64,000 bases of DNA from Podarcis cretensis. Lineage: Eukaryota. Below the pieces are notes generated by a model, which did no database searches, had not been told where the DNA came from, and saw nothing but the letters and a program-made list of their open reading frames with translations. How positions within the stretch are numbered: the first letter of the stretch is position 1; every line of letters begins with the position of its first letter. Below, piece after piece: positions 1 to 64,000 of the stretch. The position numbers were made by a program, and so were the translations under genes. The stretch is from the NCBI GenBank assembly GCA_951804945.1, contig OX638150.1, positions 44,392,001-44,456,000 of the forward strand, given 5' to 3'.

Positions 1-651
1 TCTCAGCCTGAGCCTCCTTCTTATAAAATCATTAATTTTGCCTTGGGGCTCTCCGCAGATGGCTATGCAGCCAAATATCAAATTGATTTTAACAGTTCCT
101 CCCACATTCTTTTTGAGTAATTAATTCTTTCTTGGTGAGGTTCACTAAAGTAGCAAATGAGAAATAAAAGAGAAAGTCGCTCACCCCACTTAAATCAAAG
201 CACAGTGATGAATGTCCATTTCAAGTCCACACCTTGGCATCCAATGATTGTTTCGTTTAGCAGGTCTTTTTTATCTCCTTTTTTCCAGAACACGCCCGTT
301 TCTTAGTCCAAATTTTAATGATTTTAGGAAACAGGGATCTCCCGCTCATGGCGATGACATTAGAGCATTGCCAACTCATGCAGTGCTTGCACCCAGCATC
401 CCTGCTCCCGCATTCTGTAGCGAGCAGCGGTTATCGGACAAACTGCGGGTGACGGCCAGTCCACCCCTATCCTGGGGCGGGGGTCGGCAGGGCCAATTAC
501 CCCCATATTAACCCTGAAAACCTGCACGATTGGGGTCCAGTATTCTGGGAAAGCAGCCAACGGCCATGGCAGAAAACTGGAAGCTGGTTTGTGTTTTTAT
601 ATTGTAAACTACCCTGTGATCTTTGAATGAAGGGCAGTGTAGAAATAATAA

Positions 652-661
652 TAATAATAAT

Positions 662-707
<46 letters not shown>
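652..707. repeat. (AAT)n microsatellite at the tail of an L2-like 3' end
   Basis: Direct reading; preceded by ttgtaaactaccctg..gaagggcagtgtagaaat. Confidence 0.9.
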
Positions 708-708
<1 letters not shown>

Positions 709-1249
709 TATTTTGATGGAGAAGACACACTGTTTCTGACTTTCCACAAGCCTGGGTACCTCATTACCTCATAGAGCTGCCTCAAGATTCTGTCGACAAT
801 TTCTTAGGATGCCAATAAAATTATAAGTGTGTTTGGGTGTAGGCTATAAAGCTATAATTGGACAAATCTAGCTTTTTTCAAACCATGACAAAATATCCAT
901 TGAAAATCAGAGTCTACAATCTTGAGGGGTGAAATACAAGAATTCCACAGGGATAATGAAGAACTTACTGGAATGAAAAAAGAGGGTGGGTTGATGCAGA
1001 GATATCCCATTTATCATATGAAAAGAAAAGTAGGGATTTCCTGAATTCTCAGAAGCATCATACATCATGTCTGGAGTTCTGAACTGAGTCTCAAACTTTT
1101 ATCAATAAATGAAGTTACAGTGATTTAGAATCAAGAACTTTCTGACCTATACTGGAAAAGAACTTTCCTGCTTAGCAGCCTCAGCAATTGGTCCATTTCA
1201 TAAGGCAGAGTAGCCAGCCTGGTGCCATCCAGATTTGTGGACCACTGTA

Positions 1250-1487
1250 ACACCCACACCATGCAGTTAGAGCACTGTTCACTTGAAGAGTCATGGCTCC
1301 CCCCGCTAAAAAAACAAACAAACAAAAAAACCCCTGAGAACTGTAGTTTGTTAAGGAATTCTAACTCTGTGAGGGATGGCCTAACAACTCTAAGCACCCT
1401 TAACAAACCACAGTTCCAAGGATTCTTTGAGGGAAGCCATGATAGTTAAAGTGGTATAAGAATGCTTTTAATGTGTGGTGTGAATGT
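1250..1487. mobile_element. Palindromic MITE (related copy at ~52447-52620)
   Basis: gaactgtagtttgttaagg / ccttaacaaaccacagttc inverted arms shared between the two copies. Confidence 0.7.
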
Positions 1488-3977
1488 AACCTACAACTCC
1501 AATCATCCCTGATCATTTGCTATGTTGGGACTGATGGGAATTTGAGTCATAAGCACCAAAATGTCACCAGGTTGGCTATCCCTATCGTAGAGCTCCTGAT
1601 TTCCTTTGCTCCCACATGGAACAAGGAAGTCAAAGGGAAGAAACAAGCAGAGACTTCTTAGTATTGGGGAACCTCACACCTGTGTCATGTGTCTGCGGTT
1701 CAGCTGAAAATTGGATGCGCACAGTGTGTAGTAGTGATTGATTCAGAGCACGTTGGACAGGATTTGAATGTCTTAATCGCTTCCAAGGGTAACTAGTTCT
1801 AAAGGTACAGATTTATATTCATTTTCCCTCCTAGGAATAATTTTAGGAGCTTGGACCAAGGTGTAGTAGAAGAGGAAAGAACAATCTAATAGATTGCCAC
1901 TTCTGTTGTTTGTTCATGTTATAGCTCTATTAACACACATGGCAATCTGAAGGCTTATCCATACTTCCTCTTGTCCTGCTGCCTTCTTCATGGGGAAACC
2001 ACTCTTTAGTGGATTTCCCCCAGATTGCCATTTGTTCTGTTTATTGAAAAAGAGTAGGTGTTCCCTTGGAAAGGAGCGGGTCAAGGGGAAACCACTCAGA
2101 CTCATGCCTAGAAAGAGCAGGTCAAGCGGAAAAGCACTCAGCCCTGTGCTTTCTAGGCAGAGTCATAGCTACAGGGGAGCTAGCCAGGTTTTTGCATAGG
2201 GTAAAGGCTCCAGAGAGGGGCACTATTGAGGCTCCCAGGTGAAATAAAGCCTAGTTTCACCCTGTTTCTAGGCACAGGACAAGCAGAAGTGCAGATGAGC
2301 CCTAAGCTGCAATCCAGTCCACTTGGCTGAAGGGGAGGTTGGATGAGGCAGAGGTGAGGCTATGTCCAACCCTGCCAGCAGAGATGTTTCACCGCTGTAG
2401 AGTACTGTACCTCAATGTGCCTGCACAAATGGCAGTCAGGCAGAAGCTACCACCAGCAATATCACCACTGGTTGTAGTCAGGGTAAACCCCATAACAGGG
2501 AAAGGTCAGAGTGAGTCCAGCAAGGGATCTGCTGGATCCTGAACTAGCCCTGCTGCCATCACATGATGCCAATGGGCCCAATCTGGGCCTCTTCACTATG
2601 CCAGCTTGGGAGTTGGCATAGCAATAGGGCATTTTTTCTTTGCCACTCCCTTTCTGGCTGGAGTGAGTGGTGGGGCTGTGTGGATGTGGTGGTGGCCATG
2701 TCATTTGGTTAAGCCCTGCCACTGCAACCCATGAAGAAAAAACAATCCTTCAGCCCCAGTGATCTTACCATTTAAATTGTGGTTAGAAAAACGGGGAGTT
2801 GGGGGGTGAAGTGGAGGCAAGTGTAACAAGGTCTTCTGAGTATGCAAGCAGGTGAAGTTTCATATGCATTTGCAGTGGGAGGAATGCAACATAGCACTAA
2901 GGAAATTGCTTCATCAGGGCAAGCATTGCTGCCTGATGGAACGTCCTCTCTCCTCCCCTATTGTGCTGTCCTGAGGGTTCTCTCAGTACCCACCCTCCAA
3001 GCCAATTTGGGGGTTATGTGGAGGGAGAAGAGCAGGAAAGCCCCGTAGCAGTTGGGGTTGTCCTTGTGCAGGCTTCTGCTAGTGAACAGTTAGTTGCCTA
3101 GTATCTTTATCCCAAAATTCATCAAAGCCAGAAATCTTGACGTTCAAGGGCAGTTTTTCTGCAGTGCTCTGCACTCCATCATTCAGCATCAGGCTCTTGT
3201 GATGCATGAGAAAAAAATTATTAATGCAACCTTATCTCATATTTTCTATCTACAAACCACAAGGATGGTAGGAGATTCCACAGCAACCCAAAGGTTACCA
3301 GATTAGTGCAGTCAGCCTTTCTCCTGGAATAGCCACCTTATTTCCTCCCTACCTGCATGCCTTGCACCCATTTTCCAGCTCTTCCGTGCATCTGCAACTT
3401 TCTTCTATAGTTTTTGGCTCTCTGCATGAACCTAGGAACGTGCTGTGGCCTCCTCAAAAGTGCTTGCACTCATGCACTGGGGTCTCAGGGTTGCTGTCTC
3501 CGGTCATGCCCAGGTGAGATTTAATCTGGAGGTTTTTCAGCCTCTTTTCCCAGATCACACACCTGTAACAGCATGTTATTCTTACATTTTTTTCCATCCT
3601 GAGGTGATGGGCAAAGCAGCCTGAATACAGTGTGGGCATTTGAAACCTTCAGTTCTCGCCTGAGGCCGCAATGCTTCGCTTACGGACCCCGCCATATGTC
3701 CTTTTTATTCATGATTATTTGTTGTCATGATGGTACTGCGAGTTCCTCTGTAGCCGTCTCAGGTGAAGGTAGTCTTACAGTTCTAGCATATCTCTTAAGT
3801 AGCTAGACATAGAACAAGCTTAGGGAAGAACTGAGGCTGAAATCCTGGAATGGTGACTAAGGTTTCTAGTCAGGTGTCACATATGCAGCACGTGGCACTG
3901 AGCCAGTGCCATCACATGGAAAGGCAAGCTCCAGCAGTGTTGTGAACTTGTGACTAAGGCAAGCCTATGTCCCTGTA

Positions 3978-4340
3978 GGGACGCGGGTGGCGCTGTGGGT
4001 AAAACCTCAGTGCCTAGGACTTGCCGATCGTATGGTCGGCGGTTCGAATCCCCGCGGCGGGGTGAGCTCCCGTCTTTTGGTCCCAGCTCCTGCCCACCTA
4101 GCAGTTCGAAAGCACCCTTAAGTGCAAGTAGATAAATAGGTACCGCTTTATAGCGGGAAGGTAAAGGGCGTTTCCGTGTGCTGCGCTGGTGCTGGCTCGC
4201 CAGAGCAGCTTCGTCACGCTGGCCACGTGACCCGGAAGTGTCTTCGGACAGCGCTGGCCCCCGGCCTCTTAAGTGAGATGAGTGCACAACCCTAGAGTCG
4301 GACACGACTGGCCCGTATGGGCAGGGGTACCTTTACCTTT
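3978..4340 (+). mobile_element. Sauria-type SINE, full length
   Basis: tRNA-like head (A box GGTGGCGCTGTGGG, B box GGTTCGAATCC), (ACCTTT)n tail, TSD tatgtccctgta. Confidence 0.9.
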
Positions 4341-6327
4341 ATGTCCCTGTAAGGCAAGCCTATGTACCTGGGTTGTGTAGCAGGGTGAAAGTGTAATTGT
4401 CTCTAAGGCCTGCCATAGCTCCCTCTTCCAGATATCCCATTTTTAAAAATATCTTAACACAATGGAACTTGGCCCTGTACCTGCAGGACTGAAGAATGGG
4501 AGCTGACAATTCACCTTGCAATAGATTAGCGTTTATTCTACTGATCCAACATGCACATGCTTATGTACTCAGCCTTGGAGCTCTGACAAAGACAGTGCTT
4601 CTGCTTCAAAAACAATAAGGGCAGCAAGAGCTATGGAAGAGAATATGGGTTGCACTACTAGAGATGATGGGTATCTGACAAATTTATCAGAGATTTGGGG
4701 CTCCTGGAGACCATGGGTCTCATTTTCTTTTATAATCTTCTGACAATTGCCACCATAGAAGAGTGTTGGAATAGAATTAATGTCTGACATAACTGGCGTT
4801 TTATAAGTCAGTGCAAACAACTTTACAGTGACATTGTTGGTGGTTGTGTTTCCCAGTCATTTATTACTCTGATGGAACTTGCCACCCTCTACTGCAGTTT
4901 TCCTTTCCTCTCTTTCTTATGCATTCTATATCACTGGTGATCTGGTTTGTTCTTCTCTCATCTCTCATCAGTTTCATTAAAATTTTCATCAGCATATAGA
5001 AAATGTTTTTGAGCCAATCATGCCAGCTTCAATTAAATGTACAAGGGTCTGTATTGTTTTTCAGCTGTGTTGCTGTCATCTGACTGTATAAACTGCTCCG
5101 TAGTCCACCACGTTATGTTTATTCATACTATTGCATCAGTAGCAGCCACACCAGTATGTTAAGCAACTAGATTCTGGATTGTAAACTCATTTCATAGCCA
5201 CTGTTCTAGACTTGAACTTGGGATCACCGGAGGAGTGTCAAGATAATTGCTATTACCCCACCTAGGTCCAAAAAAAATTGTGCCGATGAGAGCTTGGCCT
5301 CCCCCACCACTATTGCTATCTGTATTTGGACAAAAGAATGATCACCTTGATAGGGAAAGTTAGTAGAGCTTCATGAAACAATAGTTTTTATTTGTACTAG
5401 CTTAGAGATAAGGACTGAGAATTGTTAAACAGTGCCCCAGACCTAAACAGCCTAATTAGCTTCCCATGTCATGTGGTGAGGCATGCAACCTGATCCCACA
5501 TATGTTTATTTGGAACCAAGTCGCACTTAAAATCCTAACCATGCCTACTATAAAATATGTCCTATTGAATCAGTGGTGCTTAATCTCAGTTAGGTGGGGT
5601 TAGGATTGCAGCCTTTGTCCCTACTAAGCATGCTTAGGTATGAAGACTTGATATTTCAATCAAACTCCTCTTCATTTTCATTCCTTAGTCAGGATTTGTG
5701 TAACCATTGGAATTTGACGCCTCAATTTTTATGTCAGTGGAAATTAGGAGTATATAAATCCAAGTAAGCACATCAAGAAATGGATGCTGAATGAAAGACC
5801 GAAAAGTTTTAAAGAATAAGGATATGTAAATTTAGGGTAAAGATTAAGCCTTGAATAAAAACCAAGTATAATCTGAATGTGAGTAAGCTCCACATAAGAG
5901 ATGAATAAGATTTTTTGAAGTGCCTTTGGCTGCTGCCCTTTGCCCTGAGGTGGTTTTTTGTGTTTGTTGTTTGTTTTTGAATGAGCAAGGGCAGACAGGT
6001 TTGTTTTCTTTGTAAGAAATGCTTTGTCCAGTGATGCTGGAAACTTCCCAGGTTTCCAACTGAGCTGGCATGAAGGATTTTCTCAACACCAAGGCTTTGA
6101 TCTTGTTTAGCCTAAGATCTGTAGCTAAACAGTTGTAGCACATTACTACCCTGTGTTTCAAGGCAGCCGCCAAAGAAGGGTGCAGGAAAAACCTATTTGT
6201 TTCAGAAACTTCCCTGAACAGAGCCAGCATGTGGTATTGGGTTCGTTTGGGGTTTATGTTGTGTGTTCTCTTTCTTAATGTTACTCACTTTCCTTGTCTC
6301 TTCCCTTTCACTGCCACTTCACAACAG

Positions 6328-6339
6328 GAGCAGCACACG
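6328..6339 (+). CDS. CACNA1A: Alternative microexon e24a (12 nt; adds SSTR to the IIIS3-S4 linker)
   Basis: Pyrimidine tract then acaacag|GAGCAGCACACG|gtaaagt. Phase 2/2; with the first A of exon 25 it reads S-S-T-R, the known Cav2.1 e24a peptide. Confidence 0.9.
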
Positions 6340-6349
6340 GTAAAGTCTT

Positions 6350-6357
6350 TCTGTCTG

Positions 6358-6424
<67 letters not shown>
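6350..6424. repeat. (CT)n/(CTTT)n microsatellite directly after the e24a donor
   Basis: Direct reading. Confidence 0.9.
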
Positions 6425-8799
6425 CACTCACTCTCTGGTACACATTCTATTTATCTATGTTATCTTGGCTATGCATCACTTTGGCTAATGTGGTTGGAAG
6501 GGAAGACATTTTAGAGCTCCTTTCGTCTCTCCAAACATCAGTCATTCAGTTGGTACTGTTGTAGGTTGCATCACTGAGTTGGGATCATTGTATTTTACTG
6601 TCAGGATTTCACTTTCTGGGACTCTGCAATGGCCATGATGTGCACTGAACAGAACATTCTACTGCAACCTGCTTGAAATATATTGAAATCCTACTTGTGC
6701 CAGGAACTCATGATATGCTAATGTTGTCAAGGATGAAGGACAAGGATGGTGATTAGAAATAACATCAGCTTTAAAAAGAAAGCCCCCACGTGCTAGAGAC
6801 TTTGGGAACATCCAACTGCACTGAGCAGTCATAGGACAGGGTGCTACTTCCTAGAGGCCTGTTGTCATCTACACACAACAGCAACAAAAACGGCCCTGGG
6901 GCATATGCTTGGGAGTTGTTTTTTTTTTTTTAAAAAAAAATCTAGCCTCCCTTGTGCTTTTGTTCTGTCAAGGAGGGAGTTGGAGAGCATAGTTTGCTTG
7001 GCTGTAAAGCCTGGGGCTCACTGTTGTTCGAAGGAAAGTCTTCTGGTGAATAGAGATATAATGCAAATAAGCAGGGCATTCTCACAACTATGGAAATATG
7101 TTATGCCCAAACAGACAATCCTCCTCTCTCTTTGTTCTGCAGGCTAGCTATTTTCAGTAATGTTAAACATTTATGCTGGGAAATGACAATGTTTGGGAAT
7201 GTCATGGCCAGAGAATGCTAATAGGATCAAGCTGGAATATGTCACTACTAGGCACCCGTTTTGCATTTTCTGGCATCTAAAACTGTCATTTTATTAAAAG
7301 TGTCATGAGAGATTATCTAGCTGTCAGAACTCGGAGGTCTCTAGCTAGAACTCTTCCCCTTTGTGTCTGACTTTTGGAAGGATTATAATCGGGAGCTCTT
7401 CTCCAAGTGGCTTTGTTGGCTCTCCATTGAATATATGTTCACTCAAAAGTTTGAAAACCATCTCTCCAGCAGTGCATTTCTGAGAAAAGGTTTTGCCACT
7501 CTCTTTATAGTATGAGGCTATTCACATGTGTTGAATCAGAAGTGTAAAAGAAAGAGTGCTCCTCGCACAAGTGTATATTAGATAGCAGGGCCTGTGAAGC
7601 AGCTGTAGTTATAATAGCTCTCTTGCAATACAGTCATGTTGCTTAAATGTTTCCTTAAATTATAACTATAATTTATTATATAGATGTCTCAAATAAACCC
7701 ACTATTAGAAAAGCTGTGTTGTAGTGGACTTGCAGTGGTTTATTGTAGACATATACAAGTTTCTCTTACTACCCTAGCTGGTAAAAATACAACAACATTA
7801 ATAAATTAAATAGCTAACAATTTGCTGCATATTAACGATTTCCAAAATCAGCTGCCCTGCTCTGCCTAATGGTGGGGCTGGCTTTCAGTGGCTTCTTGTA
7901 GAAGATGAGAAGAGATTATGTATTTCTCCAAACTAGGAATCGATTCCAGGAATGTGTCCTTGTCGTCTTCTTTTTCACTTTTTCACCCAATAAGAAAAAT
8001 TGACAAGGTGGAGCTAAATGGGACTGAAGAACTTTAGCATATTGCTACTCTCACCTTTGCATGTGTGTTGTGCACTGAAGGCAGAGATGGAATTCTATCT
8101 TACTGCTGGAGAGAAGGTTCTAGGTTATCTGGATGCAAACAGAATGTGAGCCAGTGGATAGGTTAAGGAAAAGCATATTGAACAGTCATCCAACGACGGG
8201 ACTACTTCAGAATAAACTTTTAATTCTCCCCATACCAAAAATTCTCTGGGATTGGAAAACTAATGTGTAATGGAGAAGGATAGGCTAGAACAATTCTCAT
8301 AGATGTGCAAGCATTCTCACTGGGGTGCTGGCTTTCAACATACAAGAATTTTTGTCATGAAATATGCCATGCCACCCATCTGCATTCTGAAGTACAGTAG
8401 TACAGTCCCAGGAAGGCTTTACTACATGATATAATAACAGCTACAACTACTACTACAACAACAACAACCAAAGCACGGAGTATGTTTGAATATGTGTTTT
8501 TTTATGCCTCAGGGCTATAAAGATTCTGTAGGTGTACTTTGTATTCTTTCAATTTGTAGCAGGTCTGTAAGGGGCTTCCCACATTTCTGTGTTCTGTTGG
8601 TTCTGTATAAGTTATCTGCATAAAGCTAGTATATGTTTCTAACAGCATCAACATATTCTGCTTCGCTTCGGCATGGGTTCCTGAAGCAGCACAGTGAGAG
8701 CATTAATTCAGGCTGCAACTTCTTCCTTTGTTATTTTCCCCATTCTTAGGAGAATCCTGTTTTAAAATGCCCCCCTTCATTTGATATGATGTACACACA

Positions 8800-9158
8800 G
8801 TGTGGGTGGCGCTGTGGGTTAAACCACAGAGCCTAGGACTTGCCGATCAGAAGGTCGGCGGTTCGAATCCCTGTGACGGGGTGAGCTCTCGTTGCTCAGT
8901 CCCTGATCCTGCCCACCTAGCAGTTCGAAAGCATGTCAAAGTGCAAGTAGATAAATAGGTACCGCTCTGGCGGGAAGGTAAACGGTGTTTCCGAGCGCTG
9001 CTCTGGTTCACCAGAAGCGGCTTAGTCATGCTGGCCACATGACCTGGAATCTGTACGCCGGCTCCCTCGGCCAATAAAGCGAGATGAGCGCCACAACCCC
9101 AGAGTCAGTCACGACTGGACCTAATGGTCAGGGGTCCCTTTACCTTTTACCTTTACCT
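8800..9158 (+). mobile_element. Sauria-type SINE
   Basis: Homologous to 3978-4340; ACCTTT tail; TSD tacacaca. Confidence 0.9.
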
Positions 9159-9896
9159 TACACACAAATGCATAGCCAGTTATGATCTGAGAAATGTAAA
9201 CCTTAGTAAGGCTGTAATGATTCTTGGCATTGTATGTGTGTACACTTTACAAAACTGGGAGAAGACAACTTTAGTAGCACAGGAGATGAGGGGAAACTAA
9301 TATAGGGTAGCATAAAAACAGGCAGGATAACTTGACTGGCAAGGTTTGAACTTTAAAGGAAATTGAAACTGAGTTGAGAACTGCTGTTGAATACTTTAGT
9401 GCTGTGTATCAGCTGGTATCAATGAGTTCCATTGCCTTGTAACACTCCAGTACACCTCACAGCACCTTCTATGCTTTATCAGTGAATCTGGTAACAACAG
9501 TTAAAAAATACATCCAGCAATACTTGAACCCCCTTTGAAAATGTTGCTTCTAGACCAGGCTATTTTCTTTTTTGAGGAGCACATGCCTTGGGACGGAGCA
9601 TTCCAACTTCTTAGCACCTTGAGGAATTCTTCACAAGGGATCTAAATCCTATGGTGCTGGTGAACAGAAAGGGTATGAGCTGAAAGGGTACCAATACAGA
9701 TGAAGTGATGGGTGGAATCAAAAGCATATAAAAAAGGGTAAAGCAGCTTAAGGAATGGAAAGAATGGAGTGGTAACTGGAAAAGGTAGATGCGACTGTTA
9801 CAACAGAACCTTAAAAGTAGTATGGATGACAAAAAGGGTAGCGGATAGCATGAGTATATATCTCCCTTTGGCAGTCCTCTGTCTAGAACAGTGTAA

Positions 9897-10064
<168 letters not shown>

Positions 10065-11580
10065 TAGCAGCAAAAAAAGATGGAGATGTACATTGATGGA
10101 ACTATATAATCATTGTTGTTTTGGGGGGATGTAAATCAACAGTTTAATAAAGAAAATGTGGGTGTGGTTAGAGTGAGAAGAAGGTTGGACCCAGCCTTCA
10201 GACCCTTTCATGCATGAGATCTAGTGAAACAAAGGGAGGGGTTTCTCTATTTTCTCTCCATAGGCATCTCTCAGTGTCATTTGAATTGGATCATAGTTAG
10301 GGATGGAGGAAGAATCCACCCTACCCTTATACAATCCAGACAGATCATGCATGACCTGGATCATCTTCAGAATCCACAGTCCAGTGAATTCCATTATGAG
10401 GGGATCTGCAGGTTCTGTGCTGCCTCCAACCCCTCTCTGAACTTCCCTCCCTTTAAAATTCATGTAAACATTGGGGCAGCCATTTCCCCCCATACAGTTC
10501 TCTCTGGGAGTGACAGAATGATATCAAGTACTGTTGCTCCCAGGGAGTCTTGCTCTATGCATATTGGAAGCAAGGAGCACCCCCATGCTAGCTGTTTAGG
10601 CTCCGGGTGGTTGCATACACTATTCCTGAAGCTATAAATAGAAAAATGGGTGGGGCGGGGGGGACTGGAGAGAGTATGCAACCATCAGACTGCCTTATAA
10701 GTACTTTAACGTGTGTTTCTAGGTGCATTTTAAATAATTTTCCATTTAAAATCTGCCTGGAAAGGGGATGGGATGAATTTAGTCCCATCACCTGTGAGAA
10801 CTGGGATGGACCAGACTTTAATGGGTCCATCTATACCTAAGCATAGTTGTGCCTGTTTTCCAACCATAATTCTGCAAAATGAGGATAACATTTCATGCAT
10901 CTGATTAAGTGGACTCTAATCCATGAAGATTTATGTAATAAATAAGAGAGCTAGACTCTCTCTTGGTACAATAGACTAACAAAGCTTTATCTATAAGTAG
11001 CAAAAAAGATGGAATCCTCTTTGTGGGGACAAGTTATTGCTCTGTTCTGGAGGAACTTGAAATTATTTTTGGATGGGCTGAGGATTTTCAAGAAATAGGT
11101 ACTTCTGTGGTTATGCAGACAGCTTGGGACTTGGCTTCCTCAGAAGTTGCCTGCTCCCACAGTGATTTCTCAGCCCTTGAGAGACTCTGCTTTCATATAG
11201 GCAGCTGCAAGAGAGAGAGGTGGTGGAAGCAAGATAGTGGAGTATCCTCTGTGGGAATCCACTGGATTTCTATCTGTTTTTAAAGGACTTTTGAATATTT
11301 CTACTTACTTATTTTAATAAATGTTTCACATCAAATTGAATTGCTGTGTTCTGCAATTTTATGGTCTGCAGCTCTTAAAATAGTTTTTATTCATTTGTTT
11401 AGTGCTGATATTTTAGTGCTGCATACAATTGTTAATTTAGCTTGATTTTATATTTGGTGTTGTATGTCCTTTTTTTTTGCAAGCTGATTTGGAGTTTTCT
11501 TTAAGCCACTTCGGTTGGGTGGATATACATTATAATAAGTTATCTAGCAAACCCTTACCAGAACCCTGTGTTCTTTCTAG

Positions 11581-11790
<210 letters not shown>

Positions 11791-12458
11791 TGACACCATT
11801 CCCATTCTAACATTTTCTAAGAACTTTTATGTCTCTTCTTTAGAGTTATAGACTCAAAACCCAAATAAGGTTGGAGCTTGCAGGTTGCATTTCTCATGTT
11901 GCGTTTCCTGCTACATCAGTGAATGAATTCTAATGAATTCTAATGCTGTAGTTCCTGGTTTATATTTTGCTGTGTACTTGTTAGTATTGTTTGTTATGCT
12001 GATTTTATATCTCACCATTAAGTAAGTATAATCAAGAATAATAATACAAATAACCCAGATCCATAGTGAAATCACAGCATAGCTCAGTTATTATCTTACT
12101 AATAACACAGCCAAATCTTAAACTGGTGTACATCAGTGTCAGTCAAGTTAATGAAGTAACTGTGGTTTATACAGATCAGACCTATTAAGAGCTATTGTGT
12201 TGGAGCTAAGTGAATCAGCTCCACTTAAGCACCCTGAAATGAGGCTGTTATACCACCTAAAGTGTGATCATTAACTATCTGGATTAACTTTTGTGTGATA
12301 ACATGAATAAAAGGTTCAGACACTCCTTATATTCACACAGAGACTGAAGCTCCAATCACTGGCAAAGCAACCATTTGCACCATAACATATCCTTGCTAAA
12401 TTGCCCACTTCATTGTTGTAGCATGTCCCTGAATGTTTCTCTTGATCTCCTTCATCAG

Positions 12459-12596
12459 GGGAGAGTACTTAGTCTATGAGAAGGATGACGTGAAGGCTGA
12501 GAAACGAGAATGGAAGAAATATGAGTTCCATTATGACAACGTGTTGTGGGCGCTCCTTACTCTTTTCACTGTATCTACAGGAGAAGGCTGGCCAGA
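12459..12596 (+). CDS. CACNA1A: Exon 27 (domain III pore loop, selectivity-filter TGEGW)
   Basis: catcag|G..GA|gtaagt, 138 nt; [45 protein letters not shown]. Confidence 0.97.
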
Positions 12597-14461
12597 GTAA
12601 GTGATTCAGGAAAATGAGTGTCTGTTACTATGCTAGGCTGCTGGGTATCTGGTTGGCCTCTGCTAGAAACTAGATTGGTCCCTAGACAGAACTAGTCTAG
12701 CCTTTTTGGATTAGCTTCATCACTAAGACACTTTTGTCACATAGAAGTCCAGGCTTATCAGCCATAGTTTGCCCTTGCCATATAAAAAAAAAAGCCACTG
12801 AATGAGGCAAAATGTAATTAAGATTGGGGCTTGTGATTCATGAACTTTACCATTGTGGGCATGCACATAGGTATTTGTTTACCTGTGCATATGTCCTATT
12901 TTTATTTAAAAAAATGTTTTGTCTGTGGAATAGTGCAAGAGCGGTTGTACACAAAACAGCTGTTTTAGAAAATTAAACTAAAGTGGACATGCCTCCAGCT
13001 AGATTGTGCTCAGACAACAAGCAAATGGTAAGAGGGGATGTGGAAATAAATAGCACTGAGAAAAATAGCTTTACCCATGTTAAAACAACAACAAACCAGC
13101 CACACAATGCACTTCAGTGGGTTACATGCTATTTTATGCCAGATTTCCCACCTCCATTACTACATTATCAATAGATTGGGAAATGCAAATTAAATGGGGG
13201 GGGGCTGCCATTGGGATGATGATATGTAGATAACATGAAAACCTTAAAAACATAGGTTGCATCAAATTCACTGTAAAATGCCCTATACATAACCCCTTTT
13301 CCAGAGAAACAATTTCTCTTGTGACCTATAACTGTGATCAGCTTACCGTAGACCTCCAGTGCCAACATCCCACATTAATATAGCAGTGCCATTCGTACGA
13401 GATTTAGAGGCAGATGTCCAGGGCTCAATTCAGAAGGATATTTTAAACCACATTTTAAAATCAGAGAAATAATACACGTTACCATCTAAAAGCCTTGCCC
13501 CTCCATAAGGTAACGTCTAGAGTTTAAAATCACCTATATCCAGCATTGTGCAAATAGCAGGGGTTGCTTCTAGTGCCCTAGAAGAATTGTTACAAAGACA
13601 GGTCTTTCTTTAAAATGGAAAGAATCAGCAATCCCTAAGATTTAAAACTGGCTATTAACAAACTGGATAACTTACTGCATATAACACTAATGTCTCACAG
13701 CAAATGTAACTGATCTGTAGAATACAGAACCTGAAAAAAGAGATAATGAATGTACTTTTGTAAACTAAGAAAATATTTAATAAAAATTGTTTTTAAAAAA
13801 TAATCTGGGGAACTGCTGTGATGGATGGTAGGGGTAATACAGTATATTAAGATGAGAGAGCCCAGAGCATACATATACCAGCTATTTTCAAACAAAATGG
13901 AGTTCATGAATTTCTGAGAGATACATGCACAGACAAATGGTTTTGTAATTGCAGAAGAATGTTTGGAATGTAATGTTTTATGTTTCAGACTAATCTCTGG
14001 TTCTGGAAAGTCTAACGTTTTGTTTTGTTGACTTACAGATTTGTAAATATAATTTTTGTTAATTAAAAAAACAGAATTGTTAGAAGGTGTCTCCATTTCA
14101 AAAGTACCAGTGCTTGCATTGACAACCACATGGGAAAGAGAACCAGAACAAATGACTGCATCTTCCTCTTCCTCTATGCACCCAAGAGGAAGAGGTAAGT
14201 GCTGCCTTCCCATCCATCTCTTTCCCACTTGCTATGAATTTTGCCAGCTGCCATCTCAGACCTTGAGCTTAGTAAGATTCATCTCACTGTGTGATGAGAA
14301 TCTCAAAAGCTACAAAAGACTTTACAGACACTTTGATGTGATTACAGCTGATTTGGGATTTTAAATAGTCCATGTCAGAAAAACCTTCATGGAGCAGACT
14401 ATCCCAAATCTTCTTAAATTTTGAGTATTAGGAACCTATCTCAGAAATCATAGGGTTTTAG

Positions 14462-14896
<435 letters not shown>

Positions 14897-15706
14897 TAAA
14901 AGATGGTGGGGCAGTGGATAACTGAATCTGTGTTTAGTAGCAGTGAAAGTTAAATGACAAAAAGTCAACAGATTTCAAAAACAGATTTGTTATAGAATAC
15001 CCAAGAAGCTCATTCCCATTTTGAACTGCATCCAGCTCCTCCTCTTGAGAAATTCTAAGAAGTTAACAATAACATCAAAATCCTTTAAAAAATACCCAAC
15101 ACAGAGATTTAAAAGCAACGCCACCACACACATACAAAAGTACACATAAGGGACAATTCACCATGTACTAGAAGTCTTTAGAGTTTTATTGATGTATCCT
15201 CTACTTCTGCCATCTATAAGGTTGGAGGAAACTGGAATTTGTGATAGTTTAAGGTTCAGTTGATATCATTTGGTTTTTTCCTCCACTCCTTGCAACATGA
15301 ACAAGATTCTGCTCCTAGTTTTGTGGTGCACAATCCTTTTTCCCCCTTCTACAAATAGTAATAGCCCACCTCAAGCAGCTGCCCTGGGGGGAATATTGAT
15401 GTCCTCTGAAAGCAGGAGTGCCTAATCTTCAGCCTGATTCAGTCACAATTTTCCATGACTGAGCATAATATTCCACATACCCCACCCAAAAAAAACCCAG
15501 AAACCTATGACGGATGCTCCACCATGCAACAGTAGAAGTGAAGTGAAGTTGGGAGGGATTCTTTTATTTTTAAAGTAAGGCAAGATAATTATTCCTCTGA
15601 GGATCCTGTAGAAAGCAGACCTCACTGAACTGGTTGGGTGAACTGAATAGTATTTAGCTCATTGAGGTTAGTATTTCCAAGTCATGCTGCTGGGATGGGA
15701 CTAAAG

Positions 15707-15799
15707 CAGCCTTCACCAGCCTAGCCCAGTCTAGATGTTTTGGATTGCAACTCCCATCAGCCCCAGCCAGCATGGGAAGGACCAAGTTGGTGACAGCTG
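15707..15799. mobile_element. Short hAT-type MITE
   Basis: CAG..CTG termini; 8-bp TSD gactaaag / gactgaag; core caactcccatca shared with other copies. Confidence 0.7.
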
Positions 15800-16477
15800 G
15801 ACTGAAGACTTCATAGGTGATAATTAGTTGTGCTTCATTTATTTTAGTGAAATAACCTTAGGGCCATTCACCACATTGCTTTTTGAAGGCATGTGTACAT
15901 AGACACATGTCTTAGACCAACTTCATGTAGGAAAGCAGACATTCATCTACTTCCTAGGTAAGACTTGGGTTTAGAAGCACTTATTGGGTATTTGCATCTT
16001 CCTTGACATATAGATGCATGTTTCAACCTTGCAACATTATGTTTTCTGGCATCTTAAGATACCGATGTGCACAACCTTGCCTTCAAAATTAATGTCATAT
16101 ACAGCAGGCATTTTGCTACTGGTGCTAAAGTAAGGCCACATTAAATGTCTTGAGTCAGTACAAGGAAGGATTAGAGGGAAGAGCAAACATTTTGGTCAAA
16201 GCAGACTCTAAAGTGATCCAGTCAGAAGGAAAGAATATAACACCATAGGAATCTGCCTTATGCCAAGTCAGACTATTGATCCTTGTAGCTCAGTACTTTT
16301 CATGCTGATTTGCAGCTGCATTCCAGGGTTTCAGGCAAGAATCTTTCCTAGCTCTGCCTGGAGAAACCAAGGATTGGGCCTGGGACCTTTAGTATTCAAA
16401 GCATGCACGCTGTCCCTGATTTATGTACATTTCCTATGAATCCAAGCTTGTTTTTTCTCCTTGGCATCTTCTCTTGA

Positions 16478-16738
<261 letters not shown>

Positions 16739-17066
16739 TGACTAACGTGGGGGTATGATGCTGAGCTACGTAGGTCTGAGTACCATCGTAGTGGACATTG
16801 TCCAAACCCATTGTTATTCAGAGTCATTTGTGCTCCTATTGAGCTGACCTCATTTGTCTGTAATTACCCCGTTGAATAGCTGTGACACTGAAGTAGCAAC
16901 TAAACTAGATTTTTATAGTATTAACTGGGGGGGGGGTCTCGCTTTTACCCTGGCCTAGTGCAGCATTGTTTCAGCTCCCCCAGTTTCCCTATCCTAACCC
17001 TACCTCCATCTTCATGACTGTGCTTTCTCTCTTTCTATTTCTCTCTCTATCCCACCCCCTCAATAG

Positions 17067-17177
17067 TTCTACAATGCCACACCTGTATATGATCATCTGC
17101 TAAGGATGTTCAACATTGTCTTCACTTCCCTGTTCTCATTGGAGTGCATTCTGAAAATCATCGCCTTTGGATTGTTG
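17067..17177 (+). CDS. CACNA1A: Exon 30 (IVS2) [37 protein letters not shown]
   Basis: caatag|TTC..TTG|gtaagt, 111 nt. Confidence 0.96.
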
Positions 17178-19134
17178 GTAAGTGTCACTCTTGCTAAACT
17201 TCATGAGAAATAATCATGAAGGCCTCCACTACAGAGTGGGAGGAATATGACCCCCTTCCTCATGAAACAGGAAGGCGTATATTGCACCTTGGTTAGTTGT
17301 TGTTTTTAAAGAAAATTTTAATTTATTTGATAATAATAATAATAATTTATTATTTATACCCTGCCCATCTGTCCCTCTACATGACTTAGCAGAGCTCACA
17401 GGGCCCTCAGAGATCACACTGCATATGGAAGCATGGGAAGTAACAACATCTCACTCCTCCAGAAACAAACTGTACTTCTGCTGGAGACCATGGATATAAA
17501 CGGACTCATTTACAAAGGAGTCTGAAAAAAATCACCAAATTTAGACTTTAGCTTCTCTTGCAACAGGGCTGCTCATGCTAGGACTCTTGGCTTCCTGTAC
17601 AGGAAGCTATTTATTCACATTCAACTCTAGTTAAACTCTGACTTTTGCTACGCCCATGATTTAGAGAAGAGTATTTTTGGGCAGTGTCCAGGCTTGAATG
17701 TTGTAGTCAGAGAAAGAAAGAGGGGGCCTCCTAGGAGAGTGAGAAAGCAATAAATCTATACAAAGGTCAGTTAGTTGTTAGCTTCTTCTGCAACATGAAT
17801 GTTCCATTCCAAGGGGTCCAACTAAACATCTCACCTCTCATTTGAAAACTTTAATGCTCAGCAGCCAAACTTCAGAGCAGAAACTAAGTTGGTCTTTAAG
17901 CGCTCTTAAAAGGGAAACAGAAACACCATAGGTTCATGTGAATAATAAGTTTTATTGTTACATGCAATATTGTGATAATAGCAGCTTTAGGAAATCTGAT
18001 CACTGAAGGTTTCCTTCTAACATAGAGGCCAGCACCTGACAACACTTGGGCCAAATGCAATCCCCTAAGCCATGCCATCTCTCTGTCTGCATCTCTGGTT
18101 GCTAAAACCAGAGGAAACACAAGGGTTTAAATGACCAGTGTCTATAGCAATGGAATGGTAGCAGATAGCAATGGGTAGCAGAACATTTTGAGGTGTTGGG
18201 CTTAGGGTCCATGGATAGCTGCCACTCCCAACTTCTCTACTCATCTTAAAGTGACCCTCCAAAAATAATAATCTTAATTTTAATTTAATTCAATTTTAGA
18301 TTTACCCACCCTTCACCACAAGGTCCCAGGGCAAGTCACAACAATATAAAAATACAATATTAAAACAATTTAGACCAAATTGCTGGCAAGGACTCTTTCA
18401 AGAACTTACTCATTCCTGACCCTGAACCACACTATTTGATATTCATTGTGATTGATGAGCTGAATTAATTTGCTTAGTAATAGCTCTGCCATTACTTAGT
18501 TAGGCTTTGGAGACAACTGGCATTCTCTCCTTAGAGAAGCCGAGCTGAAAAATGGAATAGTCCCCAGGTGTAGTCTTATTATTAGGCTTGTGTGTGTTGT
18601 ATTTACTTTTATAGATGTTCTTGTGATTGTCCATGCAAATAACTGAGGAAGGGGAAAGATGTACAACTGCTTGCTCCTTGCTTGAGAGTGTCACAGCCCT
18701 TGGTCTCACTGGGCAGTTGCATTGCCTTAAGCGTTCACAGGGAGCAAACTGAAAGAAAACAACCCTTCCCTCTTATCCTACTCTCACTCACTGAGGTCTG
18801 TTTCTGGCCAGTGGAAACAAATCCCATCGGCCTCTGAAAATTTGAGCTCAGCTGTTTTCACTGACATAAGGTGACAAGACCTGCCACTTTATCCCCATTT
18901 CAGGAGGCAAAATGCATAAAGAAAAGCTAGTTTAGTTTTGCAATCCCCATCACAAGAGCTGGAATGCACCCAAAAGGTAATCAGGACCTGACTGGGGCAG
19001 GAGGGTGGGGGAATAGAAAAGGTGGATATTTCTCTGTTCTCGTTGCTGTTGCTTCCGTCGTGATTGAATGTTGTCACCTGTTTGCTGCTGTGTGGCTGTT
19101 CCTTTTCGTCCTTTGTTTTGTTCTTTCTTTATAG

Positions 19135-19230
<96 letters not shown>

Positions 19231-19947
19231 TGATGGTGGGGATGGCATTCTGGGGGTGGGAGGCATTTTGCAGGGAGTGGGAAGCAAGAACTGAAACATG
19301 AGGTTTTTATCCCATTGAACTGCATCCTTAACTAGGATAGGGGCTGGAGAATCCAGAGAATGGCAGTAAACATTATTTATTGGCTGCCAATGAACATAGT
19401 GTAGTGTTCCCTTTCTTCTTCAAGAACAGATTCTCAAAAGTGCATAACAGCCGCTCCCACATTTTCAATAACTCTTCAGTAAAATATGTATATTTGTGAC
19501 AATCCTTGCTGTTGCTCAGCAAAAGGTGTAGGCTTCTTCTAAGGCCTTGACACTGGTATTTATTGGGAATTTCTCAAATTAGATAGTTACAGACTTAAAG
19601 ATGGCAAAGTCACTCCATCGTATTGTTTACACCAGCATTAACCCATAATCTTTGTAATAAATTATAAATGCTGGATCCTTTCATTATGGCATTTGCCATC
19701 ACCTGAAACAATAGAGTACGAAGGGCCACTTTGCACTTTACAGTGTGGATGCACAAATTAAAAGAATTAGTAACAAATACTATCGTTTCCAAACCAGTGG
19801 GCCAGAGCATTCTAGTGTGCCAAAAGAGAATCACTGATATGCTTCCAGAAATGAAATGATTCAGTTTCTTACTGTGAGCCCAAAGTTCCTGCCCACAACA
19901 GAGGAGGCTACCCACTTCAGCCCTCCATCCTTCATTACTCAGGTGTT

Positions 19948-20120
19948 CATAGAATCATAGATTTGGAAGGGATCCCAAGGGTTATCTAGTTCAACACCCT
20001 GCAATACAGAAATCTCATCTAGAGCATCCATGATAGATGTCCATCCAGCCTCTGCTTAAAAACCTCCAGGGAGGGAGAGTCCACAAGCTCCCAAAGATGA
20101 TCGTTCCACTGTCAAACAGT
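19948..20120 (-). mobile_element. CR1 3' end fragment, antisense
   Basis: catagaatcataga terminus (reverse of the (ATTCTATG)n tail) followed by ttggaagggatccc..ctagttcaac. Confidence 0.75.
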
Positions 20121-21459
20121 GTTGCTTCTTTCCAAGCAGCTTCTGTTAAGAATCTATAATTCTACCACATCTCTCCATCTGGTGTGATTGGATTATTCAA
20201 GCACTCCTCAGTGCAGAGATGCAGCAGAAACACATGTCCTTGGTGGAAGCTGCATGTTACATCTCTGCACTTGTTACTGTTCTGGGAAGCTGTTCTCCTT
20301 CCAGTCAGGAAGCCTGGCCAAAACAGTGACTCTCAGAGAACACAACAGGGCGGGTTCCTTGGCAGGCAGGCAGGAAGGCAGGCAGGCAGTTTTTACTCTT
20401 ACACATAATAAAATTCAACATATGGGGGGTGTATGAGTCAGTGTACTTCCCATTTTAACTCAGAAACGTGTATCTCCCTTTTAAAACCTTTAGAAATACT
20501 GATATACTCACTTCTATCCCATAGCATGTTAGGCCATGTCTACACATGTGTGTATATCATAGACATATGTGTCAGGGGAAGGAGAGGGTAACCATGATCA
20601 TCTGCAAAATGTTGGATTTCCTCAGTGTAACTGCAGTCGAAAGTAAAAGGCATTTTATCAGACTAAAAGTAGGTACACCGTAAATCTTTAATGTGTACCT
20701 CCTTTTGCTGTAATGTGTGGAGTGGCCCCAAGTGGGATATACATGGTCAAATCTAAAGCCACTTTACAGAGGTTTTTTATAGAGGCAACAACGAGGGTGA
20801 ATCTTAATCCAAATAAATGCCATCACACAACAGAGCTTGTCCTCATGACTTCCAAAGAAGATTGTGTAAGGGCTGGCAGACTGTGCTTGGCATGGCAGCA
20901 GCTGGGGTGCCCAACTCCCTGCAGAAATCCTCTGAATTAGTTTTTCTCATGAACATCCCTCTATAACAGAGTTCAAGTTGCAGAAGGGGCTTGCAATCAG
21001 CATTCCCTCATTTTTTCCTCTCACCCTTATCCAGCCTTCAGAATGTAACAGGTGGCTGGGAGAGGGACATACTAGGCATGCCTTGGGGCTAAACTGTGCA
21101 TGACTTGGAAGCCCCATGACCAGATCTCCCAATATCTTCTCTCTTTTTTCTTCAAAGCTGCATCTGAGAGTGGGGAGGGTTTCTAATTTGAGATGGGGGG
21201 GGATTTCTATTTTACCTTTATGTAGTTATCAAAATGTATGTATTATTCACTTGGCAGAAAATCACTAAGCAGCTTACAAAAAAAATCATTTTAAAAAGCC
21301 AATAAAAGCAAACAAGTTGACTTTTTTATCAAAATATAGATAAAATCAACCATTTTAATAAAATTACATGCGAAAGCTGCATGTTAAAATTACAGGCTAT
21401 TAGCAGGCAGAGAAAAATATACAACAAAGGTGCCTGCCTAATGTTCATGGGAAGAAAGT

Positions 21460-21835
21460 TGTTTATTTATTGCATTTCTATCCCACCTTTTTCTCCAAGG
21501 AGCTCAAATTGGCATACATGATTTTTCCCTTCCTCATTTAATGCCCTTCAACAATCCTGTGACGTAGATTAGGTTAAGAGGCAGCAACTGACCCAGGGTC
21601 ACCCAGTGAGATTCATGGGTGAGTGAAGATTTGAACCCTGTTCTCCCAGGTCCTGGTCCAACACTGACCCAGCCCTTCTTAACCTTGGGTTCCCAGATGT
21701 TCTTAAATTACAACTCCCACCATCCCTGACCATGCTGGCTAGGAATGATGGAAGTTGTAGCCCAACAACACCTGGGAACCCGAGGTTGAGAAAGGCTGCT
21801 CCAATCACTTCACTACACTGGCTCTCAGTGCTGCC
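21460..21835 (-). mobile_element. MIR-like squamate SINE (reverse orientation)
   Basis: tttatttattgcattt tail, acaatcctgtga..aggtt core, reverse B box gatttgaaccc. Confidence 0.65.
21670..21798. mobile_element. Palindromic hAT-type MITE inserted in a SINE
   Basis: cagcccttcttaacct..aggttgagaaaggctg with an internal inverted repeat. Confidence 0.75.
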
Positions 21836-24558
21836 ATACTGAAGGATCAATTCCATGTGAGTCCTTCCTACCACCGTGAAGTTTCCCCATTCAAACAAAG
21901 GTCTCTCCCTCTAAGCTACTGGGGAAAGTCCATATTGTACTTGTATTTTTGCCTCAGCTGGGCTAAAACCAGCTGAGAGGTAATTTCACTCAAGGAAACA
22001 GCATAGAGAGAATTTATCTCCTCCAATGTTGCTTCCTTATGCTGTTTCCCTAGTCAAAATAACAGTCCCTTTAAGTAGCTTTGAAGAAAAGTAAAAGAGC
22101 TTAGGGAGATTTGATCACGGATCTCCCATGTCATAAGTAGCTTAGCCCACAGTGAGATGTGGAGCAGGGGAAGATATCTGAATGAACATCCTGAAATGAT
22201 ACAGAGCCATGACAAATTCAGGGAATTGGCAGAACAACCCACCCATTCAAAGGCTAATGTGCTTCCAGCAGGAATAGACCAGGGAAACTGAGGCATTAAC
22301 CTTGGAAAGGCTTCCATAAGTTTTATGGCACAACCAGGCATGGAGAGACTTGTTTCCAATTGCCTACAGTAACTGCAAAATCCTTCTGTCAGTTTTGTCC
22401 AGAACGCTTTGATGGTGATAATTTTCTTTATCCTTGGTCTTGGGAAGTACACAGCACAGCAAACTCTTTCTTACTAAAATTATTCTGTCATGGCCTTTGG
22501 CTAGAACATGAAACATGTGAACTACTAAAATTATCAGGAAAGGTCTTTCCCAGAGAATATGCATGCATGGCAAACTATTCCAAAATGCCCATGTGTGTGC
22601 ACTGTATGTGTACCAAGGGAACATATGTATTACTTATGCACATTTCCTCACAGGTGATGAGGGTGTTTAAAGAACACCCATTCTTCTAGATTTCTCAATA
22701 TGGCATAGTGATTCATTTCTGTTTAAATTTACTTTGACAAAAGAATGGCATTACACAGGAAACACTGAGCAGTTTAGCTATGTACTGAGAACACTTCAAA
22801 TGAGGATTGCAAAAGCTAGTGCTGGCCTTCAAAGTGTCTTGTCAAAGCAAAATGTTGCAATGTGGAGTGTTGTTGCTCAGGACGCTAACCACTTGGTTCC
22901 ATCGCAGCCTCGGTTCCTACCCTCCAATAGTCTGTTAATGTTCTGTGGCCACTAAATATGCTCAGGAACCCCCCAGACTGCTGTGGGTGGGGGGTTTCAT
23001 ATGTGTTCTGCAACATGTCATTGATGCTTTAATAGTGCATTAGTGGTGGATTTATATTGTACCAGCCGCACATCTTCTGTTTTTTTAAGTTATTCTACGA
23101 TTCTTTCCCAGTGTTTTCTGGAGGGGCACTCTTGCACTATAACACAACAAAAATGGGACCAACATCCTACCCCCTGAACAGCTGTGGTATAAAAAGTTAC
23201 AGGATTTTGGCAAGACACTACAGGACATGGATAGACTGGAAACGAAGCAATATGTCTGCCCCAATTTTTTTGTAAGCGTGAACAGTATCAAAAGCAGAGT
23301 AGCTGCCCCAGCATAATCATGAGCACAAATCATAAATGCACAATAAAATGGCATCTAGAGGTGCAGGAAATCTCCCACCACCATCCAAGGGCAGAACTTC
23401 AGTTAGGAGATAAAATCTGAGACCTTCCAGAGACAATGCAAAACTTCCAGTATAAATAGGTATGAACTCCTCATTGTGCTCCACATTCTGAATGGATCTC
23501 TTTCTTTAGCGCAAGTTGTACAACCACCAATACCATTTTGGGTTATTATGCCTTTTTTCAGTCTTTTATCTTGGGGCCAAACTAGACCTGATGTAGGAGA
23601 TTCATGATCAGGATCTTCCATGGTTTAGGCTTCTGTTGTGTTTCTTTTTCTAATTAGACTAGCAGTCCCATATGGGAAAGGCCTGTATGGGAAGTGGGTT
23701 TCCCAATCTAAATTCCCACCATCCAAAGGAGATTTAAAATGAAGCCATACGTTCTGCTTAGAACACAGTAGGTATTTCAACCCTGTGGTTGCTAGGTCAT
23801 CTCTTTTACTACAGCTGTGGTGTACATTTGTTCTGCCACTTATTTGTATATGGGTGATCTTTTCCAAGTAGTTAGGCTTCCACACATTTCCAGTATGGAT
23901 GGCCATTTGTATGGCTGCTCTAAAAGCAAGTGAAAGTTACCTACAAGTAGCTTGAATTACAAGGGGCCTTCCTGTAATTGTACTGTTTGCTTTGAATGCC
24001 CAAACTCTTTGAACATTGCAACTTCGTATTATGCAACTTTGTTCATATAGCATTTCTTTGAGTACTTACCATACTGAAAGATGGGGAAATTAGGTCACTC
24101 CAACAAGTTTCACATTTTAGAAGGTGGTAGTCTAAGGACACATAGTGCTCAGACTCAGAGAAGTGACCTCACAGATGGGTTTTGAAGAACTGTGTTGGTA
24201 AGTAACTTTCATTAATAGCACTGACTCATGGAAGTCCCTGTTCCAATATGTGCCTCAGTTTCCCTCTCTCACTTACCTCCCAGAATAATATGGGTGGGTC
24301 AACAAAAGTTTTGTTTATGCTGGAAGCCTGTAGGTAAAGCCAAACGTGTAGATATTTTGGTTAGGAAGATCAGAATGCTAAAGTCATGGATTCCCTAAAT
24401 TCCAGAAAGACAGATGAAAGGGGTGAGTGTGGGAGAAGGGTGGGCTAGGGGTCTCCTTCCCCAGGGCTATGTATGATATATAATGACTTTGTCTTTTGTC
24501 TTCTTTCCATGCTGTCTCTTTATATTGTTCTATTTTGGCGCAACACCCTCTGAAAATG

Positions 24559-24790
24559 TCATCCAATCAAAATGCACTATGAAAAATCCATCTGTCCATC
24601 CATGAACTGGTCTGTGTGTCCATGCTAATGAATATTTCTGAACTTCCCTGCCCTGATCCCTCTCCCATCACCAAAAATGAAATCACTGCCTTCTGCATTT
24701 CTCCGTTTGCTGGTTGGAACTCAACTTGCGGTATTAAAACACCCACCCTTCCCTGACCTTCTCTGATCCTCTCCATCTCAATGTTTGCAT
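24559..24790 (+). promoter_or_regulatory. YCAY (NOVA-type) cluster upstream of e31a
   Basis: About ten TCAT/CCAT/TCAC/CCAC motifs in ~230 nt, e.g. ccatctgtccatccat. NOVA repression of e31a is established in mouse. Confidence 0.65.
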
Positions 24791-24794
24791 CTAG

Positions 24795-24800
24795 GATCCG
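24795..24800 (+). CDS. CACNA1A: Alternative microexon e31a (6 nt, GATCCG = Asp-Pro; mammalian AATCCG = Asn-Pro)
   Basis: ttgcatctag|GATCCG|gttggt between exons 31 and 32, phase 0/0, with an upstream TGC motif and YCAY cluster. Confidence 0.85.
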
Positions 24801-27800
24801 GTTGGTTTGATTACTTTCTCAAGCCTAAGTGCCTTACATTAATCAAAAGCATCTTCTTGGCGCATTGCATGATCTTTTGAGCCAAAGATGCCTGCAGTTT
24901 ACTGGGCAGCTTCTGCTTTTAGTCCCCCCACTTACCCCATATTGTGTCACTTATTTTATTCAGATTCACATATGACTTCCAGTAACCCCATAGCAGGGAT
25001 GTGATATATATGCTGGCTGTTTGCCATAATAAACATTGATTGATTGAGGGATATGGTATAGTAATACTGCAGCCTCGGTGATGCCAATCTCTGAAGAGAT
25101 GATTGCATTTAATCTAAGTCTTGCATCAGTATGGATAGGCTTTCTAAAAGGATATGGTGGTAGACAGAAAGCTGTATCTGCAAGTTGCTGGGTTCTGACC
25201 CAGAGCCAGTGCCAGTTCCTGTCTGGGGGAAAACTTGGGATGGGAATTCAACGTGCAAGTGCCTTCCTTGATGACATACAATACCTGATGACAGTTTGGA
25301 GCATCCACCACAGTTGAAATACTGCAGATACTTTGCATATCATCTGGCATCACCTCCAAGCACATAGTTTTTGCAGTGTGTGTGCAGTCAAATAGAAGAC
25401 CTAAAAATCCCACTTGTCAATAGCTATCTGAACAAGTACCAGAAAAGCCCTGCACCCCCAGCTTCATTCTGCGTGCATAGGCATGCCCATTCACTCAAAA
25501 CTTTTCACATTTAACCTTCCCTTAATGCATACAACTTTAGCTGGGTATCCACTTACCACCTAAACACAACACACGCAAACACATTTCCTCACACATGAAC
25601 TGACCCTAAGGTCCTCTCAGTGATATTAAGATTCTCCATACACTTTCAGCCATGCACAGACAACCTCTGCTTTGGTCAGTTGAAGTAGAACAATTCCTTA
25701 GAAGAAGTAAGATATCATTATAACTATGGAAATTAGCCCAAGCCCATTTAGGAGTATTGGGAGGGATATTAACATCCCTTTTCCTGAGAGTCAGTTGTGG
25801 AGGGTGAGTCAAAGAGAAATCCTTAATTTTATTTCTCTGGGCCACTTTCAGTCTTACTTTTCTAACACACACCAATACTCCTCTTAAGATTAGGGTAGAC
25901 ATTAATTTTGAAAGATTGCATGTGCGTCCATTTCACATATTTAACAAAATCTCAAGAGGAATCTGTTGAGAAAACTTCTTCAAAATGAAACAGACATATA
26001 TATAATAAATATAAATCAAATTGAAACAGACACACATCACAGACACAATGCATAGCTTGAAGCAGTGATGCCTCCTATACTGGTTGGCTGACTTGGTACA
26101 GTGATCTAAATATTCAGTTGCTGAAAGGACATTGCTACTTAAAGTCCAGCTTTTCTGAGGGAGGGTAAATTGACAGTTTGACTGAAGAAATCTTGGCCTG
26201 TAGTGAAGCTTAGTGATAAAGTATTCAGAAGAAGGGAGGCAGAATGAATGGTACAGAGTAGGAAATGGACTGAAAGCAGGGAATCTGAAGGAAGGGTAGG
26301 TGAGCTAGGAAAAAGCAGCAACGGGAGTTGAGGCAAAAAAGAAAAGGAGGAGGCGGCAGTGAAGAAATTCTACAATTTGTAAGATCAAGAGGCAGGTGTA
26401 TGGTGTATGTTTGGGGCAGGAGAGTGCTAGGGCTGTTAGCCAAAAGAGACAGGATGAATAAAAAGTGTGGGGCAAAGTAGAGTGGACTGAAAAAATGCAA
26501 TAAAATTTGTAGGTGGAGACATGGAATGGAACTGAAGAAAGTAGGATACAAGAAGAAAGCTGAGCTAGGACTGTGGATTTTGTCTGAAAGGAAATGGGCA
26601 GGCAAGAGAGGTTTAGAAGCCTTGAGACAGTGGAACCGGGGTGGGGGGGCGTGTTTCTAGATCTAGTCTGACACAGGTTTCCACCGGTTAAATAGTTTAC
26701 TTTCACTGCATCATTGTGTCCTGGAATAAGATTCAAAAGGCAAGGGGCAGAGCTGAAATATATATATTGGTTTAAACAAAAGAGCTAAATATTTTGGCTG
26801 AAAGATTGTCCACTTAAGATATTGACCTTAGAATAGGCTTAAAAAGTAATGTAGGAAGTGAACTTTGGAATACAGGTGGTTAATAGGAAAGAGAGAATGG
26901 TGTGTGGCACCATTCCTAATGGTCTGTGTGGGCATATATTTCCAACTGGAAATGGGTGTGAGTCCCCTGCCTGTCTCTCTTTCCCTCTGCATGAATACCA
27001 TTCTTTGTTTGTCCTGCATGATCTGAGCATGGCAGTTTTAACAAACTGGTTTCACCCCATTGTATGTGTCACAGAGCCACCTCCACTACTGCCACCATGC
27101 ATGTCCACTGAAATCCCAATTAGAGGAACAGCCTTTTTGGAGGGTTGGAGAAGGATGGGCTTATAGCTTCTGGGAACACACATGCAAACACATGCATATA
27201 AAGAGTGAAGATGCAGCAATTAGGTTTCTTTTTGGAAGAGAAAATAAATCCTATTACAGTACATGGATATATTTGGCTGCAAGAACCACACTGTATGTCC
27301 ACTGTGTTATCACACACTTATAATGTCCACTGTGTAGCTGCATGGCAATTCCTCAGTCTTTGTTTTATAATTATAGAGCAAGGCATGTAGCAAGCCGGTA
27401 CATGTTGAGTGGTCACACCAATCTTTTGGCATGTGTATTGCCTGAGTCTTTTTCGTGCAGTTTTCTTTGGAGTTTGTGTATGAGGGGCGCTGTAGCACAG
27501 GTACTTTCATGAGTCTTGAGGGAGATGTTGGTGCAACTACATTCATTCCTGTGATGTATGTTGCATAGGTATCCCTACACACTCAATCCGCCAGATCACT
27601 TGCACTGTTTAGTGTACTATGGTGAAGCCACATGGTAATTCTCTTTGGAACCGTTAGAGCTGGCCAGGTTGTCCCTTTACAGTGTTCTCATTACTTGAAC
27701 ATGCAATTCTGGTTCCAGTGAGATCAAAGTGTGGTTCCATTGAGTTCAATATCGAAACCCAGGAAAGGTCCGTGGTGCATAGATTACTAAATCACTTAAC

Positions 27801-28687
27801 CGTTCATACTGGGGCTAAAATACAGGTTCCTGTTCAAGGGCTTTTGCCCAGGGATAAAGCTCATGTGTTTCTTACATGAGTTAAATATAAGTTGGCATTT
27901 TGTATCTAAGTTTATCTTTTTCTGTGCTAGGCCCTTCTTCCAACCTTTACTGAAACTCTTTTTTAGAAAGTGTCTGAAGGTCTCAGTGGTAGTTACTAGA
28001 GATACACAAACACATACATCAATATTCTATTGTCCAAACTCAGGTGATATCCTAACCCTCAGAAACCTTGGGCATCTTTCGCCCTCAGGGGCTGTGGGTG
28101 TCTGGCCATAGAACACTTTGCAACTAAGAAGTACATTGTCACACTTCAATGTATTCATTTTATCCCAGAAGCTTATATGCCATTTCCTCTGAAGGAGACA
28201 GATAAAAATGCATCTTGGTGAACCCAACAGGAGAATGTTTTTCCTATCTCGCCAGAATCACAAATCCTTCTTTTAGCTACAAATTTGTTGAACTAAGCTC
28301 TTCCTTCAGAGCTTGGGGTGTGGCCCAACACCTGTTGAGTGCACAGAACAGATGCATTTTCCATCGAGAATGATATGATAGCAAGTCTCCAGACATTTCT
28401 CAGCTCTCCTCTTCCTCACTGGCACTTGTCTTGCTTTCTCCTCTCTCCAGATTTGTGTGCACAGAACATGTGTGATGTGAGGCCACACAATAATGTTCTG
28501 CCTGCTTGTGTCAAAAAATATCAGTGCATTTGGTTGTGGGTATATTTAAAAAAAAAATGTAATCATGTGCTAATGAATTATCACTGATTTTCCAAATGGA
28601 TGATTTTCCAAGTAGAGGGGTGGCCTTATTATCATGCTAATTTTCTTCATGTGTGTGATCCCTCTCCCTTTCTTTGCTATTCAGTGA

Positions 28688-28951
<264 letters not shown>

Positions 28952-29543
28952 TAACTTGGATTCCTTGAGATTTGAAGTTGTGGGTGGTTGAGAGAGAAAG
29001 GGAGGGAAGTAGTAGGAGTGCAGAAAGTTTAGCAGATTATAGCTAGAGACATCCAACCTCATCCATCTACCTGTTTATTTCTCCATTCATTCACCACCTC
29101 TTATCATGCGCTTTGAATCATGAATACTTTCTTTCATGTTGTTGAAGTTGAATCATGTTTCATGAGTAGCTTTCCATTAACTCACCCTTTTGCATGGGTA
29201 AGTAATCACTGCAATATTTCTGTAGTCAGGATGGGATGTGGCAGGGATTGGAGGAAGGAGTGATAGAGTCTACAACAGCCTTCGTCAACATGGTGCCCTC
29301 CAGTTGACCCCCATCCTCCTTCATTCCTGACCATTAACCATACTGACTGAGGCTGATGGTAGTTGTAGGGCAGCAGGATGGGGAAGATTGGCCTACAAGC
29401 AATCTCTTTCATTGATTCAGTGACAGCAATCAGTTTGTAAGAAGAAGGGAGCCATATTCCCAGTAAAACAAGTGTGGTACACACACACAAAATGTGAAAC
29501 TTTCAAAAAATAATAATGTATGCTCATGTTCTTCCCTCACTAG

Positions 29544-29609
29544 GCCCTTCCGTATGTGTGTCTGCTGATTGCAATGCTCTTCTTCATTTATGCGATTATT
29601 GGAATGCAG
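29544..29609 (+). CDS. CACNA1A: Exon 33 (IVS5) [22 protein letters not shown]
   Basis: cactag|GCC..CAG|gtaagt, 66 nt. Confidence 0.97.
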
Positions 29610-30484
29610 GTAAGTGCCAGTAAGCTACTATCCCATTCTGGGTTTCACCATGAATGCTGCAATGCCTCTAGTGCTTAGCTTAGGTACAATAACATACTGC
29701 TGTTTTTGTGCTGGAGCCTTTGAACTTGTAAAGTGAGGACCAGCCTAGTTGGGAACTGCCTCCAAACTGCAGAAGACTTAACTTATGGAGCACTCTAGCA
29801 CATTGTAGTGTCAATGTCAAGAACATCTACCTCACCCTTGCAACATGCCTGAGGTCTTCCTGCTTGTACAATAAACCCTAGTACAAGCTGAAGACAGACA
29901 GCTTGGTGCCTTTCATCCTCATTGTTATAACAGCATTCCAGGTTAGGATGAGTGTTGTCCCTGTAGTATTGCCTTACCTTGCCTTATAAAAGCTTAGTGT
30001 ACAACTGCACTGTCCCACTCCTGCTATCAGAAGAGATTTGATGTCAGAGAATGAGGCACATCCCCTTTAAGTATTCATCCTGAAGCACCCACTTTGCTGC
30101 AGGACTATTTAAGGTGACTGGTACTGGAAGAATTCTGCAAGTTGTTTTTTGCTGGGATACCTTACATTCAGTCTGTCCTTGTAACCACAGTAAACTGCCT
30201 GGGGTTGGTTTCAACTGCTGGCAGCCTGTTCTGGCCTTTTGTTGTCCCTAGTCCACGTAGGCTGTGGTCAGTAACAGATTACCTTTTCATTTCTTCTCCA
30301 AACATGAAAATGAGCCCCACCTAGCCTCGCTGATAGGTGACTTACATCCATTGCTACAAGCAATGGCTCTACCACCACTAGATAGCAATGTTTGGAAACC
30401 TACTCTTTCCTGAAGTTTTCTTTTTGGGTCTTTTGTATTTCAAGGCTTTTTCTTCATTTTGTTTTTATTTGTTTGTCTTCTCAG

Positions 30485-30600
30485 GTCTTTGGTAACATTA
30501 GCATTGAGATTGATGAAGATATGTCCGAAGATGAGAAACCTGCCATCACCGAGCACAACAATTTCCGCACATTCTTTCAAGCCCTAATGCTTCTCTTTAG
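30485..30600 (+). CDS. CACNA1A: Exon 34 VFGNISIEIDEDMSEDEKPAITEHNNFRTFFQALMLLFR
   Basis: tctcag|GTC..AG|gtgagg, 116 nt. Confidence 0.97.
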
Positions 30601-31021
30601 GTGAGGCCCAGACCTTATTCATGCACAGGAAGCCCACTTCATCTAGCCAAGGCCCTACCCAATGCAAAAGATGTACAGTCTCCTAGATGCAGGGCAGTAG
30701 CTGTACCTAAAACAAACTGAGTATTTCATTAAAGGATCAGAGACTGCACTATACAATACTTCTTTTGCTCATCCAAAAAGCGACTGAATCAACAGGCTAA
30801 ATGAAAAATCCCTGTATTAACAAGCTTCTACATCACAGTCAAGGGATTTTTCTGTAACTACCACCCATGTGTTCTGAAGGTAGCTGCAGTTCTCTTGTGA
30901 GACCCCAAAACATATGGACCTTTATTGGTTGTTATGGACCTTTATTGAGATGGAGACGCTGCCATCCCAGCTGTGATGGATCCCCAATGCTCACTGTCTT
31001 TTTCTCTTCTCGCTTTCTTAG

Positions 31022-31172
31022 AAGTGCCACAGGTGAGGCTTGGCATGAGATCATGCTCTCCTGTCTGAGTGGAAAGCTCTGTGATGAGAAAGCAGACCTC
31101 AAAGGCAAAGAGTGTGGCAATGAATTTGCATACCTCTATTTTGTTTCCTTCATCTTCTTGTGCTCTTTCCTG
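31022..31172 (+). CDS. CACNA1A: Exon 35 (domain IV pore TGEAW, IVS6 start)
   Basis: tcttag|A..CTG|gtgagt, 151 nt. Confidence 0.96.
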
Positions 31173-31737
31173 GTGAGTCAAAATTCATAAAGGGGAGCGG
31201 GGGGGGGGGGGCATAGGACTGTGTGATACACAGTTTGATAGAACCAGGATGCCAGCAGACCACCTTTCTAAGATGACAGTTTCATTATGCAGTAGTAAAC
31301 ACTTGTTGTGGGGATTAGGACATCTTTCCGCAACATGATGCTGGAGTTACAGGGCTGTTTGTTTTTAGAGAGAATGTTTTTCATTATTATCAACCGTACA
31401 GTAACAGAATAAGCAAAGGGGATGAATGGGGAAGGTGGGTAAATAGGTATTGTGTGCTTTTAGTGTGTTAGATTGGCACGCACATATTTTTAAGTGACAT
31501 AAGTGTCAATCAGAGAAGGCATTCCTAATAGCATTATAGACATTTGGGTGTTTTGCCAGAGGAAGATCGCTTTTTTCTAGCATTCAAATATTAATCACAT
31601 GGAGAATGCAACTTTCCCTCCAGTGAGCACTTCTGTGGTTGTGCAACTATCATATACTTTTATTAGCTGGTACCTGTACAATCCCTGTTGATGAACAATA
31701 CACTTCTCCCCACATAGTCTTGTACCATGTGAGAGTT

Positions 31738-32500
31738 TGATTTTTTTAATTATTAGTATTTTTATTGACATATCTTGTAAAAGTGCAATCAGTTGAAAGC
31801 ATCATATATACATTGCCCTGTTATTTATAATTCTAGAACATAATGAACATTGCCCATTTTTCCATGATTTTGTTTGATTGGTTTACATGTGTTCTGTTAA
31901 AATAAGTTAAGTCATTGTTATGATAGACCATACCTTCTCTAGCCACTCTAATAAAGATGGTGTATTCCACTTTTCCAATACTTGGCAATTGTTATTTTTG
32001 TGGCTGTTAATAAATTAACTACCACCTCCAAGTCATTTTATGAAATTAAATGTTTTAAAAATCCTAAAAATACAGTCCTAAGATAATGAGGCATAAGATA
32101 ATCCATAGTAGTATTAAGGATTGTTTTCAAAACAGATTGAATAATAGGACACACACCAAAAATATGTATAAAGTCTGCTTTTCTTTCCCCACATCTCCAA
32201 CAGTTTGTCCTCATTAGTATTCTATATCAAATTCAACATAAGGGGCACAGTCCCATTAATACTGATTTTTATAATAATTTTACTTTAAATCAGCTGATAA
32301 CCTTTGAAGACTATGAGCTCATATTTATTTCCATTTATATGTATTTATTTCATACCCATATGCTTTCCATTTTTTTTCATAAAATTACTGGTTGTTTGTT
32401 CAGTATCTTGAATCAGATCATAAAATTTACTTATATTCCCCCTTCTCTCTGCATTTGTAAAAAGAGCTGTTTTTAGTGGTTTTAAAGTTTTTTTTACTGC
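31738..32500 (-). mobile_element. Old L1 3' fragment, antisense
   Basis: Poly-T start, AT-rich; reverse strand shows ORF2-end remnants (C-W-R-C-G motif near 32185-32205). Confidence 0.6.
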
Positions 32501-33695
32501 TGTAGATACTGAGCAATTCCAGCAGGAACACTCAAGTATCTTTATCTGTCTCCCAGGAATATAGGCACTCTAGGCAGTTGCTTAGTTTGCCTCTATGGTT
32601 GGTCAGTCCTGATTGGTGAAGGGAGGAGCTTGGGCAATGGCTCCAACATTGGTCAACATCTGTTCTCTCACCAATTAGTGGTACTAGTGGGAGAGGATAC
32701 CTGAAGCTCTGAAGCAATAAAACCCAGTGTGGTATCTCCACTCGAATGAAGAGCTGCTGCATTTTGTAGCTAACAAGTAGTACCAGTAACAAGTAGTACT
32801 TGCAGTATGGAGTCTTCCAGTTCAGGATTTTAGTCAGCTAGCCAAGAGCTCTTTGAGGATACTCCATTCAATTTCCCCTCCCTTCTGATTTTCCATGTTG
32901 TTTTTCCTCCCACCATCAGGCAACATTCCATGGCTACTGAGCAAGCTTAGTCCTCATTGAACTGTTGATTCCTCTGCAACACACACTGAGGGCTATGCTT
33001 GCTCAGGAATGCTAGCTGGTGGTTGTTGCAGGCCTGGGAACACAAAAATGGGAAATTATGGTTTAAAAAAAGAAGCTTTTTTGTCCTTCTGCAAACCTTG
33101 GGTTTTCTGTCACACCTGCTTGTATGCGGATTATACCGTTTTGGCTTCATAAGCCAATATTCAGAGAATTCAGTTAGCTGTTAGTATATGATTTTCTGCC
33201 ATTTGCACTCTAGAGTCAGGGAAGGACAGCTTTTGAGTGAATTGCAGCTTCGTTTCTCAAATGAGAACAGGCTATTTGGTAGCTGCAAGAAGGACCTGCA
33301 GCTCCCAAGCATGATCTAGTGTGGCAGTGGTGGTTGCAACCACAGGAGGTAGCTTGAGGTAGGCAGCAGCCTTTGCTTTGTGGCAAATTGTATGTATGTG
33401 TAAGAGAGAATGTCAGCAGGTAAATGGTAAGCTGTATTGTTCTACTCACAGGTATGCTCATTCCAAGTTTTAAAATGTTACTTTTGTGCCTGCATATCTG
33501 CATATATAAGTTTGTTCGTGTTACCATTGCTAATATGCAATGTGGGGCAGGGGGAGAAGCGAAGGGGTGTGCCACCATTTACCATGTTGGTCCCTCTCTC
33601 TAGTTACTTGAGGTCACATAGACTCTGGGCCTAAGCCTTGGTTTGCAGCAAGATGATAATTCTCAGCATTATTGAACATTTCACCAGTTACTTAA

Positions 33696-33863
<168 letters not shown>

Positions 33864-35912
33864 TAAGGACATGCCTACCTGGCCGTTCCCAATACTGTAC
33901 TCACAGCCATTGCCCCACACCAAGCAAAAGCTTGGGAAAGTGGATCAAATTGATCCATGCTTGGGGAAAACTCTCCTTAGTAAGGAAAACAGGGGCAGGG
34001 GATGGAGAAGAATTAGGCCTTAGAAGCTGGGCAGGGAGGCTACAGCTTAAGATTCCTGGGTCCTGCTGATTCCAACTCTATTAGGAAAGAGATTTAGCAG
34101 TGTGAAAGCTAAGACTCCTATGCTCTCTACATTACTTTCACACAAAGAAGTGCATTGGCTGGTAGGAGCATCGACTCCTGTGTTTTTGTTCATCTCAGGA
34201 AGGGAAACAATATTTAGGACTACAAAAGAAAAATAGTCTTATGCTTGTTCTACTCTAACAGAGCGAAGATATGATGTCATATTGGTAGATACAGTCCTTA
34301 TCTGTAATGATGTGAGAGAAAGGCAGAAGCCTAATCTGAGGCAGAGACTGGAGCCACTGCCCCTGTTTGCATGCAGCTCCATTGTGAGTCACCCACCTTA
34401 GCTGAGTTCCAGTCAGTGTGGATCTGTGGCCACTGCCACTCTGCCATTCCCATTCCTGTTGGCTAATTTCTGTGGGTCTCACTAGGAACAAGAGATTGCA
34501 AGAAGCAGATATGGGGGGTTTATCTCTGATTAACATTTCCTCTTTTAATTTTAGGTTTTTGCAGCTGGACTCTGTCAACTCCACACACACACACACCCTT
34601 ACATTATCCCATATGTTCAAAAGGGCATGATGTATTGCCCCTTGTGCCCAGGGATACCTGTTGCCATTTCCCTATTCTACCTAGTGGGCTATGTAGCCCC
34701 TACTGTAGGAAAACTGAGTAACATCACTAGTGTCACTTGAGCCAGACATGTGTATCTGAAGAAGTGTGCATGCACACGAAAGCTTACACCCAGAACAAAC
34801 TTAGTTGGACTCTAAGGTGCTACTGGACAATTTTTAATTTTTATTTATTTATTGAGCCAGACAGTTATCTCAGTGAAGCCCCTGATGGTAGCAGCTATGC
34901 TTCATGTTTTGTGTCACGTTAGTAGTATGTGAGCTAAAAAAGGGTTATTGTGGTACTGACATGGAAGCCGTCACAGAACCTACCAGTGTTACGTATTGTT
35001 CAGCCATCAAAGAAATGTGCTCAATAGCTCTGTTAGTTATAAATGACACACTTCTCAAATGTTGGCCTGTAGAGAGGTGTTTGTTTGTATGTATGTTTGT
35101 GTATGTATGTGAGACAGAGAGAGAGAGCATGTGTATGTGTGTGCCTGCTAGGGCCTGGCCTACCATTCTGGTGTGCTGGGGAGGAGGCCAAGCACTCTGC
35201 TGCTGCAAGCAGGCACAGTGAGCAGAGTTGTGATAATTGGCACCTAACAGAAGGTCCACCCAGCGTTCTCTTGGTATCGTTTGTCACCCCTGTGCCCTGT
35301 TGAGAATGAATGCCCGTTGTGTCCAGGTTTAATGTGTTTGTTTACGCTGCCAGCCCTAACTGGCAAAACCTGCCAAGCCCAGCTGAGGGAGTGTTCATCA
35401 GGGAGCCTGTGCCATGCAGGGGCAGGAAAACCAGGTCTGCCCCCGCCTGAGCACTGGTTTCTATGCATTTATTAATAAGGAAGAAAAATGTTGGAATGGG
35501 AAGCCCAGGGCTCCTAGAGTCCATGGCACAATGACTGGTTTTAAAGCGTCCATTGTGAGTTACAGAAAGGCAGCAATCCCTAATGGAAGACATACCCAAG
35601 TTGGGACCTCAGCTCACACTTGACACATGATCTTTGATAAATCTCACCATGCTGCATAGTTGTGTGTCATTCCCCTATCTTCCTGTCACCCTATATATTA
35701 ATGAAAATGGTACTGGCTCATCTTCTTTCCCAGTACTGATGGAGAACCCAATAGAGCTGCAGCAAAACCTGGGCTGCACAGCTCTGAGAAGCCCCTTTCC
35801 CCCTGCTGCCACCTATGGGAATGTACAGTTTCTCCATAAGCCCTGTGGGGGGTGGTATGGCTGGACTGAAGGTCTCTAGCCGGCAGTCCTGCTATGTTCT
35901 GTGTGTTCATGA

Positions 35913-36074
<162 letters not shown>

Positions 36075-37013
36075 TGACTTACACTAAAACCTGCTAGCAT
36101 CAACGGAATGAATGTTGCTTATGATTTCTTTAATATATATATTTCATATATATATATCTATATATATCTGTACACATACCTATCTATATATATTGCACTT
36201 TCAAGAGTAATTTAATGTAATTAGCCAACAGAATGCGTGAAATGATGCTGCCACCCAGACCAGTAACGCATGGAGCATACCGGTTACCTTGAACCATCTC
36301 TGCTTGCTGTTAGCTGGAGCTAGGCCTGGAGGGTTCTATGAGTCTCTCTCTCTCTACTCACCTCCACCACTCTCTGCACATTAATACTTCATTTGGGGAG
36401 GACAGAGACTCCATTGACACCTCTGCCATTTCCCCCCCCTCCCCTCCCCACTTCTTTCCACCCCCCTTTCCCTCCACCTTCTCTTCCTGCACTCTGCCCT
36501 CCTCCCACATTGGCAAAGAGGGGCTTTCTCATCTCAATCTGTCTTTCTCTTTCTCTCCTTCTTTCTGTGGATCTTCATTACTAAGAGGACCTGACTTTGC
36601 ACTCCTTGGCCCTATAAGCCCATGGAGGATTGTGGTCTGCATTTATAACCTGAGGCCGAGTAAACTAGATGGAGGCACATGCTTAAGTTAAACCTGTCCC
36701 TTTTGCAATGGGAACGCTAGCTCTGAAAGTATGGAGCTTGCACTTAAGCATTTTGCTGGATCACAGCCAGTTTGAGGAGCCATCTTTCTACTCCCAGTCG
36801 TCCATGAAGATCAAGCATATTTGAACTCTTGGCTGACAAGCAGCACAGTAATCTTTACATTTTTATCTTCCATTTTTTTCTTTTCCAATTGATTTCCAAT
36901 ATTTTTCTCTTCTTTGCATCTCTCTCTCTTTTCTATTTTTCTGTGTATTTTTTCCTTTTTTAATTATTATTATTATTTTTTGGTTGTTTTTATTTTTAAT
37001 TTTTTGCTCCCAG

Positions 37014-37110
37014 GGGCCGGATGACTTTCATGGACATGTATGAGATGCTGAGACACATGTCTCCACCCCTGGGGCTAGGGAAGAAATGCCCTGCCCGTGT
37101 TGCTTATAAG
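37014..37110 (+). CDS. CACNA1A: Mutually exclusive exon 37b (EFb) [33 protein letters not shown]
   Basis: tcccag|G..AAG|gtagaa, 97 nt, paralogous to 37a. Confidence 0.95.
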
Positions 37111-39444
37111 GTAGAATAATTTTTAAGAAATAAACAAGGCATATTTCAAGTTAGCTTCATTTTTAATTATTTTTTTTCAACAACAAAAATGCAAAAGCTA
37201 TAATTTTTGTACATTTCTTCCCCCTTCTCAATACAATTTCTTGAGCAGTAACAGTGTGTCCGTTCAGTACCGTTAGCGTTTCATGTTTCAGAGACTCCAT
37301 TATGGCCAATAAATGTTGGGTGGGTAAGAAACAACTCAAAGGTGCATGATCCTACTCAAAATCCTCCATCAAAGTGCCACCACCCTGTCCTCCTGCATCT
37401 AGCAGAAGAGACATTGCTTTTAAAATGTTTCACCTCCCATTCCCTTTGCCGCCGCCGCCCCCCCCCCCGCCCAAACAATTTAAACAGCTGTGATTGCTCT
37501 GAAACTATCCAGCCAATACAGATACCCCAAATGAACTGGGAAGAACAAAGCCGGAAGGGGAAGAGAGACCAAAGATCCAAAACACATTTAATGGCACTAT
37601 GAGTACTTTTGATCAGGCCAGTGTGTCCGCTTCTAGTGCGGGGGGTCAAAATGATATTAGTCACCATTACCTGCACTCTCCAGAAAGAACTGATGCCATT
37701 GGATTGAAATGTTTTCTAAATAAGTAAAATGCATGGCCCTGTGCCAGTTTTCCTCTACCTGGGCAATCTTTCCCTTTGACGCTGTAGTGGAGCTCCTGAA
37801 TCTCTGTTAAAATCCAGTTAACCACATTGCAGGGGTAGGTACATATGACTGTTGATGAGCTTTTTGGTGTCAATATAGGGAACACTGCAGAGAAAATTAA
37901 TGTTATACCCATTAGTTGAAAGCATATGATGCACTTGAACTGCCCATATATGCAGGTGAACAATGTAGCATATAACTAGAAGTTTGCCCACACTCATCCA
38001 TTTCAGACAAAATCCCCCCAATGAGATGAAGTTTCTGTGGTTCCCAACTTTCTTGAATGCACCTCACATATTCAGCAGTATCCAGGACCCAAAATCCCCT
38101 GGTGTCTTTCACGGTATGAACAGAGCTCTCCCAGGAATTCCTGATCAACCTCCTGTAAGTAATGTGAAATGTGGGGTAGCATAAGGGCAGAAGCACGTTA
38201 TTCAGACTCCATGCCCTGGTTCTCAGGGATGAGGTAATTTGCAGGGATGAGTTAATTTCCTTGTACCTGGGTTTAGATTATCTGGATAAATTCCAGATAA
38301 ATTTCACAATATTTCAAAACAGCAGGAAATTAAATGTAAACAAGATAGTAAGAAAGCCACTGTCCTCACAATTTGTTCCTCTGTCAAGTGAACACTGACT
38401 GAGGGTCAAAGTTGATGTGACTTTATTCATGCATTTTCTCTGTTATGCTCGCTTCAAAAAATATAAGCAGCTAACGCAGAGGGAGGAGCTGGATCAAAAC
38501 CATGAGGGGCACTTTAAGCCTTTGCCCCTGCTATGGTCCAGATTAGAATCCCCCCATCCCATTGCCCCATTGCCCCCTTCCCCAGTCTGCAATCCTAAAC
38601 CAACTTGGGGGCCCTCCATACTGCTATTTATGCTTTTTTAAAAAACCAAGCAAACCAACCAAGTATATCAGAGTTAAATAAGTGAATTTACAGCTGCAGC
38701 ATTGGTTGACTGGAGAAAATATTTGCTGGGAGTGAGTACCTGAGCTTCTTGGTGCCTTGCTTGTTCTCCTGTTTTGTTGTCTCTTAGACAGCTGAGGTTC
38801 CTGGTAAGTGCTGTAAGGACAGGGACCTGTGCCTGAACCCGAGGGGTTCTGGCTCAGTCTTGTAAGCTCTTACATCAGTTTCTGTCTGTGTCAAGAAACA
38901 TAAAAGCCCAGGAACATTTGTGCAGCAAATGGTATCATCCCTTAAGGAGCTCCATTGGGAGTTCCCAGGGCTTTTTTTCCAGTTCTGGCACCTCTCTTTT
39001 GGGCTCCATTGCCTTTCTGATAGAACAGGGGAGGTGTTCGTGGTGAGTTCTGGCACCTCTTTTTAAGAAGAATAGCACTGTGAGTCCCTAGGACAAAAGC
39101 AGTGCCCCCATCTATCCCCACCCCCCTGCATCCTGGAGACATTGGATAGTGTGAAGGGACCAGAATGCATGTGTGGTTTCCTGCACATGATAAGAGCCTA
39201 TGCAATGATAAGACAAAGTCACCTTCAGTTTCAGTGAGGGAGATAAAGCCATGGAAAAGTGATAGGTCACCAAGGAAGGCGAGGACAATGCAATTTACCC
39301 CATGGTCCTCTTTGCCACCCCTCCCAAGGATATAGGTTCATAGTTGCTCCTGAGTGTCCTCCCAGGCATTGTGGAGCCTGTTCTGCACCTAATGACAAGT
39401 GGTCATTAGGAGATTTGGGGTGAGGTGGCCTCAGTATGCTGATG

Positions 39445-40262
39445 CTACCCAGCTCTGCTCTGTAACATCAGGAGAGAACTGTGCAAGCTATAGATTGGTA
39501 CTTGGACTAGGGGCTGGATAAGAGCCAGTAAACCAGCTCTGAATCCTAGCAAGGCAAAGGTGCTGTAGTGAGTGTTTCCCAAGTCCAGATAATTGGTCAT
39601 TTGCCTGTTTTGGATAGGGTCATATTCCCACCCCACCCCCCAAAAAGCAGGTTTGTAGCCTGGGGATACTCCTGGATCCATCTTTATCATTAGAGGCCCA
39701 GATGACCTCAGTGGCTAGGAATGCCTTCTACCAGCTTCAGCTGGTAAGACAGCTACAGCCATTTCTGGATCAGAATATCCTGACCGCCAGGCTGGATTAC
39801 TTACTTCAGTGTACTTGCCTTTGGGGTTGGTCCAGAAGCTGCAGCTGTTGCAAAATCTGGTGCTTAGCTACCAGGCTAAATTCGTGGTGCTGGTTTTGCT
39901 GTATAAAGACCTATACAGCCTGGGACCAGGATACCCAAAGGATTGTCTTACACCTTAGATACCTAGTCAATCATTGTGCTTTGCAGGTGAGGGCCTCCTC
40001 AGAAGGTCCATCCTGTACAATGTCAGAATTGGGCCCTACCATTTGCAATTCCCTTTCCTTAAATAGTAGATAGGTGCACCTAACGAAGATCTTCCTCTTT
40101 CATCAGGCCTTTTAAGATGAGATTTTTACCAGTCTGCATCTGTACTTGAATTGTTTTAAAGATGGTTTTATTATTTTATCCCTTGTGGTTCACTGCCTTG
40201 GGCTTCTTTGAAAGGAAGGGCTGGGTATAAATTTAATTAATAAATAATAAATAAAATAAATA
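39445..40262 (+). mobile_element. Degenerate L2 fragment
   Basis: SVARNAFYQLQLVRQLQPFL..RLDY remnant; AATAA-repeat tail. Confidence 0.75.
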
Positions 40263-40528
40263 ACATCACATCTAGTTTGGTGCTGATAATGATTTATAAA
40301 GCTCGTTCTGAGCATTTAATTCAGTATTTAACCATTATGCAATTAGAGTTCTCACTTGCTATGCGTTTTTTTCATAATTGAAGTTTTTCTGTTGTATGTA
40401 TCCTAGAGATCACTTTTGATCTACACCACTCTCCTTAACTATGGCATAGGCATGGCCACTTGGTGCTGCATTCATATGGCAGCAGCTGATAATGCAATTT
40501 AGTACTGAAGCATAAATTTAGGAAACAA

Positions 40529-40610
40529 TACTGAATAATGAAAAATAGGATTTTGATTGATGCCCCTTTTACTGAATAATGAAAAATAGGATTTTGAATG
40601 ATGGTCCTTT
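40529..40610. repeat. ~41-bp tandem duplication
   Basis: tactgaataatgaaaaataggattttga(t/a)tgatg..cctttt x2. Confidence 0.85.
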
Positions 40611-42499
40611 TTCAGTACACTAGGGTATGCTACCCATGTTAAGCCTACTCGGTCACCAACCTACCATTTGAGCTTGTGGGAATCATTGTCCGGATTAGAA
40701 CACATGGCACATGACTTGCAGGTGTTAGTGTGCTTGGCACTTGAAAAACCATCTGTCTGGAAATGAATTGAAACTGGTAGAATTGGGCTTGTATTATGCG
40801 GTCTTCACAGAGTTTTATTATGGTTTAAGCACCAGTTTACTAGTTCAGACTTTTGGGCAAGACAGACAGTATTCACCTTCAGCTGCCAGTTAACAAGAGC
40901 CTAGAAGTGCAGGACTATACTCATTACCTCTTACACATGTACAGGCTAGCAACAGAACACATGCCCAGGTAGAGCTACTTCTGGGTAAAAGTTAGACTCA
41001 AGTCTTGGGCTCCATCAACCAACTTGCCTAGGGGTTGCAGTTCATTCTGCAGTTGGGATTGCTCTCTCATGCCCTTCCGGCTGCCCATAAAAGAATAAGG
41101 GAGGTGGGGAAGTTCTTGTAGTTGTTCTAATGGCTCTTTTGATCTCTTTGCATAACTTAAAACAGACACCCATGCCTTTTCAGTGCTTCTGCCTCCATAA
41201 CGGTGTAACTTCCTACAAAAGAACACAACCTAAGGGGAAGTAGTTCACTACTCTTAACCAGAGACGAATTAACAGCAACTAACCTTTTTCTCTGCCCCCT
41301 TCTCTCTGCTGCTCCATGCCTCCTTCTCTGTCAATGCAGTTCTAACCTATCAGAAGCTTTTCCCTTCTGCTCCTCCATAACTTCATATTCTAACCCTAAA
41401 CCTTTTATGCATCTCAGCAGCTGATCATCAAGCTACATCTTCTTTCTCCTTTTCTTCCCTAAGTCTACCACTCATACCCAGAGCTTCCCCTCTCACATTT
41501 TCTATGTTATGTGTGTGATCTCTCTTTCACCCTTCTGAACCATTGGGTTTCTATTGCTGGTTTATGGCACAGGTATTGAAAAGCTCACTCTCACTTGAAA
41601 GGGTCCTTGGATTCTGCAAGTTTAGTGTGGGGAGAAGGGGGAAGATACAAAACTCTGCCAGTTTTATCAATGGGGATAGACTCTGTAGTAAAAGTTTCAG
41701 TGCAGTCTGATGCCACAGAAACTGTGCAGTGAACATGCCACTATAGGATGAGAAATGTAGGAAGATTTGGGGAGAGGGTACTCAAATCCACCCAAGCAAG
41801 AGCAGTAAGTAAAGATGAATGTTTGAAAAGACCATGGTGAGTAGGAGGCAGTAACTGAAATAGGTTTTTCAGATGAAAGATTATACTACTGTATCCTGAT
41901 GGCAGCCAGCAACTAATACTTCCTTCAGACTATAATATCAGACCAGTCGTCGTACTGAAACATACGAGAAATGATCAGAGTGCTGAGAGAGATGAGGTCA
42001 GTTTGCTCACATTGCTCTGCCAATGGAAGAACCTTGTGGGAGGGGTGATTTGCACAGCTATGCAAGTGCCACCACACCTTTCCTATCTCTGGTGCTTGTG
42101 TGGTTCTTCACATGTAATTCTACCCCTCCCACATGGTTCCAGCGCTTTTAGGTTACCAAAGTGGAAGCCATAAGAGAAGTGCATCTTGCTACTGAAGTAA
42201 ACATGACAGCTCTTTCAACCTCTTGGTAGGTCCTTTTTGTGATATGTTTTAATTTGGGTTTAGGAGCAGGGGAAGGGTGTTATTCTTCTTTTGGAATGGT
42301 CATAATCTTACTCAGTGAGAAAACATGAATTTCTCAGCCAGTTTGACTGTATCTTATGAGCTGAACATGCTTAATAGAGACAATATGTATAAATGAAAAA
42401 TTACTTTTAAAGCAGTAAGTCTGATGGAGAATATTGCATGCGGACTAAACTTGAAGAAGTAACAATAATCACTCTGATGTTTTGATACTACTGTGACTA

Positions 42500-43060
42500 C
42501 TACAGTAGTCTTGAGGAGGATGTGATTTTTTTGAGAAGCAGAGAGAGATGTAATGGGCAAGAGGAGAAAGAGAATTCCATTCATTGGAGGAAGCAAATGA
42601 GAAGAATCAAAGACAAGACATAGCCGAGGCTATCTGTGACTTAAAACAAAATAAGATGATTATCCAGAGCATTATGACATATAAAGAAGTTAAATAAGGA
42701 TGGATAAGGCTGTGAAGAGTGTTGCTGAGAAGTTAAAGCATCAGCTGAGAGACAGGTGTAAATTTTGGTGAGGTTAAAATGTAACACCTGCCTGAATTAG
42801 AAACAGGATATTTGAGAATGAAAGAGGACAGTAAAAAATAAAACTCGAGACAATAAAATTAGGAAGAATGACAAGTATATTATTTGTCAGATGAAGAAAC
42901 AGAAGGTTTACAGGACAAGACAACAAATTCTATATAGTGTTTTTTAAGTTGTCTCTGGGTGTTCCAAGCAGAAAAAGCAAAAAGGCAGAAACAGAATGAT
43001 AAACTTGAATGTCGTTTGCATAAAGATGATCATTGAAATCAAACTGTTCTGTCAGAGATA
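42500..43060 (-). mobile_element. Ancient L2 reverse-transcriptase remnant
   Basis: Reverse-frame HLYANDIQVY resembles the L2 HLYADDTQLY catalytic motif; boundaries are approximate. Confidence 0.45.
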
Positions 43061-46000
43061 CAAAATTCCAAAGCCAGGTCTGCATATTGAACCAAATAAA
43101 AACTTTGTGAGCTGGACATTTCAACAAGGATCGTTCCATCCTGATGAATCAAGGAAGACACCAAAATCAATTTGATCTTCTCATTCTTCTCAGCCTTCTA
43201 GTACGTAGAACCATCTAGAACAAGAAATGTTAACCAAAATTTTATTAGATTTTATAAGCTGTGTCAAAAGTTATGACAATTGCAAAGTCACAAAAAATTA
43301 TAATTACATTTAAAAACAATATGATCAAATACAGAATCAAGGACTAAAAATTATTGAGTTCATCTTACAATGAAGTGTTCACTTCAGCTATATATTCAGC
43401 TATGTTTCATGCACAAAAATCTGTCTGATTTTTGCAGGACAGGCAAAATTTGGATATGATGTTAGGCTCTCATCTGTCCAGTGACTTTAGGTTTGTCTTT
43501 AAAGTTCAGGTTTCTTAAAAGTGAGCCAAGCAGTTCATTCGTGCAGTTCATTCATCACATTATAATATAATATAACTCTAAAGTTTCAGTGTAGTAGAGA
43601 TGTGTAGGATGTCTGCCTACATGAAGTTGGAGAAACACTCTTCACACAAACAATTTGTCATTCATCCATACACACTGCCCAGGCTTGCGCCCCAGGGATG
43701 TCACTTCAGTGCTGCTAATGCAGAGTTTGACTTCACCCCTGGATATGCGCTGCATTGACTTGCAAGACTGATGGATGCCAACATGGAGAATGCTCTCATT
43801 CTGCACAGATGCAGGGAGGATATGTTGTCTGTAAACACAAATATCTTCTTCCACAAGTTGGAGTGACTGCTGTGCCAATGACACACAGAATCCTGAACAT
43901 CTTTGACATTATTAAAAAGCAAAAATGTGCTGAACATGATAAATATGGAGATCATAGATTTTCAGCTAATTAAGTTCATCCATTGTAACAGGAACAAAGA
44001 TAATGCAGGTATGTACCTTTCACACTGATTTTTTCTGTCACTTTTTGAGTGGCAGAAGCCATTAGCATGTGATTTCCATGTAATTCAAGATTCACACCCA
44101 CTTTTAGTATAAATTGTCTTGCTTTGTTAATTATGGGCGTGTGAATAGGCTCCATGAGAAGACCCTGATTTATAAACCAGTGCCTCTGTGTAATCTCCAA
44201 AAGGGTGCAAGTCTGCCAGCAACTCCATAAGGAATTGTATGTTGGCTTTCATTGAACCATGACTGTTTCTGAGATTTGAGCTAAAAGTGAATCTGAATTG
44301 CTGCAGGCATTGCTTTGTCACATTCATACTGGTTCTTAACAACTACCCCAGTTCTTAATAATTGGTTCAAAAACTGATGCTAATATTTTTACCCCACACA
44401 TGGAGGTTTCACAAATGCTTTCTAGTTTGATTTTGTCTTATGTTGATATCAGCACATCTACAATGTGGGTCAGACAATTAAATCTTCATATGAAAGCTGT
44501 TGGAAAATGTATTTGCCAGTCACTTGTCAATTAGCTGGCTTAAACAAGTGAAGAATCTCCATGGTAGTTGCTCCGCAGGAAAATAAATTATCAGGTCACT
44601 GCTTTGCACCACCAGACTACTTTGCCAGCCTATATTTGAACAGAAAATCAGGACCTCAATCTTCCTACAGTTTGATTAAAAGGAAGAAGAGGCCAAATGC
44701 CCTGGCAGGCTGCCTATTTATCTTGGCACTGAGTGCAGGGTCAAGTGCCACCAATGGGCAGTTGTTCCCATGCCCAGGGGAACACCCACAAGGCCCTGCT
44801 GCCATTGGTCAATTTGGCAGCAGAGAGCAATCCGGCCTGCCATATGCCGGTTCACGAGAACGGCTCGGGGCCTGCCTGCAAAGCCGCCCATCCCAGAAGG
44901 GCAAACGGACTTTCTCTTCAATGCAAATCTCCATATATATATTTTTTGCTGTACTAACCTGCCATTGATTATTGCTTTGAATTTGAAGAAATTAGAACAT
45001 ACACACTTCTTTTTATATATATTAAAAAAAAAACCTGTCCAAACTTTTAAAGAAAGTTTGCACCTATAGGACTACTATAAGAAGAACTGCAACCTGATAT
45101 TGTTACTGTTGAAATTCCAAATTCTGTTCCTCTATCATTGGTGGGAAACCAAGTGTTCTCTTTCCACTCATCTTTTTGTCACAGCTCTTGAGTTCTTGGA
45201 TACTTAAATGCACTCTCAGTATTGCCTTTCATCTCGTTTCGCTCAGTTCCTGCAGCCAAAGAGGCAGAAGAGTTCATAGGCTGATAACACTGCATAACAA
45301 TTTTTGACAAAAGTCATGCCTCTGAGATAAAAGTAGCCATTTCTTACAGATTTTGAGGTGCTGAATACGAATATGACAATGAAAACGCAAAATCGGCTAC
45401 AGTTTCTCAGAGATCTGCAATCATTTATTATAATTTTGAGTATGACTATATGCTACTAAAACAGTAGCTGTCTGAGAAACGTGAGTTATTTGGCTTGAAT
45501 ACTATCTAACTGAAGAAGCAATACATTGGATAGTGGATATGGAAGATATGGAAAGAGGGCAGGTGAAAGGTAAAAAAATGTGCTTTAAAAAACCCAACCA
45601 CCAGTTAACAACTAGAAGATTTGAAAGGCTACAAAGAAAATGTTATCCTGCCCTGTCAGGCACATACACATTAATAGTCAGCCCAGTGTTGAATATATAT
45701 CTATGAACAATCTGGATATCATATGCTTACCTGAAGCCCAGTATTGTTTGCTCACTTACTTTGATTGGAAGTGGCTTTTCGAGGTCTTAGGTAGAAGTTT
45801 CCCCCCATCATCTGCTTCCTCATCCTTTTAACTGCATATGCATGTGAATGAACTTGGGACATTCTATGTACAAAGCATATACTCCACCACTGACCTATAT
45901 CCTGTCTCCTGGAACACTCAAAACCTAAAGCCTGTGAGTACCAACAAACTATACTGTATTGCCATACTTGCTAGGGTGCTGATACAGATGGGAGGCCCTC

Positions 46001-48321
46001 CACACAAATTAAATATGCTGTGACAGTCATAGTAACTGCTGTTTGCTGCACACAAATGTCAAAAAGGAGCATTGCAGGGAGTTTAACTAGATTACCCTTT
46101 GGGTCTCTTCCAACTCTACAATTCTATAAGAATATGCAAAGTTGCAGTAAATCAAGTCTACCTAGCCCAAATGTGTGGCAGAGGTTCTTCAAGGTATTGG
46201 GCTAATGGCTTTCCCAGCTTTTGTTTCCTGAGACCCTTCAACCAGAGATGCCAGAGATTGAATCCAAGACCTGCAAACAATTTGTTGTACTACTAAGCTA
46301 AGCCCTTTTTCCCACCTAGAGGGAAAGTCATCCTTGGTATCTAACTACTTTCATGCCTCAGTTAATTGTGACAACCCCAGGATAAGAAAAACAACAACTC
46401 AACTAAGTACATGCTGGTCAGAGAAGAATAAAATTCCTTAGGAGGAATTTGAAGAGACTTGGTGGTATTGCAGCTAGGGTGCAGGCTGCGTTCGCAGAAT
46501 ACCTCTTGCATTTTTGCTATTCTTCAGACAGGAGGCACAAGTGACCATGTTTTGAAAAAACCACCACTATGCTAACTTCTCAATGAAATATTGAAATCTA
46601 GTCCTAAGTTGTGGAGAGTCACAGGAAGATACAGAACCATTGTGAGTCCGCACTGCAGTCCATGCCTCCTGTCATGGGATGATTTGCAATGATCATGTTA
46701 TGGCTGGAGAAGAGCAGCACACTGATGAATCGTTTCTGAATGGGGGCAAAAATCTAATTAGCCTTGATGCAGATGGAGTTGTTAAAAGTGGTTAATGGAA
46801 GTATTAGGCTCATCATGTAAGGCTAAGCAATTAGGTAGGGCAGGGTATAAAATCTAGTACCCTCCAGATGTTTTTGGACTATGGTTCCCATCATCCCTGA
46901 CAATTAACAATGCTGCCTTGGGGAGTTGTAGCCCAAAAACATCTGGAGGGTATAGGAAAGCTTTGTTTGTACCATGTTGACTTTTTACATAAGGAAATGC
47001 ACATAGCTACCTGTGCCTTAGACCCTGGTAAGGCATCTGGTTTCAAAGGAGACTGTATGCAGGAGCTTGTATTGGGTGTCAGGAATCCCAGGTTAGCATA
47101 GACTTGGTGAAAGGAGGATGAAGAGATGGGAGAAGGAATGTGGTGTGTGGAGCTCAAGGTAAATGAACTTTAGGCTAGAGGCCTTGGTGTCAAGACTCAT
47201 AGGTCTCATTCCTAGCTGTGCTATTTCCATATCTGTGCTTTACGTCCCAGCTTTACAAAACCCTTTGAGTAAAAATAATCTTTTCAATGCAATACACTAT
47301 AATAATCTCTCTCCTCTGTAATGGCCCACTCCTCTGTAAATCTTCCATGTCCTTCCCATTCGCTACCATTGTCCATACATCCCTTGGTTCATTCAACCAT
47401 GACATCAGCTGTCCAGAAAACCAAAGAGAGATAAATTTGTTCTGCAGTTCCCTTACGTATTTGTGGGGAAGAGAATTGGGATTTCTGAGTGCCCTATTTG
47501 CCCTGGTAAAGAATTGCTGCCTGTATCCATTCACCCCCACCATTATCCCTTATTCACTGTTGCTGTCCCTAATCATACAGAGATCCCAGGGTTTATTCTG
47601 CATGAGACAGCAATCCAAGGGACCCAATTCTCCTACAGAATTGGCATTTTCATAATCATTGGCCTACATACACTATGGCTAACATGATTTGGCTCTTTCA
47701 TCTCCCTTACTGTTGCAATCCATGCTTGCTCCAGTGCATGGAAAAGCTAGGACGCTGTCCCCAAATAAGCGCACTGTGAATTCTGTGCCATTGAAACACA
47801 CACACATGCACACATACAGAAATTCAAATTCAGTAAGCAGAAACTACAAACTATAAGTGAATTTTTGTATGAACAATACAAATCTGTATGAATATTTCTA
47901 TAACATTTTGTTTTTGTTTTTGTTGGCATTGAGATATTTTGGGTCACAACAAGAAATGCTTCAGGGAATTGAATGCAGCAAAACAATAGGGGGGAAGTGG
48001 ATATAGAATGACTCTGGAAGAAGGGCATGTGGTATGGGAGTGGGGAGGAGGGGAGCCACAAGCAACTGCTACACCCAGGCCTAATATCACAGTTTGTGAT
48101 ATAAGAATAGCTGCAGTGTGGTAACATTTGAAGGAAGACAATTCTGTGGGTGGAAGCAGCAAGGTAGTTTACAAACCCATAACAGTTCTGCAGGTCCTGG
48201 GAGAGGTCACTGCTCCTATGGGAGGTAACTATGCTGCTGGCCCCAGCCACATGAATCCATTGTTACTAGAGGTCAGCCATGCTGTAGCAGTTCCTATGCC
48301 ATTCATAAAAGCAAAGTAACA

Positions 48322-48638
48322 CTCAGGGTTTATCCACAGTTATATTTCCTCTACTTCTTTCAGGCACAGTCTGCGCTTTAAAACACCGCATTCAAGTGCT
48401 CTCTCTTTTTTTGCCCCATCACATTCCCTGCAAAAACCCACTCTTTAAAGCTCAATCAGAGCAAACAGCAATCTGGGAAACCCAAATTGATGCTTGCTCC
48501 AATTGGGTTCTAAAGAGCAGGTTTTCACAGGGAAAGCTTCAAGGGGGGCAGGGACGCAACAACTCTTGGACATGGAGCTTTTGAGTGCAAACCTGTATCT
48601 GGAAAGAGCAGGAGAAATGGTAGCTGTGGATAATCCCC
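48322..48638. mobile_element. Harbinger-like MITE
   Basis: gggtttatccacag..ctgtggataatccc termini, internal ctctttaaag/ctaaagag palindrome. Confidence 0.6.
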
Positions 48639-48674
48639 CAGTCTTGTAGACTGCCAGAATCCTGGGGTATCCAC

Positions 48675-49460
48675 TGAGGGTTTATCCACACTTTCTCTTG
48701 TCCCGCTGCTTTCCTCCAGGGAAAACTGCTCTTTAGGGCTCAAGTTATCTCTCGCTTGTACTACTGCAATGCGCTCTATGTGGGGCTACCTTTGAAGGTG
48801 ACCCAGAAACTACAGCTAATCCAGAATGCGGCAGCTAGACTGGTGACTGGGAGCAGCCGCCGAGACCATATAACACCGGTCTTGAAAGACCTACATTGGC
48901 TCCCAGTACGTTTCCGAGCACAATTCAAAGTGTTGGTGCTGACCTTTAAAGCCCTAAATGGCCTCGGTCCAGTATACCTGAAGGAGTGTCTCCACCCCCA
49001 TTGTTCTGCCCAGACATTGAGGTCCAGCGCCGAGGGCCTTCTAGCAGTTCCCTCACTGTGAGAAACCAAGTTACAGGGAACCAGGCAGAGGGCCTTCTCA
49101 GTAGTGGCACCCGCCCTGTGGAATGTCCTCCCACTAGATGTCAAAGACAAAAACAACTACCAGACTTTTAGAAGACATCTGAAGGCAGCCCTGTTTAGGG
49201 AAGCTTTTAATGTTTAATAGACTATTGTATTTTAATATTTTGTTGGAAGCCGCCCAGATGGGCAGGGTATAAATAATAAATTATTATTATTATATTGTAA
49301 TCCGAGCAAATAACAATTCAGGTTCCCCCCAAATTGCCATTTGTTCCAATCTATCGCTAAAGAGCATGTTTTCCCTTGGAAAGGAACAGGGCAAGGGAAA
49401 ACTTCTTGGACCCGTGCTTTCTAGGCACCGCACAATTGGAAAAGTCGACAAGCCCTGAGT
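48675..49460. mobile_element. Harbinger-like MITE split by the L2 insertion; related fragment at ~1990-2165
   Basis: Left arm agggtttatccac..gggaaaactgctctttag, right arm ctaaagagcatgttttccc..gtcgacaagccct. Confidence 0.6.
48746..49295 (+). mobile_element. L2 LINE 3' fragment (young)
   Basis: YCNALYVGLP..LQLIQNAAARLVTG..HITPVLKDLHWLPV is a typical L2 ORF2 C-terminus; ends in a (TTA)n tail. Confidence 0.9.
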
Positions 49461-50388
49461 GAGGCAGTCACCAAGAGGTGTGGCTATTGAGTTCTGGTTG
49501 CAAAGCAAAAATATAATTTCTACAACTACTGTTAAACTTTTGGTCAACTGCCAAAAAGTCCAGAGAGTCCATCCCCAGTCCTCTGTGAATTCTGAATGCA
49601 ATGCAAAAGAAAGGTCTAAGGGATGAGAAGGAAAATAAGGTTGCTTCATCTTGTTTTATGAGGTGCCTCACCTTTGGGATCCACAACAGATCCTGCATAT
49701 GGCCCAAAAGAAAGGCTTGACTCTGCAAGATCTTCTGACAGGTTGAATTAAGTTATGTGACAGAAATGGATTTGATGCACAGGCCATGTACCTTGTTCAT
49801 GGACAGCTCAGGAACACAAGGTAATGTGAGGGCACAGGCAGCATTCTTACCAAATTGCCAAAGAGGAGGAAATTCTGAGCTCCCAAGTACGAAGCACTGA
49901 GGAAGATCTGTTCAGTCTAATGCAGGCTGCTCTCCCAAGATTTACAGGTTTTCTGGACATCAGATTCCTGAGGGATCTTCCTACTTAATGTGTCATCATC
50001 ATTATCATCACCATCATCTATATGTGTGTCTCCCTCTTTCTTTCTCCTCTTCCTTCAGAGTTTTTGATCTCATCTGTCATTCTGTGCACCTCTGTTCAGT
50101 GACATCCACTTAATGAACCCCAAGGACCCTGACCGTCTAACCCCCATTTCCATTGGTCCTATCTCAGCTAATGCACTAGCTGGTCAAGCCCCACCCTGAG
50201 CATCTTGTGTGATCTCCAGCCCACAGCCTTGGCTCAGGAATGGCACATGGCCCATAGTCTGTCAATTTCATTTCTTTCTTTTCTACCTTAAGGATGCACC
50301 CATTTTTTGCACCAAGAGCCCACAATCCGGATCTCTCCCTTAGAGCAATCTATACCAGAGCTATGAATGAGTCTCAACGTGTTCTCTG

Positions 50389-50434
50389 TGCATGCTTTTG
50401 CACTGTGCTGCATGCTGCATGCTCTTTTTGCATG
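50389..50434 (+). promoter_or_regulatory. Cluster of four TGCATG (RBFOX) motifs
   Basis: TGCATG at 50389, 50409, 50416 and 50429. Confidence 0.7.
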
Positions 50435-50592
50435 CTCTAGTCTTGCGCATTTGATGAAATCTGTTCTGTTGAATGTTTGTGTGCATTCTCCTTGGACCCT
50501 ATCCCTTTACCACTGCTGTCTACTGCTGTCTTGGATAGTTGGGATTTTATTTGGGTTTTTCCTTTGTTTTACACTTTTTTACTTTTATATAG

Positions 50593-50620
50593 ACAATGAG
50601 CTCTTTGGGGAGAACTCTGT
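50593..50620 (+). other. Candidate 28-nt poison microexon in intron 37
   Basis: U-rich tract, tatag|ACAATGAGCTCTTTGGGGAGAACTCTGT|gtaagt. A stop codon arises in either splicing context. No transcript evidence is available here. Confidence 0.45.
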
Positions 50621-51285
50621 GTAAGTTTGGAAGAGGACCTTAAAAGGGATACATTCTGGAGAGGAGAGATTACATCATGAGAGACTTAGTTGGATAGGAC
50701 ACATGGGACTCATCTACAGCTAGGGGATGAGAGTAGCTCTAGTGACCCAAGCTAGGAGTCTAGAATATTCCTATTTCTGAAAACTGATTGGGATACAGTG
50801 GGCTAGAACAGAAGCCAGGAAACTGCCTCCAAGTCTAATACAGACAACATAAGGGTCTCCTTGCAGAGGTCTTCAGACTACAGTCATCTCTGGCTAAAGT
50901 CATTGGCAAAAACCCAGTAGATAATCTTGCAGAATGTTTAAGGTAAATCTCAGTGGGATGAATTTCTAAGCAACACGTTTAGGAGTGCAACCAGGTCCAT
51001 AAAGTTATTATGTGGGGTTATTTCCAGGCCCATCTTCTAGTAGCTGATGTGTACTCCACATGCCAGTATCTGAAAGCAGTTGGGTGAAAGCAAAATAAGG
51101 TGTGATAAGAGCCGAGTATCCAGATATTAACATATTGCAACTGGCCTCTGGTCCTCGTGATATTGGGTGGGAAGTGAGGTTAAGACATGAGGAGGAGGAT
51201 TTGATGCAAGTTATTGAACTCAGAGTTCTCCCCAGAGCTCATATACTCCTCTGTGCATGATAACCTGGGTGGTGGGGAGTTGTGA

Positions 51286-51426
<141 letters not shown>

Positions 51427-52056
51427 TGACACCCCCATAAACACAGCAAGAGAGAGCAGTTTCTTTCCTGACAGATTAGAGAATTCTGGGAAATTAAATA
51501 TTGGAAAGCAAAGCCTGGGAAAAGTTTTCAATTAGCAATAATTTTGCCTCAGATTAACCTCATCCGCTACACTACTACCACTGCACAATTATAATACCTG
51601 CTAGTTCTTTTATATAGACGATACATTGCACATAAATATGTATGCAAATGCCTATAGGAGAAACAAGGCTCCCTGGACCAGATATTCCCCAGGGAGGAGT
51701 AGTAAGGGGTAGGCATTCTGCCTCTTAATTGGTCAAACATAACAGTACCAGCCTATGCATGAAGAAAGCAGTTACCGGTATGTTAAAGACCCATCAGAAG
51801 AATGATACTGCCTTTAAAACCTAGGAACATTTCACTGTAGAGTTTTACACAGGATGAAATGTACTTGTCATTATTAAAAGCTCCAAGGCCCCTTTTCTGA
51901 CTCGCTTGGGTTGGAGATCTTTCTGGTTATTTTGCCATAGTAGTTTGTCTCCTTGCCCCCTACAGCTGAGGTCAGGGAGCACCGAAACCTCCCATGGAAC
52001 AGAATGCCCCAGGGTGCATTCCACATCTTTCAGGAAGACTTCTCCCAAAGTGTAGA

Positions 52057-52190
52057 TAAGGGTTGCAGAACCTGTGGCCTTCCAGATGCTGCTGGACTCT
52101 GACTCAGCTTCAGCCAATATGGCCAATGGTCAGGGATGATGGGAGTTGTAGTCCAGCAACATATGGAGGGCCACAGGTTCCCCATCTCTG
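52057..52190. mobile_element. hAT-type MITE (related copies at ~46841-46965 and ~62355-62497)
   Basis: aacctgtggcc..ggccacaggtt inverted arms, gatgatgggagttgtagtcc core. Confidence 0.7.
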
Positions 52191-52559
52191 ATCTACATGC
52201 AAGGAGTCATCTTACTGAGTGGTATGGAATGCACCCTGACCAAAAAAATAATGATGATGATGTAGAATATTCTGATGTAGAACTTTAGAATGTTAAGGAG
52301 AAAACTGTTCTAGAATCCTCTCTGACTTGCCAGCTTTCTGTGTCCCAGGAAATGCTGAGGGCAGCAATAGTCAAACATACCAACTAACACCTACAATGTG
52401 AAGTGTGACTGATTCAACTCTGATATAGAGTGGCTGTAACAGCAACGGGGCACATCCATACCGTACATTTAAAGCAATGCACATTTAATCCAATGCACAT
52501 TTAAAGTACATGACTTCCCCCAGAGAATCCTGGGAACTGTAGTTTGTTAAGGCTGCTAG

Positions 52560-52945
<386 letters not shown>

Positions 52946-53349
52946 TTCATTCTGTCCACACTGAGTTCATGCAAATACTCACTTCTTTATGGAAATAACT
53001 TTATGGAAATTACTGTTGCAATGTCATCTTGGCAATGGAGAGAACTGTGTTATTTCCACATGGATAGTCTCACAGGGAACACAATGGTAAAGCAGCACTC
53101 AGCAGGACTGAACCATCCTCATCAGCTGTCACCCAGTGATGTCAACTGATAGACAGATGGGCATGGTTTGGGGAAAACAGCCTCATGGATAAACTTAGAT
53201 CCCATGGTGGGACAAGAGTTCCTCATGGTCCAGACGTTCCCCACCCCACCGTAAAAGATCAAGTGCATAGTTGGAAGTTACTCTGTAATGCCACCTTGTC
53301 CACTGAAGGCTGATTATTGACAGTGGTTATTGACAGCTATGGCTGATTC

Positions 53350-54185
53350 ATCACATATGTCCATGTCTGGACAGGGATAGCCTGGCCACACTAATTCACA
53401 CCCTAGTAGCTTCCTGGATTAACTATTGTAATGCACTTTACATAGGGCAACTCCTGAGCACAGTTCAAAGATTGTCACTAGTTCAGAATGCCAGTTTTTT
53501 TAAAGCATCTGCATTGGCTATATGTCGCCGGGCTCCCCACGCTGCGGATAGCAGCCTGCCGCCCAGCGCGCATGGAGCCCTGAAGCAGAGCGCCCCGCGC
53601 GCTGGACAGACATCGGCCAGCCCCACAAGCTCGGGGGACAGCGGGGAGGCGCAGCGCTGCCATCCCACTGTTCCCCGACCTGGTTTTGGGGGGGAAATAA
53701 AGGGGAAAAAATTTCCTTTATTCCCCCCCCCAAAAAAAAAGTAGGTGCGTCCTATGGGACGGAGCGTCCTATGGGACGAAAAATACGGTAACTAAAAGAG
53801 CACCTCTCCCAATATTGTCCCTCCCATATGCTGAGACGTATCAGGGAGGCTGTGTTGGTAGTAGCACCATTAATGGATACCTGATTGACTAAAACTTGGA
53901 GATAGGTGCTCTTGATCGTAGCACCACAACTCTGGAGGACTTTTCTCGAGATCAGACAGGTATCAACGCAGAGTAGGTTCTGATGTCAGGTAAATACATT
54001 TCTCTTTAATTAGCCTTCAGACAGCAGGTGTTTTCAGGTAAAGGAACTTGTATATTGTGATTTTTTATTAATTTTACTTTTTGAAAGACTTAAATTGTTA
54101 TTAATTCTTATTGATTATTTGTTGTTTCATCTTTTTTGTAAACCACTTTGAGTTTTTTACAATCAAGTATAAAATAAAAAATAAT
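53350..54185 (+). mobile_element. Degenerate L2 fragment interrupted by a DNA transposon piece
   Basis: LATLIHTLVASWINYCNALY..LKHLHWL remnant, resuming after 53790. Confidence 0.7.
53521..53790. mobile_element. Truncated Tc1/mariner (pogo-like) non-autonomous element
   Basis: GC/CpG-rich island ending in gcgtcctatgggacg x2 + aaaaatacgg-TA, a pogo/mariner-type terminal repeat; the left TIR is not seen. Confidence 0.6.
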
Positions 54186-54713
54186 CTTGATTAATCATTA
54201 TACACACACACACTTATCTGCATTGTTGTTGTGTACTTTGATTTTATTGGAACCTGCCCTTAGGCCACTTGGTAAAGGGTAAAAGAAAAATTCTGCAAAT
54301 AAATAAATAAATCCCTTTCCTATTATTTTATTACAGAGGAGAAAGAGCTGTTCTTTAAAAGGCTCCTCCTTTCAGAATATTACCCTCCAACTTGTGGAGG
54401 GTGATTAGAATGATCGCAAGAAGGTAGAGTTAATGCACATCTCCATATGCCCCTTGTGTTTACTTTGCCAAAAGAGGTCTAATAAGGCCATGTTCAACTC
54501 TCCATGTGGTGTCTGAGACTAGCAATTTAAATTTGGGAACTTTCCCATAGATGTCTACCTGAGCTGCAACTGCAAAACCCATGAAGGAATTAACAATTTT
54601 ACATGCAGACACACACAGACTTACAGTGATGGCATCCCACCAACCAAGAAATCTCAGCCCAAAACTGAAGGCAGAGTTCACCTTTAGAAAAACCTAAGGG
54701 AAAAATAAGCTGA

Positions 54714-57159
<2,446 letters not shown>

Positions 57160-57857
57160 GAGAAAAGTTCCCTCAGTATCCAGCTTTCTTTCTTTCTTTC
57201 TTTTTTGCCAATTCTGTGTCTATGCTGTAAGTTTGATTTCCACGAATCCCTGAACTAATGTATTTTAAGGGGGGCCGAGGGATGTATGATACTGTATTTG
57301 TGCAGTTGTGTGTGTGCAGTCATGCAGGTGCCAAATAATTTTGATGCAATGTGCATCAAAGGCAGGATTGGAGGAGAATCTTGAGATGCCTTCTTGGGAT
57401 TGTGAAGGAACTGGAGCTAAGTAAAATCAGGGGAAAAAACTCCCTGGCAAGGAGGAAATACTCAAACTTCAGTGCCAGTTCTTAAGTACAAGTTCTTATA
57501 ATGCCAATTCAAGGCAAGGAAGAGCCAATGGTTGCTAGACTCTCAGCTGCATCAGTGGAGTGGCCCTAGAACTCCTCTCTCCCCACCTACCCTGTTACAG
57601 CCTAATGAAATGACTGCTACCAATTGACAGTTGATAGAGGGAAGAGGGTGGCTTCTCAGTAAAGCCAATAGGCAATGTATCAGTCTGTGAGCAAGGTTTC
57701 ACTCACAGTTCAAAGCATGCAGGGATTGTCTTGTCACTGACAGCTTTTCAAATGGTCTGAACTTTTACTCGAGGAAAAGAAGCTATTTAATAGCTGCATG
57801 TATTTTCCAACAGATATCTAAATACCAACTTGTGCATCATTCTGTGCTTTCCTGTAG

Positions 57858-57967
57858 AATCGGACACCACTTATGTTCCAGCGCATGGATCTAGCATCCC
57901 CATCCCAGGAAGGTGGCCCAGGACAGAATGCTCTCCCTTCCTCACAACTGGATCAAGGGGATGGAAC
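57858..57967 (+). CDS. CACNA1A: Exon 41 [36 protein letters not shown]
   Basis: ctgtag|AAT..AC|gtgagt, 110 nt. Confidence 0.95.
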
Positions 57968-58053
57968 GTGAGTCTTAATCAATATAGCTTTCAGACCTGT
58001 ATTTGAAAAGACATCTCAGAAACAGAATGTGCAGAATCAGACGCCTTGTAGAC

Positions 58054-58396
58054 CATGGGTAGGCAAACTAAGGCCCAGGGGCCGGATCCAGCCCAATCGC
58101 CTTCTAAATCCAGCCTGCAGGTGGTCTGGGAATCAGCGTGTTTTTACATGAGTAGAATGTGTCCTTTTATTTAAAATGCATCTCTGGGTTATTTGTGGGG
58201 CCTGCCTGGTGTTTTTACATGAGTAGAATGTGCCTTTTATTTAAAATGCATCTCTGGGTTATTTGTGGGACCTGCCTAGTGTTTTTACGTGAGTAGAATG
58301 TGTGCTTTTATTTAAAATGCATCTCTGGGTTATTTGTGGGGAATAGGAATTTGTTCATTCCCCCCCCCCCCCGCTGAAAAAGTTTGCTGACCCCTG
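58054..58396. mobile_element. hAT MITE with an internal ~70-bp tandem repeat (about 3 copies, 58138-58340)
   Basis: TIRs catgggtaggcaaact / agtttgctgacccctg; 8-bp TSD ttgtagac / ttgtagaa. Confidence 0.85.
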
Positions 58397-58848
58397 TTGT
58401 AGAACCTTCATCACAGATTACTAAAAACCCACACAATGATTACCACTTCAATAGATATAACTGGAGTCTTCAGCCCAGAAACACTACAGTGTATTTTTAT
58501 AGATATTTTCTGCTTTAGATGTTTGCATACAAGCCTTTACTAAATATTCTCAAGGGAGTTTATGTCTCTGGTTTTCAGTATGTCAACTTGAGTGGGGGGT
58601 TTTCCTGATTTGGTTCTGTACATGATTGATCCCTGCTGTATGCTTTCCAGGTACTGTATAAGAGTTCCTAAAACTACCAGATTCTGGCTGTGTTTACTTA
58701 GCTGGGAAACTCTAGGGTTTTGAATAGCAGGGAACCTGACAAGGCAGCTATTGTAGCTATTTCCACAACGCTAATGATTCTGTGTCATCAGACTCTGTCT
58801 GTGACTGTGCAGCAACTTGTTATAGTCTGACTATTCTTTCTGCTCCAG

Positions 58849-58987
58849 GACCATGCAGGAAGGAGGAATGAAAGAAAGTGAATCCTGGGTCACACAACGA
58901 GCACAAGAAATGTTCCAGAAGACAGGAACCTGGAGCCCAGAGCCAGGGCGCCCGGAAGAGATACCCAATAGCCGGACCAATTCCCAG
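58849..58987 (+). CDS. CACNA1A: Exon 42 (calmodulin-binding domain region) [31 protein letters not shown]...NSQ
   Basis: ctccag|G..CAG|gtggtt, 139 nt. Confidence 0.95.
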
Positions 58988-60795
58988 GTGGTTTGTGTGC
59001 CAGCTAGGTGCTTGGACTGGCACTTGCCTCTCTCTCAATCTTTCTCTCTTCTCTGACCCAGTTTGTCCTCTTGAAATCTTTTTAAAGTCTGTTATAATAT
59101 GCAATCTTTCACTAGAATCAGACATCATGTTTTGAAAATTCCAGAATCATAGGAAAGTTGCTCAGGAAGGTCCAGTTCAGAGGAGCAAATAGTTGAGATG
59201 TGGGTCAGGCCAATATGGGTTGAGCTTCAGCTGAAGGGGAAGGAATCGTGTGACACTTGGATCTCATGACAGCCCACATTTACAGCACCCTGTGCAACCT
59301 ACTCTATGAAGTTTTGGTAGCATGACAAAAGGGAGATGAGTTGCAAATTGTACTTGTGGTGAATCAGCTGCAAGATCTTTTTGCCATAAACTGAACTCAG
59401 CCTGTGCTTGCTCATATTGCTTTCTTGCCATGCTAATTTAATCATATGAATTCACCTTACCTTAAACAAAGGGGGAGGGGACTCCAAAGGTGAAGCAAAA
59501 CCTCACCACCACCACCTAGATTGTAGGGGCTCCACATGAGTTAAATGGAGAAGTATGAATTTTGATGCTCAGTGTTCATATGGCTGTTCTCAAAATACTT
59601 GTCCTAAAGATAAAATTGCAGTTATGCTCTGTATCATGAACACAGTGTCATTTGAGAGGTAAATCCATCCTGGCACATTACATGTCATTTTCAGTCACAA
59701 TCTACTGATTTCTTTCCATGGTCATAAGTCTACTACGTTATTGGTACAGATGTTCCTCCGTAGTGTGCATTTGGCTCTCAGCCTATGAACTGGGAGAATA
59801 GGAGTGATTTCTCCAAGAATACTAGCAAGGTCCTCTTTCCTTGCATGATTTTATATGTGGCAGCCTTAGGAGAAAGCGCCTTAGGAGAATTCACCCCTGC
59901 CTCTTGCTGTGTCCTGCAGGCTCCAAAGACTTTGCACAGCATATTTGAACCATTTGTATATCAATGGAGGCTGCTCCATTAAGGCAAATGGGATGCTGCA
60001 CCACCAATGTCTATCTGCCCTCAGCCAGCCCCCATCTGCCTGCCTTCCTCCTTACAACCAGTCCAGAGAATGGCACTGGCTGTCAGCTTCTTCCTCTCAG
60101 TGTTGCCTTTGTAGTACTCACCAGGAAGGAGGTTGAGGAAAAAACCAGAATTAGTTTGTTCTGGGTCTAGTTGCATTTGGTTTCTCTGCTTTCTACCACA
60201 CCAGTCCACGCCAGTCGCCACTTGTATATGGGGTTCCACAGGACACAGCAGCAGTACAACAACCTGCAGATCCAGAATCTAAAATGCTCATTGCCTCTGA
60301 CTTGTATTCCTGGATTTGGGTAGGAAATATATTTATGAGAGCTAGAGAGGGGGAGGTCGAATCATGTTTAGCAGAAGAATACTTAATGACTAGAGGTTGC
60401 CAGCAGCATGAGACCAGAATAAGTAGATTCTATGTTTGAAGTCCATTGAGTCGTTTAATCTTTGGTCAGTTGTTCCACATCTGTCCCTCCCAGCTCCCCC
60501 AAATCTGGCATCCCATGTGACATGACCCCATTGCTTCAGACATGGTATAAAAATGTATCTTTTTGCCCAGGCTTTCTCTGACCCATAAGATTGCCCCCCT
60601 TTTTTTTACTTGTATGAATTCTCTAAATTCCTGTTTCTCCTTGGTACTGTTTTACTTGTTTTATGTTGTATTTCTATTTTAATTATGTTGTTTACTGTTT
60701 TTAATGTTGTGCATTTCTTAGAGGCTTTTCAAATACTAAGAGGTTTATAAATGTTTTAAATAAATCAATAAATTCATCTGCTTTGCCTAATCCAG

Positions 60796-60909
60796 TCTGT
60801 AGAGATGCGGGAGATGGCAAGGGAGGGCTACTCAGACAGTGACCAGTACCTGCCCATGGAAGGTCATGGACGTGCTGCCTCCATGCCACGACTGCCTGCT
60901 GAAAACCAG
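60796..60909 (+). CDS. CACNA1A: Exon 43 [38 protein letters not shown]
   Basis: atccag|TCT..CAG|gtgagg, 114 nt. Confidence 0.95.
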
Positions 60910-61332
60910 GTGAGGGTTTTTTTATCCAGCCCATTTTGAACTTGAGGGCTGTGATGACCTCCCTTTCCTTGCACTCTCTTTTGCTCATAGGGGTAGCAGT
61001 GATCCTCATTGTCACCTGCACATCAAGGAGGTAGCAATGTTGGGCTTAGTGCTACTCAGTACTGGTGCATTCTGAAAGAATCTTGAGTCTAAATAGCATA
61101 TTGAATCCCCCCCCCCTCAAGAAAGGGCTAGACTTTATAATACTACCTTTCCTGCATCCTCTTCATCCTGCAGATTCTCCCCACCCACTTCATGTTAAAC
61201 CCTTTAAATTCACAGAAGATGCTCATGAGATGATACTTCCTAGTAATACATCACAGAATAATGTCTTACATACAAGACAGCAGGTGCCTGTCATCACAGT
61301 TTATTGGTCCAAATATTAGGGGAAAGCTATCA

Positions 61333-61696
61333 GGACGCAGGTGGCGCTGTGGGTTAAAGCCTCAGCACCTAGGACTTGCCGATCGAAAGGTCAGCGGTTC
61401 GAATCCCTGCGGCGGGGTGCGCTCCCGCTGCTCGGTCCCAGCACCTGCCAACCTAGCAGTTCGAAAGCACCTCCGGGTGCAAGTAGATAAATAGGGACCA
61501 CTTACCAGCGGGAAGGTAAACGGCGTTTCCGTGTGCGGCTCTGGCTCGCCAGATGCAGCTTTGTCACGCTGGCCACGTGACCCGGAAGTGTCTCCGGACA
61601 GCGCTGGCCCCTGGCCTCTTAAGTGAGATGGGCGCACAACCCCAGAGTCTGTCAAGACTGGCCCGTACGGGCAGGGGTACCTTTACCTTTACCTTT
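61333..61696 (+). mobile_element. Sauria-type SINE
   Basis: Homologous to 3978-4340; ACCTTT tail; TSD tatcagg. Confidence 0.9.
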
Positions 61697-64000
61697 ATCA
61701 GGCTTTCTCATTAAAGTCAGCATTCTGCTGTAGAAGTCATCCCTTATATTTCCAATGCTACCACTGCCTTCTCCTGCAGTGATTCCAATGTAATGGGTCC
61801 ACTCCAAGTCCCATTAGGCAGCAAATTCCCTCAATACTTTTACAACCTTCTGATCTTTAGCATCTAGTTAGTAGACTACCAAGTAATCCAGACAGCTCAG
61901 TTAAACAGCTGGGTAGCAGCAAGACTGAAGTGGATATTTTCTTCCAGCCTAGTGGGAGTCAGAATCACATGATGAAAATGAAGTCGGAGCAGATGTGTGT
62001 AGGCTGTTTGGCCTCCTCGCTGCCACCAGTCCAACTAAGATCATGGAGTTATACCATGGTGCATTTATGTCCTGCGGGCATTGAGTGCCTGCTACACATT
62101 TCTTTCAATTTGCATCAGTAGCAGGTGCACAGCAGGAGCAGCATTTGCTGCAATACACGTGTCTACGGATGGAGATGTTAAAGAGGAGAATGAGACATTT
62201 CCCTTAAGAAGCATAGAAATATTGGCATGTGAATGTAGTAAAGCAACAAATCCTTCCTGAGAAGGGAAATTGCACCTCTTTGCCAAGGAAGGTGGGAAGG
62301 AGGGTCCTCTGAGTAAGTAACATATGCCACAAATCCCAGCCATGGGACAGAGCACCCTATCAGACAGGAATGTGGAACTCTGGGCCTCTAGATGTTGTTA
62401 GATTTCAACTCCCATTAGCCCATTAGCCAGTGGTCAAGGATGATGGGAGTTGTAGTCCCAAGGCCTTCTGGAGAGCCGCAGCTTCCCTATTTCTGCTCTG
62501 AGACCTGGGATCTGGGAATCAGGTTTCTGATCTTGTCTTTGCACTTCTGCTTTCCCACTGGGTTTTCACAGGGGCAATCACCTCTTGTTGTCTTAAGTGG
62601 TCTTGTTTTGAAGGCATAATTTCTGCTAACTTGTTGCTTTGACCAGGCTGGAATTTTATTTTACTTCTTTGGCCCCTGGAGGGCTGTTTTGGTATGCTAG
62701 CCTTGTGCTCACTCTTCATTTCTCTGATGGGGAGTGGAGGAAAAGGCTAAATTAAACTGTGGCCTGTCACAGCACAGCTGCTGTCAAAGCAAAGCCCGCG
62801 TCCTTCTGCAGCTACCGTCCAGCTAGTAATGTACGCTTCCTGATCTGGCATGAAGCATGCTTTATAGTAGCAAACTTTACAGGGTTGTGAGATGCTATTC
62901 CAGCAGCCAGTGTTGTGCAAGGCGGAAGGTGGGGATGGGATAATGGGCTGGGGGTGAGTGCTCTTTGCTAAGCATGTGCCCAGCAGCAGTCGCTCTTAGC
63001 ATGCTCCGCTGTGTAGCAGCATTTACTGCCGTACCAGCAGGCTAAGCATATTTGTGTCTCTGTGTATATGTGTGCAAGTGAGAGCTTGGGCATATTATGA
63101 GGTGAAGACCATGGACAAAATAAATACATTATCTGCTACAATTAGTTTATAACTGTGCCTCCCAATTCTACCAAGTAGGGTCTAAATTATAACTCATAAG
63201 TATCTTAGCAGACACAACTTGTTGAAAACATCAGCTATGGCAACCTAGCTACAAAACACAGACCTTCCCCTTAAGTCAGAGGTACATAAATCATGGTTGT
63301 CTTGCACCAAAGCTCAGCATCCTGGACAGCTCCCTGGGCAAGCTGTCCTTCAACCTAGTGGGCCCACTGGTCTTGGAAAGGTCCCAGCAGTAGGCTGCTT
63401 GGCATCATCCACACTGCATTTTCAACAAAGGTTTCTCCCTTTGATTCAACAATAGGTTTTATTACTCTTAAGACAGTTGTTTTCAAACCTGTTCTGGAGA
63501 CTCAGGTTCCTCAATGGGTTCCTCAGTAGAAGAATAGTAATGACAGATACACCTTAAAGAAGACTTGCCAGCCACTAGCAATCTTCCCTTGCAGTACAGA
63601 GCCTCAGGGAAATTCTAAGGAGCACATTTTCCTCATATGTGGGCTTTGTGAAGCAACCCAGCTGGTCTGACAAGTGCACTATGTGAACTAAATGTGCTCC
63701 CTAAAACTCTCAGCACAATTTTTTGCAATATACAGATGCTCCTTGTCAGAAAGGTCAGCGTGATCAGGGTTCTCTGAAGGCGAAGAACTTGAAACAATGG
63801 CTTTAAGGCATAGGTTGCCAACCTCTGACACAAGCAGTAGGAGTTTGTAGTACATGTCGATGGGAAATGGACCTAACAATGGCATGGAATCACAGTGCTC
63901 CTACCTGGCTCTCTCATGCAGTGCTATTGTCTACTCCAGTAGACAGAAGCAAAACAGTTCCATGACACTAGAACATTTTATTATGTACTGCAGAGTGGGG

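What the first reader, a model, noticed from the sequence alone, without database searches (positions are those of the whole stretch)
50593..50620. Candidate unannotated 28-nt poison microexon between exon 37 and exon 38
Seen: a ~50-nt AG-free U-rich tract, then tatag|ACAATGAGCTCTTTGGGGAGAACTCTGT|GTAAGT, with a perfect +1..+6 donor. After 37a or 37b it reads TMSSLGRTL, and its last T joins the AG of exon 38 to make TAG. Its length mod 3 equals that of exon 37 (28 vs 97), so it could also replace exon 37, but exon 36 TG + A then gives TGA at once. Either route is a premature stop before the IQ domain. Four TGCATG motifs lie 160-205 nt upstream. Established: RBFOX bound upstream of an exon usually represses it, and poison exons gate other neuronal channels (SCN1A 20N, SCN8A 18N). 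Inference: an RBFOX-controlled NMD switch limiting productive Cav2.1 to mature neurons. I know of no such exon described for CACNA1A.
Basis: partly seen in the sequence, partly recalled or inferred. Interest (0 to 1): 0.8.

Follow-up and report, generated by a model that had tools for sequence, protein, structure and literature searches.

The report
Long-range RNA helix in CACNA1A intron
The supposed 28-base 'poison' exon in this calcium-channel gene is one arm of a predicted 22-base-pair RNA helix beside four RBFOX-type motifs, and it likely controls when intron 37 is removed rather than being a conserved poison exon, since one related species lacks its splice donor.

Summary
The sequence facts are right: AG-free U-rich tract, 28 nt, GTAAGT, TAG on joining exon 38, four TGCATG. 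In three related species the block 50340-50640 varies less than the loop (6/301 vs 37/575 sites). In the two covering both arms no paired base changes, but in one the donor reads GG. Two fish-like CACNA1A loci have a GCATG cluster, a G-rich arm and a complementary arm near exon 38, with no donor after the arm; their helices are weaker and lizard-fish homology is not significant by BLAST. Five RNA-like contig sets carry the 3' end of intron 37 unspliced while exon 38 joins exon 39; no microexon junction appeared, but contigs cannot show absence. Best reading: an RBFOX-plus-helix module with a masked decoy acceptor that delays removal of intron 37 (0.45). Rivals: helix-masked poison exon (0.2), RNA bridge steering 37a/37b (0.17). 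Mammals untested. New member of a known kind.

The parts
50389..50434 (+). Cluster of four TGCATG (RBFOX-type) motifs
   Evidence: no listed difference in 50340-50459 in organisms F, G, H (two unlisted differences of H lie somewhere in 50170-50505)
50538..50592 (+). U-rich AG-free tract and AG: distal (decoy) acceptor A2
   Evidence: AG unchanged in F, G, H; one substitution and one inserted T in H
50593..50620 (+). The 28-nt exon-like element of the finding
50596..50619 (+). 5' arm of the predicted helix (9 bp + 13 bp, two U bulged)
50621..50626 (+). Donor GTAAGT; +2 reads G in organism H
51221..51242 (+). 3' arm of the predicted helix, 95 to 74 nt before exon 38
   Evidence: no listed difference in F or H
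51254..51259 (+). Fifth TGCATG, 11 nt after the 3' arm
49973..50058 (+). Second strong upstream acceptor A1 (84-nt AG-free gap, 25 of 25 pyrimidines); membership of the module uncertain
   Evidence: an X17 contig ends at about 50060 if it has no indel
35975..36071 (+). Exon 37a (97 nt)
37014..37110 (+). Exon 37b (97 nt)
51316..51421 (+). Exon 38 (106 nt), followed by a GC donor
   Evidence: joined to exon 39 letters in contigs of 5 of 5 RNA-like runs

Best explanation
The 28-nt element is the 5' arm of a predicted 22-bp long-range helix that, together with four RBFOX-type motifs and a strong decoy acceptor, likely delays removal of CACNA1A intron 37. Shown by sequence or calls: the arms are complementary; the motif cluster, tract and arms vary little among relatives; the donor is dispensable in one relative; transcripts-like contigs keep the 3' end of intron 37 while exon 38 is joined to exon 39. 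Inferred: the U-rich tract at 50538-50592 is made 720 nt before the true acceptor and would recruit U2AF; once 51221-51242 is transcribed the helix would bury the exon body, so the decoy is rarely spliced in, and would pull the decoy AG to about 75 nt and the motif cluster from 882 to about 236 nt of exon 38's acceptor, where RBFOX bound upstream of an exon would hold that acceptor back. The result would be a pool of otherwise spliced, intron-37-retaining transcripts and a longer window for the 37a/37b choice; any leak through the decoy acceptor ends in a premature stop.
For: Helix: -40.1 kcal/mol against shuffled means of about -22, 0 of 300 and 0 of 300 shuffles; 2 of 1405 window positions scored as well, both local hairpins with partners under 100 nt away; pairing probability 0.90-0.96 in an 841-nt fold; score 53 against 25-36 for the other 16 of 17 mapped acceptors. 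Constraint: 6 variable sites in 301 nt (50340-50640) against 37 in 575 nt of loop, Fisher p 0.003, or 0.015 if two unplaced differences are added. The only change in an arm (50606 in H) is in the three-U stretch of which two are bulged, so no pair is lost. Donor +2 T>G in H. Fish-like loci L002, L003: GCATG clusters 745-868 and 1075-1255 nt before exon 38; a G-rich block shared by the two paralogues (36 nt, 75%, E 0.012) that pairs near exon 38 (L002 -36.9, 0 of 300 shuffles; L003 46-nt arm 0 and 2 of 300); in L003 a 9-bp helix starts 4 nt after the distal AG and ends 72 nt before exon 38, as in the window (4 nt; 74 nt); a further genomic reading frame P0014 keeps the five codons of the L002 3' arm at the same distance. 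Cover: contigs of X3, X15, X17, X18, X20 hold intron 37 sequence and continue from exon 38 into exon 39; X3, X15, X18 run from the intron into exon 38, and one X20 contig runs intron, exon 38, exon 39. Intron path over intron plus spliced joint: 0.49 (X15), 0.32 (X18).
Against: No compensatory change was found; 0 changes in 44 paired bases has a chance of 0.05-0.07 by itself. In the unbiased helix scan the fish loci scored 36 and 30, inside the null (mean 31, sd 4.7; 1 of 120 random positions reached 53); the 28-nt L003 arm was not significant (120 of 300); the global fold of L002 preferred other pairings; BLAST found no significant lizard-fish match in the intron (best E about 0.1), so deep homology rests on layout and a short motif. 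The runs were chosen for holding this intronic stretch, are only guessed to be RNA, and contig depth is a poor measure of level; only 18-19 nt of intron 38 lay in the stretch. In the published decoy-exon model the decoy donor is essential (PMC6097662 section 10), yet H keeps the intron path without this donor. RBFOX binding, helix formation and nuclear detention were not tested. CACNA1B and CACNA1E of the same genome show no such helix (scores 27, 37).
Confidence: 0.45

Rival explanations
1. Helix-masked poison exon: the 28-nt exon, or a longer exon from the same acceptor, is spliced in when the helix has not formed and RBFOX is low, giving TAG and NMD.
For: All splice signals present and unchanged in A, F, G; stop on either route. 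Before the 3' arm is made the element is only loosely structured. A second donor at 50943 (AAG|GTAAAT) has no listed change in F, G, H and also gives a stop. In both fish-like loci a shared 44-nt block (77%, E 2e-5) ends T|GTGA, which would also give TAG with exon 38. RNA structure controls poison exons in BRD2/BRD3 (PMC10789245 abstract).
Against: Donor reads GG in H; no donor behind the matching arm in L002 or L003; none of the human or mouse CACNA1A skipped-exon rows seen lies between exon 37b and exon 38; not in a human cryptic poison-exon table.
Confidence: 0.2
2. RNA bridge that steers the 37a/37b choice: the helix brings the RBFOX cluster to the intron's 3' end, from where it biases which upstream exon is joined, as shown for SCN9A 5a/5b; retention is a side effect.
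For: Same parts as in SCN9A: RBFOX motifs plus a conserved helix in the intron after a mutually exclusive pair (PMC12772994 passages). Distance of the cluster to exon 38 falls from 882 to about 236 nt. A 2025 review says the factors regulating exon 37a are unknown (PMC12149502 passage).
Against: The helix does not touch 37a or 37b: no complement longer than 11 nt (E 0.33 or worse, no G-U allowed) between the block or the 3' arm region and 33861-50049; the cluster stays 13 kb from exon 37b. It does not explain the strong decoy acceptor.
Confidence: 0.17
3. The intron-bearing contigs come from an upstream alternative acceptor (50059, 50293 or 50593 read through to exon 38) or an internal start in intron 37, giving an extended exon 38 rather than a retained intron.
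For: Cover fades upstream in X3 (starts 50242) and an X17 contig ends at about 50060, next to the strong acceptor at 50059; strong acceptors also precede the GCATG cluster in L002 and L003; exon 38 has an in-frame ATG.
Against: The X15 contig runs unbroken 1073 nt upstream of 50340, past 50059; no loose end at 50293 or 50593's stretch; contigs cannot show a start.
Confidence: 0.1
4. Chance: a cryptic splice-site pair and an inverted repeat with no function, beside a real but unrelated RBFOX cluster.
For: 3 similar pseudo-exons in the window; donor lost in H; no covariation; lizard-fish BLAST not significant; three close relatives give little power.
Against: Helix outside all shuffles and all other acceptors; lower variation of the block; similar layout in two fish-like paralogues.
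Confidence: 0.08

Closest known systems
RBFOX RNA bridges (ENAH exon 11a, Lovci 2013, known only through its citation in PMC12772994; SCN9A ISRE1/ISRE2, PMC12772994)
   Same: Conserved TGCATG motifs plus a long-range intronic helix in the intron after a mutually exclusive exon pair of a voltage-gated channel gene.
   Different: Here the helix is long and continuous (22 bp), brings the motifs to the downstream constitutive acceptor, not to the regulated exon, and its 5' arm is itself an exon-like element behind a strong acceptor.
Decoy exons that promote intron retention (SF3B1 intron 4, OGT; PMC6097662)
   Same: Conserved cryptic cassette in a large intron, premature stop if included, intron sequence found in otherwise spliced transcripts.
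   Different: There the decoy donor is essential; here it is missing in one species that still shows the intron path, and the cassette is predicted to be base-paired.
Poison exons controlled by paired complementary regions (BRD2 exon 3b, BRD3 exon 5b; PMC10789245)
   Same: Frameshifting exon-like element plus long-range helix.
   Different: No inclusion seen here; donor not conserved; the arm is the exon body itself.
Known CACNA1A NMD exon between exons 31 and 32 (170 nt human, 168 nt mouse) and 37a/37b double skipping (PMC13078869 supplements)
   Same: Same gene; unproductive splicing that falls during brain maturation (mouse inclusion 0.75-0.92 at E11, 0.20 at E18, 0.07-0.12 in adult cortex and cerebellum).
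   Different: Different intron and size; that exon has junction support, this element has none.

Membership tests
Poison (AS-NMD) cassette exon | AG and GT splice signals around the exon | tested here: met
   In this genome and unchanged in F and G
Poison (AS-NMD) cassette exon | Inclusion creates a stop upstream of further junctions | tested here: met
   TAG at the exon 38 joint or TGA after exon 36; exons 39 onward follow
Poison (AS-NMD) cassette exon | Both splice sites conserved in relatives | tested here: not met
   Donor +2 T>G in H, 1 of the 3 other species whose contigs bridge it; no donor behind the arm in L002, L003
Poison (AS-NMD) cassette exon | Junction reads on both sides | tested here: inconclusive
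   No joint or loose end at 50593 or 50620 in 5 contig sets, which drop rare forms; 3 raw-read runs laid 2, 0 and 0 reads
Poison (AS-NMD) cassette exon | Isoform rises when NMD is blocked | not testable with these tools
   No such data set reachable
RBFOX RNA bridge | Conserved distal (U)GCAUG motifs | tested here: met
   Four TGCATG without listed change in F, G, H; GCATG clusters in L002, L003
RBFOX RNA bridge | Complementary arms that shorten the distance to a splice site | tested here: met
   Predicted only: 22 bp, 882 to about 236 nt
RBFOX RNA bridge | Compensatory changes in the arms | tested here: inconclusive
   0 changes in 44 paired bases in F and H; fish arms not alignable with confidence
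RBFOX RNA bridge | Splicing depends on pairing and on RBFOX | not testable with these tools
   Needs minigene and knockdown
Decoy exon driving intron retention | Intron over 1 kb kept in otherwise spliced transcripts | tested here: inconclusive
Decoy exon driving intron retention | Decoy donor required | tested here: not met
   H has the intron path (0.32) with GG at this donor; another donor at 50943 could stand in
Decoy exon driving intron retention | U2AF bound at the decoy acceptor | not testable with these tools
   Needs CLIP
Docking-site/selector control of mutually exclusive exons | One site complementary to sequences near each alternative exon | tested here: not met

The most novel reading that the evidence does not exclude
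A module kept from fish to amniotes (RBFOX cluster, decoy acceptor, long-range helix onto the branch-point region of exon 38) holds a third to a half of CACNA1A transcripts unspliced at intron 37, acts as a releasable store and times the EFa/EFb choice; if present in human it is an antisense target to raise Cav2.1 in haploinsufficiency and a place for missed non-coding ataxia variants.
Probability: 0.2. Interest if true: 0.8.

Novelty: new member of a known kind. Interest (0 to 1): 0.55.

Why it matters
Exons 37a/37b set Ca2+-dependent facilitation and synaptic coupling of P/Q channels (PMC7235277, PMC7555146 passages), and a 2025 review states that the splicing factors controlling exon 37a are unknown (PMC12149502). 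This element gives exact, mutable parts: four motifs, a 22-bp helix and a decoy acceptor. If intron 37 is a held step, unblocking it could raise productive CACNA1A. It also warns that a well-formed 'microexon' can be a structural arm. The mammalian case is untested, which caps the score.

Tried and rejected
No relatives' genomes are held. Run search: no RNA holder listed on record; raw-read RNA runs of organism J laid 2, 0 and 0 reads, so no test. No joint or loose end at 50593 or 50620 in contigs of X3, X15, X17, X18, X20, and no cover of 51423-51440 (intron 38); contigs show presence only. 8 of 24 listed runs were laid; X19 (organism I) and all DNA runs were not. The tool that returns DNA around a protein was closed, so the genomic contigs behind P0001-P0120 could not be read; this leaves birds, mammals and distant reptiles untested. 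Metagenome scan gave 2 vertebrate-type loci and 2 irrelevant ones of 4; genome and viral contigs gave 1 irrelevant and 0. The spurious 85-aa frame over the block found nothing. Rfam: 0 matches at E up to 1 in 49200-51500. Docking-site pairing to 37a/37b rejected. No AATAAA/ATTAAA between 50593 and 51316, so a terminal-exon reading was dropped. Paralogues CACNA1B and CACNA1E: no comparable helix. Earlier scan findings: none in 3 look-ups. Literature: 9 searches listed no paper on this element; the held supplements of the paired-regions catalogue (PMC8052449, 245,821 characters) do not name CACNA1A but probably do not hold the full catalogue; Lovci 2013 is not held; bioRxiv supplements are closed, and those of 10.64898/2026.01.19.700316 may list CACNA1A events.

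Full report
Setting. The window is G000:C2:44392001-44456000 and holds CACNA1A-type exons: 36 (33735-33862), 37a (35975-36071), 37b (37014-37110), 38 (51316-51421) and 39 (from about 52768). The gene name and exon numbers rest on the exon sizes in PMC13078869's tables, on the labels and on recalled knowledge of Cav2.1. The stretch 50340-50660 matched only itself in the genome.

Observation. The TGCATG cluster is far beyond chance (0 of 20000 random placements). The splice-signal set is uncommon but shared by 3 short pseudo-exons on the sense strand and 0 on the antisense strand.

50596-50619 is the reverse complement of 51221-51242 apart from a two-base bulge: 22 Watson-Crick pairs closing a 600-nt loop, 95 to 74 nt before exon 38. 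Duplex energy was -40.1 kcal/mol against about -22 for shuffles (0 of 300 with either side shuffled). Of 1405 sliding positions in the window, 2 scored as well, and both are local hairpins. In a fold of 50500-51340 the two helix halves have probabilities 0.90 and 0.96 and the exon body is almost fully paired. A helix score near each of 17 mapped acceptors gave 53 for exon 38 and 25-36 for the other 16 (the exon 40 position was set a few bases off). In 120 random positions the mean was 31 and one reached 53; I did not check whether that one is this same helix.

Relatives. I laid 8 of the 24 listed runs. Organisms F, G and H together vary at 6 of 301 sites in 50340-50640 and 37 of 575 in the loop (Fisher p 0.003; 0.015 if two unlisted differences of H fall in the block; the species share ancestry, so sites are not independent). 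Three differences were not listed: two of H, placed by counting in 50170-50505, and one of J, unplaced. F and H cover both arms and change none of 44 paired bases (chance 0.05-0.07). H changes 50606, in the three-U stretch where two are bulged. H also changes the donor +2 T to G (one contig, depth 12.5, 123 letters from its end; an allele cannot be excluded). G and J do not cover both arms.

RNA-like contigs. X3, X15, X17, X18 and X20 are only guessed to be RNA (X3 is listed as kind unknown), but each has a contig that continues from exon 38 into the first letters of exon 39. Each also carries intron 37 sequence. X3, X15, X17 and X18 run unbroken across both ends of the 28-nt element; X3, X15 and X18 run from the intron into exon 38; one X20 contig runs intron, exon 38, exon 39. 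A 31-nt record marks the spliced path into exon 38 in X15 and X18, giving intron shares of 0.49 and 0.32. These figures are rough: contig depth is a poor measure and the runs were picked because they hold this intronic stretch. No junction to the element appeared, which contigs cannot turn into absence; the three raw-read runs gave 2, 0 and 0 reads.

Distant loci. The metagenome scan returned two contigs with CACNA1A-type exon 38, L002 and L003 (2 of 4 loci). I read them as the two paralogues of a teleost-like fish; that is inference. They share three collinear intronic blocks, one of them a G-rich arm that aligns by eye with the 3' half of the 28-nt element. Both have GCATG clusters upstream of it and complementary sequence near exon 38. 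In L003 a 9-bp helix has the same geometry as in the window: it starts 4 nt after a strong distal AG and ends 72 nt before exon 38. A reading frame from another genome, P0014, keeps the five codons of L002's 3' arm at the same distance. Neither locus has a donor right behind the arm; L002 has one at its start. Against this: lizard-fish BLAST is not significant, the fish helices fall inside the null of the unbiased scan (36, 30), the 28-nt L003 arm alone is not significant (120 of 300), and L002's global fold prefers other pairings. Deep conservation is therefore suggestive, not shown. CACNA1B and CACNA1E of the same genome lack the helix.

Mechanism. What is kept is the motif cluster, the acceptor and the pairing; what can be lost is the donor. 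That fits a structural and decoy role better than a cassette exon. I infer that the early-made tract engages U2AF, the helix then masks the exon body and draws tract and RBFOX motifs to exon 38's acceptor (882 to about 236 nt), and RBFOX upstream of that acceptor slows its use (positional rule recalled from general knowledge). This would hold intron 37 while later introns are removed. Confidence 0.45. Rivals: a helix-masked poison exon (0.2), an RNA bridge steering 37a/37b (0.17), an extended exon 38 or internal start (0.1), chance (0.08).

What is known. Seen: PMC13078869 (passages; supplement file 5, 5 of 5 event rows; file 6, 30 of 35 places; file 3, 18 of 26 places; file 4 was cut when stored). 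It lists a 170/168-nt CACNA1A poison exon between exons 31 and 32 and double skipping of 37a/37b; no row I saw lies between 37b and 38. PMC12772994 (passages) shows an RBFOX RNA bridge after SCN9A 5a/5b and does not mention CACNA genes. PMC6097662 (abstract, section 10) defines decoy exons and their need for a donor. PMC10789245 (abstract). PMC12149502, PMC7235277, PMC7555146, PMC7160871 and bioRxiv 10.64898/2026.01.19.700316 (passages). PMC6889285 (no mention in text; 3 of 4 supplement places, none in this intron's interior). PMC11632617 and PMC8052449 (supplement searches only; no CACNA1A). Nine searches (listings only) showed no description of this element. The library lacks most subscription papers, and the full human paired-regions catalogue may contain it. 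It works like an RBFOX RNA bridge combined with a decoy exon, but fails one defining test each for poison exon (donor conserved) and decoy exon (donor required), so I file it as a new member of the broad kind 'long-range intronic helix with RBFOX sites', not of either narrower family.

Verdict. Observation confirmed; interpretation partly supported and redirected. Interest 0.55: a precise, testable handle on an unexplained splicing step of a disease gene, limited by no experiment, no covariation and no mammalian check.

Noticed in passing
window 51422-51427: Exon 38 is followed by a GC donor (GCAAGT); contigs confirm the joint to exon 39 here. Many genomic reading frames read on as G-K, which fits a widely kept GC donor.
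   Followed up: partly
window 26988-28611: TGCATG at 26988, 27015, 27098, 27339 and an acceptor at 28451 with a possible donor near 28612, between exons 31 and 32: a candidate counterpart of the mammalian 168/170-nt poison exon. Not verified.
   Followed up: partly
L003 1668-1711 and L002 3461-3504: A 44-nt block shared by the two fish-like paralogues (77%, E 2e-5), ending in T|GTGA just upstream of the GCATG cluster; a possible poison-exon end in fish. The window has only the first few letters in the matching place (about 50290) and no donor there.
   Followed up: partly
window 12581-12596 and 38788-38803: Two other 16-nt pseudo-exons with AG-free tract and GTAAGT; the second is also in intron 37.
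   Followed up: no
window 50126-50199, run X18: A contig goes back from about 50192 to 50126 over a 7-nt direct repeat: a tandem duplication in organism H or a template switch.
   Followed up: no
G000 C6, reverse complement of L013+L014, 14761-14862: Five GCATG in about 100 nt, 670-770 nt upstream of exon 37b of the CACNA1E-like paralogue.
   Followed up: no
window 52066-52181 and 52516-52611: Two strong local hairpins (-42 and -48 kcal/mol) in intron 38, probably short inverted-repeat elements.
   Followed up: no
window 39618-40070, 48678-49214, 53334-53741, 55742-56592: Reading frames that look like retrotransposon fragments (resemblance recalled, not searched).
   Followed up: no
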